Source of the DNA: a virus
Reading direction: 5' to 3' (one strand)
Length of the DNA stretch: 55,962 nucleotides
IMG/VR virus record: IMGVR_UViG_3300017971_000057
Part shown: positions 1-55,962 of the stretch, piece after piece
Numbering within the stretch: the stretch's first letter is position 1
How the letters are laid out: each line of letters opens with the position of its first letter
Translations under genes and position numbers: made by a program
The notes under the pieces: generated by a model
What the model was told of the DNA's origin: nothing
The model's input: the letters and a program-made list of their open reading frames with translations, nothing else
Database searches by the model: none

Positions 1-123
1 CTCGCCCTTTTCCTGGCACAGAAAGGACAGGCGGGTGGACGAAACAAAAGAGCAGGCTATAGAGCTGTTGGCGATTCTATGGCGGGGGATCCCGGCGGAC
101 TACAAGAACCGCTACCGGATGAA
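1..123. repeat. Terminal overlap copy 1: identical to 55840-55962, so the contig is circular or terminally redundant
   Basis: Read directly: ctcgcccttttcctggcacagaaagg...gctaccggatgaa is present at both window ends, 123/123 identical. Confidence 0.95.
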
Positions 124-219
124 TATCTGGCAGCAGTTCGAGGATCAGCTCCGCAGCGCGGCCTACACGAGCAACCTGGACAGATGTGTCAGCTCGCTTT
201 GCCAGAAGTTGAGCTGTGA
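1..219 (+). CDS. csf1: 3' end of csf1. It continues the ORF that starts at 55261 and runs off the window end. The frame is preserved through the 123-bp overlap; stop TGA 217-219
   Basis: Frame 1 is open from position 1 to TGA 217-219. Position 55840 is a codon boundary of the 55261 ORF. The last ~60 codons overlap cas11 out of frame and look compositionally poor (G/R/P rich). Confidence 0.55.
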   Translation, partial: LALFLAQKGQAGGRNKRAGYRAVGDSMAGDPGGLQEPLPDEYLAAVRGSAPQRGLHEQPGQMCQLALPEVEL

Positions 220-409
220 CATCGGGCGCAATGCCGAGGATCGCGATCGCGCAGAGGCGATCTTGAATAGCGCGGATGGCAGCGCGATGCTCAGGTTGTT
301 GCGCGATCAAACCAAAGTGCTCGTGTTGCACGTGCGCGTGGCAAACCAAGAACGGCGCGCCGCGTGGGAAGCAGAGCACACTGACGAATGGGAGGCAGAA
401 TCAGAATGA
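35..409 (+). CDS. cas11: Cas11-like small subunit of a type IV-B effector (124 aa)
   Basis: GTG 35 is the first possible start in this frame, with aaagga 7 nt upstream. The protein is small and helix-prone (MDETKEQAIELLAILWRG...) and sits in the slot between csf1 and csf2. Its stop TGA 407-409 overlaps the csf2 ATG 406 (ATGA). The call rests on position and composition. Confidence 0.55.
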   Translation: MDETKEQAIELLAILWRGIPADYKNRYRMNIWQQFEDQLRSAAYTSNLDRCVSSLCQKLSCDIGRNAEDRDRAEAILNSADGSAMLRLLRDQTKVLVLHVRVANQERRAAWEAEHTDEWEAESE

Positions 410-1380
410 AAACCTACGTGTTTGAAGGCACAATGACGGCATTGACGAGCATCAGCCATATCGGCGACACGTTCGGTGTCAACGCGCGTTTGCGGCGCGA
501 AAAGATCGTCCAGCCAGACGGGAGCGTGGAAGAGATCCCAGTCATCAGCGGCAATGCCTTGCGCGGCATCTTGCGCGACCGGGGGATGCTGCATATGACG
601 CGGCAGCTTGGCTATGGCGAACCAGGCGAAGATGGCGTGCCTATTGGCATGTCGCTGGCCGCGTTCTACTTTTTGTTTTCCGGCGGCGCGCTGACCAAAG
701 ATGCCGGGCGCGGGCTGGACATCGATCTGGCGCGGCAGTGGCGTGAGCTGATCCCGCTTGTCGCGCTGTTTGGCGGCGCGATGGGCAACCAGATCATGCC
801 GGGCAAACTCAAGATTGGCAAGGCGATCCCGATCTGTAACGAGACAGCGCACATCTTGCCGGAGCGGTACGCGCAAGGCGAGATCAAGTCGGTGTGGGAT
901 TTTTGCCAAGAGGAAGCGTATACGCGGCGCGATGACGAAAAGAATGAGAACCTGCGCCAATTGATCGCGCCTGACGTTCGCGCTCTTTTGGAGGCCAGAG
1001 CCAGCATAGAACGGCAAAAGAGTGGCACAAAAGAGGATGTGGTGGTCGAGACCGGCCAGAAGCAGCAGATGCGCTACTTTGTCGAGACGCTGGCGGCAGG
1101 CACACCGCTCTTTTGGGATTTGACCCTGGACGATGCTACAGATCTCGAGTTTGAGGCGCTGGCCGTGACCCTGGCCGAGTTTGGCCGGCAGCCGTACATT
1201 GGTGGCAAGAGCGGCGTTGGACACGGCAAGGTTGCGATCCGATTTGATCAATGGATCGAGATCAACCCGCGCCTCGCGCCGGATGGCCGCGAGGTTGATC
1301 TGCCGCTTGGGTCGCGCTATATGGAGCACATCCAAGAGCACGGCGACGACATCCGGGGGCTGATCGATGGCCTATCGTGA
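406..1380 (+). CDS. csf2: Csf2 (Cas7-family RAMP backbone subunit, type IV)
   Basis: GGAGG 391-395 lies upstream of ATG 406. Motifs: VISGNALRGILRDRG, LFGGAMG, and the C-terminal glycine-rich loop YIGGKSGVGHGKV. Confidence 0.85.
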   Translation: MKTYVFEGTMTALTSISHIGDTFGVNARLRREKIVQPDGSVEEIPVISGNALRGILRDRGMLHMTRQLGYGEPGEDGVPIGMSLAAFYFLFSGGALTKDAGRGLDIDLARQWRELIPLVALFGGAMGNQIMPGKLKIGKAIPICNETAHILPERYAQGEIKSVWDFCQEEAYTRRDDEKNENLRQLIAPDVRALLEARASIERQKSGTKEDVVVETGQKQQMRYFVETLAAGTPLFWDLTLDDATDLEFEALAVTLAEFGRQPYIGGKSGVGHGKVAIRFDQWIEINPRLAPDGREVDLPLGSRYMEHIQEHGDDIRGLIDGLS

Positions 1381-2056
1381 TCGCTACGACCTGGAACCAC
1401 TGCGCGTGCGCGCCTGGCTGCGCAGCGGTGTAGTGGCGGATCGGCACTTGCCGTTAGATGGCATTCTGCTCTATCAGAATCATCGAGATGCGCTGGGCGC
1501 GCTAGAGATGACAGTACCGGGCGAGTACACCAACAATGCGCCTGTGGCGACACTGCCGCTGGGCATCCTGCACCCAGGGCATCGCCACTGGTACTATCAG
1601 TGTTCGTGGGCGCAGTGGTCGCACGAGGTCGAGGGTCAGGACTATTGGAACAAGCGATTCAGATCGCAGTTGGTGGATTTGGTGGATTTTGACCGGCGGC
1701 GGGGCAAGGTGATCATCGAGCAGGGCAAGTACAAGGCATATCACATGCCAGTGCTTTATCGCGCCGCGCTGTGGATTGAGTGGTACTGCATCGGCGACAA
1801 AAAAGAGATCGAGCACTTCCTGTCCACCGTCACGCACCTGGGCAAAAAGGCCGTACAGGGCTGGGGGCGCGTGGCGCGTTGGCAGATCGAACCGTGGTCT
1901 TGGGACTGGTCGGTTTGGCGGTCGGATGGTCGCTTGATGCGCGGCATACCACCAGAGGATCTAGACGGCCACGAGTTTGATCTGAATATCGGCAATTATG
2001 GTATACGGCCTAGCTACTGGAAGCGGGATAACCAGATGACGCTGGTGCTGCCGTAA
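1367..2056 (+). CDS. csf3: Csf3 (Cas5-like RAMP, type IV)
   Basis: Overlaps the csf2 end by 14 nt. N-terminal LPLDGILLYQ and glycine-rich loop HLGKKAVQGWGRVARW. Gene order fits. Confidence 0.7.
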   Translation: MAYRDRYDLEPLRVRAWLRSGVVADRHLPLDGILLYQNHRDALGALEMTVPGEYTNNAPVATLPLGILHPGHRHWYYQCSWAQWSHEVEGQDYWNKRFRSQLVDLVDFDRRRGKVIIEQGKYKAYHMPVLYRAALWIEWYCIGDKKEIEHFLSTVTHLGKKAVQGWGRVARWQIEPWSWDWSVWRSDGRLMRGIPPEDLDGHEFDLNIGNYGIRPSYWKRDNQMTLVLP

Positions 2057-2062
2057 GGAGGA

Positions 2063-2203
2063 ATGATGAAGAAAAAGTGGATTTGGTGCCAAGTGCAACT
2101 AGCGCGCTTGCGTTGGAATCTCTGGTTTTACGAGTCTTTGCTTATGGCGGCGCACCACTATGGCGAGCGGTATGCTGCTATTCGAAAGTCGCTCAATCAA
2201 TGA
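2063..2203 (+). CDS. Unlisted 46-aa ORF between csf3 and the cysH-like gene (MMKKKWIWCQVQLARLRWNLWFYESLLMAAHHYGERYAAIRKSLNQ)
   Basis: AGGAGG 2056-2061 lies directly upstream of ATG 2063/2066. Stop TGA 2201-2203 overlaps ATG 2200 of the next gene (ATGA). The alternative is that this stretch is the N-terminal extension of the 2077 GTG ORF. Confidence 0.35.
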   Translation: MMKKKWIWCQVQLARLRWNLWFYESLLMAAHHYGERYAAIRKSLNQ

Positions 2204-2949
2204 TGCCTGAAGAGGCCCGCGAGCGATTCGAGCTATACAGCCGACTGCGCCTGCACCGCTGGCGGGTGGCACAGGCGCAGCGGCGTGTGTCCGAGTGGCT
2301 GGCCCTGGTCGAGAATCCGTATATTGCATTTTCGACGGGCAAGGATTCAACGTGCGTGCTTGATCTGGTGCGTGAGCAGCGGCGGGAGACGCCAGCGGTG
2401 TATTTTGACGCGGGCTGCGCGTATCCCGAGAGCAAGGAGACGCTGACCAGCACGAAGAATGTGATCGTGTTTCCGACGCTGGAACCGTTGCTGGACACGT
2501 TCCGGCGCTATGGCGGGATCGAAGGTGGCCCGGCGCTAGAACGCGAGACGATGCGCACGACGGTGTATGAGCCAATTCGGCGGTTGATCGAGCAGTACGG
2601 GTTTGATGGCGTAGCGTATGGCCTGCGGGCAGAGGAGAGCCACGGACGACGGATGAATGCAAAGATGCGCGGCGCGGTGTTCCAATACAAGCGTGATGGG
2701 TTGTGGGGTTGCCAGCCAATTCACGACTGGACGTACAGTGACGTATGGGCCTATATCGTCACGAAGCGCCTGCCGTACTGTGGCGTGTACGACAAGATGT
2801 GGGATATGCCGGAAGCGGATCAGCGGCTATCCTACTGGGCGGGCAGCACCAAGCGTCGGTGGGGACGCTGGGCGTGGCTCAAGCGGAATTATATGGAGTT
2901 GTGGAATCGATTGGCGAGCGAATTTCCAGAAGTGAAGGGCTTTGTGTGA
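2200..2949 (+). CDS. cysH: PAPS reductase / PP-loop ATP pyrophosphatase family protein (the cysH-like gene typical of type IV-B loci)
   Basis: PP-loop AFSTGKDSTCVLDLV, YGLRAEESHGR, QPIHDWTYSDVWAYI. Start ATG 2200/2203 is coupled to the upstream small ORF; the ORF track offers an alternative GTG at 2077. Confidence 0.8.
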   Translation: MMPEEARERFELYSRLRLHRWRVAQAQRRVSEWLALVENPYIAFSTGKDSTCVLDLVREQRRETPAVYFDAGCAYPESKETLTSTKNVIVFPTLEPLLDTFRRYGGIEGGPALERETMRTTVYEPIRRLIEQYGFDGVAYGLRAEESHGRRMNAKMRGAVFQYKRDGLWGCQPIHDWTYSDVWAYIVTKRLPYCGVYDKMWDMPEADQRLSYWAGSTKRRWGRWAWLKRNYMELWNRLASEFPEVKGFV

Positions 2950-3161
2950 TTACTGCAGATGGATCGAAAACTTGGAGCTATTCGCAAATCACTCGGAGCA
3001 CGTTCGGGCATTTAACCATCGGACCGGAGAGCCGCGTGATTCTACAGAACAGAGTGGCGCCTAAAGCGCCAAGGAGGGTATAGGGCATCGGTTTAGATGT
3101 ATACTTCCGTCGTGATATTGCCAATATCCTGCGCTCTACGGCCTGCGCCAATGACGGCGCG

Positions 3162-3392
3162 ATGAGCCTGGCCATAGAGTTGGTTGGAGATGTAAGCGGA
3201 CCTGACACGGTAGCTGACCCGGAGAAGTTGGCCCAAGCCTACCAGGCAGGTGTGCGAAATGCCTTGCTGTCGGTCGGGCTTGCGTTCGGGTTGGAGCCGG
3301 TGGGACCATCTATTCAGCGCAAACCAAGCGTGACGCCCGGGCTGGCTGGGCTGGCTGGGCTTTTGTGGGCAGAGATACCCCATGAGCGATGA
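3162..3392 (+). CDS. Hypothetical protein (76 aa)
   Basis: ORF track. The frame is open and protein-like back to 3084, and AAGGAGG sits at 3071-3077, so a non-canonical upstream start is possible. Confidence 0.4.
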   Translation: MSLAIELVGDVSGPDTVADPEKLAQAYQAGVRNALLSVGLAFGLEPVGPSIQRKPSVTPGLAGLAGLLWAEIPHER

Positions 3393-3682
3393 TGGATACT
3401 GAGTCAATGGGCGGGCAATGTCGGCTCATCCACGCCCGCACGATGGGAAACTATATCGACGAGCGCCTCCCCAGGCGCGTAACCGAAGTCGATACATGCC
3501 CTATCTGCGGCGGCATCAAATCGAAGGCCGCCGATCACTGCGTCGCCTGCAACGGTCGCGCCAGGGAGACAGAAGACGACCTGATCCCGCCGGAGGCTAT
3601 CGACGCAGTGATCGGCGATGGGTGGTCCTGCTCGGAATCGGGTTCACCCCGGACGAGCTGCGAGAAACGTTCGAGTGGTTGA
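3389..3682 (+). CDS. Zinc-ribbon protein (CPICGG...CVACNG); its 3' part looks out of frame
   Basis: ORF track. There is a CxxC-x10-CxxC motif. After ...AIDAVIGDGW the sequence turns junk-like, while the -1 frame (3622-3765) becomes protein-like. Confidence 0.45.
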   Translation: MMDTESMGGQCRLIHARTMGNYIDERLPRRVTEVDTCPICGGIKSKAADHCVACNGRARETEDDLIPPEAIDAVIGDGWSCSESGSPRTSCEKRSSG

Positions 3683-3765
3683 CCTGGGAAGCCATCTATC
3701 GCGCGATTGAGGTGATCAGAGGATGGCCGGAGTCTGAAACGGACGGACTCGAGGAGTGGGGATAG

Positions 3766-4029
3766 ATGGCCAATAGATTCTTGATTCGGATAGACGAGGC
3801 CAACGCTCGGCATCGGCATTTTACGGTCTTTGCCAATGGGGCTAATTGTGGGCATTTGATTATGACCAATACAGAGTTTTGGAGTTTCGCCCGTGGTTTG
3901 ATGGCGGGGCATAAACCTGGTAGTGTAGATATTGAATTACTCCCCCACTCCCCCGCGTCGGGGTCGCGTCCAGAGGACCCCCGTGGGGACGAACGGACGG
4001 GGGACGAACGGACAGAGAATGGAGGATAG
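3766..4029 (+). CDS. Hypothetical protein (87 aa)
   Basis: ORF track; ATG directly follows the stop of the previous frame. Confidence 0.5.
   Translation: MANRFLIRIDEANARHRHFTVFANGANCGHLIMTNTEFWSFARGLMAGHKPGSVDIELLPHSPASGSRPEDPRGDERTGDERTENGG
3985..4014 (+). repeat. 15-bp tandem duplication (GGGGACGAACGGACN x2) encoding GDERT-GDERT
   Basis: Read directly from the sequence. Confidence 0.9.
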
Positions 4030-4030
4030 A

Positions 4031-4126
4031 ATGAGCACATTTGATGATGATGGGCTACGATCCAGAGGAGGATACGCTGTACGTCAATCCCAAGTACACG
4101 ACCTGGATGGAGGCGGTATAGAATGA
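4031..4126 (+). CDS. Small ORF (31 aa, MSTFDDDGLRSRGGYAVRQSQVHDLDGGGIE)
   Basis: GGAGG 4021-4025 upstream of ATG 4031. Stop overlaps ATG 4123 (ATGA). Confidence 0.3.
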   Translation: MSTFDDDGLRSRGGYAVRQSQVHDLDGGGIE

Positions 4127-4353
4127 GATGTACAGTGTGTGGCGCAAAAGTGCCCGATGATCCGATCTACACTCGGACACGGGGACAGGTTGGTCTCTGT
4201 GATGAGTGCGCGGCTGACTTGGTGGACAGTCTACCCCCTCCAGAGCCGACTTGTGAGGGGTGTTCGCAATTCACAGGTCTCGAATGTCTGCTCGGTGGCC
4301 GGCTTCAGGCTGGCTGCCAGGGGCATCACGTTACCTCTGACGGCTCCCCTTGA
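4123..4353 (+). CDS. Zinc-ribbon protein (76 aa; CTVCG...CDEC)
   Basis: ORF track; translationally coupled to the upstream small ORF. Confidence 0.55.
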   Translation: MRCTVCGAKVPDDPIYTRTRGQVGLCDECAADLVDSLPPPEPTCEGCSQFTGLECLLGGRLQAGCQGHHVTSDGSP

Positions 4354-4379
4354 CATCTCCTTCCTTTCCGTGATATAAT
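4350..4379 (+). promoter_or_regulatory. Near-consensus sigma70-type promoter: TTGACA (4350-4355), 18-nt spacer, TGaTATAAT (-10 at 4374-4379)
   Basis: Hexamers read directly. An extended -10 TG is present. The -35 overlaps the stop codon of the last rightward early gene. Confidence 0.7.
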
Positions 4380-4385
4380 GACATC

Positions 4386-4566
4386 ACTAGCCGTCGTGAG
4401 ACGGCAGTTCTTCCATTCTCCTTTGGACAGCGCGGCGCATCATTGTCTCGTCGCCGGTCATCCGCCGCGCTGTCCTGCGGGCGGAGCATTGATAGTCATC
4501 ATAGACGCGCCACCAGACAATCAAACTGAGGCATCTACGGGCGGCACGGTTCACGTGCCGTTTTTG
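4386..4566 (+). ncRNA. Candidate ~180-nt structured transcript (late-operon leader or terminated small RNA)
   Basis: Bounded by the 4350 promoter and the 4542 terminator. Hairpins: CCGTC/GACGG at 4391-4404, and a perfect 13-bp stem GGACAGCGCGGCG (4425-4437) with CGCCGCGCTGTCC (4463-4475). The overlapping ORF 4378-4662 is compositionally implausible. Confidence 0.4.
4542..4566 (+). terminator. Intrinsic terminator (CGGCACG-gttca-CGTGCCG-TTTTTG)
   Basis: 7-bp GC-rich stem, 5-nt loop and T5 run, read directly. Confidence 0.7.
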
Positions 4567-4649
4567 CTATCCGGTGCCCGTCACTCTTTCCGAACTAGTG
4601 GCAATGGATCCATTCCCCCCCAGGGCATTCCCATTGTCACCAGTTCGGA

Positions 4650-4886
4650 GTGGGGGACGTGAGTGTGGAACCCGTCACGTTTTGGGCGATTGTCGGCAAG
4701 GTGCAAACGATGGCGGATGGGGGGATCCGTTTATACCTTGATCTGCCCGAGGACGCGATTGCGCAAGCCGCCGAGATGATGGCCTATAAGCGCGAGGGTA
4801 TCGTGCTGGATGTGACGTGCAAGCCACGAGGCGAGAATGAGCGAGACGAATCAGAGCGTGGAAATACACGAAAGTCAACTTACTGA
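4650..4886 (+). CDS. Hypothetical protein, first gene of the late operon
   Basis: ORF track; an alternative GTG start exists at 4662. Confidence 0.45.
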   Translation: MGDVSVEPVTFWAIVGKVQTMADGGIRLYLDLPEDAIAQAAEMMAYKREGIVLDVTCKPRGENERDESERGNTRKSTY

Positions 4887-5367
4887 GGAACTGACGGCGA
4901 TTGCCGAGCAGCTCACGGTGGATCAAATGCGGTTCGTCCAGGCGCGTCAAGAGCACAATACAGACAAGGCCGCTGCTGAGAGCTTGGAGATCAGCCCGGA
5001 CACCATCAAGTCGTGGAAACGCAAAGGCTACCCGATTGATAGGGCTTGCGAGTTGATGGCTCAGGATGGGCTGATATTCGCGGCCTCTGTTCGTCGCAAG
5101 AACCTCCTCAAGGCGATGCTAGTCAAGGTCGCGGGCCTGGACAGCGACGACGAACGACTGAGGCAAGCCGTCTCGACTGAAATCGTCGAATGGGAGATGG
5201 GCAAGGCTACGCAGACGCAACGCCACGAGGGCACCGGCGAAGGGGGCGCGATTGTCGTCCAGAATGTAGAGCTAACGGATGCTGAACGTAGAGACGCTCT
5301 TAAGGGAATGTTCGGACTATCAGCGGACGCTCACAGACCGGACGCTGATCGGGACGATCAACCCTGA
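4837..5367 (+). CDS. terS: Terminase small subunit (HTH)
   Basis: Sits directly upstream of terL. HTH-like LTVDQMRFVQARQEHNTDKAAAESLEISPDTIKSWKRKG. Confidence 0.6.
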   Translation: MSETNQSVEIHESQLTEELTAIAEQLTVDQMRFVQARQEHNTDKAAAESLEISPDTIKSWKRKGYPIDRACELMAQDGLIFAASVRRKNLLKAMLVKVAGLDSDDERLRQAVSTEIVEWEMGKATQTQRHEGTGEGGAIVVQNVELTDAERRDALKGMFGLSADAHRPDADRDDQP

Positions 5368-6628
5368 CCAGCACTATGCACCACGAGGCAATGCCGGGCG
5401 CGTCCTGTTCAACACGGATCGTGAGCTGGTCGTCTCGGGGCCAGCAGGGACCGGCAAATCGAGGGCGTGCCTGGAAAAGCTGCACTACTGCTGCAACACC
5501 TATCCCGGAACACGCGCGCTGATCGTGCGACAGACGCGCGCCAGCCTGAGCGAGACCGGCCTGGAAACGTTCGAGAACCACGTGCTAGGGCCCTTGCATC
5601 CGATGGCTCTGGACGGCCCCAAGCGGCCCTGGCGCTCCTCCTACCGCTACCCGAACGGCAGTCAGATCAACATCGGCGGGATGGACAAGCCGGCGCGCAT
5701 TTTGTCCAGCGAGTATGATCTGATCTACTGGCAACAGGCCGAAGAGGGCAGCCTGTGGGGCTACGAAACTTTGCTCACCCGCTTGCGGGGTCAGGGGATG
5801 CCCTTCCGGCAGATGCTTGCCGACTGCAACCCAGAGAGCCCGATGCACTGGCTCAAGCAGCGCTGTGACAAGGGGCAGGCGACGCTCCTGGAGACCCGGC
5901 ACACAGACAACCCGGTGCTTTGGGACAGCGCGCACGGCGAGTGGACCGAGTCCGGGGAAGAGTACATCGGCACGCTCGACCGGCTGACCGGGGCCCGCAA
6001 GCTGCGGTTGCGGTATGGCGTCTGGGTCGTGTCCGAGGGCGCGATCTACTCGCTCTTTGACGAGGAGCGGCACAAGGTGCGCGGGTTCAAGCCGCCGGCG
6101 CTCTGGCCAAGGATCGTCGCCATCGATCCGGTGGGCGCGATGATCGGAGCGCTCTGGATGGCGTTCGATCCGACGGCGCGGGTGCTGAACGTCTACCGGG
6201 AGTACCTGGAGCCCTATGGTGCCCCGACCGGGCAGCACGTCCGGAACATCTTGAGACTGAGCCAGGGCGAGACGGTCTTTGCCTGGGTCGGCGGCGGGCC
6301 TTCCGAGCGACAAGCGCGCACCGATTGGCAGGCGCACGGCATCCCCCTGGGCGAGCCTCCCAACATCGGGGTTTGGTCGCAGATTGACCGGGTGATCGAG
6401 CTGCTGCGTGATTTCAAGATCGTGATTCACGACACGTGCCCGCAGCTCTTGAGTGACGTGGGCAGCTATCGGCGCAAGGTGATCCACGGCCAGCCGACGG
6501 ACAACATAGAGGATAAGGACGTGTTTCACCTTGCGGACTGCCTACGCTATGGCGTCGCCTTTTTGGCTGAACCCCACGAGCGCGTACAAGTTGTCGACCG
6601 CCTGGCGTCCATCGGCGGGAATTGGTAG
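5279..6628 (+). CDS. terL: Terminase large subunit
   Basis: Walker A VVSGPAGTGKSRA, ATPase plus C-terminal nuclease-like region, ~450 aa. The start is uncertain because of an 88-nt overlap with terS. Confidence 0.9.
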   Translation: MLNVETLLRECSDYQRTLTDRTLIGTINPDQHYAPRGNAGRVLFNTDRELVVSGPAGTGKSRACLEKLHYCCNTYPGTRALIVRQTRASLSETGLETFENHVLGPLHPMALDGPKRPWRSSYRYPNGSQINIGGMDKPARILSSEYDLIYWQQAEEGSLWGYETLLTRLRGQGMPFRQMLADCNPESPMHWLKQRCDKGQATLLETRHTDNPVLWDSAHGEWTESGEEYIGTLDRLTGARKLRLRYGVWVVSEGAIYSLFDEERHKVRGFKPPALWPRIVAIDPVGAMIGALWMAFDPTARVLNVYREYLEPYGAPTGQHVRNILRLSQGETVFAWVGGGPSERQARTDWQAHGIPLGEPPNIGVWSQIDRVIELLRDFKIVIHDTCPQLLSDVGSYRRKVIHGQPTDNIEDKDVFHLADCLRYGVAFLAEPHERVQVVDRLASIGGNW

Positions 6629-6637
6629 GAGAGACCT

Positions 6638-6832
6638 ATGCCCAATAACCTGATCTCATTCGCCGTCCAGACCGAGGCCGGTCCGGTGCGCTTCTTTGAG
6701 GCCAACCGGGTGCGCGTGCGTCGCGGGCGGCTCGTATTCCTGGTCGGCCTGTGGCGCGTGGTGGGCATCATCGAGCGCGGGCACTGGCTGCGCGTGATGG
6801 CCGGCATCGCACCGGAGGACATCGGACAATGA
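6638..6832 (+). CDS. Hypothetical small protein
   Basis: ORF track; stop overlaps the portal ATG 6829 (ATGA). Confidence 0.4.
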   Translation: MPNNLISFAVQTEAGPVRFFEANRVRVRRGRLVFLVGLWRVVGIIERGHWLRVMAGIAPEDIGQ

Positions 6833-8562
6833 ATCGAAAAGGCCAGCTATGGCGCGGGGTGGACGTACAGCTCCAGGAGCGGCAGCGCGCACGTGAGGCC
6901 GTCCTGGAGACCTGGAGATGGGCCGAGACCGATGCGCCCCTCTCGCGCATTCAAGAGCACGTCCAGGCGCTCTCTGAGTACGACGAGGAGTACCTGGACC
7001 TGATGGTCCAGGATTTGCTCTGGGACTACATCGGCGCGCAGGAGACCAGCCTGGAGCGCGAGCGCAAATGGGCGATCAAGATATCTCGCCAGGCGTGGCG
7101 CTCCCAGTCCCCCTTGGCACAGTGGGCGGTGTGGACCTGGACCGCCTGGGGCATCGGGGACGCGGTGCAGGTCAGCGCCGAGGACGAGGCCAATGGCCAG
7201 CCGGTCCTGGACGAGTTCTGGAACGCGGACCGCAACGCCGCGCTCTTGGGCCAGGATCACCTTGATTCCCTAAGCGAGCGTGTCCTGGTGGACGGCAACG
7301 CGTTCTTGGCATTCTTTGCTTCCACGGTGGACGGCCTCGCCACCGTGCGGAACGTCCAGCAAGACGCGATCGAGATCGTCGCCAATCCCGAGGACGCCTT
7401 GACGCCCTGGTTCTACAAGCGCAGCCGGGTGACGGGAGAGGGTGACCCGACCGACCTCTACTATCCCGACTGGGCGCTCTACTGCGGCGGGGAGGACGCG
7501 GCGATCACGGTGGACGAGGCGTGGCAGACGCTCCAAGATCAGCGCAAAGTCCCACGCGATGCCCGGCGTGCCGATCAGGTGCGCAATGGCCAGCAGCTCG
7601 GCGGCATCGAGACCGGCCCCGGCACGGCGGTCTGCATGCTCCACATCGCCCACAACCGCAAGGATCTGGACAGCCTGTGGGGCTGGCCGCTCCTGACCGT
7701 GGCCCTGCCCTGGCTGCGGACGCACAAGCGCTTTGCGCAGGCCCGTTTCACCGTGGCGCTTTCGGTCGCGCAGTTCGTGCGCCGGTCGCGGGTGCAGGGC
7801 GGATCGCGCGCCGTCCAGTCCGTGATCGACACCATCGCGTCTAATCTGTCGCAGAGCCAATTCACCGACACCAACCCGCCGGCAGCGCCCGGTTCGTGGC
7901 ACGTCGAAAACCGCGCCGTCGAGACGAGCGAGCTTCCGATGAGAACCGGGGCCAGCGACGCCGAGGCGGATAACAAGCTGTTTGCGTGGATGGCCGGCCT
8001 GGGCGCGGGCTTGTTTCCCACCTCGCTGGGCCTGGACGCCTCGCGCTGGGCAACCGCCGTCGAGATGGACAAGGTACAGAGCTACTTGTTCTCCAAGTAC
8101 AAGCGGTTCTGGTCGGCGCAATTCCGGCGCGTGGCGCGGATCGTGTTCTCGTTCGCAGAGCAGTATGGAAGCGTGACGCTCCAGTCCACAGATGCAGAGG
8201 TCAGCATTGATTCCTACTCGCTGCCCGATTTCCCGCCGATGGTGGACGCGAGCAGCAAGCTGATGGCCAGCCTGCACGAGGCGGCGGGCCTGGGCATCAT
8301 CCCGGCGGGCGCCGTGGCCGCGATTGACGCCGCCCTCGTGCGGCCTGCCCTGCAAGCGATAGGCGCCGATCAGTTCGCAGAGCTGACCAGCGACGAGGCG
8401 TTCGGCGTAACTGGACGAGAGCAAGGGCAACAGGAGGCACAGTCAGCACTGAGGCGCATTGCCCTGAATTTCGCAGAGGGGTCAATAGACTTGGACCAAC
8501 TGGCCGAGTGTGTTATAGCAGAGGTGGTTGAACAAAAGGCGTCTCTGATGGTGGGCAAATAG
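6829..8562 (+). CDS. Portal protein
   Basis: ~577 aa ORF immediately after terL. ATG 6829 preferred over the track start 6751 because of the ATGA coupling. Confidence 0.7.
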   Translation: MNRKGQLWRGVDVQLQERQRAREAVLETWRWAETDAPLSRIQEHVQALSEYDEEYLDLMVQDLLWDYIGAQETSLERERKWAIKISRQAWRSQSPLAQWAVWTWTAWGIGDAVQVSAEDEANGQPVLDEFWNADRNAALLGQDHLDSLSERVLVDGNAFLAFFASTVDGLATVRNVQQDAIEIVANPEDALTPWFYKRSRVTGEGDPTDLYYPDWALYCGGEDAAITVDEAWQTLQDQRKVPRDARRADQVRNGQQLGGIETGPGTAVCMLHIAHNRKDLDSLWGWPLLTVALPWLRTHKRFAQARFTVALSVAQFVRRSRVQGGSRAVQSVIDTIASNLSQSQFTDTNPPAAPGSWHVENRAVETSELPMRTGASDAEADNKLFAWMAGLGAGLFPTSLGLDASRWATAVEMDKVQSYLFSKYKRFWSAQFRRVARIVFSFAEQYGSVTLQSTDAEVSIDSYSLPDFPPMVDASSKLMASLHEAAGLGIIPAGAVAAIDAALVRPALQAIGADQFAELTSDEAFGVTGREQGQQEAQSALRRIALNFAEGSIDLDQLAECVIAEVVEQKASLMVGK

Positions 8563-8563
8563 C

Positions 8564-9097
8564 GTGACCATGTTCTATCTGCTGATGGCAAGAGTGCTCA
8601 AGCCGGATAGTGCGTGCTTGGTGTGGTATGGTATCGGGTTTGCCCCAGACACATTCGAGGCAATGAGATCGCTTGAATATAGATGGCAATATGTTAACTT
8701 TATGCCTGGGCAAAATCAGCGCGGGGCATATATGACATTTAGCAACTGGAAGGGGCTCGTTGGCTACGAGAAAGGCACGAGATACCCCAATAGGCATATT
8801 AGGGATTTGATCTATGATCGTGCCTATCGCAGCTTGCCAAGCGGGGCCTGTCATTGGTGGACCAAGAACGCCGACTGCGTTGCTTACTATCTTTCAGCTT
8901 TTTCAGAGAGAAACGACGTTGTTTATGATCCGTTCTCTGGAAGCGGCACCGTCCCAGCAGTCTGCAAGATGCTGGGACGCCAATACATCGCCTTCGAGAT
9001 CGACCCCGACACCGCCAACCTTGCCCGCGAGCGGATAGCCAACACGCAGCCGCCACTCTTTGTGCCTGAGCCTGAGCAAATGGAGCTTGCCTTATGA
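8564..9097 (+). CDS. N6/N4 DNA methyltransferase-like protein, apparently lacking the N-terminal catalytic (D/S)PP(Y/F) motif
   Basis: AdoMet motif VVYDPFSGSGT and an RVLKPDS segment are present. The frame is closed by TGA at 8546, so no N-terminal extension is possible. Confidence 0.65.
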   Translation: MTMFYLLMARVLKPDSACLVWYGIGFAPDTFEAMRSLEYRWQYVNFMPGQNQRGAYMTFSNWKGLVGYEKGTRYPNRHIRDLIYDRAYRSLPSGACHWWTKNADCVAYYLSAFSERNDVVYDPFSGSGTVPAVCKMLGRQYIAFEIDPDTANLARERIANTQPPLFVPEPEQMELAL

Positions 9098-9708
9098 CTG
9101 ACCTCCACACCGTCGAGCTGGCCGAGCAGGGCCCCGCCTCCTACCGGGCAGAAATTCGCGGTATTACCCGCGGCCTCTGGACGGGGGCCTACGACTACGA
9201 TCAGGCGTTCGAGTTGATGATGTTCAACATTCGCGCCGGCCTGACCAACGCCTGGCATAACGGAATGCGCGAGGTAGGATTGCAACCCACCGATATGACG
9301 GCAGAGGAACGGACGCAGCTTGAGCGGGTCATTTTTGACGAGTTCACCCACGTCGACGGATTCTTGACCGCAATCGAGCAGGGCAGCAAGGCGAACGGAG
9401 GCAAGCTGCGGCCCTTGATGGCGCGGGCCGACCTGTGGATCAACCGCTACAAGGACGTGCAGAATCAGGCCAAGCAGGCGGCGCAGAATGATCCAAAGTT
9501 GAAATGGGTTGTTGATCCGGCCAAGGAGTCGTGTACGGATTGTTTGGCGCTAAATGACAAAGTGAAGCGTGCATCGGTTTGGAAGCGGTACGGATACAGG
9601 CCGCAGATGCCCGATCTGGAATGCGGGGGATGGGCGTGCGGCTGTATTTTGCAGCCAACGAACGAGCCGCTGTCCAAGGGCCCACTGCCCAAACTGGTGG
9701 GGGCATAA
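9094..9708 (+). CDS. Possible minor head / head-morphogenesis protein (Cys-rich C-terminus)
   Basis: Position after the portal. CTDC...CGGWACGC cluster. Assignment is by position only. Confidence 0.4.
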   Translation: MTDLHTVELAEQGPASYRAEIRGITRGLWTGAYDYDQAFELMMFNIRAGLTNAWHNGMREVGLQPTDMTAEERTQLERVIFDEFTHVDGFLTAIEQGSKANGGKLRPLMARADLWINRYKDVQNQAKQAAQNDPKLKWVVDPAKESCTDCLALNDKVKRASVWKRYGYRPQMPDLECGGWACGCILQPTNEPLSKGPLPKLVGA

Positions 9709-9720
9709 AGGGGAGCAGCA

Positions 9721-10095
9721 ATGAACAGACGAGATGCACTTAGAGCCATTGGAGTACTGGCAGCAGGCATTCTTGTACCAAAGGCAAGAGATGCTGACAA
9801 GGACGCTCGTATTGCAGAGCTTGAGGTGATGCTAGATACGGAAGAGGAACGGGCCGACGGTTGGGAACAGGGCTATATGGACCTGCTGACCGACTATCGA
9901 AAACTTGAATGCTGGTATCACGAAAAGTGCCACGAGCTAGAGATACAGCGCAGACAGAATGCCTTTCCTAACCGCGAGCCTTTGCCACCAGGCCCTAACA
10001 AGATCGTCTGGTCTATCGGTGACGAGTTCACAGACGGGCATACAATTGGCACGCTTGCCGAGCTTTTGGGCGGGGATCTAAAAGGGGAGCAATGA
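9721..10095 (+). CDS. Hypothetical protein with a twin-arginine-like signal peptide
   Basis: MNRRDALRAIGVLAAGILVPKA N-terminus; GGGGAGCAGCA upstream of the ATG. Confidence 0.55.
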   Translation: MNRRDALRAIGVLAAGILVPKARDADKDARIAELEVMLDTEEERADGWEQGYMDLLTDYRKLECWYHEKCHELEIQRRQNAFPNREPLPPGPNKIVWSIGDEFTDGHTIGTLAELLGGDLKGEQ

Positions 10096-10169
10096 CCGAC
10101 GACGCACTAGACACTCAACCCTATAGAGGGGAGTGAGCGCCTTTTTTTGTTGTCTACTGGAGAGATACT

Positions 10170-10652
10170 ATGGCACTACCCATATTTTCGCCCCACCCAC
10201 GCGGGTGGACCAACCCGGTTACGCTCCGGGCCTCTGCGGCTCTGCCTGCCGCTGGCGCGTGGGACGCTGCGCCGACGGAATCCTTTACCAGTGGGGCGGA
10301 CCACTTGACGCTCTCATTCACGTACACGCGCGGAGCCGCCGGGGGTGCATTCGACTGGCAGCTAGAGACCTCCATCTATGCCGTTGCCGCCAACGTCCCG
10401 GCGGGCGCGTCCGAATGGGTGACCGAGGCGATCTACTCGGCGGGGGCCGTCGCCGCGGGGGCGGACACACAGAGCCAGGTGCAGCGCGAGTATCAGACCT
10501 ACGGCAGCCAGGGCGCGGCGGCGGAGGATTTCGTCTATGGCCCGCTGGCCCTGAATGGCACGATTGAGCGCGTGCGCATCCGGGCCAGAGAATCGGCGGA
10601 CGGGGAAGTCGGCACGCCCGGCACGCTCTCCATTGTAGCGGAGCTATTCTAA
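10170..10652 (+). CDS. Hypothetical structural protein
   Basis: ORF track; co-oriented and tightly packed. Confidence 0.5.
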   Translation: MALPIFSPHPRGWTNPVTLRASAALPAAGAWDAAPTESFTSGADHLTLSFTYTRGAAGGAFDWQLETSIYAVAANVPAGASEWVTEAIYSAGAVAAGADTQSQVQREYQTYGSQGAAAEDFVYGPLALNGTIERVRIRARESADGEVGTPGTLSIVAELF

Positions 10653-10653
10653 A

Positions 10654-11145
10654 ATGAAACAAGGACTGACTGATCAAGCAACGCAGCCGGTTGGGGGCGT
10701 CGTTCTAGCGGATCCTTTGCCGGTGATTGACGAGTGGCGTATCTCGCTGGTTGCGGACGAGACAACCAACGACTCCGACAAGGTGATCTACACCGTTCCC
10801 GCTGACACAGAGGCTCAAGTGCTCTGGATCTGGAACGAGTTGACCACGACGGCGACGGTAGGTGACCGGCAGCTTGTGATCGAGATCCAGGACTCGGCAA
10901 ACGACGTGATCGGCCAGTTCCGCGCCGGTACAGTGCAAGCCGCGTCCCTTACCCGCCACTACCAGTTTGCGGCCAGCATGGCTGACCTGCAAGCCTTCCG
11001 CGATACAGATTATCTCATGACCCCCCTGCCACCCGGTCTGATTCTCCAAGAAGGCGATCAGGTGCGTGTTTTCGACAACAATGCTGTGGACGCGGCGGCA
11101 GATGATCTTGTGTGCCAGATGCAGCTAGCGACCAGGAGTATTTAG
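10654..11145 (+). CDS. Hypothetical structural protein (~160 aa beta-rich)
   Basis: ORF track. Confidence 0.5.
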   Translation: MKQGLTDQATQPVGGVVLADPLPVIDEWRISLVADETTNDSDKVIYTVPADTEAQVLWIWNELTTTATVGDRQLVIEIQDSANDVIGQFRAGTVQAASLTRHYQFAASMADLQAFRDTDYLMTPLPPGLILQEGDQVRVFDNNAVDAAADDLVCQMQLATRSI

Positions 11146-14100
11146 GTGGGCTTTGGCATCCACGGCGCGGGGATTCTGCCAGTCTCTCGCTTGGGCGGCT
11201 CGTTGGGGCCGTACATCTACAACTTTGATCTTGGCGACATCACGTTCTCGGATGACATGGCCGTGCGGGCGGGTGCCAAGGCGTTCGATACAGCCCCCAT
11301 CTTCCAGGGTAAGTGGGACGGAACAGGCACGCCGGACGCGGTGAGCTTCAGCCGTGGGACTTTGCTTGGCAACCAGACGCAGTATTTCTACAGCAATTTT
11401 GACCCGTATCAGGGTAGTATCTCGTTCTGGATCACACTGGAGTGGGCGGGCAACGATGGGATCGAGCACAACATTCTCTATGCCTCAGCCAACTACCGGC
11501 TTTACAAGTCTACCGGTAATGCGCTGGTATTGATCGCGGGCGGTCAGACCTACACCGGCCCGAGCACGGCAGCCTGGACCGCTGGCACAACTTACCATCT
11601 TGTCGCCTCGTGGGATGCCAAGAACACACTCGACGGCACGAACTATGCACGCTGGTCTGTGAACGACGCACATACCTACAGCGTGACCACGCAGCCGACC
11701 GCAAGCGCACCGGGTGCGACGGTTGGCGTAGGATCGACCATAACGCCCACGCTTGCCGCTGACGCCCAAATCTCCGGCTTGTTCGTTTGGCGTCGTGTCC
11801 TGTATGACGGCACCTACGGCGTAGGTGCGACCTTTGACGAGTCCGGCCTGGTAGACGAGATCGCCGCCGTCTATGCGGCTGGTGCGGGTGCTGATCCGGC
11901 ACAGGTCGTAGGCGGCTCCTGGGATTGTACCTTCTGCCTCCCAACTGACCAGTCAGAAGGCGCGCTTGCCACGACCGGCCAAGCCTGGTCGCATCCTTAC
12001 GGCTCAGAACTGATCGACGTGCCGTTCCTGGACGATGGCGGCCTGCCGGGGACGGACTACGCGGTAGAGTTCAACGGCACGAGCACCTACATTGGGTGTG
12101 GCAGCGATGCCAGTATAGACGATATTCCAAGCGGCGCAGAGATGACTGTCGCTGGTTGGGTGCGGTTGGATTCGACCGCCGCCAGTACCTTTACCATTAT
12201 CCACAAGGGCGATGCGCTGACTACCGGATGGGTGGTCTATGTCGGCGTGGATGGGCAGCTATACGGGTACGTGCCTCTAGCTACAGATAATATGCAGTGC
12301 ACCGTTGCCGTGGACATAGGGGACGGCAAGTGGCACTATTTCGCCTTCCACTATGACGACACGACCAAGACTGGCACAATCTCGGTGGATGGCGTGTGGG
12401 GCGCATCGGATACCGGCATCGGGGCCTACCAGTCCGACGCGGCATCGGACCTGGAAATGGGCCGCTTGACAGCGCTCTCCTCGTTTTGGGACGGTGGCAT
12501 TGCCTGGATCGAGATCAGCGACAATGATCGCCACACCGCTGGCACGGATTTTATCCCCCCTCGCGCACCCTACGCAGATGGGAACACAGTCGAATACTGG
12601 CTGATGGACGAGGGTACCGGTGCGACGGCTGCGGCCTCAGTCACGTCGCCCAACAACGACGGCACGATCACCAACGGCTCCTGGTCCGCCATTTGGGCCA
12701 TCGTCGGCACGCCAGTCATCCCACAGTCTCTAGAATTTGATGGTGCGGCAACCATCCTCAATGGCACGAGTGGGGCCAACATCGACAACCTACCCAGCGG
12801 AGCCAATGGCTTTACCGCCGAGGGCTACTTCCGGCACGATACAGCAGGCGAAAGCAACGGCGGGATATTCTGGACCAAAACCGGCTGGTATATGCAGTTT
12901 GCCAGCGCGACCACGATCCGCGTCTTTATCGACTATGATACGACGGACATCAACGAGACGTTCTCTTGGACGCCGGACGGCAGACAACACCACTGGATGC
13001 TGACCTATAACGAGAATGGTGTGGACCGTTTTGCGCGTGTTTACCGTGACGGCATTCTCGTTCACACCACAGCGGCCAGTGTGGGGAACTATGTCGCAGA
13101 CGCGGCCCAAACGCTCTACATTGGTAACAACGCCGGGGCGACGGCGACAATGGACGGCGCGATTGGCTGGCAAGCGCTCTCGGACAATGTGCGGACCGGC
13201 GCGACTTTTATCGCCAATTCGAGAGTAGCGCCGAGGGCCAACGATGCCAATATGCACCTTCGTTATGCCATGACAGACGGCGCGGGGACAGCCGTCGCAG
13301 ATACATCAGGCAACGCCTACAACGGCACGATTACGATGGGTTCGGGCGCCTGGAACAACACCCCTGATCTCAAGACTGACGAACCCGGCGCGATGATCTA
13401 CGAGCAGGGCTACAACGTGGGGAGCGATGGGGCCAACGATGGCATCTACATTCCGACGACCCTGACAGCGGCGACGGACTATGTGATCCGTGTGCCGCTC
13501 CAGTACAGTCCGAACGCTTGGCCTCGAATCACCTTGTACGATGTGACGGCAGTTGGCTCAATCGTTGATTTCGATGCGCCGCCAATGACAGCCGTTCACG
13601 ACGGCGGTGCGGGTGCAGCCGCATTCACGTCCACCGGAGAGGTCTACCCTGCCAGCTTGATTGGCGGGACCATCTACAACGTCACCGATGGAAGTTCCGG
13701 CACCATCACCGCCGTTGGGGGCACCAACCAGGACACGATCACCGCTGCACTCGCAGGGGGCGGCTCGAACGACTGGCAAGTAGGTGAACAAGCCTACATC
13801 GTGCCCCCTGATGGATGGGTGTTCAATGAGCCCATTGTTGCCCGGACATCGGCCAACACTGCCTACGAGGTGCGGATCACCAACCGCAACTCGGATGGTG
13901 TGATCACCGTGCATCAGGCTGAGGTGTTGGAGTCGTTGCTGGACAATGGGGACCACGAGTCCCTGAATGGTGGATTCCCTGGCGCGCCAGAGTTGATTAC
14001 TGGATGGACAAACTATTTACTAGATGCGGGTGATACTGAGCCAGAGGCGACAGTTGTGCATTCGGGTGCGCAGAGCTTGGAGTGGAATGCTAGTGCGTCT

Positions 14101-14934
14101 GACGAGGGTATGTATCTGGCTGGTTCTTTGGCAGTTGTCGGGGGATATTATAGCCAGGGAGTATGGTGCTATTGTGATGGATCTGCACGGATTGCGAGTG
14201 GGAGCCCTTCATCAGCCCGCGCAGTACGCCACAACGTAGCTACTACTGGACCCACAATAAATTCTGGTACAGGTCAGGTGTGGACGCCACTTTTAGGTGT
14301 GTTCCGAGCCAAAAATACGGACTATTGGCCGCTCGTGTTTGCTAGCAGTGGTGCAGCAGGAGATCGTTTTTCGGATGATACTTGGCTGTTTGCGTGCGAC
14401 TCTGTAACCCTCACCGTCACCCCGGCCTCCCAAGTCAATTCGCTAGAGACTCCAGCGGCGGGTAACCCTGGCATCCGCGTGGATGGGCGAGATAGCTGCA
14501 CGGTTCCAGCGGCAACACACAAAATGCTTGCGACAAGCGGCGGCGTTCGATTTCGTGTCACCCCGCGTCACAGCATCGCCAATTCAGAAGCGTTTGGGCA
14601 GGATTGGGAAGTTCTTTTTGACCTGACCGAGGATGCCAACAACTATGTGATGCTCTACCGCGACAACGCGGCTGGAGGCACGCTCTACCTCGAAGTGGAC
14701 CAAGCCGGAGCAGGGCCTTGGGGGGATTCGGCTACCCCGGCATGGGCGGCTGACACGGAGGCAAGCATAGACGTGATCAACTATGGCGGCTTGATCCGCG
14801 TGCTGTTTGACGGTTTGCCCCTCTTGGAGATCGGCGGCCTGACTGGCTTTGCAACCGACTTTACTGCCGCCGCCTACTTTGGCAGTGAGGACACGCCCAA
14901 CTACCAGGCGGACGCGGTTATCTCGCCGCCATAG
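11146..14934 (+). CDS. 1262-aa fibre/receptor-binding-like protein with about three LamG (concanavalin-A-like lectin) modules
   Basis: Repeated pattern FNGTSTYIGCGS...AEMTVAGWVRLD...KWHYFAFHYD... and LEFDGAATILNG...FTAEGYFRHD...HHWMLTY... Confidence 0.75.
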   Translation: MGFGIHGAGILPVSRLGGSLGPYIYNFDLGDITFSDDMAVRAGAKAFDTAPIFQGKWDGTGTPDAVSFSRGTLLGNQTQYFYSNFDPYQGSISFWITLEWAGNDGIEHNILYASANYRLYKSTGNALVLIAGGQTYTGPSTAAWTAGTTYHLVASWDAKNTLDGTNYARWSVNDAHTYSVTTQPTASAPGATVGVGSTITPTLAADAQISGLFVWRRVLYDGTYGVGATFDESGLVDEIAAVYAAGAGADPAQVVGGSWDCTFCLPTDQSEGALATTGQAWSHPYGSELIDVPFLDDGGLPGTDYAVEFNGTSTYIGCGSDASIDDIPSGAEMTVAGWVRLDSTAASTFTIIHKGDALTTGWVVYVGVDGQLYGYVPLATDNMQCTVAVDIGDGKWHYFAFHYDDTTKTGTISVDGVWGASDTGIGAYQSDAASDLEMGRLTALSSFWDGGIAWIEISDNDRHTAGTDFIPPRAPYADGNTVEYWLMDEGTGATAAASVTSPNNDGTITNGSWSAIWAIVGTPVIPQSLEFDGAATILNGTSGANIDNLPSGANGFTAEGYFRHDTAGESNGGIFWTKTGWYMQFASATTIRVFIDYDTTDINETFSWTPDGRQHHWMLTYNENGVDRFARVYRDGILVHTTAASVGNYVADAAQTLYIGNNAGATATMDGAIGWQALSDNVRTGATFIANSRVAPRANDANMHLRYAMTDGAGTAVADTSGNAYNGTITMGSGAWNNTPDLKTDEPGAMIYEQGYNVGSDGANDGIYIPTTLTAATDYVIRVPLQYSPNAWPRITLYDVTAVGSIVDFDAPPMTAVHDGGAGAAAFTSTGEVYPASLIGGTIYNVTDGSSGTITAVGGTNQDTITAALAGGGSNDWQVGEQAYIVPPDGWVFNEPIVARTSANTAYEVRITNRNSDGVITVHQAEVLESLLDNGDHESLNGGFPGAPELITGWTNYLLDAGDTEPEATVVHSGAQSLEWNASASDEGMYLAGSLAVVGGYYSQGVWCYCDGSARIASGSPSSARAVRHNVATTGPTINSGTGQVWTPLLGVFRAKNTDYWPLVFASSGAAGDRFSDDTWLFACDSVTLTVTPASQVNSLETPAAGNPGIRVDGRDSCTVPAATHKMLATSGGVRFRVTPRHSIANSEAFGQDWEVLFDLTEDANNYVMLYRDNAAGGTLYLEVDQAGAGPWGDSATPAWAADTEASIDVINYGGLIRVLFDGLPLLEIGGLTGFATDFTAAAYFGSEDTPNYQADAVISPP

Positions 14935-14943
14935 GAGTACAAG

Positions 14944-15318
14944 ATGGCCTACCAATTCAGATACCGGCTGCAATCGCAGCCCACTCCGCGCAATGACGGA
15001 TCGGGGTGCGTCGATCACGACATTTTTGCAGAGGCATCCAGCGACGGAGAGAACTGGATCACGGTCCCCGGTCGGCACAAGACGATCAGCGTGCCCGCTG
15101 TTACGCTACAAGCGGCGCTTGGGGCCGGGACATTTCCACAGATCGCGGCAGCGTACAAGAACGCTCTGGCGGCGAACCTGGCCTACCAGCCGATCCCGGT
15201 TGCGGGCTGGACCATTGCTCAACTCGCGGTCTTGATGGAAGCGAACGACGCCGCAATCGCAGCAGCGGAAGGCGTGGACGGTCTCGGCCTGACCTACCCG
15301 GTGCGGTTCGTGATATGA
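14944..15318 (+). CDS. Hypothetical protein
   Basis: ORF track. Confidence 0.5.
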   Translation: MAYQFRYRLQSQPTPRNDGSGCVDHDIFAEASSDGENWITVPGRHKTISVPAVTLQAALGAGTFPQIAAAYKNALAANLAYQPIPVAGWTIAQLAVLMEANDAAIAAAEGVDGLGLTYPVRFVI

Positions 15319-15383
15319 AACGCTGGAAACAGATCGCCATTGCCGAGATCTTGTGGCCCTTGGCGTGGGTGTGGAGTAGATAG
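15315..15383 (+). CDS. Tiny hydrophobic ORF (22 aa, MKRWKQIAIAEILWPLAWVWSR)
   Basis: ATGA overlap with the upstream stop; its TAG directly abuts ATG 15384. Confidence 0.25.
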   Translation: MKRWKQIAIAEILWPLAWVWSR

Positions 15384-17258
15384 ATGCCCTGGCATATCGG
15401 AGATCACGCAGACTGTAACGGGTTCGCAGTCATCAAGGACGGCGATGGATCGCTGGCAGGATGCCACGATACGCGAGACGAGGCCGAGGCACAGATGGCG
15501 GCGCTGTACGCGAGCGAGCCAGAGGCCGCGCAAGAGCAAGAGCCGGGCGGCCCGGAGCGGTGCGTGTGTCCAGAGTGCGGATACAGCGCCGACAAGGAGC
15601 GCGGCGTGCCCTGCCGGTCGGTCGAGTGCCCGGAGTGCGGCGCGATGCTAGTAGCACAAAATGAGGATGATGAGATGGGCGAATTGGCAGAGGCGAAAAT
15701 GAAGGATGGACACGCGCGCGGCGACTTTCTCGTGGTGGGTGACCCGGACGAAACGAGCACATGGCATCTGCCTGTCAAGACGGGCGGCGAGCCGGACCAC
15801 CGCTTGATGGGTGCGGCAAAAGCAGCCCTCACCGTCGGCTACCGGGGCAACGTCTACGAGGGGCCGGACAAGCAGGCCGCGATCCGCGCGCTCAAGGCGA
15901 TGTACGATGCCGAGGATATGGAGTGGGATGACGACGACGTGGCCGAGCTCGACACATCCGGGATGAGCCTGGGCGCGCTGTCCGAACTCGTGCGCGGCGC
16001 GTTCCTGGCGCGATACCAGAAGCGCACTGACGACGAGCCCTATGGCGCCGAGGTCTACTACTGGATGCGTGACATTTTCATGGGGCATCCGACCTTTGGC
16101 GACGCGATGATCGTCGAATGCAAGGGCGCGCTCTACCTCGTGCCGTTCTCCCTGGACGGCGAGCAGGTCGAGTTTATGGAGCCCTGGCAAAAGGTGCGCC
16201 AGACCTACGAGTTGGTAGAGGAGCCGCCCGCCCCGATGGCCGAACCGCCCGCCCCGATGGAGGAGGCCGCCTTGTCCGAGGCCGCGACCGGTCGCGTGAT
16301 CGCCATCGAAGAGGCCGAGACCACGATTGGCCTCGTGCCCCTGACTCTGGACGTGGCGTTGATCGAGCCCGGACCGGGCAACGCCCACGACCGGCACTAC
16401 TACCCGGCGGAGGTGCTCAGGCGCGACGCCAAGGTATTTAAGGGCGGCAAGATGCACGCCACGGACCACCGCGAGACCGAGAAGAACGTCGGGACGTGGG
16501 TCTCGACGATCAAAGCCTGCCCGGTCGGATTCACCGAGTCAGGCGCGCCCATCGCCCGCGTGGTGGTTCACAAAGACTGGTTCGCGCGTGACATTCTCGC
16601 GCTCCAGGCCGAGGGCCTGCTTGAGAAAATGGAGTGTTCGATCATCGGATCGGGCAAGGCCAAAAAGGGCAAGGTCAACGAGGCGGAGTACAACATCGTA
16701 GAGGCGATCACGGAAGGATCGGCAGATTGGGTGACCAAGGCGGGCGCCGGCGGGCACGCGCTGGCGCTGGCTGAATCGGATACGCATACAAACGGAGGCG
16801 AAACGGTGAACGAAAACGAGCACGAGCAGGACCAGGACGTTGAGGTCCAAGAAGCCGAAACCGTGACGCTGCGAGAGGAAAACGCAGACCCGCCCCAAGA
16901 GCCCGAGGACGCGCAGAGCGCCGACGGCGAGCAGGACCAAGCGGACGCGGAAGAGGCCACCCCAGAGGCAGCCTATTCAGCGGAGCGGGTGGGCGAGCTT
17001 CTCGCGGAGTCTGGGCTGGGCGAGGATGCGCGGCGGCTGCTCGACCGCCCCTATGAGAGCGAACAGGCCGTACAGGACGCTATAGCCGAGTTCAAGCGCA
17101 TTCTCAAAAAGGCGTCAGGAAGCGGGCAACCCTTCGCGCAAGGCGAGCCGGGACCCGCGCCAGCAAGACAACCGATCAGCGAGGCCGACCGCCAGGCGCG
17201 CTACAAGAGAATCAAAGAGCGGTACGGCCTGACCTATGACGTGGAGGTGACGGAATGA
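15384..17258 (+). CDS. Putative scaffold / prohead-core protein with N-terminal zinc ribbon and acidic C-terminal half
   Basis: Position upstream of the capsid gene. CPECG...CPECG. Long acidic stretch. In-frame 21-bp tandem duplication at 16224-16260 (EPPAPMA-EPPAPME). Confidence 0.5.
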   Translation: MPWHIGDHADCNGFAVIKDGDGSLAGCHDTRDEAEAQMAALYASEPEAAQEQEPGGPERCVCPECGYSADKERGVPCRSVECPECGAMLVAQNEDDEMGELAEAKMKDGHARGDFLVVGDPDETSTWHLPVKTGGEPDHRLMGAAKAALTVGYRGNVYEGPDKQAAIRALKAMYDAEDMEWDDDDVAELDTSGMSLGALSELVRGAFLARYQKRTDDEPYGAEVYYWMRDIFMGHPTFGDAMIVECKGALYLVPFSLDGEQVEFMEPWQKVRQTYELVEEPPAPMAEPPAPMEEAALSEAATGRVIAIEEAETTIGLVPLTLDVALIEPGPGNAHDRHYYPAEVLRRDAKVFKGGKMHATDHRETEKNVGTWVSTIKACPVGFTESGAPIARVVVHKDWFARDILALQAEGLLEKMECSIIGSGKAKKGKVNEAEYNIVEAITEGSADWVTKAGAGGHALALAESDTHTNGGETVNENEHEQDQDVEVQEAETVTLREENADPPQEPEDAQSADGEQDQADAEEATPEAAYSAERVGELLAESGLGEDARRLLDRPYESEQAVQDAIAEFKRILKKASGSGQPFAQGEPGPAPARQPISEADRQARYKRIKERYGLTYDVEVTE

Positions 17259-17884
17259 CCACTGAGTTTTATGGTGCGACGGCGGGCGAGGACTACGAAC
17301 AGAGTTCCGGACCGCTTGTGATTCGACAGGTGCACGAGTCTGATGTGTGGCCCGTGTACGACAATGCCAACGTGACGACCAAGGACAGCGTGCTCGACGC
17401 CAACGGCAACTACAACGGGGTTCACCCCGTGATCGCCATTGGCGGTCGCACCGCGGCTGATGGCCGGCCGCTCAACCTGACCGGCGTGATCGTGGATGTG
17501 ACGCCTTCGAGTACCCTGGCCGAGAGCCTGGTCCGCGTCAAGATCGCGGACGGGATGATCGTGCGCAACTACGTGGCCAACGTGACGGCCTACGCGGCCA
17601 GCGCGCCGAGCACGTTTGAGACCGCGCCCGTTCCGGGCCAGCCGGTCTATGTGGACGACTCGCAGAGCTTGGGCACGGGCGTCACGCTCTCGATGTCCCC
17701 GCTCAACGATGCCGGCCTGCGCAATCCGGTGGCTGGGCACCTGTTCTATGCGCAGGATGAATACGTCAACGACATGGTGGGCGGTCCCAACGCCGCGACC
17801 ACTTTCGACAGCGCTCTGAGCAACAGCCTCGTGCAGCAGGTCTACGCGGTCATCCTGTCCAACGGCTGGCGAGAGCTGGCGTAA
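17255..17884 (+). CDS. Hypothetical head protein (decoration/auxiliary candidate)
   Basis: Lies between the scaffold-like gene and the capsid gene; ATGA coupling at 17255. Confidence 0.5.
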   Translation: MTTEFYGATAGEDYEQSSGPLVIRQVHESDVWPVYDNANVTTKDSVLDANGNYNGVHPVIAIGGRTAADGRPLNLTGVIVDVTPSSTLAESLVRVKIADGMIVRNYVANVTAYAASAPSTFETAPVPGQPVYVDDSQSLGTGVTLSMSPLNDAGLRNPVAGHLFYAQDEYVNDMVGGPNAATTFDSALSNSLVQQVYAVILSNGWRELA

Positions 17885-17896
17885 AGGAGCAATGAG

Positions 17897-19018
17897 ATGA
17901 GAAAGTTTCTTTCACTCCTTGCGGACATCCGCAAGGCACAACTGAGCGAACGGGGCGCAAGCGGCGAGCGGCTGGGCAAGGTCGATGTTCTCTTCCGAGA
18001 GATGGACCGCCAGCTCGATTGGCGCGAACCGCCTGCTGAGAACGAGCAGCTTGCCGAGACCTTGGTCTCTGCCGACTTTCCCTATGCGTTGGAGGAGTAC
18101 GTCAACCGTGAGATGGTGGCGGGCTATCAGCGCAAGGGCTTTGCTTTTGAGCCGTTGGTCTACAACGATACCCTGAGCAACTTCCTCCCGCATACCCGCT
18201 ACCAGAACCGCTGCGGGTTCGACGACCTGGAATACGTCGGCCAGAAGGGCCAGGCGCGACCGGGTTCCATCCAGGATGCCACCAAGCGCCAGTACCAGGT
18301 CTATCGCTGGGAGAAGCAGATCGATTTCTCCTACGAAGCCCTGGTGAACGACGACCTCGGCTACCTGGAGGACACGGTGCGCCTGATGGGCGAGGCGGCC
18401 CGGCGCACGCTGGAAAAGTTCGTCTCGCGGATGTACACCAACGCCGTGAGCATCGCGGCTTTGACCGCTTTGGGCGTGCTCTACTCGCAGACCGGGCGCT
18501 TGACCACGGCCCGCATCAGCGAGGCGCGGATGGCGTTCAACCAGCGCACCGACGCGTGCTCTGAACCGATCAACGCCCGGATGGATCACCTCGTGATCCA
18601 CAGCGGCCTGGTGGACACGGCGCGGCAGATTCAGGCCAGCGAACTGGTGCCAGAACTGGCGACCAACGCGGCCAACATCGTCCGCCCGTTCAACTGGATC
18701 GAAGACCCGTACATCACGGGCACGGCGCCGAACCTGCCCTGGTGGGCGTTCAGCGTGAGCAACAACATCCGTCCGTTCGTGCTGGCGAGGCTGCAAGGCT
18801 GGACTGGCCCACGCGTGGCGCGCAAGCGCAGCGATATGGAGTTTGTCGGCTCGATGCTGGGCGGTGGGGCCCAAGCGCCCGCGATTATGGGCGACTTTGA
18901 CACCGGCAACGTTGTGCTCAAGGTGGTAGACATCTTCGGGACGTACATCGGTGGCACGGGCAACGGCAACTACTTCGACCTGCGCGGCGGCTACTACAGC
19001 GCCGGCACCGCGCCCTAG
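17897..19018 (+). CDS. Major capsid protein candidate (373 aa)
   Basis: Size and position after the scaffold, with strong GGAGCAATGAGATG start context. The fold was not verifiable by eye. Confidence 0.6.
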   Translation: MRKFLSLLADIRKAQLSERGASGERLGKVDVLFREMDRQLDWREPPAENEQLAETLVSADFPYALEEYVNREMVAGYQRKGFAFEPLVYNDTLSNFLPHTRYQNRCGFDDLEYVGQKGQARPGSIQDATKRQYQVYRWEKQIDFSYEALVNDDLGYLEDTVRLMGEAARRTLEKFVSRMYTNAVSIAALTALGVLYSQTGRLTTARISEARMAFNQRTDACSEPINARMDHLVIHSGLVDTARQIQASELVPELATNAANIVRPFNWIEDPYITGTAPNLPWWAFSVSNNIRPFVLARLQGWTGPRVARKRSDMEFVGSMLGGGAQAPAIMGDFDTGNVVLKVVDIFGTYIGGTGNGNYFDLRGGYYSAGTAP

Positions 19019-19044
19019 AACTGGGCGAGAATAGGGGAGCAAAT

Positions 19045-19443
19045 GTGGCAACGAATAGAGAACTTGAACAACGAGTCCAACAGCTAGAGACGCTCCTGGC
19101 GCGGGCCGGGATCGCGGCGGCGATCGCTCCGAGTGATCAACCAGAGGATCGACCGGACTACATCGCCTTCGGCAGCGAGCAGCACGCGACCTTTCTTGGC
19201 CTCGTGCTTCTGAGCGAGGGTGAAGAGCCGCCACAGGGACAGACACATATCCTGACGGGCAGAGACGGGCAACTGTACTGCCTGGAGGATGAGCTAGGGG
19301 CGATGCGATTTTACCCCGGCCTGTCCCTGGACGAGGTGGCGCCGGTCGTGCTGCGGCAGAAGATCAACTGCCTCGAAGGCGGGCCGCCGTCGATCCCGGC
19401 CAATGCGCCGACCATGTGGACGCCGGATCGGCTGATGGCATAA
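19045..19443 (+). CDS. Hypothetical protein
   Basis: ORF track (GTG start after GGGGAGCAA). Confidence 0.5.
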   Translation: MATNRELEQRVQQLETLLARAGIAAAIAPSDQPEDRPDYIAFGSEQHATFLGLVLLSEGEEPPQGQTHILTGRDGQLYCLEDELGAMRFYPGLSLDEVAPVVLRQKINCLEGGPPSIPANAPTMWTPDRLMA

Positions 19444-19453
19444 GGAGACAACT

Positions 19454-20458
19454 ATGGTTACACTTCCACAGGTGCGTCAAGCGCCCTGGTACCCCGGTCA
19501 GATGGGGGTCTCGGGCAGTGACGTACAACGTGGGTTGAGATGGGAGCCGGCAGGCATCGTGCTGTACGTGGATGAGAACCACCCAGGCGCAAGCGCAACC
19601 GCCGACGGCACCGATCCAGAGCATCCACAGACGACGATCCAGCAGGCGATCACGAACCTGACCAACTTTGCCACGGCCATGAGCTGCTCCCTGGAGGGCT
19701 CGGTGATCGTCGTGGCGGCTGAGAGCACGCCGGCGGAGAGCGTGATCATCCCTGCTACCGCACCGAAAAACTGCACCATCCTGGGCGCGGGCGATGGGAT
19801 CAATTGCCCGGCCTGGACGGCGGCAACGGCAACCGGGGTCGCGCTCACGATCCGCCAGCAGGGCTGGACGGTCGATCACATCCTGTTCCGTGCTGGCGCG
19901 GGCGGGCAGTCGATCAAGCTGGACTGGGTTCCGGGCAGCAGCTATGTCGGGTACAGGACCACGATCCAGAACTGTCATTTCGACGGTCTCTGGCAAGGGC
20001 TGTACGCGATCAACCTGTACGGCGCGCCCTATGACGTGGTGATCCGCAACAACTGGTTCCGCGAGTGGCGCAAGGGCGACACCACGGCCTATGCGATCAT
20101 CTGCACCGACAGCTCGACCGCGAACCCGTATATGTGCAAGATCATCGGCAACTGGTTCGAGGAAAACGAAAACCACATCGGCAGCCTGGGCAACAACAAA
20201 TCGTTCAACGTCTCGCTGTTTCAAGGCAACACGTTCCACGACGGTGTGCTGATCACGGCTACGCTGATGCTCGACTTGCGCGGTGGCACCCAAGGCGAGA
20301 ATACCGTCACGCAAAACATCTTTGGTGGCGACTACTCGAACACCGGCGGCTACTACGCCAACGCGGGCAACCCTGGCAACTGGGTCGGCAACATCTGCGA
20401 GGACGTGGCCGAGGCCGAGGTGGCCGACAACGGGTTCAGCGTCGCGGTCCCGGCATAG
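19454..20458 (+). CDS. Right-handed beta-helix (pectate-lyase-like) protein, paralog 1
   Basis: The N-terminus PWYPGQMGVSGSDVQRGLR...VLYVDENHPGASATADGTDPEHPQTTIQQAI is shared with 21071-22063. N/G-rich repeats. Confidence 0.65.
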   Translation: MVTLPQVRQAPWYPGQMGVSGSDVQRGLRWEPAGIVLYVDENHPGASATADGTDPEHPQTTIQQAITNLTNFATAMSCSLEGSVIVVAAESTPAESVIIPATAPKNCTILGAGDGINCPAWTAATATGVALTIRQQGWTVDHILFRAGAGGQSIKLDWVPGSSYVGYRTTIQNCHFDGLWQGLYAINLYGAPYDVVIRNNWFREWRKGDTTAYAIICTDSSTANPYMCKIIGNWFEENENHIGSLGNNKSFNVSLFQGNTFHDGVLITATLMLDLRGGTQGENTVTQNIFGGDYSNTGGYYANAGNPGNWVGNICEDVAEAEVADNGFSVAVPA

Positions 20459-20470
20459 GAGAGATGATAG

Positions 20471-20932
20471 ATGGCAAATCCGAAGGATCAACTTTGGTAT
20501 GACAGCTCAGAAATCCACGTCGCCAAAACCGACGGCGCGGTGCTCAATGGAGACGATCCGATCTTTACCGTCTCTGGCGGCCCTGTCTTGGTGACGCACT
20601 TTTTCGGGCTGGTGACGACCCTGATTGGGGCCAACGTCGCAACCTGTCAGATCCAGTTTGACGTGACAGAGCCGGCGGGCACGGTCAACCTCTCAACAGC
20701 GGTGGCGATCACTGACGATGCGGCAGGCACGAGCTACCACTTCACAGCCGCCACACCGGGCGTTCTGACGCCGACGACCGCCGGCTGCTTTGACCAGGCG
20801 CCGACGAATATGTGGTTCCTGCCCGCGGGGACGATGCAAGCCGCGTGCAGCGCTGCGAATGATGGCGTCATCGCCTGGTATATGGTCTACATCCCGCTGT
20901 CGGCGGACAGCCTCGTCACGGCAGCGGCGTAG
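20471..20932 (+). CDS. ~150-aa partner protein of beta-helix paralog 1
   Basis: Shares FTVSGGPVLV and a C-terminal ...VTAAA with 22073-22519. Confidence 0.55.
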   Translation: MANPKDQLWYDSSEIHVAKTDGAVLNGDDPIFTVSGGPVLVTHFFGLVTTLIGANVATCQIQFDVTEPAGTVNLSTAVAITDDAAGTSYHFTAATPGVLTPTTAGCFDQAPTNMWFLPAGTMQAACSAANDGVIAWYMVYIPLSADSLVTAAA

Positions 20933-20941
20933 GAGAGAGCA

Positions 20942-21070
20942 ATGAAAAAGCAACTTGAACTTCCGCAGGATGACCGCCCGCTGGGCGAACGGCGCGCGGA
21001 GCTGCTGAATCCGAAACCCAAGGTCGAGGCGAAGCCCAAGGTCAAGGCGAAACCAGCCAAGGAGGGCTAA
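20942..21070 (+). CDS. Unlisted 42-aa lysine/proline-rich ORF (MKKQLELPQDDRPLGERRAELLNPKPKVEAKPKVKAKPAKEG)
   Basis: GGAGAGAGCA upstream; the stop abuts ATG 21071. Confidence 0.35.
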   Translation: MKKQLELPQDDRPLGERRAELLNPKPKVEAKPKVKAKPAKEG

Positions 21071-22063
21071 ATGCCAGGATCAAACGTAAGATGGCCGATC
21101 CCATTGCTCAGGGAGCCAGCGTTTTACCCTGGGCAAATGGGCGTGCCTGGCACCGACTCCGAAACTGGCTTGCGCACGGACACCCACGGCACGGTGTTCT
21201 ATGTCGATCCAAACGCCGTGGGCGTCTCGGACCAGCGCGACGGAACGAACCCGAAAGACCCGCTCCAAACGGTGGCGACGGCGATCACCAAGTGCCAACC
21301 GTACCACGGCGACGTGATCGCGGTGATGGCCAACAACTCGTGGCAGTACGGCAACACAGCAGATGGGCGAACAACCGCGATCGTGGAAGAGGTGACGCTG
21401 GACGTTCCGGGCGTGCGCCTGGTGGGCATCTCCAGTGCGGGCCAGGGTGTGTACTGGTATCCGGCCTCCAATGGCGGAATCTGCATCTATGTGACCGCGC
21501 TGGACTGCACCATCGAGGGCTTTTTCTTTTCAGAAGGGCCAACCTATACCGGGTGTACGGCGATCCTGGCCGAGTGGGACGGGGTGAATACGTTCGGTGA
21601 GAACCTGACCGTGCGCAACTGTATATGTGATGACACGGTAGACATCGGCGTTCAGCTTGAGTACTCGTGGTACTGCGACATTCACCACTGCTGGTTCTTG
21701 CAGTGCGATGCATACGGCGTCTACACCAGCCTGGGCGGGTCGGGCACGGACTACAGCTCGATCCACGACAATGTGTTTCTGGACTGTGGATCGGGCGCGA
21801 TTACGCTTCTGGGCGGTGCTGGAAACAACCAGATTGCCCGGAACAGCATCTACAACGCGCACGGGCAGGCGGCGGCATTGGCGACAGACGAGGGGATCAA
21901 CACCAGTACCGGCGATCACAATATGGTGATCGACAACTGGATTAGCTGTCTCTTGCCTGTACCCGCCAATGGTGACTATGACGATCTGAACACTGCATCG
22001 GGCACTGATGCGTGGGTCAACAACCATTGCCTCAACGGGGATTCGACAACTAATCCCACCTAG
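21071..22063 (+). CDS. Right-handed beta-helix protein, paralog 2
   Basis: AFYPGQMGVPGTDSETGLR...VFYVDPNAVGVSDQRDGTNPKDPLQTVATAI is parallel to paralog 1. Confidence 0.65.
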   Translation: MPGSNVRWPIPLLREPAFYPGQMGVPGTDSETGLRTDTHGTVFYVDPNAVGVSDQRDGTNPKDPLQTVATAITKCQPYHGDVIAVMANNSWQYGNTADGRTTAIVEEVTLDVPGVRLVGISSAGQGVYWYPASNGGICIYVTALDCTIEGFFFSEGPTYTGCTAILAEWDGVNTFGENLTVRNCICDDTVDIGVQLEYSWYCDIHHCWFLQCDAYGVYTSLGGSGTDYSSIHDNVFLDCGSGAITLLGGAGNNQIARNSIYNAHGQAAALATDEGINTSTGDHNMVIDNWISCLLPVPANGDYDDLNTASGTDAWVNNHCLNGDSTTNPT

Positions 22064-22072
22064 GAGGGCTGA

Positions 22073-22519
22073 ATGAGTAGGAACGTCTACGGCTCAGCCG
22101 CCGGGTTGGGCCAGTGTGGAGAGTACAAAAACGTCACGTTCGCCGGTGGGGCAGGAACGGGCGCGATCGGCGAGGTGAACTTGTTCACCGTATCCGGCGC
22201 CGTTCTCGTCAACCTCGCCTGTGTCTGCACAGGCGATCTGACCGGGCAGGCCGGGGCGACGGTCGAGGTGGGCATCAGCGGCTCGACGGCGGCGATCATC
22301 GCGCAAACGCTGGCGGCCAACCTTGCCGAGGGCGAAATCTGGCACGACAACAGCCCCGACGCGCACATCGAGGCCGGGACGGTCTTGGCAAGCTACATCG
22401 TCTCGGACAGTGAGGCGATCATCTTGACCGTGGGCACCGGCAACGTATCGACCGGGAGCCTGGCCGTTCAGGCGTGGTGGACGCCCATCACGGCCGGCGC
22501 ATCGGTGACGGCGGCATAA
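22073..22519 (+). CDS. ~150-aa partner protein of beta-helix paralog 2
   Basis: FTVSGAVLVN and a C-terminal ...SVTAA. Confidence 0.55.
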   Translation: MSRNVYGSAAGLGQCGEYKNVTFAGGAGTGAIGEVNLFTVSGAVLVNLACVCTGDLTGQAGATVEVGISGSTAAIIAQTLAANLAEGEIWHDNSPDAHIEAGTVLASYIVSDSEAIILTVGTGNVSTGSLAVQAWWTPITAGASVTAA

Positions 22520-24072
22520 TGACCACAGCGGCGTGGCAGCTAGAGCAAACCGCCATCGGTGTGGGCGATGAGATCGCAAACTCGCTCGCGGCGCGCATCC
22601 TGCAAGTACAGGCCGCGCTCGGTGGGGCAGCGGACGGTGGACACATCCCGCTCTTCACGGGCGCGATCTACTACGTGAACGCGGCGGCTGCGGATGACAC
22701 AGAAGACGGCCTGAGCCCGGCGACGGCAAAAAAGACCATCGGGGCAGCCATCACGGCAGCCTCGGCGGGCGACGCGATCACGATCAAGCAGGGCACGTAT
22801 ACAGAGACCGGCCTGGATGTGAACAAAACCGGGCTGGAACTCTGGTTCGAGTTGGGCGCGATCTTGGACCCAGCTTCGGGAGACTGCCTGACCGTCTCGG
22901 GTAGCTACTGCCGCGTGACGTGCCCTGGCGGCGCGCTGCGGGTGAACAACGACGCCGGGGCCAATAGTGGCATCGTCGTTACCGGGAACTTTGTCTACCT
23001 CAACGAGATTCGCGTATCGTGTGGCTCGACCGGGGCGCTAGGCTTTGACATCCAGGGCGACGGCTGTGACTTGCGCCGGTGCCGGTGTGCGGCCCCGCTT
23101 ACGGCTGCGTTCAAGGTGAGCGGTGACAAGAACAAGTTGGAAGAGTGCTGCACCGGCGGCGAGATCGCAGACACGAGCATCGGATTTTGGCTCACAGGCT
23201 CGTGCGACAAGGCGCGGTTGCGCTGGTGCTCGTCTCAAGGTCACAGCACTGCCGGCTATCAGTTTGACGCAGGCTGTACAAACATCGTCGCTTTCCAGTG
23301 CGAGAGCGGCGGCGGGGATGGGCACTTTGTCGACAACGCAACGTTGACGTTTCTCGACATTCTGGACAAGGACTCCCGCGAGCAGCACGAGCACTCTTAC
23401 CCAACGCCGGACGGCGAAGGGACGGCAGGCGATCCGGTCACGGTCCAGTCACAGATCAACGACGAGACCGGGGCCAACAACACGGCGAACTACTACGGCG
23501 ACGTGGCAGTGGTCGTGCCGCCGGCAACTATCACGACCGACTGGTTCTACCGGGGAATGAACATCTATGCTACGACCACGGCAGACGACCAGCGGTTCTT
23601 CTCCTACCGGGTCGAGTACGACATATCGGCGGCGCGCAATGGCGGCAATGCCTGGGACGCGGGTGCAACGGTGCTCACGTTCGATGACGCCTCGGACTTT
23701 GCCACGGGCGACCTGATCTGGATCAGCACGCCGGGCTACAAACCCAACGGCGAGATTGTCGAGGTGACAGACGTAACGGGCGCGGTCGTGACGATTGCCC
23801 GGCAGACAGAGGCAAGCGGGCGGACGGGGCTGCACTGGAACCACACGACGAACGACGGCGGAAACGAAGTAGCCTATCTCTGTTGGCGTGCTGAGGGTGA
23901 GTATCACAGCTCTGACTTCAATTATTCATCGGCCAGCGCACGCGAGTTCCGCGCCTCCAGGTGGCAGCAGCCGCGCCGGATGCACGCCAACGACGGGGTA
24001 ATCGTGAGAATGATCAACGGAACCGACAACAACAACAGCCAGGCCGACGTAGCAATCATCTGGTCGGACTAG
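22519..24072 (+). CDS. Beta-helix / pectate-lyase-like protein 3 with a C-terminal extra domain
   Basis: IYYVNAAAADDTEDGLSPATAKKTIGAAITAASAGDAITIKQGTYTE. ATG 22519 overlaps the upstream TAA (TAATG). Confidence 0.65.
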   Translation: MTTAAWQLEQTAIGVGDEIANSLAARILQVQAALGGAADGGHIPLFTGAIYYVNAAAADDTEDGLSPATAKKTIGAAITAASAGDAITIKQGTYTETGLDVNKTGLELWFELGAILDPASGDCLTVSGSYCRVTCPGGALRVNNDAGANSGIVVTGNFVYLNEIRVSCGSTGALGFDIQGDGCDLRRCRCAAPLTAAFKVSGDKNKLEECCTGGEIADTSIGFWLTGSCDKARLRWCSSQGHSTAGYQFDAGCTNIVAFQCESGGGDGHFVDNATLTFLDILDKDSREQHEHSYPTPDGEGTAGDPVTVQSQINDETGANNTANYYGDVAVVVPPATITTDWFYRGMNIYATTTADDQRFFSYRVEYDISAARNGGNAWDAGATVLTFDDASDFATGDLIWISTPGYKPNGEIVEVTDVTGAVVTIARQTEASGRTGLHWNHTTNDGGNEVAYLCWRAEGEYHSSDFNYSSASAREFRASRWQQPRRMHANDGVIVRMINGTDNNNSQADVAIIWSD

Positions 24073-24077
24073 GAGCA

Positions 24078-24275
24078 ATGATGGACAAACGAGTGCTGAA
24101 ACTGGCAACCAAACTTGGCGGCGACCGTGGGCTGGCTGCCGTCTTGGTGGACGCGGGGTACGATACGCCCGCCAAGGTGCGGAAAGCTACGAACAAGAAA
24201 CTCGAGGCTATCCCAGGCGTGGGGAGTGCCACGCTAGAGCGAATCCGGGCCAAAGTGCCCAGGAAGGAACCTTAA
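24078..24275 (+). CDS. Small helix-hairpin-helix protein (65 aa)
   Basis: LEAIPGVGSATLERI; AGGAGCA upstream of ATG 24078. Confidence 0.5.
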   Translation: MMDKRVLKLATKLGGDRGLAAVLVDAGYDTPAKVRKATNKKLEAIPGVGSATLERIRAKVPRKEP

Positions 24276-24278
24276 CAA

Positions 24279-25631
24279 ATGACAGAGGCAACCAAGGGGA
24301 GCGGTGGTGGAGTGCCAAGAGTGCTCGTCGCCGTGTTGCACACCGGACAAGTGAGGTGGGAGTTATCCGCGTGGCTCAACCACGTGATCGCCACAGAGAA
24401 GCGCGCTGCGGTGATGATCAAGTATTACGGCTGCGACCAGCGCAGCCACCCGGTCAACTCAAACCGCAATCGCATCCTCGTGGACGCGCCGAGAGACATC
24501 GACGCAGTGATGATGATCGACGAGGACACTGTGCCGATTCCAGAGGGGATCGAGGTCGCCTTTATGGCCTGCCCGGAGAGCAAGGGCGGGCTGGGCCTGG
24601 ACGTGGTACTGGCGCCTGTACCGATCCTGCGCGGCGATGACGAGCGCGGGCCGGTGATGGCCAACCTCGTGCCGCTGGGCGCGGAGGGCGGCAGCCACGA
24701 CAATGTGACCATCCCGGTCGGGCTGAACCGCGTGGTCGAGATCAAAGAGGGCGGGACGGGCGTGATCGCCATTGCCCGGCGCGTGATCGACCACCCGATG
24801 ATGAAGGCGCCGTTTCGATTCGAGTACGACGACGACGGCTGTACCATCGTGGGTGAGGACCACTTTTTCTGCCGGCTGGCCAAAGAGGCCGGGTTCAAGG
24901 TCTGCGCCGCGCTGGGCTACGCGATGGGGCACGCCAAGACGGTTGATCTCAAATTGATCTACGAGATGACCAGCCCAGGGCCGCCGCAGAAGCCGACCAT
25001 CGTCGTAACGGGCACCGGGCGCTGTGGGACCGGGTTCGCCGCGCACTGGCTGAGCAGCCTGGGCTTGCGCTGCGGGCACGAGGCGCTTTTCATGTTCAGA
25101 GGCTTGGAGGCGGCGCTAAAACGGGCGGCGATGTTCCGGCAGTTTCACGCCGATTCGAGCTGGATGGCTGCGCCCTACCTGGATCACGAGTTCCTGGAAG
25201 GCGTGCCGATCGTCCACCAGATGCGCCACCCGCGCAAGGTAATTGAGTCGTGGATGCGCAAGAGCACATCCGAGCACACGCCGCGTTACTGGCAGTTTGT
25301 GATCCAGCACGCGCCCGAAGTGGGTGAGCAGGAGCGCGAGATCGACCAGTTCGCCGCCCGCTACGTGCTCTGGACCGAGCTGATCGAGAACAAGTTGAAC
25401 GGGCGCGACTACTACCGCTGGCGCGTGGAGGACGGCGAGGGTGCCTTTCTGGCGTGGCTGGCGGATCGCGGGCTCGTAGACCCAAATCAGATCGATTTCG
25501 GGAACCTGTTCCCGGACAAGTCCTACAACCACAAGGCAGGGGAAGAGGTGCGCGTAGAACTGAGCGACATCAGCGAGCCGTGGCGATCAGAGATCGCAGA
25601 GATCAGCGAGCGATACGGCTATGAGTGGTAG
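24279..25631 (+). CDS. Two-domain protein: N-terminal glycosyltransferase-like, C-terminal sulfotransferase-like
   Basis: DxD-like MMIDEDTVP. The C-terminal half has IVVTGTGRCGTGF (5'-PSB-like loop) and VHQMRHPRKVIESW (3'-PB-like RxPxxxxxS). Confidence 0.5.
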   Translation: MTEATKGSGGGVPRVLVAVLHTGQVRWELSAWLNHVIATEKRAAVMIKYYGCDQRSHPVNSNRNRILVDAPRDIDAVMMIDEDTVPIPEGIEVAFMACPESKGGLGLDVVLAPVPILRGDDERGPVMANLVPLGAEGGSHDNVTIPVGLNRVVEIKEGGTGVIAIARRVIDHPMMKAPFRFEYDDDGCTIVGEDHFFCRLAKEAGFKVCAALGYAMGHAKTVDLKLIYEMTSPGPPQKPTIVVTGTGRCGTGFAAHWLSSLGLRCGHEALFMFRGLEAALKRAAMFRQFHADSSWMAAPYLDHEFLEGVPIVHQMRHPRKVIESWMRKSTSEHTPRYWQFVIQHAPEVGEQEREIDQFAARYVLWTELIENKLNGRDYYRWRVEDGEGAFLAWLADRGLVDPNQIDFGNLFPDKSYNHKAGEEVRVELSDISEPWRSEIAEISERYGYEW

Positions 25632-25641
25632 AGGCGGATAG

Positions 25642-26301
25642 ATGGTGTGTGATAGCTCAATTGTGCCGGATGCGTGGTCGTGGGCCACGTTCTGGTGCGT
25701 GGACAATCTCATAGCGGGCACGCACGATGGAGCGGGGCCAGGTGATGCGGCGCTACAGGACAATGACGCGCACTTTCTGACGAAAGGCGTCCAGGCTAAC
25801 GTGGGGATGGTGCTCTACAACCTGACAGATAGCACCAGCGGCCCGGTGACTGCCGTCACAGAGACGACGATCACGGCAACGGGCGTCACGTGGGACAATG
25901 GCGATTCCTACCGCATCACGCTTATCACCGGGATGCAGATCGCCAATATCGAGCACTGGCTGGACGTGGCAGCAACAGACATCCATGCAGCATTGGCATC
26001 GGTTGGGGCCTGCGACTGCACCCTGGCAAGCTGGGCGACCTCGTACCTGGAAAAGCTGGTCATTATTGACGCGGCATCGTACTATTCGTGTCCCTGCGGC
26101 AACCCACACTTGAGCGATGCGCGCAAGGACACGCTGCTCCAGTGGATGGGCACGCAGCTCACGAACATTGCCACGGGCGTGATTGACGTGTGCGATGGCG
26201 CAACCGGGGCCAATTTCCCGGCGATGGGCTGGGCACAGCAGGGGCAGGACGCATTCAGCCGGGCGATGATCATCTATAACGATATTCTGAGGAACAGCTA
26301 G
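25642..26301 (+). CDS. Hypothetical head-tail connector region protein
   Basis: ORF track; position. Confidence 0.45.
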   Translation: MVCDSSIVPDAWSWATFWCVDNLIAGTHDGAGPGDAALQDNDAHFLTKGVQANVGMVLYNLTDSTSGPVTAVTETTITATGVTWDNGDSYRITLITGMQIANIEHWLDVAATDIHAALASVGACDCTLASWATSYLEKLVIIDAASYYSCPCGNPHLSDARKDTLLQWMGTQLTNIATGVIDVCDGATGANFPAMGWAQQGQDAFSRAMIIYNDILRNS

Positions 26302-26487
26302 ATGGCCGAACCGCTAATCATGGTCGTACAACCGAGATGGCTGGCGCGCTCTCTGTGCCGGAAGGGGATCGTCTACTGGGCGCTTCTCCTGGCGGCAGCC
26401 TGCCCCGACTGGCTCTATGGCCGCTGCCTGGGCTGGCTGGTCGAGCACGGCTACCGCTTTTACGTCGCAGAGAAGGCGGACCACTAG
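26302..26487 (+). CDS. Hypothetical small protein
   Basis: ORF track. Confidence 0.4.
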   Translation: MAEPLIMVVQPRWLARSLCRKGIVYWALLLAAACPDWLYGRCLGWLVEHGYRFYVAEKADH

Positions 26488-26523
26488 GTGTCTTGAGGCG
26501 GCGGAGGACGGGCGCGACGTGTC

Positions 26524-26760
26524 GTGCCACAAGAACCGGACGGCCCGCCCCCACCGTGGCCGGGCGAGTTTGGCTGGCTGCGCGTGGCCTACACCGGCAA
26601 GGCGCCGGGTGTGCGTCCCTGGCGCGGGCAGGTGACTGGCCTGGTGTATTGGTTCGGGCAAGACCGAACGACAGGCTACGTAGACGCGCGGGATGGCGTC
26701 AAGTTCCTGACGCCGAGACGGACGAATGGCGCAACGGCAGTGTTTAGGGTGATGGAATGA
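26524..26760 (+). CDS. Hypothetical small protein
   Basis: ORF track (GTG start). Confidence 0.45.
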   Translation: MPQEPDGPPPPWPGEFGWLRVAYTGKAPGVRPWRGQVTGLVYWFGQDRTTGYVDARDGVKFLTPRRTNGATAVFRVME

Positions 26761-27251
26761 GGATTGGAGCCAAGCGAATTGGAAAGGGCAAGGTCGCAGA
26801 TTGGGCTAAACGAGCGAAAGCTGAACTCAAAGACGCCCAAAAAGAGGCTGCAATAGACCTGATCGAAGAGTATGACAAGGTGGTAGCTGACTGGGATCAC
26901 CAGCCGAAGTTTGTCGCTAAGGTGCGAAGGTTCACGATTGGAATTGAGGCGCAAGGCCCCAACGAGAATATCTGGCGCTACGGCAGAGGCACGAAACCGC
27001 ACAAGATACGCGCAAAGAATGCAAAAGCGCTCTCGTTTGTGTGGGGCGGCCCAAGAAGCTATCAGCCAAAAACCAAGCCCATTGGCAAGTTCGGCGGCCC
27101 CGGAACTGTATCGGACGGGGAACGAGTCGCATTTAAAGAGGTGGATCATCCCGGTACCAAGGCTCGCCGTTTTGGATTGGCGATTACGATCAAATATGTG
27201 CCCAAATTCGCCAAGCGAATCGGGCAAGGCATAGGCAGGATATTCAAATGA
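26757..27251 (+). CDS. Head-tail joining / tail-completion-like protein (HK97 gp10-like by position and size)
   Basis: ORF track; ATGA coupling; basic 164-aa protein. Confidence 0.45.
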   Translation: MRIGAKRIGKGKVADWAKRAKAELKDAQKEAAIDLIEEYDKVVADWDHQPKFVAKVRRFTIGIEAQGPNENIWRYGRGTKPHKIRAKNAKALSFVWGGPRSYQPKTKPIGKFGGPGTVSDGERVAFKEVDHPGTKARRFGLAITIKYVPKFAKRIGQGIGRIFK

Positions 27252-27664
27252 CAGAAGAATTGAACGAGCAAACCGGATCGACCCATCCAGAACCGGGTCC
27301 GACGCCAGAACCAGAGCGCATCCTGGTGCGCGTGATCGAGGAACAGGGCAAGAGCGCGCTGGTGCAGACCGACGACTTTCGGCGCTACTACGCGCCCACG
27401 GCCAAGATCGAGGACGGCACGATCGCACAAGGCGACCTGGACCAATGCCCCTACTACGGCATCCAGTGGGAAGCGTACCTGGGAATGGACAGCATCACGA
27501 CTGAGACATTGGCCTCTATGCTCCGCCAAGCGGGCATCTACACGCTGGACGATCTCCGTGACCGAGATCGCCAGCTCATACGGATCGGAACCAATCTAAT
27601 CGGACGGGTGGTGCGTGACGCGGCCCGGCGGGCCGCAGAGGCAAAACCCCCAAGGAGTAAATAG
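27248..27664 (+). CDS. Hypothetical protein
   Basis: ORF track. Confidence 0.5.
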   Translation: MTEELNEQTGSTHPEPGPTPEPERILVRVIEEQGKSALVQTDDFRRYYAPTAKIEDGTIAQGDLDQCPYYGIQWEAYLGMDSITTETLASMLRQAGIYTLDDLRDRDRQLIRIGTNLIGRVVRDAARRAAEAKPPRSK

Positions 27665-27667
27665 GCA

Positions 27668-29230
27668 ATGCCTAACGACAACTACTTTGACAACTTCAAC
27701 GGGGTGATCTGGGTACAACCCGGTGGCCCCAACACGATCAGCTACCCGCTTCTCTGCTCAGACATCGACGGAATCGACGAGCCGCAAGGCGACGTAACGA
27801 GCCGGTTTTGCCAAGACGCGGCAGGCAACTGGGTCACGGTCAACCGCACGCAGGGCACGCCCAGCGCGGCCACGGGGGACGTGATGAGCTGGCGTAAGAA
27901 ATCTCGCGCGTGGCTGGCCAAGGTGGCAAAGGAACGCTGCCCGGTGGGTGTCTATGTGCACCATTTCCACTGTGGCAGGGCCGACACATTCCTCAACTAC
28001 GAATCGGGCCAGCTTCTTGCCAACTCGTTCGTGACGAGCAAGAGCAGCGCGCAGAACGTGCGCAGGCGAGCAAATGAGGGCGAAGGCGCAGAGAAGAACG
28101 AACAGACGTTTAGCCTCAGCGCCCAGCCGCTTCCAGAGGAATACTGGCCTCTGGTCGGCACGGTGACGGATGCGCAGGACTCGGACAACCCGCTGCGGGA
28201 TATCGTGACGTGCACCACGCCGCAATGCCTGGGTCCGTGTGGCTCCAAAGAGGGCGCGTGCAAGTACCTCCAGGTCGGCGAGGATGCGACCAGTGCAGGC
28301 GCGACGGCCAACACGTACTACAGCGATGACTACGCCGCAACCTGGACCACTGGCGCGGCAGATCCGTTTGCGGCCGGCGAAGCCGTCGCATCGCTGGTAT
28401 GCTTTTCCATCGATTCGACGACCGAGCGCCTGATCGCTGCCCGTGGCACGACAGACGGCGCCAACCCCGCCGAGATTGCCTACTCGGACGACGGCGGTGC
28501 CACCTGGACGACCGTCAACGTGGGCAGCACGAACGGCGAGTATGCGCTGCACTCGGGTGCGCTGTTTGCACTGGACGAGCGCCATATCTGGTTTTGCACG
28601 GATCAGGCCAACGTCTATTTTTCGTCTGACGGCGGCGCGTCCTGGACGGCGCAGAGCGTGCCCGACGCGGGCGCAAGCGAAGGGTTGTATTATGTTCACT
28701 TTGCCGACGCCAATTATGGCTGGGCGGTGGGCGGGCAACCCGCAACCAGTGGGCACTTTATCCAGACGACCGACGGCGGCGCACACTGGGCGCTGGCGAC
28801 GGCGGAGCCAGAGGCACAAGAGGGCATCTGGGTCTCGGTCATCGACTCCAACCGCGTTTGGGTCGGCACGGACGACGGGATCAACGTCTGGTACACCAAC
28901 GACTGGGGCGCGACGTGGACCGAGCGCAACTTGCCCAGCGCGCCGACCGAGACCGGGGACGGGCGATTCATTGACGAATACTGCGGATTTATCGGTGGCT
29001 ACCGCGTGGTGAGCACGCACAAATACCCGGCAATCTACCGCACGTTTGACGGCGGCTACGAGTGGGAGGTCTACACGCACACCACCTCGTTCTCTACGAC
29101 GCCGACCTACTACGGCATCAACGCGATCCAGGTGTGCGGCTACAACAAGGTACACGGCGTCGGCGAGCAGTTGACCGGCGGGCATAGCATCGTATGGACG
29201 CTCAAGCCGGCGGGCGAGACCTGGGACTAG
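27668..29230 (+). CDS. BNR/Asp-box repeat beta-propeller-like protein in the major-tail-protein position
   Basis: Repeated SxDxGxTW: YSDDGGATWT, SSDGGASWT, TTDGGAHWA, TNDWGATWT, TFDGGYEWE. Confidence 0.7.
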   Translation: MPNDNYFDNFNGVIWVQPGGPNTISYPLLCSDIDGIDEPQGDVTSRFCQDAAGNWVTVNRTQGTPSAATGDVMSWRKKSRAWLAKVAKERCPVGVYVHHFHCGRADTFLNYESGQLLANSFVTSKSSAQNVRRRANEGEGAEKNEQTFSLSAQPLPEEYWPLVGTVTDAQDSDNPLRDIVTCTTPQCLGPCGSKEGACKYLQVGEDATSAGATANTYYSDDYAATWTTGAADPFAAGEAVASLVCFSIDSTTERLIAARGTTDGANPAEIAYSDDGGATWTTVNVGSTNGEYALHSGALFALDERHIWFCTDQANVYFSSDGGASWTAQSVPDAGASEGLYYVHFADANYGWAVGGQPATSGHFIQTTDGGAHWALATAEPEAQEGIWVSVIDSNRVWVGTDDGINVWYTNDWGATWTERNLPSAPTETGDGRFIDEYCGFIGGYRVVSTHKYPAIYRTFDGGYEWEVYTHTTSFSTTPTYYGINAIQVCGYNKVHGVGEQLTGGHSIVWTLKPAGETWD

Positions 29231-29280
29231 GGTAACGCGGACACAAACTAGGGGAGCAAAAACGGGTGTCCGTTATGGAG

Positions 29281-29328
29281 ACAGCCGGGCTAGTGGGGCG
29301 CTCCCCTCCCTGCTAACTCGGCTGTTTC
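29281..29328 (+). terminator. Hairpin (ACAGCCG...CGGCTGT) plus TT after the abundant tail gene; weak terminator/attenuator candidate
   Basis: 7-bp stem read directly, preceded by a second hairpin CGGACAC/GTGTCCG at 29238-29272. The T tract is short. Confidence 0.3.
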
Positions 29329-29344
29329 CACGAAAAGGGGAGCA

Positions 29345-29632
29345 ATGAACAAAGTACGCATTGGCGCGATCTACTACCAGGTTGAGTACGTGCCCAACTT
29401 GAGGGACGGGGACGAACCGATAGACGGGCAGCTTGCACACGATGAATCCGCGATCAAGCTAGAGTCAACTTTGAGCCCGGCGGCGCAAAGGGCGACACTG
29501 TGGCACGAGGTGATGCACGCCATCTTGGTACACGCCGGATATGAGCGACACGACGAGGGGCAGCTTGCCGCCCTATCCTACGGCATTATGCAGGTGCTTG
29601 TAGACAACCCAGAACTGAGGGGTGAGCAATGA
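29345..29632 (+). CDS. Small HExxH protein (95 aa, ImmA/IrrE-like metallopeptidase motif)
   Basis: ATLWHEVMHAILVHAG. Confidence 0.5.
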   Translation: MNKVRIGAIYYQVEYVPNLRDGDEPIDGQLAHDESAIKLESTLSPAAQRATLWHEVMHAILVHAGYERHDEGQLAALSYGIMQVLVDNPELRGEQ

Positions 29633-30288
29633 GCACACTGTACGAAGTCGAGAGCGACGGGACTGTCGTCGTGACGACCGCCTCCGGTTGGCAGGTGGAA
29701 TGCCAACCCGTGGCGGACCTGCTGCTGAGGGCCGGGCAGACGCTAGCCGAGCCGGACGCGCCCGAACCGCCGACCTACACCGTGATGGGCGCGGGCGGAG
29801 AGACGGAAGAACGGACCTATGACCAGAAGGCCGCCGACGATCCAACGACGCCCGCAGCGGACCGGGAAAAGTGGTGCGCTTACCTGGAGGCCAAGGCCGC
29901 CTACGACGCCGAGATGGCCGCGATTGCCGCCAAGCGCAACGAGATGCGCGGGCGCTTTATGGCCCTCCGTGGCGTCCGGGTGCGCGGCCTGCCTGCCGAC
30001 CTGGAAACGTGGGCCGCCGAACAGCGCGCGCTCTTTGGATTCGAGATCGAGGACGGCGACTTGCCCCACGCCGCGGCGCTCCGCCTGTCGTTCATCGACA
30101 ACGAGGTGATCCGCACGCAGGCGGACGGCGCAAGGGTGACGGCGGGCATTATGCGTGCCAGTGGCCTGGCACAGGAGGCACTCGATTCCGTCGAGGCCAC
30201 GTTTCTCGATTCACTGGGACTCCGAGACGGGGCCGACGCTCAAGGAGATTCGAGCGTTCCTGGCGCGCAGGGACCGGCGCAAGGCTGA
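29629..30288 (+). CDS. Tail assembly chaperone candidate (gpG-like position)
   Basis: One of the two ORFs immediately upstream of the tape measure gene. Confidence 0.45.
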   Translation: MSTLYEVESDGTVVVTTASGWQVECQPVADLLLRAGQTLAEPDAPEPPTYTVMGAGGETEERTYDQKAADDPTTPAADREKWCAYLEAKAAYDAEMAAIAAKRNEMRGRFMALRGVRVRGLPADLETWAAEQRALFGFEIEDGDLPHAAALRLSFIDNEVIRTQADGARVTAGIMRASGLAQEALDSVEATFLDSLGLRDGADAQGDSSVPGAQGPAQG

Positions 30289-30460
30289 GCCGGGTTGGCT
30301 GCTGGGGCCGCTGGCCGTCGAGATGGACGCGATGGTCACGACCGGGATGGCGGATGTGTGGGACGAGTTGAGCGTGCAGCGCAAGACTGAATTGATGGCC
30401 TGGGTGCGGGCGACCAACACGATGCGCGCCTGGGAACAGTACCAGGCGGAACGAGACTAG
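30155..30460 (+). CDS. Overlapping +1-frame ORF, candidate frameshift extension of the chaperone (gpT-like)
   Basis: 134-nt overlap. The N-terminal part of this frame is junk-like. It becomes protein-like from ...TLKEIRAFLARRD. Confidence 0.35.
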   Translation: MPVAWHRRHSIPSRPRFSIHWDSETGPTLKEIRAFLARRDRRKAEPGWLLGPLAVEMDAMVTTGMADVWDELSVQRKTELMAWVRATNTMRAWEQYQAERD

Positions 30461-30467
30461 AATAGCA

Positions 30468-33284
30468 ATGCAAAAAGAAGGCGTAATCCTCGCCGTCGAG
30501 GGCGCAAGCCAATTCATTACGCAAATGAAGGCCGCTGGACAAGCGGTTGACGGATTTGGAAAGGCGGTCGGGGGAAGCGCAAACGCAGCAAAGCTCCAAA
30601 CCTGGGGTGCTTCTCTCGCGACAGTTGGCAGCGCACTCCAAAATCTAACGGGATTGGGCGGCGGAATTGCCCAATTGGGCGGCAAAATGGGCAGCCTCGG
30701 GCAACTCGCCGGGGTTGCGACCAAATATCTAGGTGCTGCTGGCCCAGCCATTGCGGGCGTGGGCGTGGCGGCAGCCGGATCAATCGCGGCTTTGGGTGGG
30801 GCTGCGGTAGGCGTCGCGGCGTTGGGCAAGAAAATGGCCGAGCTCGCACAACAGACCGCGCCAATCCAGGGCTTAGACTTCCAGTTCCGCACGCTGACCC
30901 AAGAGATCGAGGGTGGCAGCGGGGCCATGCTCAGCGCGTTACAACGCTCTTCCAGCGGGATGATTGCCAACCGCGACTTGATGCGCTCCTACAACGACGC
31001 GGCGGCCCTCGTCAATCGACAGTTTGCCGAGCGCTTGCCGGAAGCGCTGGGCCTGCTGGGCAAGGTATCGGCGGCAACCGGCACCGATATGAATTACCTG
31101 CTAAATAGCCTCGTCACCGGCGTGGGGCGTGTGTCCCCGATGATCCTGGATAATCTCAAAATCCAGGTCGGCGTAGCAGAGGCGACCGCTAAGGCGTCTG
31201 AGATGTTCGGCAAAGAGGCCGACCAACTGACCAAGGTTGAACAGCAAACCGCACTCACCGAGCTGGCCCTGGCCAAGCTCGAAGAAAAGTTTGGTGCATT
31301 GCCGGACATCAGCGAGACGGCAGGCGCTCAGATGGCAATGCTACAAGCTAATTTCCAGAACATCAAGGACACGCTGGGCCAGTTCCTCCTACCTGCGTTC
31401 ACCTCGTTCCTGCAAGGCGTCAACGCGCTGACCGGCGCATTCTCAGCGGCGATCAGCGAGGGCGGCGCATTCTACCCGCTCCTGGTCAACCTGGGCGCGG
31501 TGCTCGCCCTGGTCGGCGATGGATTCAGAGACCTGGCAGATCGAGCCGCGCACTGGCTGGGCAACCTGGACGCCGACTGGACGGCGCGAATGGGCGGGAT
31601 GGCTGCGAGCGCGATCCAATGGGGCGCGGACCTCGTGACCAATTTCGCCGTGGGCATCCTGGACGCGGCGAACACCGTCCTGACCTGGGCGATGAACCAG
31701 ATCGGTAACATCCTGTCCTGGTGGCTTGCACCGGGCAGCCCGCCCAAAGTGGCGCCCGACCTCGACAAGTGGGGCATCGCGGCGTTCGAGTCATTTTTGA
31801 AAGGGATGACCGAGGCGGACTTTGGCGTGCTCGAGTCGGTGCAGGGGCCGCTCAAAAAGGCGCTTGAAGGGCCGGCCTTTGCCGACGTGAGCAAGGCGCT
31901 TTCCGGCGCGCTGGCGGGCGGCGACCGGGCCGGGGCGCTCAACATCCTGGCCAAATCCTCCGAGCAGTTCGGAGACGACATCGCGGAATTGGCGCGGCGC
32001 GAGTTTGCCCTGGCCGATGCGACCGACGCCGTGGCCGTGGCAGAGCAAAAGCTGGCCGACGCACAAGAGCGGGCGGTGCGCACCAATCAGCGAGTGAGCG
32101 CCGAGACCGCCAAGTACAACCAGATGTTGCGCGAGGGGGCCAGCGAGCAGGCGTTACAGGCCCAGCTCGCCCGGATCAACGCCGCCGAGGAAGAGGCCAA
32201 CGTGGCGCGCAAAGAGGTGGGCGCCGCCGAGACGGGCGTGGACGCCGCCAAAGAGCAGGTGGACGCGCTCAAAGAACAAGTCGAGTGGCAGCAGCGATTT
32301 CTACAGCAGCTTTTCGGCATTCAAGACGCGCTGACCGAGCAGGAACGGCGGGGCAGCGGAGCAGGCAAGGGGGCTGTGATTCCGGGTCTACCCGAGGGCG
32401 CGCTTCGACCGGCAGCCGGGGGTATCGGCGGGGCGATTGCCCAGGCGATTGAGGACGCCAAGGGGCGGATCAAGACCAGCCTGGGCGGCATCTGGCAGAC
32501 CATCAAAGAAGAGTTTTCCGACAAGTGGGACGCCGCCATCGCAAAACTAGGTGGGACCTGGACCGAGTTCAAGGACACGGTCGGCGAGGCGTGGGACACG
32601 CTCAAGGAAAAGTACCCGTTCTTGCAAAATGTAGAGGATTGGCTCGTTGACAACATTCCGGTAGTCAAACAGATGATTGTCGAGGCGTGGGACCCGCTGA
32701 CAGAATCGCTTGGGGGTCTCTACAGCGAAATCAGTGACAACCTGCTCGGCGTACTGACCGGAGACCAAAGCCTGCTTGAGGCATTCCAGAACGTGCGAGA
32801 CTACATCAAGGACACGTTCATACCCGAGATTTTAGGTGAGGATGGACTAGGCCCAATCTTGCAGTGGTTCAAGGACGAGGTGATCGACCCGCTGGCAACG
32901 GGCATTGACACGATGTACCAAGCGCTCAAAAACTCGGACACATGGCTGGGCAATTTGATCAAGCGAATCGAGGGGATGGGGCCGGGATTCTGGGACAAGA
33001 TCAAGTTCCTGGTCGGCCAATCGCCCTCCCCGCTGGCCATTGGCATCCAGACCGCCGCCGATGCAATGGAGCGAATGGCGCGGGTGAGTATTCCGCAGCT
33101 CCAGGGCGCGATGACGTTTCAGCCGGCAGGGATGGGGTCCTCTTTCCGGCCGGCGGGGAGCGTGACCAACCAGACGGCAAACTCGTTCAGCTTTGACACG
33201 ACGGTGAACAGCGGCATAGACGCGGTGGCATTCGAGGCGATGATCTTGCGCACGGTGCGCAGGGCGCTGGCAGGAGCGGCATAG
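30468..33284 (+). CDS. Tail tape measure protein (938 aa)
   Basis: Gly/Ala-rich hydrophobic N-region, long coiled-coil-like Ala/Glu/Gln-rich stretch, size and position. Confidence 0.85.
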   Translation: MQKEGVILAVEGASQFITQMKAAGQAVDGFGKAVGGSANAAKLQTWGASLATVGSALQNLTGLGGGIAQLGGKMGSLGQLAGVATKYLGAAGPAIAGVGVAAAGSIAALGGAAVGVAALGKKMAELAQQTAPIQGLDFQFRTLTQEIEGGSGAMLSALQRSSSGMIANRDLMRSYNDAAALVNRQFAERLPEALGLLGKVSAATGTDMNYLLNSLVTGVGRVSPMILDNLKIQVGVAEATAKASEMFGKEADQLTKVEQQTALTELALAKLEEKFGALPDISETAGAQMAMLQANFQNIKDTLGQFLLPAFTSFLQGVNALTGAFSAAISEGGAFYPLLVNLGAVLALVGDGFRDLADRAAHWLGNLDADWTARMGGMAASAIQWGADLVTNFAVGILDAANTVLTWAMNQIGNILSWWLAPGSPPKVAPDLDKWGIAAFESFLKGMTEADFGVLESVQGPLKKALEGPAFADVSKALSGALAGGDRAGALNILAKSSEQFGDDIAELARREFALADATDAVAVAEQKLADAQERAVRTNQRVSAETAKYNQMLREGASEQALQAQLARINAAEEEANVARKEVGAAETGVDAAKEQVDALKEQVEWQQRFLQQLFGIQDALTEQERRGSGAGKGAVIPGLPEGALRPAAGGIGGAIAQAIEDAKGRIKTSLGGIWQTIKEEFSDKWDAAIAKLGGTWTEFKDTVGEAWDTLKEKYPFLQNVEDWLVDNIPVVKQMIVEAWDPLTESLGGLYSEISDNLLGVLTGDQSLLEAFQNVRDYIKDTFIPEILGEDGLGPILQWFKDEVIDPLATGIDTMYQALKNSDTWLGNLIKRIEGMGPGFWDKIKFLVGQSPSPLAIGIQTAADAMERMARVSIPQLQGAMTFQPAGMGSSFRPAGSVTNQTANSFSFDTTVNSGIDAVAFEAMILRTVRRALAGAA

Positions 33285-36103
33285 TGGGCACAATTCCCTA
33301 TCGACAATTCATTCTCTCCGACGGCACGACCGACGCCGACAGCGGCATCTTGCACGCGGTAGACCTGCTCGACCGCGTGAACGGCTTTTGCATCACCGAA
33401 TGGGCAATGCGCACCGCCGAGACGAAAGGCGGCGGGGTGTGGGCTGACAGCGCGCTGGCCGATGGACGATTCCTCAAAGTCTCCAAACTCGGCAACGTGC
33501 AAGAGGTGCTGACCGTCGAGATCACCGACTTTGACGCCGACGGATTGGCTGACCGGCTGCACCTGCTCTACAACCTCTTGGAACAGGCGCGCAACTGGGG
33601 GCCGTCGGGGTGGTCGACCACGCCCGTGTGGATCGAGGCGGTCGGGGTCAACGAGTCCAACGTGCGGTATGCGCTGGTCCATGACTACCGTACACCGGGT
33701 GCGGGCAACCCGTTCGGCCAGCCGTTCTGGCAGACCGTGATCCAGTCGGGCATCTCAGAGTTCGAGATCGTCTTGGAGCGAGAGCCAGCCTGGCGCGGCA
33801 ATTACCCCGGTGATTCTGATTGTGTGGAAATCAGCGCAATGCAAGAGATGTGCGCAATTTACCCACTGGAGTTCGACGGCGCGACCTCATTTGTCACGCT
33901 AGGCAACCCTGTTGCGTTGCAGAATATTCCAAGCGCAGGGGATATGACTGTCGATGCCTGGGTCTATGTCGAGGGATGGGGATCAAACAACGTCGGAATC
34001 ATTTCGGCAAAAGGACCGTGGAATGCTGTAGGGTGGGACTTTTTTATCGACAATGCGAACGGGCTGAGTGGGCGATGCCTCTATAACACACAGGATGCTC
34101 TCTCTCGTTCTGGTCTGGACGAGTTCACGACAACTGAGTTCGACGCTTGGCACCACCTCGCAATGGTATTCAACAACAGTGGCGACAACAAAATCTATCT
34201 CTGGATCGACGGTACGCCGATCTCATCATACACTACGCAGAATGATGCCCAAGGTGTGTATGACGCGGACACAGCAGAGACGTGCTATATCGGCTGTGCC
34301 TCTCCTGCTGGTGGAACCGGTGACTTTGATGGCCTGATCGGGTGGGTTCGGATCGCAAGCTCGGCGCTCTATACGCCTGGGGTAGCATTCACCGTACCCG
34401 AGCGATGCGTGATTCCCTCCGGGCCAACGGTGGAATGGGTTGGCATTCACGAGGGTTACGGGACGACGATCTACGACCTGAGTCCAAACAGCAACGATGG
34501 CACGGTCTCTAATACAGTCTGGGGGGATTGCTGCTCAATCATCTATGGCAATTACGATCCGGTGAGCGATTCGCGTGAGACGAGCTGCGATCCAGAGTTT
34601 ACCTATATCGCCAACAAACACAATACCATCGGCCTGACGCATATCTTTGTAGAGGACGGCGGCGCATTCGGGGCCAACCTGCTCGCCAACGATCCACCCT
34701 ACAGCCTATTGCCTGCCGTCCCGGCGGCGAATGACCGAGTGTATTTCGGGATCGATAGCACTGTAGCCAACGCGGGTCCGTTCTGCTCGCTGGTATTCGA
34801 TCTATCACAGGAGCAGGCAGATATTGCGGATATTGACTGGGAGTTCTGGAACGGTGCGGCGTGGGCCGCACTTACCGTTCAGGACAACACCGATCAGAAC
34901 GGCGCGATGACTGGCGCGGCTTTTGACACGACGGGCGTTCACTCGCTGCACTGGGCGCAAGACCCGAGCTGGTCCATCTCGACCGTCAACGGCGTGACGG
35001 CGCTCTGGGTGCGGGCTGAGGTGCAGGACGCTGGCACGCGGCCACCGATCCAGCAGAATCGGCATGTGTATACGGTTCTCTGGCCGTTCTTAGAGATACA
35101 GAAAGACCATCTGAACGGCAACGTGCCTGCACTGGCGCGGGTCTACCTGGAGAACCAGAGTAACAACAACTCAAACTTAGACCTGTACTACAACCGGGTG
35201 CTGATGGGATTGCGGAGCATAGCGCGCGGGGAGTATTTCTCGCCGTACATCAACTTGACCTCTTCTGCTTCTGACCAACAGTTCATTTCCCTGGCTGACG
35301 ACGCGACGGTACGCATTGTGCCCGCCGCCATCGGCGGTCTCGTAAACGATGTCACGACGCCGACGGGCAAGGCGATCACGCTGACGGGGCCAGCTGCCGT
35401 ATCGGCAGGCGTGGCGGTTGTGCTAGAAGGCACGGATGCCGTGGAGCAATATCAGGGCGTATTCCATCTGTACGTGCGAGCGTACCAGACAAGTGGTTCG
35501 GTAGGCGCGATTTCGTTGCAGACTTGGGCAAGTACATATACGCCAGGCACAACCGAGAACCAGGCTGAGGCGTTCTTTATCTCGGACTGGATGGAATTTG
35601 AGACGACGGATGATTGGCAGCTTCTCGACTTTGGCCAGATCAACATCGACACAGCCTATGGTAACTTCGATAGTTCAGCACTCATCTTCCGCATCGATGC
35701 CGACGGCGATGGGACGGGGCAGGCTACACTCTATGATATGATCCTGCTGCCTGTAGACGAGTGGGCTGCCGACTGCATAGACACGGCCAATACGGTGAAT
35801 ACTTTTGCAGGCAATCGGAACAAGACGGTGCGAAGTCAGGTTGTCAACGCCGACAACGTATCCGATCCGCGACGCTGGCACGTTTCGGTTCATTCGTCCG
35901 CCGACGATGTGCTACGCGCCAACTGGCAGGGCATCGCACCAGAGGGGCCGGTCCTGTTACCCGACACGCGGCAACGTCTTTGGGTTTGTAGCACACGCTA
36001 TTACTCGGCCTCGACGTTCGATCAAAAGTCGGAACCTTGGGTATGCGGCTCGATCCAGAACTGGGCGACCGAGCGTTATCTGCTGATGCGAGGCGACAAG
36101 TGA
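33284..36103 (+). CDS. Distal tail / baseplate protein with an embedded LamG module (939 aa)
   Basis: Follows the tape measure gene. LEFDGATSFVTLGNP...DMTVDAWVYVEGWG...WHHLAMVFNN. Confidence 0.6.
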   Translation: MGTIPYRQFILSDGTTDADSGILHAVDLLDRVNGFCITEWAMRTAETKGGGVWADSALADGRFLKVSKLGNVQEVLTVEITDFDADGLADRLHLLYNLLEQARNWGPSGWSTTPVWIEAVGVNESNVRYALVHDYRTPGAGNPFGQPFWQTVIQSGISEFEIVLEREPAWRGNYPGDSDCVEISAMQEMCAIYPLEFDGATSFVTLGNPVALQNIPSAGDMTVDAWVYVEGWGSNNVGIISAKGPWNAVGWDFFIDNANGLSGRCLYNTQDALSRSGLDEFTTTEFDAWHHLAMVFNNSGDNKIYLWIDGTPISSYTTQNDAQGVYDADTAETCYIGCASPAGGTGDFDGLIGWVRIASSALYTPGVAFTVPERCVIPSGPTVEWVGIHEGYGTTIYDLSPNSNDGTVSNTVWGDCCSIIYGNYDPVSDSRETSCDPEFTYIANKHNTIGLTHIFVEDGGAFGANLLANDPPYSLLPAVPAANDRVYFGIDSTVANAGPFCSLVFDLSQEQADIADIDWEFWNGAAWAALTVQDNTDQNGAMTGAAFDTTGVHSLHWAQDPSWSISTVNGVTALWVRAEVQDAGTRPPIQQNRHVYTVLWPFLEIQKDHLNGNVPALARVYLENQSNNNSNLDLYYNRVLMGLRSIARGEYFSPYINLTSSASDQQFISLADDATVRIVPAAIGGLVNDVTTPTGKAITLTGPAAVSAGVAVVLEGTDAVEQYQGVFHLYVRAYQTSGSVGAISLQTWASTYTPGTTENQAEAFFISDWMEFETTDDWQLLDFGQINIDTAYGNFDSSALIFRIDADGDGTGQATLYDMILLPVDEWAADCIDTANTVNTFAGNRNKTVRSQVVNADNVSDPRRWHVSVHSSADDVLRANWQGIAPEGPVLLPDTRQRLWVCSTRYYSASTFDQKSEPWVCGSIQNWATERYLLMRGDK

Positions 36104-37305
36104 GCGTCTACCGTTCTGTAGGGCTGTCCATTTCAGCGTTCAAGCCGTCCATCGACACGAGCACACCCTTGTACACCCCTAACGGCACACTGATCACGGA
36201 CCAACTTGGGCAACAGGTGGACAGCTACGATCACGAGATACTGGCCAATGGCGGGTTCTGGTCGGCGCGGATGACATTTAGCGATGTGCGCCAGGTACTC
36301 GAATCGTGGTTTGCCCAGGGTCTCAACCGGCACATTGAGGTCTATGGTCCAGAATTGACGACGGTGTGGGAAGGGTTCGTCAACCAGATCACCTACTCGG
36401 CAGGTACACTGACCGCCGTCCACGGGCCGGTGATGCAGGTCGGCAACCGGGTCAGCGTGACGTACACGCCCATTCTCGACGCTACGACCACGCCGCCGAC
36501 CGTGGGCACGCAGACCACGACCACGATTCAGGACGACGACGACAGCCGGGCGCTCTATGGCGTGCTAGAAACGGTTCTCAGCCAGGGGCAGCTCTTGGAC
36601 GACGGCACGACAGACGAGGCCGAGCAGATACGAGACACGTTTCTGGCGGAGAATGCGTGGCCGCAGAGCAGCGAAGAGCTGGGGTTGGGCGACACGAGCA
36701 CACCGTCGATCACGCTGGACTGCTTGGGCTACGTGCATCGCCTACAGCGATACGTGATGCAGGACACCACGGCGGCGACGGTGCAGATCAGCAACGACGA
36801 CGGGACAGGCAAGGTACAATTGGCCCTGGCCGATGACCCGAACGGGATGTTCTCGACGGACTATAGCAAGACGGTGGATAACGCCTTCTTGACCTCGCGC
36901 TACGAGAACGACAACAGGATGGCCTGGGACGTGATCACGGACCTCGTTGGCGTGGGCGATGTGAACGACGCGCGCTATACGTTCGGGGTCTACGAGGACC
37001 GGCGGGCCGTCTACACCGCTGTGCCGACCGATGTGCAGTACCAGCATCGCATCGGCGGCGCGGGCATGCGCCTGGAGCGGTACGGGAGCGGACAGGAGAT
37101 TATGCCCTGGCTGGCGCGGCCTGCGCGATGGTTGTTTTTGCCTGACTTTTTGACCGGGCAGACTGTGCCCGCGACGATGCGCAGAGACCCGCGTCACATT
37201 TTCGTAGAGAGCGTGCGCTACAGCGCACCGTGGGGGCTACAGATCAGCGGGGACAAAGTAGGTCGGCTGGATCAGATGTTAGCAAAACTTGGAATGAGGG
37301 GGTAG
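36100..37305 (+). CDS. Tail/baseplate protein
   Basis: GTG 36100 overlaps the upstream TGA (GTGA). The track start 36037 lies inside the previous gene. Confidence 0.5.
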   Translation: MSVYRSVGLSISAFKPSIDTSTPLYTPNGTLITDQLGQQVDSYDHEILANGGFWSARMTFSDVRQVLESWFAQGLNRHIEVYGPELTTVWEGFVNQITYSAGTLTAVHGPVMQVGNRVSVTYTPILDATTTPPTVGTQTTTTIQDDDDSRALYGVLETVLSQGQLLDDGTTDEAEQIRDTFLAENAWPQSSEELGLGDTSTPSITLDCLGYVHRLQRYVMQDTTAATVQISNDDGTGKVQLALADDPNGMFSTDYSKTVDNAFLTSRYENDNRMAWDVITDLVGVGDVNDARYTFGVYEDRRAVYTAVPTDVQYQHRIGGAGMRLERYGSGQEIMPWLARPARWLFLPDFLTGQTVPATMRRDPRHIFVESVRYSAPWGLQISGDKVGRLDQMLAKLGMRG

Positions 37306-38127
37306 ATGACCGGCACAACCATTCGACGCGGGGACGTGATGAAAAGCCGCAGCGGAGAGTTGCAGAACCGGCACGACGGCACGTTTGCCTGGAAAACGGC
37401 AGTGGCCGCTGGCCTGAACCTGCCCGGCCTGCGCGGGCTCTGGACAATGGGCAGCTTTGACGAGAACGGCGACCAGTACGACCTATCCGGTCAAGGGCGC
37501 ACGCTCTCCTACAACGGCAACCCGACCTATTCAAACGACGGGCTGATCCCGTATCTCGCCTTGGACGGCACGGGCGACTACCTCAACCGCGCCGACGAGG
37601 CCGGGCTGGACACTCTCGGCACCGAGACGTACATTGCAGCGGCACAGCGCGGCTTGACGTTGGGCGGCTGGTTTCGGTTTGACCGCTTGACGGCAGCCGA
37701 GTTCTTGATCGGTAAAGGGACTGTGATAACAGCCACAAGTTCGTATTGGCTTCTGTTCCGGGGTGACATTGCGGGTGATCCGATCCGGTTTCAAGTGAGC
37801 GACGGGGCGGCGGTGGACACAGTTGATCTGAACCTGACCACTGCCCCGACAACGGCTACTTGGACCTTTGTCTGTGGGCGCTACGATCCGAGCACCGAGA
37901 TCAAGGTGTGGGCCAGTCAAGGCACGCTAGAGAGCAACACCAACGCAGTCGGTATCCCAGCGGCGCTGAACAACTCGGGGGCCGACTTTACCATCGGCGC
38001 GCCGAGCGGTGCAGCGGGCAACCTGTTAGATGGGCAAGTCGGGCTCTGCTTTCTCTCGACGATGCTCCTGTCCAACACCATCGTATCAGCGTTCTACCAC
38101 CACACGCGTGCGCTGTATGGCATATAG
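37306..38127 (+). CDS. LamG-domain tail fibre-like protein
   Basis: YLALDGTGDYLNRAD...LTLGGWFRFD...WTFVCGRYD. Confidence 0.6.
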   Translation: MTGTTIRRGDVMKSRSGELQNRHDGTFAWKTAVAAGLNLPGLRGLWTMGSFDENGDQYDLSGQGRTLSYNGNPTYSNDGLIPYLALDGTGDYLNRADEAGLDTLGTETYIAAAQRGLTLGGWFRFDRLTAAEFLIGKGTVITATSSYWLLFRGDIAGDPIRFQVSDGAAVDTVDLNLTTAPTTATWTFVCGRYDPSTEIKVWASQGTLESNTNAVGIPAALNNSGADFTIGAPSGAAGNLLDGQVGLCFLSTMLLSNTIVSAFYHHTRALYGI

Positions 38128-38135
38128 GAGGCACT

Positions 38136-39170
38136 ATGAACCTACCGGGCACCTCACCGCTCATCTATGGCTGCCACGAGCCGATGCCCAGGGACGTGAT
38201 GCCGCGCGGGTGGATTCTCTTCCTAGTCGAGGTGGGGGACAACGCAGAGCCACATCCAGGCAAAGACTACGGCGAGTGGGAGCGCGACGGCTACGGCATC
38301 ATCTGCCGCATCCAGTACCGCTGGGGCTACCAGGCCGGGACGCTGCCCCGCGCCGACAAGTTGGACGCCTACGTGCAGCGCGTGCGCACGCTGGTGCAGA
38401 ACTCCAAGTTTTGCCATAGGTGGATCATCGGCAACGAACCGAACCTGTCCATTGAACGTCCCGACGGCTGGAAGTTGTCGCCTGCCTACGTGGCGCTCTG
38501 CTACAACGAGTGCTGGGATGCGATTCACGCCTTGCCCGGCCACGAGTTCGACGAGGTGCTAGTGCCGCCCATCGGCCCCTGGAACGTGGAATCAGGACCA
38601 TGGATCGACTATTTCAAGCAGCTCGCCACCGACTGCGCGCACGTGGACGGGTTCGCCATCCACACCTACAGCCGCGGCCCGGACCCGGCCAGCATCACGT
38701 CTGAGGATCGCATGAGCGCGCCTTACCAGGCATACCACAACGGATTCCGCACCTACCGCGACTGGCTGGCGGCGGTGCCCGACAAGTACAAGGACCGTCC
38801 AGTCTACTTGACCGAGACGAACCAGAACGGCCCGTGGCTCGATCAGCGCAACGGGTGGATACCGGTGATGTACCAGGAGATCGACGGCTGGAACCAGAGC
38901 GGCAAGCAGGCCATTCGCTGCGCGTGCCTCTACCGCTGGCCGAAGTACGACCAGTACGCCATCGACGGCAAGGGGAACGTGATCGCGGACTTCCAGCAGG
39001 CGCAGCAAGCCGGGTATCGCTGGCCCACGGAACCGGAACCGCCCGAACCGCCTAATGACCTGGAGGCGCGGGTGACGGAACTGGAGGCACAGGTCGCGGG
39101 ACTGGGGCGCGGGCTGGCAGAGGTAGAGCGACGAATGGCGGCGGCGGGCGGAGCATTGAAAGGAGATTGA
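38136..39170 (+). CDS. Clan GH-A (TIM-barrel, GH5-like) glycoside hydrolase with C-terminal coiled coil; endolysin or depolymerase candidate
   Basis: AGGAGG 38126-38131 upstream of ATG 38136. WIIGNEPN (acid/base NEP) and VYLTETN (nucleophile E) motifs. Confidence 0.65.
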   Translation: MNLPGTSPLIYGCHEPMPRDVMPRGWILFLVEVGDNAEPHPGKDYGEWERDGYGIICRIQYRWGYQAGTLPRADKLDAYVQRVRTLVQNSKFCHRWIIGNEPNLSIERPDGWKLSPAYVALCYNECWDAIHALPGHEFDEVLVPPIGPWNVESGPWIDYFKQLATDCAHVDGFAIHTYSRGPDPASITSEDRMSAPYQAYHNGFRTYRDWLAAVPDKYKDRPVYLTETNQNGPWLDQRNGWIPVMYQEIDGWNQSGKQAIRCACLYRWPKYDQYAIDGKGNVIADFQQAQQAGYRWPTEPEPPEPPNDLEARVTELEAQVAGLGRGLAEVERRMAAAGGALKGD

Positions 39171-39952
39171 GCATGAGCATCAACATCGACAAGCTGAACG
39201 TACACGCCGACTTTTACAATGCCGTGGCGCAAGGCTACAGTTGGCCGCAGGACGTTGAACCGCCAGAGGAGGAGCCCTTGCTCAATCCATCGTTTGAATT
39301 GCCCTACGTCGAGGCACCCGGACTATCCACCGTCAAGGTCGCCCACGACTGGCACTATTTCGCCAGCAGCGGCGCGCCACCCCTGTCCGGCGGCAGCTCG
39401 GGACCGTGCCAGTTGCCAGAGTACAAGCCGGCGCCCAAGTCGGTGGACCCCCGGCGCGTGCTTGACGGCGATACGGCGCAATGTTGGTTTATTCGTTGGA
39501 AGGTGATGGACGGCGGGGTATACCAGCGCGTTCAGGCCACTGTCGGCGCGGTCTACCAATTCAACGTGGCGGCGCAAGCGTGGTGCAGCAACGGGGACGA
39601 TCCTGCCGTGAGCGATGGGGAGCTGTACGCCTCGTTGGGCATCGATCCCAACGGTGGCACGGACGCATTCGCGCCGGGCATCGCCTGGACAGAGTGGGAG
39701 TGGATCGGTGCGGAATACAAGCGCCTGGGCAGCCACAAGGTATTGGCGGGCGCTGGGCAAATCACGCTCTTTATCCGCGCTGCGAACAAGTGGGCGCTGT
39801 CGCACAACGATATCTATGTGGACGATGCGCACTTGACTGAGGAGGGCGGCGGCCCTGGTCCTGAGCCGGGCGAACCTGTGGACTATGACCGGATACGCCA
39901 GATCGTGCGTGAGGAACTGGCGGCGCGCAATCCCGTGGTGTGGCCGGGATGA
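39167..39952 (+). CDS. Carbohydrate-binding-module-like protein
   Basis: ATGA coupling to the glycosidase; beta-sandwich-like composition. Assignment is tentative. Confidence 0.45.
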   Translation: MSMSINIDKLNVHADFYNAVAQGYSWPQDVEPPEEEPLLNPSFELPYVEAPGLSTVKVAHDWHYFASSGAPPLSGGSSGPCQLPEYKPAPKSVDPRRVLDGDTAQCWFIRWKVMDGGVYQRVQATVGAVYQFNVAAQAWCSNGDDPAVSDGELYASLGIDPNGGTDAFAPGIAWTEWEWIGAEYKRLGSHKVLAGAGQITLFIRAANKWALSHNDIYVDDAHLTEEGGGPGPEPGEPVDYDRIRQIVREELAARNPVVWPG

Positions 39953-40200
39953 TCCACCGTGATGGTCTCCCGCACGGCAACCGATGTCCGCACTGTTTCG
40001 AGCGGATGACTGCCGAGTTCTGCGTCTCCAACTCGGCGGGAACGGTCCACGTCTATGATTGCCCTGGGTGCTCGCATATGGAGGCCGTCTACGATCCACC
40101 ACATCGGTCGCAGATGCAGCACGGCGCGCTGCACGCCGTAGCCGGAATGCTGCGCGTGTTCGTGACCGAATGCCGCGCTATCTATGCGAGTCAGGAGTGA
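39940..40200 (+). CDS. Zinc-ribbon protein (CPHC...CPGC)
   Basis: ORF track. Confidence 0.45.
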   Translation: MAGMIHRDGLPHGNRCPHCFERMTAEFCVSNSAGTVHVYDCPGCSHMEAVYDPPHRSQMQHGALHAVAGMLRVFVTECRAIYASQE

Positions 40201-40484
40201 TGATGACGGACGCCAAAACGACAAGCGAGATTCAGACCATCACCGGTGCTGCCATCGTGCAGCAGTCGGCGCTCTGCGAGGCGAAGCGCGAGAACCTGGA
40301 GGATCGGCTGGCCGACCTGGCCAGGACGGTAGCGGCGAACGCCTCGAACATTACGGCATTGACGGCGACGATGGGCACGATCAACAACGAGATCGTGAAG
40401 TTGAAAACCAGGCCGGCGATCTGGGCATTCGCCGGGGCCGCGCTGCCGGTCATCGTGCAGCTATTTCTAGAGTGGAGACAGTAA
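40200..40484 (+). CDS. Holin-like / lysis-associated protein with a C-terminal TM helix
   Basis: GGAG upstream. ATG 40200 overlaps the upstream TGA. C-terminal AIWAFAGAALPVIVQLFL. Confidence 0.45.
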   Translation: MMTDAKTTSEIQTITGAAIVQQSALCEAKRENLEDRLADLARTVAANASNITALTATMGTINNEIVKLKTRPAIWAFAGAALPVIVQLFLEWRQ

Positions 40485-40491
40485 AAGGAGT

Positions 40492-40719
40492 ATGACAATG
40501 AGTAGAGAGCTGTGGACGGTCATCATAGACGCGGTAGTATCCATCGCTATTATGGCCATCGGGATTTGGGTCGCGCCAGAGTACCGGGAGTTTGCGCTTG
40601 CTGTAGTCGCGGCGCTACAGGGCATTGCGGCGGCGCTGATCGTGCACTTTGTCGCAGAGCGCAAGGTTTCAGCGATGCGTATGGAGATTCAAAGCCTGCT
40701 GGGGCGACATCGTTCGTGA
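40492..40719 (+). CDS. Holin candidate (two TM helices, charged C-terminus)
   Basis: LWTVIIDAVVSIAIMAIGIWV and FALAVVAALQGIAAALIV; last gene of the late operon. Confidence 0.55.
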   Translation: MTMSRELWTVIIDAVVSIAIMAIGIWVAPEYREFALAVVAALQGIAAALIVHFVAERKVSAMRMEIQSLLGRHRS

Positions 40720-40786
40720 GGCGTTCAGGCTGTTCGTTCCAAGCCGGCGCTGATGAATGGCACGCGCGGCGGGTAGACAGCAAAGA

Positions 40787-40812
40787 GCGGGGCGACCATC
40801 CAGTCGCCCCGC
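40787..40812. terminator. Perfect 10-bp GC hairpin (GCGGGGCGAC-catcca-GTCGCCCCGC) between the convergent operons
   Basis: Read directly; no strong T tract on either side. Confidence 0.5.
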
Positions 40813-40963
40813 CTGCTTGAATTATGGTTCACGACGTTCCCCGTCCACCTGTGCCAGCACGTCGCGTAGCACGTCGGTGATTTCACCTCGGTGCCGCTCG
40901 GCCAACAGGCCGATGGCGTCCTGGCATTTTTCAGCAACTCATGTGGCAACTAACTCAACAATC

Positions 40964-40996
40964 CACTTGACTTCCGCTCTTCCGAGAAGTCAACTT
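40964..40996 (-). terminator. Hairpin overlapping the stop codon of the last leftward gene
   Basis: ACTTGACTTC ... GAAGTCAACTT, 9/10 complementary. Confidence 0.35.
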
Positions 40997-41301
40997 ATCG
41001 GAACCGCCCACTTGATGAGCTGGCCATAAAATGGCTTTCCGTCGGGCACAAAGAAATCATAAAACGCCACTGCGCTTTCAAAACCATCTGCTCGGGCGAT
41101 CCGCTCTACCTCATACTGCCACAACAGAAATATGTGCCATAGCACCACAGCGCCCATCCACGGCTCTACACCATTTGGCCGGCTGATCTCAATTGGGATG
41201 GCCTCTATACAATCGCTCTCTCCGAGTTTGCGACACGCTTTTGTCCGCATCCCTGTGTAGAGATACACCCGATCTCCAACCTTGAAAGGCCGCTTACGCA
41301 A
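40990..41301 (-). CDS. ASCH-like small protein
   Basis: FKVGDRVYLY...CIEAIPIEIS...IARADGFESAVAFYDFF pattern resembles ASCH domains (from memory). Confidence 0.4.
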   Translation of the reverse strand: MRKRPFKVGDRVYLYTGMRTKACRKLGESDCIEAIPIEISRPNGVEPWMGAVVLWHIFLLWQYEVERIARADGFESAVAFYDFFVPDGKPFYGQLIKWAVPIS

Positions 41302-41364
41302 AGCCCGGATAGACTGCGGTGCGGAGCACGTCGGACAGCTCCAGCATGTCGATGCACCTCCTTT

Positions 41365-41622
41365 CTATTCTCCCCCTGCCTTAGCGAGAGCGGCCTCTTC
41401 TTCCGCGAAATTCTTCACATCAAAGGCATCTTGTCTCTCCTGCCAGTCCGGCAACTGGTGGGGATGGATTGCTCCAATTGCCACCAGGGCCTCTCTTAGC
41501 TCGACGCGAGATTCGATCTTGCCCTCTCCACACGTCTCAACTTTTATAACAAAAAACTGCGTTCCCACTTTATCGAGCCTTTCTGCGTCTATGCCGCGTA
41601 TCCTCAATCTTAGAAGGGGCAC
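41365..41622 (-). CDS. Hypothetical protein
   Basis: ORF track. Confidence 0.45.
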   Translation of the reverse strand: MPLLRLRIRGIDAERLDKVGTQFFVIKVETCGEGKIESRVELREALVAIGAIHPHQLPDWQERQDAFDVKNFAEEEAALAKAGGE

Positions 41623-41660
41623 CGCTGCGAACGGTGCCCCCGAAACCGCCCTCGGTTAGT

Positions 41661-42698
41661 CTAGCCGACCAGGCCCTTCTCTGCCTGGTGTTCGACCATA
41701 TAGGCCCATAGATCGGCCCAGGTGGGTTGCGGATCGTTTGACCACAACCGATCTTTCACCTTGGATGCGTGCGCCGGGTTGTCGTAGCCCAGCTCGTCAA
41801 CGGCCCGCTTGAAGAATGTGGTCCAATCGTTCTCCTCTGGCGGGATCAAGAAGGGCGGCAAAACCTCCTCCTCGTCTCGCTTCTCCTCCAGAAATTCATC
41901 CCCCTCGATCAGTTCTCCGTCATAGTCCAGGTCCGGCGGCGGCTCGTCTTGCCCGTCGCCGACGATGATTACATTATCTGGCTCCCGATCCGGCTCAGGC
42001 AACGCGGGCACGTCCTCTTTCGTGCCCAAGAGCAGGCGGACCATTTCGTCCTCTTGCAGCTCCAGGTGCAGTAGGCTTTTCTCGACGGCGGCCCGCTTGC
42101 CCTTGATGGGCACGCCGATCCGCTCGGGTGCCCGCCAGAGCGTAAACGGCTTTTTGATCAGCGGCTCCCACTGCACGAGCTTGGCGCTCAGATTGGCGAT
42201 GTCGTTGATCGAGGTGGTCATCACCAGCACGATCCCGATGTGCCCAGCATACAAAAGTTCGGGCAGGACCACCTTGAGGCGTCCATAGTATCCGCACGGG
42301 CAGTCCGGGCATTTGTTGGCCACGTCCTTGAACTTGAAATCGCACGGCCTGCCGCGCTCGCTGTGGTAGTGCTTGTCGTCCTCGATCCAGTCGATCCAGT
42401 TCTCTCCATCACAACGCAGCTTACACAACCGATTCTGCCCGTATGCCTCGCGGTAGGAGCTAAACACCTGCTCCATCCGTGGAAACGGGAAGTAGACGGT
42501 CAGTCGCTCGGGTTGCTCACCGTAGGCCACCTTGAACGCCTGCGCGATGTCCTGCCGCCCGTTGTCCGGCACAAAGCGGAAATAGTCGAGGTCCGCGCCG
42601 GGCCGGTTGCCCGTCTTGCTGGCCCCTTTGCGCAAGCGCCCGATCTCCTTGAAGCGGGGGTCCACACTGTCTCTGTCTGAAAGTCCCTTGATTGGCAT
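41661..42698 (-). CDS. Conserved-looking early protein (345 aa), Cys-rich core plus acidic linker; possible DNA-binding/recombination function
   Basis: FKEIGRLRKG...LDYFRF, CPDCPCGYYG, acidic DEPPPDLDYDGELIEGDEFLEE. No family could be assigned by eye. Confidence 0.5.
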   Translation of the reverse strand: MPIKGLSDRDSVDPRFKEIGRLRKGASKTGNRPGADLDYFRFVPDNGRQDIAQAFKVAYGEQPERLTVYFPFPRMEQVFSSYREAYGQNRLCKLRCDGENWIDWIEDDKHYHSERGRPCDFKFKDVANKCPDCPCGYYGRLKVVLPELLYAGHIGIVLVMTTSINDIANLSAKLVQWEPLIKKPFTLWRAPERIGVPIKGKRAAVEKSLLHLELQEDEMVRLLLGTKEDVPALPEPDREPDNVIIVGDGQDEPPPDLDYDGELIEGDEFLEEKRDEEEVLPPFLIPPEENDWTTFFKRAVDELGYDNPAHASKVKDRLWSNDPQPTWADLWAYMVEHQAEKGLVG

Positions 42699-42713
42699 CT
42701 GTCCATTCTCCTT

Positions 42714-43169
42714 TTACAGTTCGTACAGGTCCGCGATAGCCTCATCGGCCCCGATGTCCAGTGGTTCGCTCTCTGGAAAGAGCGCGGCTAGCTCGTCGGG
42801 CAGGTTGTCGAGAATGAGATAGTATTCCCGGCATTGCTGATCATAGAGCCACTGAGGAATAAAATCCCGCGTGCCGCAGTCGGCGCACTCGGCCCAGTCC
42901 CGTGTCACGCCGTCGATCCGCTCGATGTGATGCACCGGCACGCCGCCGCATTCGCGGCACACGTACCACTGCTTGAGCGTGGCGTAGGTGACGAACTTTG
43001 CGCCGACAATACAGCCGCGGCGATCAAAGTCGCGGGTGTGCAAGTAGACGTCCATCAACCTTGATCCACCCATTCTCTGAGTTTTGCCCTCAGGAGCGCG
43101 CTGATATTCACGCTCTCCCGGCGGGCCTTGTCTATCACCCCCCGCGCCAAAGCTGATCATCTCGGTCAC
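42714..43169 (-). CDS. Hypothetical Cys-rich protein
   Basis: GTG 43169 overlaps the upstream TGA (GTGA). An alternative ATG is at 43055. Confidence 0.5.
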   Translation of the reverse strand: MTEMISFGAGGDRQGPPGEREYQRAPEGKTQRMGGSRLMDVYLHTRDFDRRGCIVGAKFVTYATLKQWYVCRECGGVPVHHIERIDGVTRDWAECADCGTRDFIPQWLYDQQCREYYLILDNLPDELAALFPESEPLDIGADEAIADLYEL

Positions 43170-43513
43170 CTTCTCACCTCCAGTGCCTCTCTCACCGTCT
43201 CCAGCGCGCTCCCGTCATCGAGCATCCCGCTTGTAAACTCCAGCACCATCCAACCGTCCAACTGCGCGCGGTTGGCTCGCGCCCGGTCCTGACTGTAGCC
43301 CGGCTCGCGACTGTGGCGGCCCAGCCCCCGCGTGCCACCTTGCACCTCGATCAAGACTAGCCACGGCTCGGGGTAGGCAAAGTCCCAGCGGTGGCCGCGT
43401 AGCTCGACTTGATGCGCGGGCAGCGGTAGGCCGGCCTGCTCAAGCTGCGTCCAGAGGAGCAGTTCAAGACGCGACTCGCGGGCCATTATGGCGGGGTCGG
43501 GGAGGGTGGTCAT
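43166..43513 (-). CDS. Vsr/DUF559-like restriction-endonuclease-fold protein
   Basis: HRWDFAYPEPWLVLIEVQGG... pattern. ATG 43513 overlaps the upstream TGA (ATGA). Confidence 0.55.
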   Translation of the reverse strand: MTTLPDPAIMARESRLELLLWTQLEQAGLPLPAHQVELRGHRWDFAYPEPWLVLIEVQGGTRGLGRHSREPGYSQDRARANRAQLDGWMVLEFTSGMLDDGSALETVREALEVRR

Positions 43514-43794
43514 AGTTGCATCTCCATCTGCCTGGGTGGCAGCGCGACATCCTCGTCTAGTTCGTCCCACTCGCACTCCAGGTAGTCGTGTACGGCGCGG
43601 TTGATCCGGGCCAGCGTGATGACGCCCTGAATGAGCACCTTGGGCTTGCCGTCGATGCTGAAACGAATCCAGCCCGGTTCGTCCTCGTGCGGGCAGTTGC
43701 CCCGGTCGGGACAGTGTTCGCAGCGCGTCCAGTAGTCGAGCCGCCGGCCGTCGGGGGTTTCATAGGTGCCTTGGAGGAGGGCGGGGAGGTTCAT
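43510..43794 (-). CDS. Hypothetical Cys/His-rich protein (94 aa)
   Basis: Internal ATG 43794 preferred. The track N-terminus is Arg-rich and overlaps the upstream gene. Confidence 0.45.
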   Translation of the reverse strand: MNLPALLQGTYETPDGRRLDYWTRCEHCPDRGNCPHEDEPGWIRFSIDGKPKVLIQGVITLARINRAVHDYLECEWDELDEDVALPPRQMEMQL

Positions 43795-43852
43795 AGCGCC
43801 ATTTCCATATAGTAGCGGAGCGCGGGTCGCCTGGGTGCATCCGGTGCGACGT

Positions 43853-44089
43853 TCACCGCCCCAACACCTCTCTCGCCTGCTGCATTGCCGCATCCACCGC
43901 GCTCCGGTCCCCGCCCGAGTTCTCGACGGCGTGATACAACCGGGCCAGCGTGCAGAGTGCGATCCAGCGCTCGTGATCCAGGTCGGCGGACTGCGAGGCG
44001 GTGAATATCGCCAGCAGGAAATAGGCCCCGATGCCGCCGATGACGGCCCCGCCTGCTGAGAGCAAAACGATGTATATCCAGTGCATCAC
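43853..44089 (-). CDS. Small membrane protein
   Basis: N-terminal TM WIYIVLLSAGGAVIGGIGAYFLLAIF. Confidence 0.5.
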   Translation of the reverse strand: MMHWIYIVLLSAGGAVIGGIGAYFLLAIFTASQSADLDHERWIALCTLARLYHAVENSGGDRSAVDAAMQQAREVLGR

Positions 44090-44316
44090 GCGACCTTCTC
44101 TTTCAGAATGCCGCTCTCCAAACGCATCGTATCCAGAAACGCCTTGACGCGTTCAAGCACATTCACGGACTGGACGATCAACTCGGCGTCGCCTCTCGCA
44201 TCGGGATCGTCTGGCCCGATAACCGGCACGACGCACACATAGTCGCCGTTTGCATCCTCGATCTGATAGGCACCGCGTACACGGTGCGCGCTCCACGGCC
44301 TTGGCCTTGTCGTCAT
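44086..44316 (-). CDS. Hypothetical protein
   Basis: ORF track; ATGA coupling. Confidence 0.5.
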   Translation of the reverse strand: MTTRPRPWSAHRVRGAYQIEDANGDYVCVVPVIGPDDPDARGDAELIVQSVNVLERVKAFLDTMRLESGILKEKVA

Positions 44317-44340
44317 CTGTCTGTGTCTCCTTCCGGGCGG

Positions 44341-44484
44341 TTAGTGCCCGTTCTTGCGCGGCTTGCGCTTCGGCTTGGTGTCGTCCACATACCACGCTTC
44401 TGGCGATTCCGACCAGCCTTTCCAGCGGCGATAGGTGCGCCAGTTCTTTTTACTCGGCAGCTTGGGGCCAGTCTTGGCGGTCAA
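44341..44484 (-). CDS. Unlisted 47-aa basic ORF (MTAKTGPKLPSKKNWRTYRRWKGWSESPEAWYVDDTKPKRKPRKNGH, TTG start)
   Basis: GGAGG 6 nt upstream. The TTG overlaps the primase TGA (TTGA). Confidence 0.3.
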   Translation of the reverse strand: MTAKTGPKLPSKKNWRTYRRWKGWSESPEAWYVDDTKPKRKPRKNGH

Positions 44485-45422
44485 TGTATCCTCCTTGCCA
44501 GCTTGAGATAGTGCGCCCACTCCCGCGTGGTGCAGCCCTCGACCAGCATATCATCCGGCTTGGCGGGGAATTGCGCCACATAGACCTCTTTGCCTGTCTT
44601 GGCAATCCCGGTACCCAGGCGCTCGGCACTCTCTTGCGCGTCGGGGTCGAGGGCAATGTAGATCGGCTTGCCGGCCGGGAACAGGTCGAGCCAGTCCTTG
44701 TGGAATTTGCCACCCTTGCCCAGGATGCCCACGGCGGGGAATCCGTGCTGCGCGGCGATCATCGCCTTGATACTGCCCTCGACGATGATACCGCACTCGG
44801 CGTCGACCAGGTGATGAGTGAAGGCCAAGCACGATCCGAGCCCGGCAAGTTCAGGTCTATATTTGTCGCCATTTGGCGCATCGGCCAGGCGGTGGCGCAG
44901 GTTCAGCAGGGCGGTCCGCTCTTGGTTCGGCAGCGGGATCGTGTAGGACGGGCGGTGCTCGCGGTCGGTGGGGCAGCGTGGGCAGTAGCCCAGCTTGTAG
45001 TCGTGGATCGTGTAGAGCTCGCAGCCCTTCCCGATCCACCACTCATAGGCGGCGGCGTCCAGGTTGGCATAGTACCGTTCGTGGATGCGCGAGCGGTTCA
45101 GGCGTTCGATAGCAGACAGGCGGCGCTCCAGGTCAGCGCGTTCTTGCTGCGCGTGCGCTTGCTTGGCCTCTAGGCGGCGCAACCGTCGCTCTTCCGGCGT
45201 CCATTCCGTGGCGCTCTCCTCGTCCAGCCACCCCACGCGCCCGCAATGTCCATCCCCGGCGCGGCACATGTAGTATCCCGACAGCCAGAGAACGAACCGA
45301 TCATCCCCACCACACCACGGACAGGGGCTGCACGCCTCGTCTCGCGTCTTGACGCGCCATACTGTACTCGGCCAGCGCTCTTGTGCAAGTTGGATCGCGT
45401 GCTCAATCGTGGGGATGTCCAT
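44481..45422 (-). CDS. DnaG-like primase (zinc finger plus Toprim)
   Basis: CSPCPWCGGDDRF...C..GDGHCG, then Toprim IIVEGSIKAMIAAQ...IYIALDPDAQES. ATG 45422 shares one base with the helicase TGA. Confidence 0.8.
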   Translation of the reverse strand: MDIPTIEHAIQLAQERWPSTVWRVKTRDEACSPCPWCGGDDRFVLWLSGYYMCRAGDGHCGRVGWLDEESATEWTPEERRLRRLEAKQAHAQQERADLERRLSAIERLNRSRIHERYYANLDAAAYEWWIGKGCELYTIHDYKLGYCPRCPTDREHRPSYTIPLPNQERTALLNLRHRLADAPNGDKYRPELAGLGSCLAFTHHLVDAECGIIVEGSIKAMIAAQHGFPAVGILGKGGKFHKDWLDLFPAGKPIYIALDPDAQESAERLGTGIAKTGKEVYVAQFPAKPDDMLVEGCTTREWAHYLKLARRIH

Positions 45423-46399
45423 CACCACGCCTCCAGCGGTTCTTTCTCCACAGACATGCTTCTCATTTCCAGCGTTTCTGGATCGAGCGACAATGCCCAT
45501 GTATAGTGACCCGCTTGGAATCTTTGCTTTAACATTCTCAAAACCAGCAGCTTGTCGGTGACGGGATAAGGCTTGTCCCCAATCACGCCGGCGGGGAGCG
45601 GTTCAGCGCCCGGGCCATAGGTGTTGTAGGGCCTCCACAGCGCCAGCACGAGGTCGGCGGTCTGCTCGATGCTCGATCCCCACTGGCAATCAGCCATCGC
45701 GGGGATCGGCCACTTGTACTCGTCTACCTGCCGCCCGGCTTGCGCGGCCAGCACCACCGGGCAGCCGATGGCCATCGCCAGTTCCTTGACGCGGATCGGA
45801 ATCTCGGTGACGGCCTGCACCCGGTCGCGTGCGTGTTCGATGGGCACGATCTGGAGGCAGTCAAAGCAGAGCAGCGTGATCTCGCGGTGGTATTCCTCCT
45901 GGATCACCCGGATCGTGCGCCAAACGCTCTCAGGCGTCAGGCGGGGCGCTCTTGGGTCAGCCCGGCTCAATCCGTGGCCTACGATCCACAATCCCCGACT
46001 GACCATCGGGTAGGATGCTTGGCGGATGGCCAGCGCATCGGCGCGTCCCCGCACGAGGTCGCCCAGCGGGATGTCTGTCTGTAGAATGGCGCTCAATTCC
46101 TCGCTGGTTTGCTCGTAGGACACGTACACCACGGCTTGCTCGTCCCACGCGCCCCTCGCCACGATCCGGTCGCTCTCCTGTCGGGCCAGGGCCAGCAGCA
46201 TCGAGGTTTTGCACATCCCCGGCCTACCCAATAAGATCGTCTCGGTGCCCTTGCGGAGCGGCAAGACAGAGCGATCCACCTCGTCTACGCCAAACGGGAT
46301 GCCTGGTGAGTCCTTGATGCTCTGTGCCCAGCGCAGGAACTCGCCCGCCTGGTCATCAGGCTTGTGCAAAAAGTGGTTGTAGTCAAATGACTTATCCAC
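45422..46399 (-). CDS. DnaB-like replicative helicase (RecA-type domain)
   Basis: Walker A LLGRPGMCKTSML, Walker B-like LLCFDCLQ, QAGRQVD. Confidence 0.8.
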   Translation of the reverse strand: MDKSFDYNHFLHKPDDQAGEFLRWAQSIKDSPGIPFGVDEVDRSVLPLRKGTETILLGRPGMCKTSMLLALARQESDRIVARGAWDEQAVVYVSYEQTSEELSAILQTDIPLGDLVRGRADALAIRQASYPMVSRGLWIVGHGLSRADPRAPRLTPESVWRTIRVIQEEYHREITLLCFDCLQIVPIEHARDRVQAVTEIPIRVKELAMAIGCPVVLAAQAGRQVDEYKWPIPAMADCQWGSSIEQTADLVLALWRPYNTYGPGAEPLPAGVIGDKPYPVTDKLLVLRMLKQRFQAGHYTWALSLDPETLEMRSMSVEKEPLEAW

Positions 46400-47333
46400 T
46401 GGGCATCACCCTATAACCGCTCGGGGCGGTGCGCGGCGTCGATGGACTACCATTACCCTTTTCTGGCAACGCCTGCCCCCACAACACCGCCAGCAGCGCG
46501 TCAGCAAATCCCCGGTGCGTAGGCCGGTTGGCCGACCGCAGCCATTCATAGGCCGGGTAGGTAGAGATCGAGCGGATCGCTCTGCACACCTCCCCTGGGC
46601 CTTTGCCCGTCTCGCTGTCCTCGACGATCTCGCGGATGTCATTGGCCCACATTCGGCGCCTGCTGTCCGGTACATTCTCAAACGGTGTAATGATCAGCGC
46701 GCTGAACTCCTGCGCGGTGGACAACCACGGATCGATAGAGGCGTCGGCAACAGCAGCACGACCATTCCCGTTGCGTGCGTTGGCCTCCAGGGCTTTGCGC
46801 GTGGCGGCTTTACACTCCTCGACGGTGTGACGTTGCCGTGGTGCTGTGGACGTTTCCCCTTCCAGGTAAAAAGGCTCCTCGGAAGGAGGGGGAGAATCCG
46901 CCGCAGGCGGTTCTTTCTGGTGGTTAACTGACGGTTTATGATGGTTCGGCTGACATAACTGTGTCAGTGGTTCCGGCGTAGCTGTGTCAGTGGGCACTGT
47001 CGGGGGTGTCAGGGGTGACAAGTTGTCAGGGGTATCAAAACGGCGTTGTTTGAGGGTTTCAATCACGTCTTGGTCAGACATTCCGACGCGCACCACATAC
47101 CAATTGTGCTGTCCGTTCTGGCGGATGACGTGCAGGTCGCCGTCCTCCTCTAATGTCTTGAGTAGGCGGGTGACACTGCGCTCGGACATTCTGATTTTGT
47201 GCGCCAACCGTTCCACGCCGGGCCAGCAAAACCCATCATCGGCGGCGTGGTCTGCCAGGGCCAGGAGCAAGAGCAGGGCGCTCCCGCTTTGCTGTGACGT
47301 GTCCCATACTTTGGTCATAACTCGGATGCTCAT
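46392..47333 (-). CDS. Winged-helix replication initiator / helicase-loader-like protein
   Basis: VMTKVWDT...SALLLLLALADHAADDGFCWPGVERLAHKIRMSERSVTRLLKTLEEDG. Start 47333 inferred from the reconstructed pre-IS gene junction (ATGA). Confidence 0.6.
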   Translation of the reverse strand: MSIRVMTKVWDTSQQSGSALLLLLALADHAADDGFCWPGVERLAHKIRMSERSVTRLLKTLEEDGDLHVIRQNGQHNWYVVRVGMSDQDVIETLKQRRFDTPDNLSPLTPPTVPTDTATPEPLTQLCQPNHHKPSVNHQKEPPAADSPPPSEEPFYLEGETSTAPRQRHTVEECKAATRKALEANARNGNGRAAVADASIDPWLSTAQEFSALIITPFENVPDSRRRMWANDIREIVEDSETGKGPGEVCRAIRSISTYPAYEWLRSANRPTHRGFADALLAVLWGQALPEKGNGSPSTPRTAPSGYRVMPSG

Positions 47334-47403
47334 TGTGGGTGCTCCTCTACGCATTTCTCAATGATGATCCCCCACACGTACTTGATCTCGTCTTGCACAT
47401 CGG

Positions 47404-47411
47404 CGTCAATC
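47404..47411. repeat. Target-site duplication CGTCAATC (left)
   Basis: Identical 8-mer directly flanks both IS ends. Confidence 0.85.
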
Positions 47412-48682
47412 GGTAGTGTGTCAAGTTCTGTGTAAAAGGGGTCCAGGCTAGGCAGCGGTCTTGGGCATCGATATCCTTCGGAACTTCATACTTCGTACGA
47501 TAGCATAGAACATTAACAAGCAACTGTTTTCGTTTCGGAAGGCCGTCGCCATCTTTTTGGTGCGTCGCTTGACCTCATTGTACAGCCGCTCGATGACGTT
47601 GGTCGTGCGGATCGTCTTCCAGTGCGCCTTGGGAAAGGCGTAGAAGGTCAGGCAAGCCTCCAAATCGCGTTTCAGGCAGGCCACGGCCGACGGGTAGATC
47701 GGTTCGAACTTCTCACAGAAGGCAGCTACCTCTTGGTCGGCCGCTTCACGATTCTTCTGGTAGAAGATCGCCCGCAGCTCCGCTCGCACGGGCTCGCGCT
47801 GCTTGTTGGGTACGTAGCCCAGCACATTATCCATCTTGTGCTTGACACACCGCTGTCGCGGGCTGTCCGGGAACTTGAGCTCCAGGGCATTGATCATGGC
47901 TTGGTTGCCATCGGTGATCCATAATCCGACCGTTTTGACCCCGCGGGTCTTGAGATCCTCCAAGAGATTCTCCCAGGCCGTTTGGTTCTCCCGATCGCCA
48001 ATGGTGAAGCCTAACACCTCTCGTTGGCCGGTGACGTTGATGCCGATCACGGCCAGGATGGGCATCTTGTGACCTTCACCATCGTAGATTACCGTAAAGT
48101 AGGTCCCATCGGCAAAGGCGTATTCGTAGTGCTCTTCGAGTGGTCGCGTCTTCCAGGCCTCATACTCTCCTTCCAGGGTGTGGAACACCCGAGACACGGT
48201 GGACGGGCTGGGCTTGGAGCCTGTCAAGGATTCGACCACCTCGCCGGCCTTGCGGGTGCTGACGCCGCCAACGAACATATCACCGATGGCGTTGTCCAAC
48301 TCGGCCCGGCGGCGCTTGTACTTCTCAAAGACCTGGGTCTGATGTCCATTGCGCGTACGCGGCACCGACAGGTCTTCGAGCAGACCGACTGTCGTATCTA
48401 GATCGCGTGTGTAATATCCATTTCGATAATCGCGCCGCTCAGGTGTGCGCTCGTAGGGCAAGGCCCCGACCAGGCCGCTGACCTCTTCCTCCAGGATCGT
48501 GACCAGCGTCAACCGCACGGCCATACGGATCTGTTCCTGGAGCAAGGACTGGAAATCGTTTTGACTCAACGCTTCAACTGTAGTATTCTTCTGTCTGGGA
48601 GCCATGGTGTCCTCCTTGGTTAGTTTTGCCGCTACCAAGGATACCTGGTTCCCACTTTTTACACAAAAATCAGTATACTACC
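47412..48682 (-). mobile_element. IS256-family insertion sequence (1271 bp) with ~37-bp imperfect terminal inverted repeats
   Basis: Ends GGTAGTGTGTCAAGTTCTGTGTAAAAGGGGTCCAGG and (reverse complement) GGTAGTATACTGATTTTTGTGTAAAAAGTGGGAACCAGG, a single Mutator-type transposase gene, and an 8-bp TSD. Confidence 0.9.
47448..48605 (-). CDS. IS256-family (Mutator-type) transposase
   Basis: Family-typical blocks [62 protein letters not shown] 6 nt upstream of ATG 48605. Confidence 0.9.
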
Positions 48683-49076
48683 CGTCAATCGCGCGCCAGG
48701 CGTGCTTGATTCCGCGTCGGTCGGTGATGTCCTGGACAATGGCCTCGACGGCCAGGGCGACGGGGCCGGATAGCACATCCTCGAGTGGCTCGCCGTACTT
48801 CTCGGCGTGTTTGATGGCCATTTCTGCCAGCTCGCCACAGGGGCGGCTACTGGTGCTGTACTCTGCTCGTGTCTCGGTCATTGCGGGTGCTCCTAAGGGC
48901 ATCTCGTCAAATGTCCACTGAATCACAACGCGCTCCTCGCAGTGCGGGCATATCCATTCTATGCTCTCTCCCAGGCGCAGTGCGATGCGTATATCCCCGA
49001 TGTTACAAAGCGGGCATTTGACATCATAATCATAGGTAACGGGGGCTCTCTCGGGGTCTACGCCGTAAACGCGCAT
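48678..49076 (-). pseudogene. Early gene (CxxC...CxxC protein) truncated at its 3' end by the IS insertion
   Basis: The ORF reads ...AWRAID, then G and a stop inside the IS end. Removing the IS and one TSD copy restores 24 more codons (ADVQDEIKYVWGIIIEKCVEEHPQ), ending in TGA overlapping ATG 47333. Confidence 0.6.
48683..48690. repeat. Target-site duplication CGTCAATC (right)
   Basis: See the left copy. Confidence 0.85.
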
Positions 49077-49105
49077 ATGGGTGCTCCTGTTTTGTGGCTG
49101 CTTGG

Positions 49106-49336
49106 CTAGACGGTCGATGATTGCCCGCCTTGGCGAACGGATGGCGGGCGATAGGCCCCTAGTCGCGCCAGGATGTGCTCGCTGACGTCATAATACCAGC
49201 GCACCTTGTAGTTATTAATGGGTGCCTTTCGGCAGACGCGAACGCTGCTATTGCTGGGGTAAACTAGGATAGACACGATTCTACGACGTCCGTGCGGTGC
49301 ATCAATCGTGTGTGTTGCTGCTGTTGTCGTGTTCAT
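49106..49336 (-). CDS. Hypothetical protein (76 aa)
   Basis: GAAGGAG upstream of ATG 49336. The track N-terminal extension overlaps the terminator hairpin. Confidence 0.5.
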   Translation of the reverse strand: MNTTTAATHTIDAPHGRRRIVSILVYPSNSSVRVCRKAPINNYKVRWYYDVSEHILARLGAYRPPSVRQGGQSSTV

Positions 49337-49356
49337 GTATTCTCCTTCTGAAAATG

Positions 49357-49445
49357 AAAAACGCCCGCTTGTGGGTATCCTGTGGCCTGAAGCGGTTCCC
49401 TCACACACTAAGGGTAGGCGACAGGACACCCACAAAAGGGCGTTT
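49357..49445 (-). terminator. Long (~24 bp paired) hairpin ending GGGCGUUUUU: intrinsic terminator/attenuator 10 nt upstream of the next RBS
   Basis: On the minus strand, AAACGCCCUUUUGUGGGUGUCCUGU pairs with ACAGGAUACCCACAAGCGGGCGUUU, followed by a U5 run. Confidence 0.6.
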
Positions 49446-49502
49446 GCCTCGTGTGTGACTTGCCCCCGCTACAGGGCTGCGTTTCTTTTACTCACGCGCC
49501 TT

Positions 49503-49531
49503 CATTGTACCAGATCTGGGCGGCTGTGTCA
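49503..49531 (-). promoter_or_regulatory. Near-consensus promoter on the minus strand: TTGACA (49531-49526), 17 nt, TGgTACAAT (-10 at 49508-49503)
   Basis: Hexamers read directly from the reverse complement. Confidence 0.65.
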
Positions 49532-49594
49532 AGCCCCTCTTGCGATCTCCCGCACACGAAATGCACACCACCTCGCCCTCGGGCGGTTCGAACC

Positions 49595-49762
49595 CTACGC
49601 CGCCACCCGAGACGGTGCAGCCGTATTTGGAGCAGGTGCCGCGATCTGTTCTGCGCGTGCGATCCGATCGGCAGCCCCGGCGAGGAGGTACTGTACGCCA
49701 TTGGCGTGTGCGTCGTAGATGGTGCGGGTGTCGGCCACGCCGCTGGCAGTGTAGTAGGTCAT
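49595..49762 (-). CDS. Unlisted 55-aa ORF (MTYYTASGVADTRTIYDAHANGVQYLLAGAADRIARAEQIAAPAPNTAAPSRVAA)
   Basis: Its ATG overlaps the lipoprotein gene TGA (ATGA). The listed 93-aa ORF in another frame is Arg-rich and implausible. Confidence 0.35.
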   Translation of the reverse strand: MTYYTASGVADTRTIYDAHANGVQYLLAGAADRIARAEQIAAPAPNTAAPSRVAA

Positions 49763-49986
49763 TCCTCAATCCGTTCGCACCACAGGCCGCTCAGGAAGCT
49801 GCCATAGCTAATCAGGCAGTACAGCCCATCGTGCTCAAATTCGTACACTGGATAAGTAGATCCTTGCAGCTTGATATTAAACGCCGTGCGCAGTTCGATG
49901 GTCTCGCCTTCCAGCGTAATGACTCGTGGCGTGCAAGCGAGTAATACGAGCGAGAGGGCAAGCAGGATAACCGTGATTCGTTTCAT
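49759..49986 (-). CDS. Small lipoprotein (75 aa)
   Basis: MKRITVILLALSLVLLAC lipobox signal; AGGA upstream of ATG 49986. Confidence 0.6.
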   Translation of the reverse strand: MKRITVILLALSLVLLACTPRVITLEGETIELRTAFNIKLQGSTYPVYEFEHDGLYCLISYGSFLSGLWCERIEE

Positions 49987-50009
49987 TGTCTGTTCCTTTC
50001 TATCAACCT

Positions 50010-50228
50010 TTATCTGCGCCTGAATGCCTCTCTGAGCAGGTTCAACAGCCAGGGCACGAACGGGGCCTCTGGCGGCTCTGGCTCGACCTGCGTCCAGCCA
50101 CGCTCGGCGGCCAGGTCGGCTAACGGGATGGTCTGCCCGATGCGCTTTTCGTCGGCGCTGGCCAGGACGTGCGCCGCGCCGTCCTCGACGCGCACGATGG
50201 TGGTTTCGGATAGTCGTACGAGGTTCAT
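50010..50228 (-). CDS. Hypothetical protein
   Basis: ORF track; AAGGAGG upstream. Confidence 0.5.
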   Translation of the reverse strand: MNLVRLSETTIVRVEDGAAHVLASADEKRIGQTIPLADLAAERGWTQVEPEPPEAPFVPWLLNLLREAFRRR

Positions 50229-50578
50229 TGGTCCTCCTTGTGTCTGTCGGTTGAATCATCACCGCCGTTGAGTTGCCAGCCCGTTGCGGCGAGATCGGCG
50301 CGCCTCATTTTTGTCGAGTGCCGCCTGGGCACCCACCCAGAACTACTATATCCGCGCCTTTGTGTGCGCCTTTCGGCTGTGGCTGGGGCCTCCTGTCGTC
50401 CATTCACTTGTAAGACTGTCTGGCGATCGGCTTTTTCGGTCTCCCGCTTGCCTGCGCTGTATCCGGCGCAGTAGTCGCGCATCCGCTCGATGGTGTCCTG
50501 GCCGTAGTCCGGCCCGGCACCGAGAAGGGCATCCGCATAGCCGCGTGCGTACTCGTCGCTGTACTGTCGGTCGCTCAC
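50225..50578 (-). CDS. Hypothetical protein (the C-terminal half is low-complexity and the extent is uncertain)
   Basis: ORF track. Confidence 0.35.
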   Translation of the reverse strand: MSDRQYSDEYARGYADALLGAGPDYGQDTIERMRDYCAGYSAGKRETEKADRQTVLQVNGRQEAPATAERRTQRRGYSSSGWVPRRHSTKMRRADLAATGWQLNGGDDSTDRHKEDQ

Positions 50579-50790
50579 GGGCGGCCTCCATAGCGGGCAT
50601 CCTCGACGGTGGCTCGCTCGCCCTGGGCGCCGTCTAGGGCCTGCTCGGCACGCACCAGCCAGCGGGGGCGGTACAGGTCGCGCAGGTGGGCCGTGGTGCT
50701 GTCGTCCAGATAGGCGATCCGCCCCTCGGTGCGCACCACGCGCACGAGTGTTTTGGATGTGGTCTCATAGTAAGCGACGTTTGCGTCCAT
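50575..50790 (-). CDS. Hypothetical protein (71 aa)
   Basis: ORF track; AAGGAG upstream. Confidence 0.5.
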   Translation of the reverse strand: MDANVAYYETTSKTLVRVVRTEGRIAYLDDSTTAHLRDLYRPRWLVRAEQALDGAQGERATVEDARYGGRP

Positions 50791-50823
50791 CAGTCCATTC
50801 TCCTTGTGTCTATTAGTTTCAGC

Positions 50824-50915
50824 CCCCTTGGGTGCCCGCGAGATACCGGGTTACTCGCGCTACTCCATTTGGTGTCCCGGTCGGATAGCACCCAAGGGGC
50901 CTGAAAAGTCAGGCC
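50824..50915 (-). promoter_or_regulatory. Structured RNA element (12-bp closing stem, internal hairpin, loop-to-strand pseudoknot) in the 5' UTR of gene 50575-50790
   Basis: CCCCTTGGGTGC 50824-50835 pairs with GCACCCAAGGGG 50888-50899. CGCGAG 50837-42 pairs with CTCGCG 50854-59. Loop ACCGGG 50845-50 pairs with CCCGGT 50876-81. An adjacent hairpin GGCCTGA/TCAGGCC lies at 50898-50915. Confidence 0.35.
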
Positions 50916-50958
50916 TTGACGGGATATTGTAGGCCGTCCCGTGGCGGCGCGGAAGAGG

Positions 50959-51237
50959 CTAACCCAAATCTACCTCGCGCACGCGGAACGTGCGCGTGCA
51001 TGCTCCCGCCTCGTCCATCTCTTCCGGGGAGAGATCTTTCCCTCGCTGTTCTGGCCGGAGAAAGGGGAGATCGATAGTGGTTACGCTGGCGGCACAGGAG
51101 GCCAGCGCCAATGGTAGGTGGCCGATAACGTCCTCCCCGCGAATATCGTCTACGGTCGCGTGAACAATCACGCGGCCCTCGATGCCGCGCTGCTTGAGCC
51201 ATTCGATGGCTCCGGCGTGTCTTGAGATAATCAACAT
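50959..51237 (-). CDS. csx16: Csx16-like (Cas_VVA1548 family) small protein
   Basis: 92 aa. MLIISRHAGAIEWLKQRGI...IRGEDVIGHLPLALA...LPFLRPEQRGKDLSPEEMDEAGA...FRV matches the remembered family pattern (RHxGAxEW, GDxVIGxLP, RGxxLSxEE). Confidence 0.6.
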   Translation of the reverse strand: MLIISRHAGAIEWLKQRGIEGRVIVHATVDDIRGEDVIGHLPLALASCAASVTTIDLPFLRPEQRGKDLSPEEMDEAGACTRTFRVREVDLG

Positions 51238-51280
51238 CTTTGTCTCTTTCTGCCCTTCCGGGCTACTATCTTCGAATAAG

Positions 51281-51325
51281 CGCCGGGCTATTCTACAGCC
51301 CGCCCGGCTGGGCGGTGGGGGCTAG
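51281..51325. repeat. Direct repeat copy B (29 bp exact, ~45 bp imperfect), starting at the stop codon of the pentapeptide gene
   Basis: cgccgggctattctacagcccgcccggct is identical at 51281-51309 and 52191-52219. It contains the hairpin GCCGGGC/GCCCGGC. Confidence 0.9.
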
Positions 51326-52056
51326 TCCTTCGTGATGGAGCGCAGATGATAGCGCTCCACCCCTGTCCAGAGATTGGCCTCCCCGGCCAGGAGGCCCTGG
51401 ATTTCTTTTGCGCCGCCGCACTGGACGCGGCAGATGTGGTAGAGCAACTGGCGAAACCGATCCAGGTCAATGCCCACGTCAAATGAGCCGCTCTGGAGCG
51501 GCCAATTTACAAAGTCCAGGCGGGCTCCGCTCAAATCGGCCTCGCGCAGGTCAGTCCCGCGCAAGTCGGCCTGGCAGAGGCCGACCCCGTACAAGTCGGC
51601 CCAGCGCAGGTCGGCCCTGCGCAGGTCGGCCTCGGTCAAATCGGCCTCGGCCATGCTGGCCCTGAGCAGGTTGGCCCTGCTCAGGTTGGCCTCGTGCAGG
51701 TTGGCCCTGCTCAGGTCGGCCTGGCGCAGGTCAGCCCCGCTCAGGTCAGCCTCGCTCAGATCGGCACCGCGCAGGTCAGCCCCGCGCAGGTCGGCCCTGG
51801 TCAGGTCGGCCCTGGTCAGGTCTGCCTCGCCCAGATCGGCACCGCGCAGGTCGACCTCGGCCAAGCTGGCACCGCTCAGGTTGGCCTCGTACAGGCTGGC
51901 CCCGCTCAAGTCGGCCTCGCTCAGGTTGGCCCCACGCAGGTTAGCTCTGTTCAGCCAAGCTCCGCTCAAGTCGGCCTTGCTAAGGTCAATCTCGCTCAAG
52001 TTGACCTTGCTCAAGTCGGCCCTGCTCAGATCCGCATCGCTCAAGTACTTTATCAT
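51322..52056 (-). CDS. Pentapeptide-repeat protein (about 35 tandem A(D/N)LxG-type repeats plus a ~55-aa C-terminal domain)
   Basis: ADLSRADLSKVNLSEIDLSKADLSGAWLNRANLRGANLSEADLSG... read from the ORF track. Confidence 0.9.
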   Translation of the reverse strand: MIKYLSDADLSRADLSKVNLSEIDLSKADLSGAWLNRANLRGANLSEADLSGASLYEANLSGASLAEVDLRGADLGEADLTRADLTRADLRGADLRGADLSEADLSGADLRQADLSRANLHEANLSRANLLRASMAEADLTEADLRRADLRWADLYGVGLCQADLRGTDLREADLSGARLDFVNWPLQSGSFDVGIDLDRFRQLLYHICRVQCGGAKEIQGLLAGEANLWTGVERYHLRSITKD

Positions 52057-52068
52057 CTGATTCTCCTT

Positions 52069-52092
52069 GCCGGGTATTCAGCCCGCCCGGCT
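52069..52092. repeat. Third, shortened copy (C) of the intergenic repeat, just upstream of the pentapeptide gene RBS
   Basis: gccgggtattcagcccgcccggct compared with gccgggctattctacagcccgcccggct. Confidence 0.7.
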
Positions 52093-52124
52093 CGGTCTAC
52101 TAGTTCGTCGGTTGTTCCTCTATG

Positions 52125-52186
52125 CCCGCCTGCTCGGACTCGAACCGGGCCGCTGGTTCTCAGCGCGCTCCACTGTGCTCAAGCGG
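52125..52186 (-). other. Degenerate tRNA-like fragment (acceptor-like stem plus GGTTCGAGTCC T-loop); too short for a functional tRNA
   Basis: On the minus strand, CCGCTTG...CCCGGTTCGAGTCCGAGCAGGCGG. 7-bp acceptor pairing with one GU. The T stem has one mismatch. Only 30 nt remain for the D and anticodon arms. Confidence 0.3.
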
Positions 52187-52190
52187 TTGT

Positions 52191-52240
52191 CGCCGGGCTA
52201 TTCTACAGCCCGCCCGGCTTGGGCGATGGGGGAGGCTAGG
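52191..52240. repeat. Direct repeat copy A, starting at the stop codon of gene 52236-52649
   Basis: See copy B. The copies are exactly 910 bp apart. Confidence 0.9.
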
Positions 52241-52649
52241 CCATTTGCTCAGCCCACGCGGCCTCGTTCTCGTCCATCTCCGCTTTGCATGCGGGGTGGA
52301 ACATCGGCGGTGCGTCGGAATCAGTCGTCATTCCGATGTGCCCGCCGCAGAGAGGGCACCTCTGCTCGAAAAGAAACTCGCTGCCCTTGGGCGCAATCAC
52401 GTCCATCTTGCCCCCGGCGCGGCCCATCCGCTGCGTGCCGTTGTCGCCCCAGTGCGCGATCCGCACGCGCACATTGGCGTGAATCTGGAAATAGCCGCTG
52501 CGGCTCGGACGCTGGAATCTCTCGTCTGGGGTCAAGTCGATCATCTCTCCGTCGGGGAGCCTGACGGCTCTGGGAAGCCGTCCCCGCGTGCTCGGGCTGT
52601 TCTCGCTCCAGTCGCTCCATTCAGTCGTGTAGGAAAAAGTCCGTTTCAT
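52236..52649 (-). CDS. Hypothetical protein (137 aa), first substantial gene of the leftward operon
   Basis: ORF track; GGAGCGGAGG upstream. Confidence 0.55.
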   Translation of the reverse strand: MKRTFSYTTEWSDWSENSPSTRGRLPRAVRLPDGEMIDLTPDERFQRPSRSGYFQIHANVRVRIAHWGDNGTQRMGRAGGKMDVIAPKGSEFLFEQRCPLCGGHIGMTTDSDAPPMFHPACKAEMDENEAAWAEQMA

Positions 52650-52775
52650 TGTATCCTCCGCTCCGTTTTGGTGTCGGCTCCAGCTTGAGCCGCTATGTGG
52701 CCTGCCATCGTCAGCACCGGGCGGCCAGTCCCGGCGGACCGGGCGTATGCCCGGTTTCGGCTACTCGGAGGAGAA

Positions 52776-52844
52776 TTAGCCCTTGAAGCTCTGCGCGATT
52801 GCCCAGGCCGTGTACTCTTCTGTCTGCTCGTTCTCGTTGCCCAT
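52776..52844 (-). CDS. Possible leaderless 22-aa ORF (MGNENEQTEEYTAWAIAQSFKG)
   Basis: The ATG lies 10 nt after the -10 hexamer of the leftward promoter. Confidence 0.2.
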   Translation of the reverse strand: MGNENEQTEEYTAWAIAQSFKG

Positions 52845-52853
52845 CTGGATAAA

Positions 52854-52882
52854 AGTATATCATATTCGGCACACTTTGTCAA
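52854..52882 (-). promoter_or_regulatory. Leftward near-consensus promoter: TTGACA (52882-52877), 17 nt, TGaTATACT (-10 at 52859-52854)
   Basis: Read directly from the reverse complement. Confidence 0.65.
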
Positions 52883-52896
52883 TACCCAATTTCCCC

Positions 52897-52939
52897 ATTC
52901 TAGAATTTCTAGGAATTCTTTTACCTTGAATTTTACCTT
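52897..52939. promoter_or_regulatory. Operator-like repeats between the divergent promoters
   Basis: Perfect palindrome ATTCTAGAAT 52897-52906, adjacent TTCTAGGAATTC, then TTTTACCTT (52919-27) gaa TTTTACCTT (52931-39). Confidence 0.45.
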
Positions 52940-52945
52940 TGGCCC

Positions 52946-52974
52946 TTGACGCAGCCTAGCGGGTGTGATAGAAT
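52946..52974 (+). promoter_or_regulatory. Rightward promoter: TTGACG (52946-52951), 17 nt, TGaTAGAAT (-10 at 52969-52974)
   Basis: Read directly. Confidence 0.65.
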
Positions 52975-53007
52975 ATATACACTGACAAAACTGATAGGAG
53001 GCAGACT

Positions 53008-53316
53008 ATGCAGACTATGGCCGATGGACAGAACGAACAAGATGAACTGATGGATGTGAGAGCTGCTGCGGCTCTACTCAGTGTGACTGGGGGCCGCGTC
53101 CGGCAGCTTGCAGGGAGTGGGCGGCTCGAGGGGCAAAAACTATCTGGGCGTTGGGTGTTCAGGCGCTCGAACGTGGAGCGATTCGCCGCCATTCCACGGC
53201 CTACGGGCCGGCCCAAAGAGAGCGGGGAGGACGAACCGGCTGTGCTGAACGTCACGGCGGGGGACATTCGCGCAGCGCGGGCGGTGCTCAAGCGGGTGAG
53301 TGGGGAGGGGGAATGA
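53008..53316 (+). CDS. Excisionase/MerR-type helix-turn-helix protein (first rightward gene, Cro-like position)
   Basis: LMDVRAAAALLSVTGGRVRQLAGSGRLEGQKLSGRWVFRRSNVERF; AGGAGG upstream. Confidence 0.6.
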   Translation: MQTMADGQNEQDELMDVRAAAALLSVTGGRVRQLAGSGRLEGQKLSGRWVFRRSNVERFAAIPRPTGRPKESGEDEPAVLNVTAGDIRAARAVLKRVSGEGE

Positions 53317-53993
53317 AATCAGTCTGGCAGTGGATATTGCAAGCCTCGCTGTGGATTGCCAGCATTGGATTGATGATTGCCAGCTCTGGCCTCGACGGCG
53401 CATACTTGGCGCGCCTGATGCCGGATGGGTGGGGCTGGTTGGGCCTGCTGCTCAACACGATGGCCGACATTACTAGCGAGTTGGGCATGTACTGGTATGG
53501 CCGTCTCCAGCAGGATGTCAAAGCCAAACGCAAGCGGGCACGGTGGATACTGGTTGGCCAGGTGTTGCTTGTTGGCTATGCGTGGCTGTTCAGTTGGCGT
53601 CAACTCGTGCCACGTATGCGCCAGGTTGACCCGGAGGCCGCCAGGCCGATGGCAATGTTGGCAGCCGGCTTTATTCCGTTGGCGCTCATTGTCGTCGGGT
53701 ACATCCAGTCCTTGCTATCTGGTCGCATCGAGAGTGACAAGCCGGACAAGACGAGTGCCAAGCCGATGCCAGTTGACGCGCCAGTTGACAGGCCGGCGGA
53801 CAACTTGGCACCCGATGTGTCAGGCTTGTCAACCGACGAGCGGCGTGAGCGGGTGTTGGCTGCTATGTTGGCACAGGAGCCGCCCACCCAGGTACAACTG
53901 GCGGAGCAGTTTGGCGTCAGCCGGTCAGCGATTGGCAATGACGTGGCAGTGTTGCGCGAGGCTGGCCGTCTGAATGGCCAGGGGAGGCACTAG
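53313..53993 (+). CDS. Polytopic membrane protein with C-terminal HTH
   Basis: ATGA coupling at 53313. About four hydrophobic helices, then TQVQLAEQFGVSRSAIGNDVAVLREAG. Confidence 0.55.
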   Translation: MKSVWQWILQASLWIASIGLMIASSGLDGAYLARLMPDGWGWLGLLLNTMADITSELGMYWYGRLQQDVKAKRKRARWILVGQVLLVGYAWLFSWRQLVPRMRQVDPEAARPMAMLAAGFIPLALIVVGYIQSLLSGRIESDKPDKTSAKPMPVDAPVDRPADNLAPDVSGLSTDERRERVLAAMLAQEPPTQVQLAEQFGVSRSAIGNDVAVLREAGRLNGQGRH

Positions 53994-53994
53994 G

Positions 53995-54174
53995 ATGCCT
54001 GCTCAATTGGTAGGTTCAGTGATCGTGTATGGGGCCTGCACGGCATTGGCACTGGCCGCCACGCTCATTTGGCCAGAGAGTCATTACCCGTGGGCCGCAC
54101 TCGGCGTATTCCTGATCCGGGTTATGGACGCTGTGTGGGAGCTGACGGACAGCAAGCGGCAGGAGGGGCGCTAA
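53995..54174 (+). CDS. Small membrane protein (59 aa)
   Basis: GGGGAGG upstream of ATG 53995; two hydrophobic helices. Confidence 0.45.
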   Translation: MPAQLVGSVIVYGACTALALAATLIWPESHYPWAALGVFLIRVMDAVWELTDSKRQEGR

Positions 54175-54175
54175 A

Positions 54176-54957
54176 ATGCCTGTGCCATTTATCTCCACAA
54201 CTGGACCGCGTGAGGCAACGCGAGTTGGCGCTGAGACTGAGGTCAAGATCCCGCGACAGACCTGGTTGATGATGAGTCTCGTCTTAATGCTCGTCGATGT
54301 CGGCCTGTGGTCTATCGGATGCCTGGTTTGGGCACGTGCTCGCGCCAAGTCGGTCGGATATTGGCGCTGGTTGAATTACGAGTGGTCGCCCTGGTTCGCG
54401 CTGGAATGGCCCTGGTTCGCGGTGACGATTATCCTATGCTGGATTGGCCCATCGGCGGCATCGTATCTATATCGGCTGGCGATTGAGCTGCTGGCGCGCA
54501 CTACGCCGCTCTATGATAATATGAGTCCCGATGACGGTATCTGGAATCCGCTCGGCCGGCGGCGATACGAGGAGGAGCCAGAGGAGGAGATGGAGAAAAC
54601 CGCCGAGACCGTCGATCTGAACCTGTGGGACCAGCCCAAAGACGGCAAGCGTCGCCGCCGGCGAACGTTGCCTGACTTTCTCGTCAGCACCCAGGCGCGG
54701 TCGTTCTATCGCGCTGTGGCCAATGGCGGCGCTGAATTCTCAGAGCGAGAGGCGCGGCGATACGGCATCAAGCGGCGTGAATTCAGGCAGAATATCCGCG
54801 ATGCGCTGCTAGATCGCAGGATGGCCGACTGGAAGGACGAGCAGCATAAAAATCTCGGCGTTTCATTGTCCCCCGATGCGCTGAGAACGTTGGAATTGCT
54901 GGGTAGGAACCCCCTGCCCCAGAGAAGTGCGCAGGGAGTGCGCAAAAGCGCATCCTG

Positions 54958-54958
<1 letters not shown>
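54176..54958 (+). CDS. Membrane-anchored protein with a basic/winged-helix-like C-terminal half
   Basis: ORF track; TM helices in residues ~30-100. Confidence 0.5.
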
Positions 54959-54992
<34 letters not shown>

Positions 54993-55010
54993 AAAAGGAG
55001 AGTTGGACAG

Positions 55011-55205
55011 ATGTTGGAGATTTTACTAGCACTGGCAGCAACCTGCGCCCTCGTGGGCGCAGTGGGCATTGGGTATCTATTCGGCCTACTCGCGCAGCCG
55101 CTCCAGGTTCAGATCGCGGGGCCTGTGCGGGTGATGAACGGACTGCACATGGACGTACCGGCGGGAACGATTATCGTGTCACCGGTGCGCAGAGGAGGGC
55201 GGTAG
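55011..55205 (+). CDS. Small membrane protein (64 aa)
   Basis: AAAGGAG upstream of ATG 55011; N-terminal TM ILLALAATCALVGAVGIGYLFGLL. Confidence 0.5.
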   Translation: MLEILLALAATCALVGAVGIGYLFGLLAQPLQVQIAGPVRVMNGLHMDVPAGTIIVSPVRRGGR

Positions 55206-55225
55206 TGGATAAAGTAGATTGGATC

Positions 55226-55243
55226 AAAGTCGGGAAAGTCGGG
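55226..55243 (+). repeat. Tandem 9-mer (AAAGTCGGG x2) 17 nt upstream of the csf1 ATG
   Basis: Read directly. Confidence 0.8.
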
Positions 55244-55260
55244 ATTGTAGCTCACGCACG

Positions 55261-55962
55261 ATGATATGCCGGATCTGTGGCAACAGGGCCGTGAAAGGCC
55301 AGCCGTTCGATGAGTGGGTACGCCCCACATTTACGGATTGGGATAAGCTCGTCCCTGGTGACGCCATTTGCTCTGATTGCTTATTTTGGTTTGAGGAGCA
55401 GTCGGAGGAATTGGCGCGGCGAGTAGGGAAGGAAAAGCCGCAACGGATGCGGAATTATAGCCACTTTATTGTTGCGGGAGAGTGGATACCTCTCTCGAAA
55501 GGCGACAAAGGCAGAATGCAAGTTTTGCTACTTGGTGAGCCTTTCCCCGAACTGGCCGCTATCGCAATGAGCGGCCAAAAGCACATCGCGTTTCGGGCGC
55601 AGCGCAACCCACCCGACGCTAAAGCGGGTTGGGTGCAAGTGGAGGAGCAGGCGCTCTACCTGAACCCGGAGGAACTGCGCTCGCTGCTGTGTGCTGTGGA
55701 GGCGTTGTACACGGGATTCAGCAAGTCAGAGATTGAGACGGGCGACTATGCCGGGTATCGTATCCTGAAGTATGGCCTGGAAGAGTGGCAGGCGCTAGAG
55801 ACCGAGGTCGCGCCGCAGCGCGGCAGTCTGCTCTTCGCCCTCGCCCTTTTCCTGGCACAGAAAGGACAGGCGGGTGGACGAAACAAAAGAGCAGGCTATA
55901 GAGCTGTTGGCGATTCTATGGCGGGGGATCCCGGCGGACTACAAGAACCGCTACCGGATGAA
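55261..55962 (+). CDS. csf1: Csf1 (type IV large subunit, zinc-ribbon N-terminus); continues across the circular junction to 219 (265 aa in total)
   Basis: MICRICGN...GDAICSDCLFWF, with CxxC at residues 3-6 and 37-40. No stop before the window end. Lies directly upstream of cas11-csf2-csf3. Confidence 0.7.
   Translation, partial: MICRICGNRAVKGQPFDEWVRPTFTDWDKLVPGDAICSDCLFWFEEQSEELARRVGKEKPQRMRNYSHFIVAGEWIPLSKGDKGRMQVLLLGEPFPELAAIAMSGQKHIAFRAQRNPPDAKAGWVQVEEQALYLNPEELRSLLCAVEALYTGFSKSEIETGDYAGYRILKYGLEEWQALETEVAPQRGSLLFALALFLAQKGQAGGRNKRAGYRAVGDSMAGDPGGLQEPLPDE
55840..55962. repeat. Terminal overlap copy 2 (identical to 1-123)
   Basis: See copy 1. Confidence 0.95.

Follow-up and report, generated by a model that had tools for sequence, protein, structure and literature searches.

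An array-less subtype IV-B CRISPR-Cas effector cassette with an out-of-frame csf1/cas11 overlap in a tailed-phage genome

The cassette and the phage genome that carries it

The window, i.e. the whole stretch of 55,962 nt that we analysed, holds a phage genome of 55,839 bp whose ends are joined by an exact 123-bp terminal repeat, and five genes (csf1, cas11, csf2, csf3 and an adjacent cysH-like gene) lie across and after this junction (Table 1). An earlier note on this DNA had claimed these genes and assigned them to subtype IV-B; all five are where it had placed them, supported by profile HMM, PDB or structure searches, and the assignment holds. Because HMM, PDB and fold matches cover all five genes, we consider it almost certain that they form an array-less subtype IV-B CRISPR-Cas effector cassette, intact and under selection, within a complete tailed-phage genome.

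Table 1. Coordinates of the features discussed in the text, in window positions.
Feature	Coordinates	Strand	Evidence
Terminal direct repeat	1..123, identical to 55840-55962	no strand	Sequence identity; independent contigs cross the junction
csf1 (Cas8-like large subunit), 265 aa	55261..55839 then 1..219	+	PADLOC Csf1_0_IV E=2e-25, aa 3-201
Predicted csf1/cas11 dual-coding overlap, 185 nt	35..219	+	csf1 tail frame and cas11 frame (+1 relative to csf1)
cas11 (type IV small subunit)	35..409	+	PADLOC Cas11_1_IV E=1e-28, profile 3-121/122
csf2 (Cas7 backbone)	406..1380	+	PADLOC Csf2_0_IV E=3e-82; TIGR03115 E=3e-16, below NCBI's equivalog cut-off
csf3 (Cas5)	1367..2056	+	Csf3_0_IV E=7e-52; TIGR03116 E=2e-15; IV-A Csf3 7XFZ_B E=2e-5
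cysH-like PP-loop gene (CasCysH)	2200..2949	+	PF01507 E=2e-19; PDB PAPS reductases E=2e-7
Perfect sigma-70 promoter (4350-4379), ~180-nt structured leader, terminator hairpin (4546-4566)	4350..4566	+	Fold z = -3.2
Csx16-family gene (Cas_VVA1548), leftward early operon	50959..51237	-	PF09652 E=2.3e-17, 63.4 bits (cut-off 25), profile 2-90/91
Pentapeptide-repeat protein gene, leftward early operon	51322..52056	-	PF00805 E=8e-66; 15-nt periodicity
Rightward early promoter-like site, upstream of the cassette operon	52946..52974	+	TTGACG-17-TAGAAT with TG; consensus match only

Since positions 55840-55962 repeat 1-123, csf1 runs in window coordinates from 55261 to 55962 and resumes at 124; the stretch 1..219 is the 3′ end of this ORF, with the stop codon at 217-219. 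The zinc ribbon proposed for Csf1 is confirmed by four cysteines (C3, C6, C37 and C40), invariant in 71 homologues, together with the Csf1_0_IV match. In the AF2 model the core of Csf1 has a pLDDT of ~95, and a structure comparison by Foldseek, which had been suggested as a check, returned the type IV-A Csf1 chains 7XG1_A and 8RC3_G as the only matches with near-1 probability (1.0 and 0.99, TM ~0.4). The gene cas11 starts with GTG, with AAAGGA ahead of the start, and codes for a small subunit that is absent from IV-A; its product matches Cas11 of 7JHY weakly (E=0.023), and the top PDB match of Csf2 is the IV-B Csf2 of the same entry (E=6e-27). Profile HMMs, also suggested as a check, gave significant matches for all five genes, including the PP-loop gene of the PAPS-reductase family. 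For this last gene we applied the CasCysH criteria of PMC8175902 (a PP-loop without the catalytic C-terminal cysteine): among 22 cysH-like homologues adjoining csf3, the S-x-GKDS motif is invariant and the C-terminal ECGLH cysteine is absent.

Carriage by a tailed phage is borne out by genes for large terminase, portal, capsid/protease, tape-measure protein, primase and DnaB, and by the terminal repeat; on these genes and the closed ends, this is a complete genome of a tailed dsDNA phage (Caudoviricetes). The circular junction across which the genes had been read is real, being crossed at 99.8-100% identity by two independent public assemblies, one a linear ENA contig of 38 kb and the other from Logan. 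Both also have the same joins between the Cas block and the phage block, where a misassembly had been considered, and independent contigs connect the cassette with DnaB, the early operons and the terminase genes. In GC3 (0.69-0.73) the cassette genes fall inside the phage's own range. As the earlier note had it, the cassette lies in the rightward early operon, behind the promoter-like site at 52946; it stands after the rightward early/regulatory genes and ahead of the packaging genes, and this gene order together with the consensus promoter matches suggests early expression.

Both genes that had been named in the divergent early operon, i.e. the pentapeptide-repeat gene and the Csx16-like gene, are present there. 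The latter matches its family profile over the full length and above the Pfam threshold, and its closest known counterparts are cellular Csx16 and the viral ring nucleases (AcrIII-1/Crn2). Csx16 is a cA4-specific ring nuclease, with activity shown for a cellular member, and is rare in phages, as only 2 of 28,114 cultured phages have it (PMC12409355).

The csf1/cas11 overlap

In 23 of the 25 loci compared, csf1 extends 173-245 nt into cas11 in the other reading frame. The chance of an open frame was 0.04 per locus, which gives a joint P of 2e-42 if the loci are independent. Within the overlap, identity in the Csf1 frame was 42% against an expected 27±0.6%, and synonymous-site identity was 0.51 against 0.33; a conserved RNA fold was looked for within the overlap and not found. 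The C-terminal tail of Csf1 that the overlap encodes (aa ~205-265) is conserved in 71 homologues and has a pLDDT of 40-65 in the AF2 model; it is probably disordered. From these sequence statistics we infer that the overlap is real coding sequence and that the Csf1 tail is translated. One proposal is that the tail is a flexible peptide through which Csf1 docks to another subunit or to CasCysH.

In public annotations of this clade, cas11 is not called because it is nested within csf1, and therefore automated typing may under-call or mis-score these loci.

Related cassettes, absent components and possible role

The same cassette was found in 22 IMG/VR viral contigs and in 4 MAG contigs (mostly Chloroflexota), and Csf1 proteins fall into more than 350 clusters, nearly all full length. 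The cassette of the window is one of a large phage-borne IV-B clade, which appears to be bacterial and linked to the Chloroflexota MAG contigs. The host of the phage analysed here is uncultured. Within ±10 kb the related contigs share nothing besides the cassette; their flanks hold terminases, portals, capsid genes and integrases, and ParB-type DNA methyltransferases are common in them. The DNA homology between the window and its relative L001 (81.5%) is bounded by the csf1 start and the csf3 stop. Phages with unrelated backbones exchange csf1 to csf3 as one block. With dN/dS values of 0.08-0.14 (cas11 0.14 against L001, csf2 0.08, csf3 0.10), the cassette is functional and under strong purifying selection. 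Among environmental phages, a large group carries this highly conserved, horizontally mobile cassette as standard equipment.

The absence of array, cas6, dinG and cas1/cas2 reported in the earlier note was confirmed for the whole window and for the 74 ORFs outside the cassette. Precisely, the sole tandem or interspaced repeat family of the window is the pentapeptide-repeat gene, and no Pfam (E<1e-4) or PADLOC (E<1e-5) match to a DinG/RecD helicase, Cas6/Csf5, Cas10-HD or Cas1, Cas2 and Cas4 was obtained among those ORFs, a set that missed one small gene, so that a small Cas protein could escape this search and a large one could not. Gene calls in ENA for the surroundings of the cassette lack the same components. 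No CRISPR array lies near 25 of the 26 related loci. In the remaining one (L007), a mini-array of 4 repeats lies 7.7 kb upstream of csf1; its spacers had no match among the sequences compared and its repeat was found only within that same phage.

To our knowledge, no IV-B system has been tied to a phenotype by experiment, and IV-B is the sole widespread CRISPR-Cas subtype for which we know of no function. Since the cassette stands among early and anti-defence genes, in the same phage as a ring-nuclease homologue, its plausible roles are narrowed toward phage-host or phage-phage conflict. The explanation that we favour overall, by a little over even chances, is a selected phage-borne IV-B cassette that makes an early RNA-binding complex in counter-defence. 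The mechanism that follows is more tentative, and we would hold it to be somewhat short of an even bet. The cassette would be transcribed together with the early genes, and its products would form a type III-like RNP filament, in which Csf2 would be the backbone, Cas11 the minor filament and Csf3 and Csf1 the caps. This filament would assemble on RNA from outside an array of its own, as the Mycobacterium IV-B complex does, which binds heterogeneous RNA of ~55-60 nt (PMC7937560). Together with the PP-loop enzyme CasCysH, described as an ATP alpha-hydrolase without the catalytic cysteine (PMC8175902, PMC7038947), it may be of use to the phage in its conflict with the RNA-guided immunity of the host, most likely in that host crRNAs or other small guide RNAs would be captured or disabled. 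The Csx16-family ring nuclease would act alongside by degrading the cA4 signal of type III CRISPR.

A Csx16 gene in the same phage, a Csx16 homologue 1.8 kb upstream of csf1 in one related locus (L016) and the methyltransferases in the relatives' flanks are in keeping with counter-defence; against it, the co-occurrence with Csx16 concerns just 2 of ~25 loci and is suggestive only, and a multi-protein anti-CRISPR was judged unlikely by Pinilla-Redondo et al. The hypothesis of an RNA sponge has been put forward for IV-B (PMC8175902, PMC7038947); the conservation of Csf1, Csf3 and CasCysH does not fit easily with this, as a simple sponge would have no obvious need for them. A more specific form of the counter-defence reading, which we regard as speculative and rather unlikely, is a phage-specific IV-B variant in which the dual-coded Csf1 tail would wire the filament to a partner, e.g. 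Cas11 or CasCysH, and the complex would be an anti-CRISPR that captures or chemically disables host crRNAs, especially those of type III, with the help of the Csx16-family ring nuclease. If true, this would be the first biological role for subtype IV-B.

Among the alternatives, the complex might borrow its guides, i.e. load crRNAs of host CRISPR systems or of phage mini-arrays and with them bind and silence competing phages, plasmids or host genes, in a manner similar to transcriptional repression by type IV-A. Conservation extends to all four subunits of the complex, among them the Cas5-like Csf3, normally the reader of the crRNA handle; a mini-array is found in L007 and in the Fuxivirus IV-B locus (PMC10848311), and other phages are a frequent target of the CRISPR systems that phages encode (PMC12676247). 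However, we consider this unlikely, as arrays are lacking in the window and in nearly all related loci, the L007 array is confined to one phage and its spacers are unmatched, a helicase or nuclease partner is absent, co-expressed I-E crRNAs were ignored by the Mycobacterium complex (PMC7937560) and, according to the literature, IV-B negatively co-occurs with other CRISPR systems.

Slightly less probable still is that CasCysH is the effector, adenylating or otherwise modifying RNA or DNA, with the Csf filament only as the scaffold that presents nucleic acid to it; in this way phage nucleic acid could be marked or protected, or host RNA altered. In fact, the cysH-like gene follows csf3 in 22 of the 26 loci, a near-invariant association that is also general for IV-B in the literature, and besides the invariant PP-loop and the missing sulfonucleotide-reductase cysteine, the WxCxP cysteine is conserved in the cysH-like homologues; the related cassettes are placed among DNA methyltransferases. 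But identity is much lower for cysH (28-50%) than for the Csf genes (55-90%), and cysH has been exchanged between csf blocks that are otherwise almost identical, which argues against a tight co-evolved interface, and CasCysH is without a known substrate.

The earlier note had also suggested that an RNA encoded by the phage, e.g. the 4386-4566 transcript, could be the cargo of the complex, and for this we found no support. The element has a perfect promoter, a structured RNA of ~180 nt and a terminator and lies 1.4 kb downstream of cysH, but it has no homologue in the 26 related loci; in these, no non-coding k-mer was common to more than 5 loci, those found being GC-rich 12-mers consistent with chance, and 7 relatives gave no Rfam matches. 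The element itself had no credible Rfam family, with sub-threshold miRNA-model matches only. The small terminase gene follows it immediately, which is the layout of the lambda PR'/6S-type late leader under antitermination; a leader of the late operon is the simpler reading, and we hold a role as cargo of the cassette to be very improbable. Least credible of all are the views that the cassette is a passenger in decay or that plasmid and phage were joined into a chimera during assembly: two relatives (L021 and L022) have a truncated csf2 and neither csf3 nor cysH, so the cassette can be lost, but in the window all ORFs are intact, and the dN/dS values, the full-length Csf1 clusters, the identical joins in two assemblies and the GC3 all speak against it.

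Comparison with known systems

The IV-B system of Mycobacterium sp. JS623 (7JHY; PMC7937560) resembles that of the window in having csf1, cas11, csf2 and csf3 with neither array nor Cas6, and is the best PDB sequence match of both Csf2 and Cas11, although identity is low and it resides on a megaplasmid and not in a phage. The putative catalytic Asp42 of the JS623 complex aligns with Asp21 in the window, a position occupied by D or E in most relatives and by A, N or Q in three, and hence not strictly conserved. Unlike JS623, the Csf1 of the window has a ~60-aa tail encoded over cas11.

The IV-B loci of actinobacterial plasmids (Rhodococcus pRHL2, pRHL3 and pBD2) share with the window a homologous Csf2 (31-37% identity), csf1, cas11, csf3 and a PAPS-reductase-family gene, and homologous Csf2 occurs in 76 plasmid records. 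The csf1/cas11 overlap is 4 nt in pRHL2 and none in pRHL3, as against 185 nt in the window, and cysH lies upstream and is divergently transcribed in these plasmids, whereas here it follows csf3 on the same strand.

In type I systems, cas11 was reportedly found by McBride et al. in 2020 to be translated from inside the large-subunit gene. The two cases are alike in that the coding sequence of the small subunit starts within the 3′ end of the large-subunit gene; the type I cas11 is in frame, with an internal start, whereas that of the window is in the +1 frame, and thus the same DNA encodes two different peptides. In this respect the overlap offers a clean case of dual coding within a Cas operon.

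IV-B effector genes with a cysH-like gene on complete viral genomes are also found in the Fuxiviridae, which are archaeal viruses, in the Methanoperedens virus Mp_virus_41kb and in Skermania phage SPI1 (Orf40-44). The earlier note had presented the array-less IV-B on a phage as unusual; the observation is real, but its unusualness was overstated, as array-less IV-B with cysH on complete genomes of viruses has been published for Fuxiviridae (PMC10848311), for a Methanoperedens virus (10.1101/2023.08.02.551345) and for prophages (PMC7038947). The Fuxivirus has a mini-array and the window has none. Skermania phage SPI1 has the gene order of the window, with cysH co-directional, but a csf1/cas11 overlap of only 14 nt, and its genes are annotated only as hypothetical; being cultured and carrying this unannotated cassette, it makes a IV-B knockout in a phage feasible. 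The clade of the window is much larger than this set of viruses, and what is new here is the conserved out-of-frame csf1/cas11 overlap, which covers the first ~60 codons of cas11 in nearly all members of the clade.

The cassette and its phage genome

The five genes csf1, cas11, csf2, csf3 and cysH-like that an earlier note had described as a Cas block were all recovered by profile searches (see the table) and by comparison with solved structures. The top PDB match of Csf2 was the type IV-B Csf2 of 7JHY (E=6e-27), Cas11 weakly matched the Cas11 of the same structure (E=0.023), Csf3 matched type IV-A Csf3, and the cysH-like protein (CasCysH) matched PAPS reductases. A sequence search of the PDB gave no match for Csf1. 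Its AlphaFold2 model, computed with 71 homologues as input, had a mean pLDDT of 85 (about 95 over residues 1-204), and the only convincing Foldseek matches to this model were the type IV-A Csf1 chains 7XG1_A and 8RC3_G (probability 1.0 and 0.99, respectively, TM about 0.4). The double CxxC motif claimed for csf1 was confirmed, since C3, C6, C37 and C40 are invariant in the 71 homologues.

For CasCysH we considered 22 cassette-linked homologues, in which the PP-loop S-x-GKDS is invariant and the C-terminal ECGLH cysteine is absent; a cysteine within WxCxP is conserved, as is the motif (F/Y)PE(A/V)RxYV at the C-terminus. These features match CasCysH as published, a likely ATP alpha-hydrolase and not a sulfonucleotide reductase (PMC8175902). 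In alignment, Csf2 Asp21 corresponds to Asp42 of Mycobacterium Csf2, a putative catalytic residue; it was rejected as a conserved catalytic residue, the position being D, E, A, N or Q across relatives. Because it is A, N or Q in three of them, target-RNA cleavage is doubtful.

Features of the window (positions in nt)
Feature	Position	Strand	Evidence or remarks
csf1	55261..219		265-aa ORF over the junction; PADLOC Csf1_0_IV E=2e-25
cas11	35-409		Cas11_1_IV E=1e-28
csf2	406-1380		Csf2_0_IV E=3e-82; TIGR03115 E=3e-16
csf3	1367-2056		Csf3_0_IV E=7e-52; TIGR03116 E=2e-15
cysH-like	2200-2949		PF01507 E=2e-19
76-aa zinc-ribbon ORF	4123-4353		
Sigma-70 promoter, leader and terminator	4350-4566	+	perfect TTGACA-18-TATAAT with TG; ~180-nt structured leader (fold z = -3.2); terminator hairpin
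Large terminase	5279-6628		
Portal	6751-8562		
Capsid/protease	17897-19018		
Tape-measure protein	30468-33284		
Primase, DnaB, O-like initiator		-	replication
Gp3-like recombination directionality factor			further phage gene
DNA methyltransferase			further phage gene
IS256/Mutator-family transposase	47448-48638	-	PF00872 E=2e-94
Csx16-like	50959-51237	-	PF09652 Cas_VVA1548 E=2.3e-17, full length; 92 aa; follows the pentapeptide-repeat gene directly in the leftward early operon
41-nt direct repeats	51281-51321, 52191-52231		88% identical; each with a GCCGGGC/GCCCGGC hairpin
Type II hammerhead ribozyme	52696-52762	-	Rfam RF02276, full model, 52.9 bits (gathering score 37), E=4e-8
(ACGC)x8.8 microsatellite	54958-54992		perfect

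The ends of the window (1-123 and 55840-55962) are an exact 123-bp direct repeat, and therefore the genome is circular or terminally redundant, with a length of 55,839 bp. Outside the cassette the window is a tailed-phage genome; no tRNAs were found in it, nor any DNA similarity to cultured phages among 50,697 records. The junction on which the cassette lies is not an artefact of the window's own assembly, since it is read through, at 99.8-100% identity, by a linear 38,137-bp ENA contig of the same phage (ERZ27256798) and by a Logan contig (SRR6963591). The ENA contig joins DnaB, both early operons, the cassette and the terminase genes. As proposed in the earlier note, a promoter-like site is present at 52946; the cassette lies between this rightward early promoter, from which no convincing terminator separates it, and a perfect promoter of late type further downstream. 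The microsatellite separates the stop of the gene at 54176-54958 from a small ORF upstream of csf1, and its copy number is the same in the ENA assembly, which aligns across it ungapped. Within the replication module, the transposase has the O-like initiator gene on one side and the early genes on the other.

The leftward early operon does contain the Csx16-like and pentapeptide-repeat genes that had been placed there. The former is present in the ENA gene calls and was confirmed by a direct Pfam scan. A homologue 37% identical to it is found 1.8 kb upstream of csf1 in a cassette-bearing relative (L016:6944-7216), and in two more IMG/VR contigs Csx16 is present but the flanks retrieved hold no Csf cassette. 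A pentapeptide-repeat gene stands directly beside the cysH-like gene in Rhodococcus jostii pRHL3 (locus 294-2380); a link between this gene and type IV-B was rejected, as there is none in pRHL2, pBD2 or the phage relatives, and the pRHL3 neighbour is probably a coincidence. Each of the two 41-nt repeats immediately follows the stop codon of a gene in the leftward early operon, so that the pair flanks the pentapeptide-repeat gene of the window. The hammerhead is in the 5′ leader of this operon, about 90 nt downstream of a promoter-like site (52882-52854) and just upstream of the gene at 52649-52236. We rejected it as a processing partner of the cassette, as no Rfam match of any kind was obtained in seven cassette-bearing relatives.

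Overlapping frames of csf1 and cas11

The Csf1 profile stops near residue 201, and the csf1 ORF runs about 60 codons more, reaching 185 nt into cas11 out of frame with it. An out-of-frame overlap of 173-245 nt is present in 23 of 25 loci. As a null model, each Cas11 N-terminus was back-translated at random with local codon usage: the Csf1 frame was open in a mean of 4% of the random back-translations, and the pattern observed has a joint probability of about 2e-42 on the assumption of independent loci. Within the overlap the Csf1 frame shows 42% amino-acid identity, compared with 27±0.6% expected from Cas11 conservation alone, and the conservation of cas11 synonymous third positions is 0.51 inside the overlap versus 0.33 outside. 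These three tests show that the open Csf1 frame over cas11 is not due to chance. RNA structure as the origin of the extra constraint was rejected (consensus fold -1 kcal/mol).

Five residues of the Csf1 tail are at least 90% conserved in the 71 homologues. With a pLDDT of 40-65 in the AlphaFold2 model, the tail is probably disordered by itself, and it is proposed to act as a flexible docking peptide. The long overlap is specific to the clade of the window, since csf1 and cas11 overlap by only 4 nt in Rhodococcus pRHL2, against 185 nt here, by 14 nt in Skermania phage SPI1, and not at all in pRHL3. The public gene calls of the same phage (ENA ERZ27256798) list csf1, csf2, csf3 and cysH and omit cas11, because its start lies within csf1; the small subunit would escape automated Cas typing built on calls of this kind.

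Relatives and exchange of the cassette

With Csf2 as a query we obtained 22 IMG/VR viral contigs (55-90% identity) and four MAG contigs, from Anaerolineales, Chloroflexi, Ardenticatenaceae and, for one of 2.7 kb, a Brevinema bin; the phage host is, tentatively, probably a Chloroflexota bacterium. The Csf1 search gave 356 protein clusters, and of the best 120 almost every one covers 90% or more of the query. In an all-against-all clustering of the ±10-kb flanks, the cassette genes alone were widely common to the relatives. Eight terminases turned up in these flanks, along with portals, integrases, major capsid proteins and ParB-type methyltransferases. The cassette is thus carried by phages of diverse kinds.

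Between the closest relative (L001) and the window, DNA homology of 81.5% extends from 55264 to 2052 of the window. It begins at the start of csf1 and breaks off abruptly at the stop of csf3, and dN/dS is 0.08-0.14 for cas11, csf2 and csf3. These homology limits and ratios show that the four-gene csf1-csf3 block is exchanged as a unit and is under strong purifying selection. The adjacent cysH-like genes are just 42% identical, hence the cysH partner is replaceable. The cassette is intact, selected and mobile.

In about 8-9 relatives csf3 and cysH are separated by an additional small gene of HTH type (HTH_23 or LuxR/GerE; L003:11654-11974, L005:11587-12189, L004:3037-3591 and homologues), which may be a cassette regulator and is absent from the window. 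In two relatives (L021:6372-6920 and L022:178-726) csf2, after csf1 and cas11, is truncated to about 180 aa and unrelated genes follow, an example of cassette decay.

Guides, function and known type IV-B systems

The absence of cas6, dinG, cas1/cas2 and an array, stated in the earlier note, was borne out. Cas6, DinG, RecD, Cas10, Cas1, Cas2 and Cas4 had no match in 74 other ORFs (Pfam E<1e-4, PADLOC E<1e-5), a set that left out the Csx16-like gene, overlapped by a longer ORF in another frame; a repeat search of the window gave no CRISPR array, its sole tandem or interspaced repeat family being the pentapeptide-repeat gene. Hidden guide or handle motifs near the cassettes were also rejected: no 12-16 nt k-mer was common to more than five loci, and those shared were GC-rich chance matches. 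The search for hidden arrays near the cassettes gave none besides a mini-CRISPR array in one relative (IMGVR_UViG_3300029288_007089, L007:936-1195), 7.7 kb upstream of csf1, with four 37-40-nt repeats (GTTGCAACCGTCAACCTCCGGAGGTGGAGGGTGCTAG) and 32-34-nt spacers. These spacers had no match in the sequences compared here, and viral and metagenome collections gave no carrier of the repeat other than this phage itself. The cassette has no array or conserved guide of its own. The reading of the earlier note is supported except in its RNA-loading alternative and in the novelty that it claimed.

As to mechanism, we infer that the Csf proteins would build an RNA-bound filament like the Mycobacterium IV-B complex, which assembles on heterogeneous RNA of ~55-60 nt (PMC7937560), and that this filament would serve the phage. 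The role that we favour, in line with the counter-defence inference of the earlier note, is one in which host guide RNAs are captured or disabled, as has been proposed in the literature (PMC8175902, PMC7038947). On this model the hosts would carry type III CRISPR systems with effectors activated by cA4. It is favoured because the phage has a gene of the Csx16 family (Csx16 itself is a confirmed cA4-specific ring nuclease, known from just 2 of 28,114 cultured phage genomes; PMC12409355), because a second Csx16 homologue lies close to csf1 in a relative, and because anti-restriction-type methyltransferases are common in the relatives' flanks. Against it, a plain RNA sponge would not need Csf1, Csf3 and CasCysH. 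Rival readings are that the Csf complex borrows guides, or that the cassette is a modification machine centred on CasCysH.

Loading of the Csf complex with phage RNA, for which the 4386-4566 transcript had been put forward, is a third rival, which has no support: this RNA is unique to the window phage, and was rejected as a conserved cassette partner, since none of 26 loci has a homologue and Rfam gave only sub-threshold miRNA-model matches, none of them credible. The element, directly upstream of the small terminase gene, reads better by analogy as a late leader of the lambda PR'/6S type. The lambda PR'/6S RNA is a late leader under antitermination control. The zinc-ribbon ORF ends at the -35 box of the 4350 promoter and could encode an antiterminator.

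The type IV-B systems known so far are chiefly on actinobacterial plasmids, with some in prophages (PMC7038947). Array-less type IV-B with cysH has been published on complete viral genomes, namely Fuxiviridae (PMC10848311) and a 41-kb Methanoperedens virus (10.1101/2023.08.02.551345), so the window cassette belongs to a known kind of system, and its novelty had been overstated; the Fuxiviridae loci have a mini-array, unlike the window. New are the size and coherence of the phage clade, the precise cassette-level exchange between unrelated phages, the conserved dual coding of csf1 and cas11, and the pairing of the cassette with Csx16; such loci may be among those of Al-Shayeb et al. (2022). Among the 50,697 cultured phage records, the sole carrier of a Csf2 homologue is Skermania phage SPI1 (KR011061.1, 32609-36242), whose Orf40-44, all annotated as hypothetical proteins, have the order csf1-cas11-csf2-csf3-cysH as in the window, with Csf2, Csf3 and CysH identified by tblastn and Orf40 and Orf41 assigned from position alone. 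SPI1 could be a tractable model for type IV-B function.

Follow-up and report, generated by a model that had tools for sequence, protein, structure and literature searches.

A self-contained promoter-RNA-terminator unit of lambda-like layout between the early and late genes of a phage carrying type IV-B genes

Lambda-style control of late genes is taken here to mean that a constitutive promoter gives a short RNA ending at a terminator, which polymerase passes only conditionally, as in the PR'-6S-tR' unit of phage lambda, whose 6S RNA measures 194 nt. A constitutively made PR'-tR' RNA can also double as a regulator, the precedent being StxS of the Shiga-toxin phages (PMC7547250). In type IV-B systems, the RNA in Csf complexes is 55-60 nt long; which RNA these complexes carry naturally is not known (PMC7937560). 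The segment described here is best explained as a transcription unit of its own, placed where the early genes of a phage give way to the late ones, and we compared it with each of these systems.

The window, that is, the whole stretch of viral DNA that was analysed (55,962 nt), belongs to a phage whose host is probably a member of the Chloroflexota, probably of the Anaerolineae. The host assignment went through an IS256-family transposase. The source samples correspond to ENA assemblies ERZ27256783 and ERZ27256798 and to run SRR6963591. The replication genes are carried by the - strand. On the + strand, promoter P52946 is followed by an xis-like HTH gene, by csf1, cas11, csf2, csf3, and cysH, by small ORFs, and then by the unit, at which this rightward early operon terminates. 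The type IV-B genes present are cas11, csf2, csf3, and a cysH-like gene, with a csf1-like end at 55285-55962. Past the unit, the morphogenesis operon with terS, terL, portal, head, and tail genes reaches ~41.6 kb, and the unit occupies the border between the early/accessory operon, including the type IV-B cassette, and the late genes (Table 1). The description of the unit as non-coding, self-contained, and placed directly 5' of the morphogenesis operon was borne out.

Table 1 Coordinates of the unit, its neighbours, and its candidate targets in the window
Feature	Position	Strand	Remarks
Last gene of the rightward early/accessory operon	4123..4353	+	ORF, translation; 76-aa
Consensus sigma-70/sigma-A promoter, extended -10 (TTGACA-18-TGaTATAAT)	4350..4379	+	sequence
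Putative start and 5'-terminal hairpin	4386..4408	+	sequence, fold
CU-rich stretch AGUUCUUCCAUUCUCCUUU, mostly unpaired	4406..4424	+	centroid fold
Long hairpin	4425..4475	+	GC-rich perfect 13-bp stem GGACAGCGCGGCG/CGCCGCGCUGUCC, imperfect inward continuation
3' linker, loosely structured	4476..4539	+	
Intrinsic terminator CGGCACG-GUUCA-CGUGCCG + U5	4540..4566	+	-16.2 kcal/mol
Conserved leader hairpin of the late operon	4579..4659	+	~29-nt arms, C7-containing loop
First late gene, conserved 75-aa protein	4659..4886	+	start GTG 4659 or 4665
terS-like HTH gene	4837-5367	+	after the first late gene
terL	5279-6628	+	then portal, head, and tail genes
Candidate target 1: ribosome-binding site AAAGGAGAAUGGACAGAUG of the Gp3-like (PF18897) gene 41661-42698	42696..42714	-	
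Candidate target 2: ribosome-binding site CAAGGAGAAUGGACUGAUG of the 71-aa ORF (50575-50790)	50788..50806	-	

The gene that closes the early operon encodes a zinc-ribbon-like protein with three CxxC pairs, and its TGA stop codon lies inside the -35 hexamer of the unit's promoter. It was called in two other assemblies; its product had no homologs among 5.8 billion proteins, gave weak zinc-ribbon matches alone in Pfam and no match in a PDB search, and is a candidate regulator by position alone. ORF 3389-3682, for which homologs were sought in order to locate other early/late junctions, was an orphan too. The region 2950-4650 had no detectable relatives, its DNA being unmatched in related loci and in phage and plasmid collections.

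The preliminary description had called the promoter the best in the window, and it is the sole 12/12 site on both strands of the 56 kb, with a TG extension in addition. The -35 hexamer TTGACA (4350-4355) is separated by an 18-nt spacer, which contains the TG (4371-4372), from the -10 hexamer TATAAT (4374-4379); a 12/12 site with TG is expected by chance ~0.003 times per 112 kb, as estimated from base composition. The three other strong promoters of the genome (49532 and 52882 on the - strand, 52946 on the + strand) are likewise TG-extended. The heptamer TGACATC occurs twice, at 4351-4357 and 4379-4385. Judged from its distance to the -10 (7 nt), the transcription start would be A4386. The + strand of the late region contained no further site of at least 10/12, nor one of 9/12 with a TG extension, and 4350 is the sole sigma-70-like + strand promoter found ahead of 37 kb of late genes. 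Since no sigma-70-like promoter was found between the terminator and the first late gene, late transcription probably must pass the terminator.

As the preliminary description had proposed, the RNA appears structured: the segment 4386-4566 folds at -71.8 kcal/mol (z = -2.8), and none of 200 shuffles was as stable. The small 5' hairpin is present, although it spans 4390-4405 (GCCGTC-GTGA-GACGGC) and not the 4391-4404 first given; its 6-bp stem GCCGUC/GACGGC carries the GNRA loop GUGA and is lengthened by ACU/AGU. It is a single-copy element in a genome that contains no CRISPR array. A role for this hairpin as a CRISPR-repeat mimic (RNA anti-CRISPR) was considered but is not favoured, the window having neither a second copy nor an array. 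The CU-rich stretch that follows is unpaired in the centroid fold, with unpaired probabilities of ~0.4-0.8. The 13-bp stem is perfect as claimed, 4425-4437 pairing with 4463-4475; lengthened to 16 nt, it is still 94% complementary, and it ranks among the two longest spaced inverted repeats in the 56 kb. Its interpretation as a serine-integrase attP is not favoured, with no integrase among the scanned proteins and the repeat inside the transcription unit. Within the linker, 4477-4492 is identical in the same sense to 39144-39159 and 4495-4509 to 40519-40533, both in the late region (blastn-short E 0.004 and 0.014). Rfam 15 covariance models returned nothing at the gathering threshold for 4350-4660 (put RNAs have no Rfam model), and at E values up to 10 gave far-sub-threshold matches, mostly to eukaryotic miRNA or archaeal/eukaryotic snoRNA models.

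The terminator was recovered exactly as claimed, with its stem at 4542-4548/4554-4560, the loop GTTCA, and T5 at 4561-4565, and it was the sole + strand site to pass a strict scan of the whole window, which reported it at 4541-4569. It is one-directional and lies ~180 nt from the putative start and ~160 nt 3' of the promoter. Folds of the RNA that include the 3' arm and folds that omit it both lack any alternative pairing in competition with its stem. Because the U-tract consists of five residues alone, termination could be leaky and unregulated. The late operon, which had been placed about 90 nt further on, opens with a gene that begins 93-99 nt past the terminator. Beyond the coordinates of the preliminary description and 13 nt past the terminator starts a hairpin (4579-4659), in which the GGAG/GGGGGA ribosome-binding site and GTG 4659 are covered by the 3' arm. 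Homologous hairpins occur in the related loci L042 and L011/L095. In its 19-bp core helix (4589-4607 with 4631-4649), both partners have changed in four of the 19 pairs, and pairing is kept in 94.5% of cells, compared to 24-53% in slid controls; from this alignment, the leader hairpin is conserved and supported by covariation.

Relatives were gathered via TerL and via the conserved 75-aa protein, and the unit was absent from all of the 40+ loci found in these two ways. Its sole further copies are 100% identical, three independent assemblies sharing the sequence, and for this reason neither a covariation test nor a covariance model of the RNA could be made. Among 99 fetched loci, in IMG/VR, and in collections of phages and plasmids, the RNA had no relative: DNA similarity searches of 50,697 phage and 72,556 plasmid records gave one chance 35-nt match, and exact-pattern scans of IMG/VR with the 13-bp stem, the 5' hairpin, and the seed gave nothing. 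The nearest relatives have the conserved leader hairpin alone, and in most late-module relatives the upstream genes directly adjoin the first late gene. Homology with the relatives starts only at ~4575-4660, which places the unit exactly at the module border. The unit is an orphan of known design and occurs in this phage alone.

We favour, at a probability of roughly 0.45, the interpretation of the unit as a late-gene gate resembling lambda PR'-6S-tR'. Host RNA polymerase with the primary sigma factor would start at ~4386 from the consensus extended -10 promoter, and most transcripts would end at the intrinsic terminator (3' end ~4563-4566), giving an abundant non-coding RNA of ~180 nt. The terminator would stop transcripts from 4350 and early rightward transcripts from P52946 alike, and the 37-kb morphogenesis operon would be transcribed only upon read-through by the polymerase. 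Read-through would be turned on by antitermination, through a phage-encoded or host function that depends on expression of the early operons, and the terminated RNA may in addition act in trans, like StxS in Stx phages. What the sequence itself shows is the elements, their uniqueness in the genome, the non-coding character of the region, its place at the border, and the lack of a sigma-70-like promoter past the terminator; the start site, the efficiency of termination, the regulation of read-through, and the identity of the antiterminator are the parts that we infer. As all late-module relatives are without the unit, the gate is not ancestral to late control in this group.

The likeness to lambda suggested in the preliminary description holds for the layout but not for the regulatory parts, neither a Q- or N-like protein nor a pause element having been found. 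No such protein had been recognised before, and none emerged when the early proteins were scanned against Pfam and PHROGs. An Arg-rich ORF at 3418-3765 was rejected as a source of an N-like protein: up to ~3570 its frame overlaps the better-scoring frame of ORF 3389-3682, to which codon scores assign 3400-3570. A -10-like pause element is missing from +1 to +15: no hexamer in ACTAGCCGTCGTGAGACGGC, which begins at +1, combines an A in position 2 with a T in position 6, and the only promoter-like element nearby is the -35-like repeat TGACATC at 4379-4385. The gate is favoured because a second promoter, P49532(-), also runs into a hairpin (~37 bp) with a U-tract, which ends 6 nt before the ribosome-binding site of the next gene (z = -5); a comparable terminator is missing at both of the divergent early promoters. 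Two leader terminators fit a cascade based on terminator read-through. Unrelated leaders composed of promoter, hairpin, terminator, and gene were also found in other type IV-B phage contigs (L043 13920-14136 and L057 12825-12996), and the promoter hexamers were the only motif common to the 4350 and 49532 leaders, or to these and the L043/L057 leaders.

Two other roles were considered for the RNA. It may be the product of a moron-like, stand-alone sRNA gene, the exposed UCCAUUCUCCUUU of which pairs with early leftward Shine-Dalgarno regions and represses translation, its position being incidental; we regard this as possible though doubtful, and it could hold alongside the gate model, as a further role of the RNA. 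An abundant small RNA had been offered as an alternative before, and it is plausible in view of the 5' hairpin, the exposed CU-rich stretch, and the terminator; the anatomy is classic for an sRNA (own promoter, Rho-independent terminator, non-coding), and the two end structures would stabilise the RNA. The stretch 4406-4424 is anti-Shine-Dalgarno-like and a candidate seed of a trans-acting RNA, with complementarity of 13/13 to 42702-42714(-) and 12/12 to 50794-50805(-), both on ribosome-binding sites. The seed-target duplex reaches -24.5 kcal/mol against a genome-wide mean of -9.5 (sd 3.7), two matches with at most one mismatch were observed besides the RNA's own locus where dinucleotide shuffles predict 0.04, and the four best ribosome-binding-site matches all belong to - strand early genes and have AAGGAGAAU in common. 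The unit is missing from relatives, as an accessory gene would be. However, for the whole 181-nt RNA a complementary match of 12-13 nt arises by chance in 57-93% of random segments, and given the anti-Shine-Dalgarno core, a ribosome-binding-site match of at least 12 nt is expected at ~5% by our rough estimate; the two target sites, being almost the same sequence, do not count as independent. Seed and structure are not conserved, only 100% identical copies existing, it is not obvious what the phage would gain by constitutively repressing genes of the replication module, and late expression would still require passage of the terminator. The further proposal that the ~180-nt RNA is a guide, scaffold, or cargo partner of the array-less type IV-B Csf complex draws on the proximity of cas11-csf2-csf3-cysH, which lie on the same strand 1.4-4.4 kb upstream, and on the cassette of contig L045, where a promoter-like site and a terminated unit of ~80 nt follow ~100 nt after cysH. 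It fared poorly in comparison with 22 viral contigs carrying a related cassette (Csf2 54-90% identical), none of which has a relative of the RNA and in all of which the non-coding flanks of the cassette are unmatched; in tblastx with five contigs (L043-L046 and L052), homology ends at cysH, and at most other cassette loci the promoter after cysH just drives the next gene. The 5' hairpin has no repeat or second copy in the genome or in IMG/VR, and the RNA is about three times as long as the RNA in Csf complexes (PMC7937560). Since the cassette moves between phages without a linked RNA gene, type IV-B complexes appear to have no dedicated guide beside their genes. We therefore hold such a partnership to be very unlikely, and judge in the same way the idea that this lineage took the RNA over from an independent transcription unit as a dedicated Csf partner; were it true, a natural RNA ligand would for the first time be known for a type IV-B system.

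The remaining explanations concern the locus itself. Two stem-loops directly after the 4350 promoter, in a unit that precedes the operon with no intervening promoter, could form a cis-acting leader that decides read-through, either as a put-like, protein-free element or as a riboswitch or attenuator sensing a ligand or factor. This is quite improbable: no Rfam family was matched even at E values up to 10, the terminator stem lacks the competing pairing, a constitutive put-like element would leave the terminator pointless, and the unit is not conserved in relatives. Hardly less improbable is a recombination scar at a mosaic junction, in which a fortuitous promoter and hairpin would have no selected function beyond insulating two modules. 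It would agree with the absence of detectable relatives for 2950-4650 and the orphan status of both ORFs searched (4123-4353 and 3389-3682), with the two exact 15-16-nt late-region copies in the 3' half, which keep their original reading frames, and with the recurrence of the terminator stem CGGCACG/CGTGCCG in L042, there with a 27-nt loop and no U-tract. Against it stand the chance expectation of the TG-extended 12/12 promoter given above, the pairing of this promoter with the sole strong + strand terminator, the TG extension in common with three other strong promoters, and the identity of the sequence across three independent assemblies. Finally, we give next to no credence to ORF 4378-4662 as a genuine 94-aa protein, the possibility that the preliminary description had set against the RNA, and found no coding signal. 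Its 94 codons are free of stops, and both late-region identities stay in their source frames, but its GC content by codon position is flat (0.60/0.58/0.57 versus 0.61/0.47/0.76 in phage genes), and every frame of the region has a codon score below zero. The start codon ATG falls on the -10, 5' of the putative start, without a ribosome-binding site; the frame would cross the terminator and the conserved leader hairpin, and was left uncalled in 3/3 assemblies. An exhaustive HMMER search returned two giant repetitive proteins alone, with 10-20 stretches matched.

If the gate model is true, lambda-style late control would have had an independent origin in a phage whose host phylum is poorly studied, with an antitermination factor unrecognised by current profiles, and two leader terminators in one genome would provide a direct handle for finding it. 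The negative result for type IV-B is useful in itself and argues against a dedicated guide adjoining the cassette genes.

Compared with the lambda PR'-6S-tR'-Q region, the unit shares a constitutive-looking consensus promoter that closes the early rightward operon and is abutted by a small gene, a short non-coding transcript (~180 nt here) that stops at an intrinsic terminator, and a very long late operon directly downstream with no promoter of its own. Unlike lambda, the phage has neither a Q-family protein nor a -10-like pause-inducing element, its late operon opens with packaging genes rather than lysis genes, its host is probably a member of the Chloroflexota and not an enterobacterium, and its closest relatives are without the unit. 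In HK022 put and lambda N/nut, stem-loops likewise lie directly 3' of the promoter, and hairpin 1 (4390-4405) has a GNRA loop, as a boxB fold does, and is followed by a CU-rich stretch. In contrast to N/nut, there is no boxA (CGCUCUUUA-like), the CU-rich stretch being UUCUCCUUU, nor a supported arginine-rich N-like protein, and the second leader (49532) shares no motif. As with StxS, a terminated late-promoter by-product could regulate in trans, the RNA being complementary to two ribosome-binding sites; the two are unrelated in sequence, and in the present case the candidate targets belong to the early genes of the phage itself. The unit also resembles phage morons: it is self-contained, brings both promoter and terminator, occupies a module junction, and is missing from relatives, but its cargo is a non-coding RNA rather than a protein gene.

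The window corresponds to nearly all of the metagenomic contig k141_806710 (ENA ERZ27256783; 55,980 bp). When both strands were scanned, the promoter of the unit was the sole 12/12 match in the window, where about 0.003 such sites would be expected by chance (an estimate from base composition). Other sites matching at least 10/12 positions with a TG extension were found only at 52882(-), 52946(+), and 49532(-); all three are intergenic, so the phage clearly relies on extended -10 promoters recognised by the host's primary sigma factor. Judging from the promoter, transcription of the unit should start near A4386. The heptamer TGACATC of the -35 element (4351-4357) is repeated directly past the -10 hexamer (4379-4385); recurrence within 40 nt has an estimated chance of roughly 0.2%, and the repeat could serve protein binding or act as a -35-like element where transcription starts.

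The 181-nt RNA folds with an energy of -71.8 kcal/mol (z = -2.8), and its GC-stem hairpin is among the two longest spaced inverted repeats in the 56 kb. A strict scan of both strands identified the terminator as the only one on the (+) strand of the window. The promoter, hairpins, and terminator reported upstream of the late operon in the preliminary description were confirmed in the sequence. A riboswitch-like reading was set aside, since no fold competing with the terminator was found.

Coordinates of the promoter-RNA-terminator unit, of the leader hairpin counterparts in related late-module loci, and of the second leader
Feature	Position	Strand	Description
Promoter	4350-4379	+	TTGACA, 18-nt spacer with TGa at its end, TATAAT
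5' hairpin	4390-4405	+	6 bp, GUGA loop
CU-rich stretch	4406-4424	+	mostly unpaired
GC-stem hairpin	4425-4475	+	perfect 13-bp GC stem
3' linker	between hairpin 4425-4475 and terminator	+	loose fold
Terminator	4540-4566	+	7 perfect pairs, GTTCA loop, U5, -16.2 kcal/mol
Leader hairpin counterpart, L042	about 250-330		
Leader hairpin counterpart, L011	about 370-450		
Leader hairpin counterparts, L095 and L096			
Second promoter and leader	49345-49532	-	TTGACA-17-TGgTACAAT, then ~150-nt leader

The open frame across the unit, ORF 4378-4662, showed flat GC across codon positions and a negative codon score in all frames. The frame opens with an ATG that shares bases with the -10 hexamer, 5' of the inferred start site; it would run across the terminator, and the ~180-nt RNA itself contains no ATG. 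The ORF was called in none of three assemblies, and when 1.84 billion representative proteins were searched exhaustively, the only hits were two giant repetitive proteins, matched in 10-20 stretches. With no codon signal, an ATG at the -10, no gene call, and only repetitive-protein matches, a real gene was rejected; the region was upheld as non-coding, and the codon and search tests lent no support to a protein encoded there.

Two linker segments are exact, same-sense copies of late-region sequence: 4477-4492 equals 39144-39159 (16 nt, just 5' of a ribosome-binding site; blastn-short E 0.004), and 4495-4509 equals 40519-40533 (15 nt, codons 8-12 of a small hydrophobic ORF; E 0.014). Two such matches occur in 1.2% of random 181-nt segments, which is statistically unusual, and the source reading frame of both is preserved inside ORF 4378-4662. 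These identities may be a trace of the unit's assembly by recombination.

The same phage is present in two further assemblies, with 100% identity across 4100-4700. Relatives of the late module, retrieved through TerL and the 75-aa protein, comprised 37 protein homologs and more than 40 loci. Translated searches placed the start of homology no earlier than ~4655-4680 in all loci compared; no similarity to 4350-4570, consensus promoter, or strong upstream terminator was found among these relatives, and in most of the distant ones the first late gene abuts or overlaps an upstream gene. A long hairpin, at 4579-4659 in the window, is also present in L042 and in L011/L095/L096, the two closest lineages. 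When its 19-bp core helix was aligned across three sequences, 4 of 19 pairs showed compensatory change on both sides and 94.5% of cells were paired, compared with 24-53% in slid controls. It belongs to the 5' UTR of the first late gene and has a C7 loop; its 3' arm, in the window, extends over both GTG 4659 and the ribosome-binding site. In each of the three lineages this C-rich loop complements the downstream G-rich ribosome-binding site, suggestive of control at translation. We conclude that the late operon carries this hairpin as a truly conserved leader element, with the unit as a lineage-specific addition just 5' of it. In another related locus, L098, the terS-like gene is separated from terL by an Endonuclease VII-domain gene (886-1836), an insertion absent from the window.

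Divergent promoters at 52854-52974 begin one leftward and one rightward operon. The spacer between them (52890-52945) contains palindromes of the TTCTAGAA type in repeated copies (TTCTAGAATTTCTAGGAATTC), which are likely operators bound by a repressor or Cro-like protein. The leftward leader, from promoter 52882-52854(-) to the first gene (ATG 52649), contains a type II hammerhead ribozyme (52696-52762(-); RF02276, 52.9 bits with a gathering score of 37, E 4e-8); self-cleavage of the early leftward transcript within its 5' UTR is therefore expected. The leftward operon encodes a 244-aa pentapeptide-repeat protein (51322-52056(-), with a 15-nt tandem array at 51523-52029), the adjoining Csx16-like protein (50959-51237(-); Pfam Cas_VVA1548, E 2e-17), an IS256/Mutator-family transposase inserted into the replication module (47448-48638(-)), a replication initiator, a DnaB-like helicase, a primase, and a Gp3-like protein. 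The first two genes could serve counter-defence. The closest genomic relatives of the transposase (63-89% amino acid identity) are all from Anaerolineae or Ktedonobacter, so the host is probably a member of the Chloroflexota.

The rightward operon starts with an xis-like HTH gene and unknown genes and continues across the contig ends through csf1, cas11, csf2, csf3, and a cysH-like gene to four small orphan ORFs, the last ending at 4353. No homologs of the upstream genes 4123-4353 and 3389-3682 were found. Near 3570 the coding signal changes frame: ORF 3389-3682 carries it before this point and the 3' part of ORF 3418-3765 after it. Gene callers of different assemblies picked different frames; the genes could overlap, or a frameshift or an assembly error could account for this. 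Past the unit follow the conserved 75-aa protein, terS-like, terL, portal, head protease/capsid, tape measure, and more genes to ~41.6 kb.

The terminator separates all recognisable rightward promoters from the essential late genes, which span 37 kb. Downstream of it no sigma-70-like promoter was found, nor any late-region (+) strand promoter of at least 10/12, or of 9/12 with a TG extension, and late expression thus probably requires terminator read-through. A second promoter of this genome, 49532(-), is followed by a leader in which a ~37-bp hairpin with a U-tract (z = -5) ends 6 nt short of a 76-aa ORF's ribosome-binding site. This leader shows weak, reciprocal similarity (nhmmer E 0.02-0.04) to a promoter-leader-terminator at 13920-14136 of L043, an otherwise unrelated phage contig with a type IV-B cassette, and the two may form a small leader-RNA family. 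No comparable terminator follows the two divergent early promoters, a pattern that fits a read-through cascade in which an early product would license read-through at 49532 and 4350.

The proposed likeness to lambda PR'-6S-tR' is supported by the layout but lacks its key component: no antiterminator profile matched among the early proteins scanned. No pause element was found in the unit and no motif common to the 4350 and 49532 leaders; the suggested put-type RNA was not supported. The terminated RNA might also act in trans as an sRNA, a lead rather than a result and compatible with a lambda-like gate. A precedent for an sRNA derived from a terminated PR' transcript is StxS (PMC7547250). The exposed stretch UCCAUUCUCCUUU can pair without mismatch with AAAGGAGAAUGGA, a sequence spanning the Shine-Dalgarno region of the Gp3-like gene (ATG 42698, - strand); a 71-aa ORF (ATG 50790, - strand) has a 12/12 match in the equivalent place. 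Shuffles predict 0.04 matches. However, 12-13-nt matches are common by chance for the whole 181-nt RNA, the match probability given an anti-SD core is an estimated ~5%, and the two target sites are near-identical to each other.

A role as cargo or guide of the type IV-B complex, whose natural RNA is still unknown (PMC7937560), had also been put forward. The complete array-less cassette (csf1, cas11, csf2, csf3, cysH-like; window 55285-55962 and 35-2949) has relatives in 22 IMG/VR viral contigs (L043-L064; Csf2 identity 54-90%). Five of them (L043-L046, L052) were compared by tblastx, and their homology to the window goes no further than the cassette borders, ending at cysH, so the cassette appears to move as one unit among otherwise unrelated phages. 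Neither nhmmer nor blastn found relatives of the RNA in the 22 contigs, the non-coding cassette flanks matched in none, and in several loci a promoter directly past cysH merely drives the next gene. Only proximity ties the RNA to the cassette, and the type IV-B reading is not supported.

The lambda-like reading is the one best supported by layout, albeit without an antiterminator, with a trans-acting sRNA as a compatible rival; the put-type, type IV-B, and protein-coding readings are unsupported. The unit is an orphan example of a known design, of value mainly for gaining access to transcription control in the phages of Chloroflexota.

Follow-up and report, generated by a model that had tools for sequence, protein, structure and literature searches.

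Virus-encoded ring nucleases are an established class, with AcrIII-1, Crn4b, a viral SAVED nuclease, and Csx20 among its members. To our knowledge, few inhibitors of type III CRISPR have been described, and AcrIII-1 alone among viral ring nucleases is well studied. Its action as an anti-CRISPR was demonstrated experimentally (Athukoralage et al. 2020, as cited in later work), and ring nucleases found on mobile elements have been read as anti-CRISPRs. For one CRISPR-associated Csx16, biochemical work by Hoikkala et al. 2025 (PMC12409355) established a metal-independent ring nuclease activity specific for cA4. In those assays, conducted in EDTA buffer, Csx16 converted a 100-fold excess of cA4 completely to linear products within 1 h, and it left cA3 and cA6 uncut even at ten-fold higher enzyme. 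An earlier note on the DNA described here, made from the letters of the sequence, had presented Csx16 as a family proposed to bind or degrade cyclic oligoadenylate messengers, a proposal that these assays have since turned into a demonstrated cA4-specific nuclease activity. Because the same study counted Csx16 in 2 of 28,114 phage genomes, the idea of a phage-borne Csx16 is less new than that note had assumed. No paper characterizing a viral Csx16 was found in our search of the literature.

The Csx16-like gene analyzed in this work is carried by IMG/VR virus record IMGVR_UViG_3300017971_000057, and the window denotes the whole stretch of DNA that was analyzed, 55,962 nucleotides in length. Its first 123 bp recur exactly at its end, a direct repeat of the kind typically left when a complete genome has been assembled as a circle, and the resulting unit is about 55.8 kb with 60.9% G+C. 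This repeat, together with genes for the large terminase, portal, HK97-type capsid, and tape-measure protein (Table 1), bears out the earlier view of the DNA as a phage replicon, and, judged from its sequence, the window is the complete genome of an uncultured tailed phage. At least three samples contain the same phage genome, and the identical Csx16 protein and the same neighbors reside on contigs of 55,896, 55,980, and 38,137 bp from independent samples. A megablast comparison of the early region with isolate phages yielded no match, so the phage has no cultured relative among them. As no tRNA genes were detected in the window, they provide no hint of the host, and a homologue within a Planctomycetia prophage (L024, see below) is a weak clue to its identity.

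Table 1. Features of the phage genome discussed in the text, with positions counted from the first nucleotide of the window; cells are empty where nothing was recorded.
Feature	Position	Strand	Supporting match or description
csf1	55261->219, across circular junction		PADLOC E = 2e-25
cas11	35-409		PADLOC E = 1e-28
csf2	388-1380		PADLOC E = 4e-82
csf3	1367-2056		PADLOC E = 7e-52
CysH-like PAPS reductase	2077-2949
Large terminase (TerL)	5279-6628
Portal	6751-8562
HK97-type capsid	17897-19018
Tape-measure protein	30468-33284
IS256/Mutator-family transposase	47448-48638	minus	further along leftward transcript
Three small ORFs (71, 117, 72 aa) downstream of Csx16	50010-50790	minus	no family match
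Third operon ORF, Csx16-like gene, 92 aa	50959-51237	minus
Second operon ORF, pentapeptide-repeat protein, 244 aa	51322-52056	minus	Pfam Pentapeptide E = 8.4e-66
First operon ORF, 137 aa	52236-52649	minus	no match in Pfam, PADLOC, PHROGs
Type II hammerhead ribozyme, operon 5' leader	52696-52762	minus	Rfam RF02276, 52.9 bits vs GA 37
Leftward sigma-70-like promoter, TTGACA-17-TATACT, TG-extended	52854-52882	minus	11/12 consensus matches
Rightward sigma-70-like promoter, divergent	52946-52974	plus	10/12 consensus matches
First rightward gene, excisionase-like HTH	53008-53316	plus	PHROG excisionase/transcriptional regulator E = 1.4e-5

The Csx16-like gene is an ATG-to-stop open reading frame of 92 aa on the minus strand at 50959-51237, an interval that holds exactly the peptide quoted in the earlier note; on the plus strand, the same interval gives a stop-rich translation and no open reading frame. 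Its ATG is preceded by a purine-rich stretch, and 84 nt separate the reading frame from the preceding gene. Against Pfam PF09652 (Cas_VVA1548), the protein scored 63.4 bits (GA 25, E = 2.3e-17) in a full-length match covering profile positions 2-90 of 91. Three PADLOC Csx16 models also match it (E = 7e-18, 4e-15, and 2e-11), as does the Csx16 portion (386-477 of 478) of the PADLOC CARF-HEPN-Csx16 fusion model PDLC01842 (E = 3e-12). In addition, four plasmid proteins annotated as Csx16 by their depositors are 30-44% identical to the phage protein over at least 96% of its length. The Pfam and PADLOC scores supply the profile check that the earlier note had proposed for the family assignment, and membership of the 92-aa protein in the Csx16/Cas_VVA1548 family is confirmed by these profile matches. 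With the NCBIfam Csx16 equivalog TIGR02620, the protein scored 40.8 bits (E = 1.9e-10, over profile positions 2-92 of 93), just short of the 46.35 bits that the model requires, and it is therefore a family member by Pfam that would receive no automatic Csx16 name from PGAP. No family in PHROGs matches the protein. Searching the PDB sequences with the family profile retrieved no Csx16 structure; the sole matches, to ankyrin/DARPin designed proteins, were set aside as spurious, as they repeat a short G-x-LPLxLAA motif whose individual stretches are non-significant.

In order to score conservation, 167 domains from the best 150 relatives were aligned. Every column conserved at 90% or more is kept in the phage protein, namely R6, H7, W13, L14, V37, G39, P42, L45, A46, R65, G66, L69, M74, G78, and A79. 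The motifs put forward in the earlier note (taken as RHxGAxEW, GxxVIGxLPxxLA, and RGxxLSxEE) proved to be the most conserved columns of these 167 family domains, and all of them are retained. Also present in the protein are the motifs that both clades described below, phage and type III, have in common (RH.GA..W, G.V.G.LP..L.A, and RG.[DE]L). Since we found no definition of the catalytic residues of Csx16 by mutagenesis in the literature, a conserved active site means conservation alone in this analysis.

An AF2 model of the phage protein (pLDDT 95.9, pTM 0.82) depicts five beta segments (residues 2-3, 22-23, 35-38, 50-55, and 79-83) alternating with helices, a predicted topology that is the same as the published five-stranded alpha/beta topology of Csx16. 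The structural comparison with ring nucleases called for by the earlier note thus gave a confident Csx16-like topology but no statistically significant fold match. Foldseek searches of the monomer against the PDB and BFVD, and of a tandem model against the PDB, yielded no match at E <= 0.001, with all E values above 0.1. The best compact PDB superpositions were with 2j6b (TM 0.53) and the Crn2 domain of 8y7g (TM 0.47), both non-significant at E of about 1-2, and the low-rmsd superpositions of the model on Crn2 and AFV3-109 may lend weak backing to the ring-nuclease fold. Natural tandem Csx16-Csx16 fusions make up 11 of the 156 family representatives introduced below, and one of them models as a compact two-domain pseudo-dimer (pLDDT 90.9, pTM 0.82); both the fusions and this pseudo-dimer fit a dimer built around a two-fold-symmetric cA4 site. 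About a third of the representatives carry N- or C-terminal extensions, in which a recurrent fused domain was considered and rejected, with 62 of the 76 extensions being singletons.

The gene is the third reading frame of a leftward operon that starts at two strong, divergent sigma-70-like promoters, in a region holding eight promoter-like sites, compared to 1.3 expected (Table 1). The TG-extended leftward promoter probably drives the Csx16 operon, and no minus-strand terminator-like site was found between this promoter and the Csx16 gene. The hammerhead ribozyme in the 5' leader matches the full model (1-66/66) with its CUGAnGA, GAAA, and GUC core intact. A weaker hammerhead (37.1 bits) was observed 338 nt upstream of Csx16, on the same strand, in an unrelated contig (L001). 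The 137-aa first reading frame and the three small reading frames downstream of Csx16 were likewise called as genes on independent contigs, those carrying the 137-aa frame being contigs of the same phage. The neighboring pentapeptide-repeat gene mentioned in the earlier note is present as the second gene of the operon; its product matches only PHROGs of unknown function, and a pentapeptide-repeat gene adjoining Csx16 is absent from all other loci compared. The early region is interrupted by an IS256-family transposase, after which the leftward transcript would run into an HTH_36 protein and a DnaB-type helicase. In the rightward direction, the first gene encodes an excisionase-like HTH protein, for which an identical copy has HTH_17 on record, and this gene, with the rightward promoter, flags the control region that the Csx16 operon leaves in the opposite direction. 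Because the Csx16 gene lies third from the divergent sigma-70-like promoter pair, in an operon that runs into replication genes, the early setting proposed in the earlier note agrees with the layout, and expression of the operon early in infection is a reasonable reading of it.

It had also been stated that no cas10 or CARF effector accompanies the gene, and this holds at the sensitivity of the searches used. When the Cas10a, Cas10b, Csx1, Cmr3, Cmr4, Cmr6, Cas6, and Cas1 proteins of cellular Csx16 loci were compared with the window by tblastn, the matches consisted of short fragments, the best of them at E = 0.08, and Pfam scans of the large reading frames were likewise negative. A search of the window for CRISPR arrays also came back empty. 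What the earlier note had overlooked are the type IV-B cas genes. A complete type IV-B CRISPR-Cas effector module, csf1-cas11-csf2-csf3-cysH (Table 1), begins about 4 kb from the Csx16 gene on the circular map, and the two lie on opposite strands in different transcription units. Type IV systems on phages and viruses have been reported before.

Relatives were collected by searching 1.84 billion cluster representatives with a profile of close homologues, which found 2,517 at E <= 1e-3, including 1,189 at E <= 1e-10. Genomic loci came from a genome scan that used narrow peptide patterns and from a scan of IMG/VR, and their locus counts are lower bounds rather than abundance estimates. The Csx16 reading frames of these loci were extracted from six-frame segments; three apparent long fusions (L039, L046, and L062) were read-through artefacts and were left out. 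The closest relatives (47-66% identity) reside in phage, prophage, or mobile-element contexts, and eight IMG/VR viral contigs are among their sources. One metagenome contig (L001) encodes an SSB, a VRR-NUC protein, and a terminase, two others (L002 and L003) carry DUF3310, amidase, and sigma factor genes, a further group (L005-L009) carries RecT, YqaJ, and RusA, and another contig (L025) carries DnaB, Ro60/TROVE, and TnpB, with three short contigs showing small co-directional reading frames. The closest genomic relative (L024, 57% identity) lies in an integrated element adjoining secA in a Planctomycetia MAG, and this element carries ParB, a tyrosine integrase, and tRNA genes. A CRISPR array or cas-cluster member was found in 0 of these 25 loci (L001-L025). 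They have essentially nothing in common with the window apart from Csx16, so the backbones that hold the gene are unrelated.

The distant genomic relatives (30-47% identity) comprise 47 loci from Proteobacteria, methanogens, and others, and 32 of these bear signs of type III CRISPR in the form of arrays and/or PADLOC cas neighbors; those left unflagged are mostly on short contigs. CRISPR arrays adjoin Csx16 in 20 of the 47, and the PADLOC neighbors include Cas10, Cmr3, Cmr4, Cmr5, Cmr6, Cas6, Cas1, and Csx1, the CARF-HEPN effector that cA4 activates. A neighbor-joining tree places the phage-borne Csx16 proteins in one clade, apart from those linked to type III systems (bootstrap 57/100). Members of the phage clade average 56% identity to one another and those of the type III clade 47%, against a mean of 34% across the split, and in the consensus lines the phage clade lacks a segment of roughly four residues that is present in the type III clade. 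When an HMM was built for each clade, the phage-clade model outscored the type III-clade model by more than 20 bits for 146 of the 156 representatives. As the representative set was chosen with a phage-type profile, this figure (at least 146 clusters at 50% identity) sets a minimum for how diverse the subfamily is and does not measure its share of the family. What the analysis adds is evidence for a distinct, diverse, mobile-element-borne subclade of Csx16, as read from these alignments and genomic contexts.

These observations are best explained by a viral cA4 ring nuclease, given the published cleavage of cA4 by Csx16, the retained core, the predicted fold, the fusions to cA4-activated effectors, and the viral context. 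Such fusions were found in cellular loci, where the PADLOC models record the Csx16 domain joined to CARF-HEPN proteins, and in one locus (L072) where Csx16 is fused to a Card1 CARF domain and endonuclease, and they tie the domain to the turnover of cA4. We consider it on balance probable that the phage Csx16 is a small, dimeric cA4 ring nuclease made early to counter type III CRISPR. In such an infection, the phage would produce the enzyme, probably as a dimer, at an early stage, and the enzyme would bind cA4, the second messenger made by type III Cas10 upon detection of phage RNA, and cut it into linear products. Effectors activated by cA4 (such as Csx1/Csm6 or Card1/Can2) would thereby never switch on, and the protein would serve as a viral anti-type-III-CRISPR enzyme that acts like AcrIII-1 from within the Csx16 family. 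Here we infer both catalysis by the phage protein and the use of a cA4-signaling type III CRISPR system by its host, and a counter-defense role for the gene against type III CRISPR is plausible on these sequence-derived grounds. The assayed Csx16 belongs to the type III-clade kind, to which the phage clade is only about 34% identical.

A protein of this kind might also act as a cA4 sponge, binding the messenger tightly with slow or no turnover. Csx15, a related small CARF-like protein, was inactive as a ring nuclease when first assayed, and later work characterized it as an effective sponge for cA4 with very slow nuclease activity; being mainly a sponge, it illustrates that a family name is no guarantee of fast catalysis, and sequence analysis does not separate binding from catalysis. 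We nevertheless regard sponging as unlikely for the phage protein, in which the conserved core is intact, R-H pair included, and the assayed Csx16 cleared its 100-fold excess of cA4 completely within the hour (PMC12409355). The authors of the Csx15 work themselves judged sponging to be a poor answer to the large cyclic oligoadenylate output of type III systems, and reported Csx15 to be absent from phages. The divergence of the two clades, at about 34% identity and with the roughly four-residue segment missing from the phage clade, could point to a shifted specificity, in which phage Csx16 would act on cA3, cA6, or a CBASS-type signal and counter another defense. Crn4b, a viral and plasmid ring nuclease, has a broader specificity that could also reach CBASS signals. 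This shift has a low probability in our assessment, as the motifs conserved across both clades are identical, the assayed Csx16 remained cA4-specific at 10-fold higher enzyme (PMC12409355), and the tandem Csx16 fusions argue for a ligand with two-fold symmetry, such as cA4 or cA6, and against cA3.

The setting of the gene bears on two further readings. The integrated element with a tyrosine integrase that holds the closest genomic relative (L024), and the excisionase-like HTH and Gp3-like recombination directionality factor encoded in the window, would suit a Csx16 that mainly serves lysogeny by mopping up cA4 that the host's type III CRISPR makes on sensing leaky prophage transcripts, and so by sparing the lysogen from autoimmunity rather than by aiding lytic growth, and cellular ring nucleases are thought to play a damping role of this kind (PMC12409355; Csx15 paper). 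No integrase was found among the window reading frames tested or in the precomputed Pfam lists, however, and the co-direction of Csx16 with the replication genes (HTH_36 and DnaB) points to lytic or early expression, making a primary role in lysogeny rather improbable. Since the mechanism would call for the same enzyme, this reading amounts to a version of the main explanation and not to a real rival of it. The complete type IV-B module about 4 kb away on the circular genome, and the naming of Csx16 as a cas accessory gene, raise the prospect that the protein is an accessory of that module, or else a functionless passenger acquired from a host CRISPR locus. We find this reading very hard to credit, because type IV-B systems lack Cas10, and hence any known cyclic oligoadenylate signaling, the pairing is not seen again at the other loci compared, and the clade stays conserved from one backbone to another. 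The module and Csx16 are on opposite strands in different transcription units, and type IV-B genes flank none of the Csx16 loci L014-L076 when copies of this phage are excluded. A mean identity of 56% and an intact core across unrelated backbones, with at least 146 clusters (50% identity) favoring the phage-clade model by more than 20 bits, likewise argue against a passenger.

For the cA4 ring nuclease reading, the wider meaning lies in the distribution of the gene. The closest relatives are all borne by mobile elements, form their own clade, and keep an intact core, which suggests that Csx16 is a recurrent viral tool, and the use of Csx16-type ring nucleases by metagenomic phages may be far more common than cultured collections indicate. 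More tentatively, and as a possibility that we would not yet lean on, phage-borne Csx16, with at least 146 clusters on unrelated phage, prophage, and plasmid backbones, might form a widespread and unnamed anti-type-III family with a reach like that of AcrIII-1, strongly under-counted in databases of isolate phages and paired in this phage with an array-less type IV-B module and a self-cleaving leader hammerhead as a multi-layered counter-CRISPR kit. If the phage protein is active, it would represent a second family of small, metal-independent viral cA4 nucleases, could serve as an off switch for type III CRISPR and for cA4-based tools, and could help to infer which uncultured phages face hosts with type III systems.

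Finally, the phage protein can be set beside the systems already described. With CRISPR-associated Csx16 it has in common the Pfam family, a length of about 90 aa, the core motifs, the five-stranded fold, and a weak resemblance to 2J6B. Unlike those proteins, it is encoded by a phage without type III genes in the window, and its Pfam score is about 60 bits, compared to 90-121 bits for type III-linked Csx16. Among the self-limiting effector fusions (Csx1-Crn2, CARF-HEPN-Csx16, and Csx16-Card1), the latter two carry the same Csx16 domain, whereas the phage protein is a stand-alone single domain.

Within INPHARED, exactly two viruses have a homologue, Methanobacterium virus Drs3 (ORF3) and Bacillus phage Shbh1 (gp42), and as the only viruses with one in this phage collection they are probably the two phage genomes counted by Hoikkala et al. 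Like the phage Csx16, both are virus-encoded members of the family located among small early or accessory genes, with identities to it of 35% for Drs3 ORF3 and 30% for Shbh1 gp42. Drs3 groups with the CRISPR-linked Csx16 of methanogens, outside the clade of bacterial phages, a placement that hints at an independent capture but is weakly supported (bootstrap 25/100). Shbh1 gp42 has an annotated Ocr-like anti-restriction gene some 4 kb away, and the protein has a long branch, a partial match of 31.5 bits, and an N-terminal extension of about 90 aa.

Csx20, Crn4b, and the viral SAVED ring nuclease follow the same theme as degraders of cyclic oligoadenylates found in type III loci and on mobile elements, but their families are unrelated or only distantly related to Csx16, and Crn4 has a broad cyclic oligoadenylate specificity. 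The comparison drawn in the earlier note was with AcrIII-1/Crn2 (DUF1874), as a functional counterpart from a different family, and that distinction is upheld: the phage Csx16 has no DUF1874 match in Pfam even at E <= 10, with Cas_VVA1548 as its sole family, and the structural resemblance of its model to AcrIII-1/Crn2 is weak and non-significant. What the two would have in common is the proposed job, that of a small dimeric viral enzyme that destroys cA4.

An exact 123-bp direct repeat at the two ends of the window (1-123 is identical to 55840-55962) identifies it as a circularly assembled complete genome, and other samples yielded contigs of 55,896 and 55,980 bp that are nearly identical to it. 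In addition to the Csx16 gene, this phage genome encodes a type IV-B CRISPR-Cas effector module in complete form, identified through PADLOC and Pfam, with all genes on the plus strand (see the table). Approximately 185 nt are common to csf1 and cas11 and are read in different frames. We found no CRISPR array in the window, and the pairing of a type IV-B system with a ring nuclease gene was absent from all other Csx16 loci examined. The presence of type IV-B systems on viruses has already been reported (PMC10848311). The type IV-B cas genes of this phage had not been remarked on in the earlier note.

Coordinates of features in the phage genome (window) and in loci encoding Csx16 homologues (L-numbers)
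Feature	Location	Strand	Match or remark
csf1 (Csf1/Cas8)	window 55261-55962 then 1-219	+	PADLOC 2e-25; spans the circular junction
Type IV Cas11	window 35-409	+	PADLOC 1e-28
Csf2/Cas7	window 388-1380	+	PADLOC 4e-82
Csf3/Cas5	window 1367-2056	+	PADLOC 7e-52
CysH-like PAPS reductase	window 2077-2949	+	Pfam 2.8e-19; follows csf3
Tail-region protein, 520 aa	window 27668-29230	+	BNR/Sortilin-Vps10-type repeats
Gp3-like recombination-directionality-factor-like protein	window 41661-42698	-	
IS256/Mutator-family transposase	window 47448-48638	-	Pfam Transposase_mut E = 2e-94
Pentapeptide-repeat protein, 244 aa	window 51322-52056	-	directly upstream of Csx16
Type II hammerhead ribozyme	window 52696-52762	-	Rfam RF02276, 52.9 bits (GA 37), full length
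Excisionase-like HTH	window 53008-53316	+	
Second hammerhead	L001 2073-2140	+	37.1 bits, right at the gathering threshold
Csx16 + Card1 CARF + Card1 endonuclease	L072 10297-11817	+	
N-terminal Csx16 domain, then long region with hydrophobic segments	L053 9992-11224	+	
DxTHG/HEPN-type region (~430 aa), then C-terminal Csx16 domain	L031, L033, L057		
671-aa protein	L073 9001-11016	+	Allomeiothermus silvanus plasmid pMESIL02 (NC_014214.1) 99-2114

The hammerhead ribozyme in the window has an intact CUGAnGA/GAAA/GUC core and lies with the leftward promoter on one side and the first open reading frame of the Csx16 operon on the other. Self-cleavage is predicted after position 52737; the leader remaining after this cut would be 88 nt long and start with a 5'-OH. 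The second hammerhead is found in an unrelated phage-like contig, on the same strand as the Csx16 gene and 338 nt upstream of it. Hammerheads were detected in two of the 19 loci scanned, and this recurrence may be a coincidence.

The closest genomic homologue (57% identity) resides in an integrated element of a Planctomycetia MAG (L024, 9533-20241; contig CALMPF010000023.1), where the Csx16 gene is directly followed by a tRNA gene and then by genes for a ParB-like protein and a tyrosine integrase, the latter overlapping a second tRNA gene, and finally by host secA. This placement is the only taxonomic hint to the hosts of the phage-type Csx16 clade. The window encodes the Gp3-like and excisionase-like proteins, but no integrase was found among its open reading frames that were tested. 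The 520-aa tail-region protein may be a part of the tail that binds a receptor or glycans.

Elsewhere, the Csx16 domain occurs in larger architectures. Eleven representative proteins of approximately 190-260 aa are natural tandem Csx16-Csx16 fusions (P0009, P0016, P0094, P0110, P0112, P0116, P0122, P0133, P0134, P0138 and P0147), and the type III-clade HMM outscores the phage-clade HMM for 5 of them. The predicted structure of P0009 is a compact pseudo-dimer (pLDDT 90.9, pTM 0.82). In five cellular loci (L072, L053, L031, L033 and L057), the domain is fused to cA4-activated effectors. The plasmid-borne 671-aa protein is labeled 'CRISPR-associated protein Csx16', with the Csx16 domain confined to its first ~85 residues and no clear domain in the long C-terminal part. 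Its gene neighbors Rad52, ParB, RNase H, TnpB and ankyrin-repeat genes, with no cas genes within 9 kb upstream. It may be the equivalent, on a plasmid, of the phage Csx16 genes.

In the early region of the phage, the IS256/Mutator-family transposase gene sits between small open reading frames and the HTH_36/DnaB replication genes and was found in every recovered copy of the phage; near-identical copies of this insertion sequence in a bacterial genome could point to the phage host. The only PHROGs matches of the pentapeptide-repeat protein were to PHROGs of unknown function, and linkage of such a gene to Csx16 was not found in any other Csx16 locus. A counter-defence role for this protein is conceivable by analogy, because the pentapeptide-repeat proteins Qnr and MfpA act as DNA mimics.
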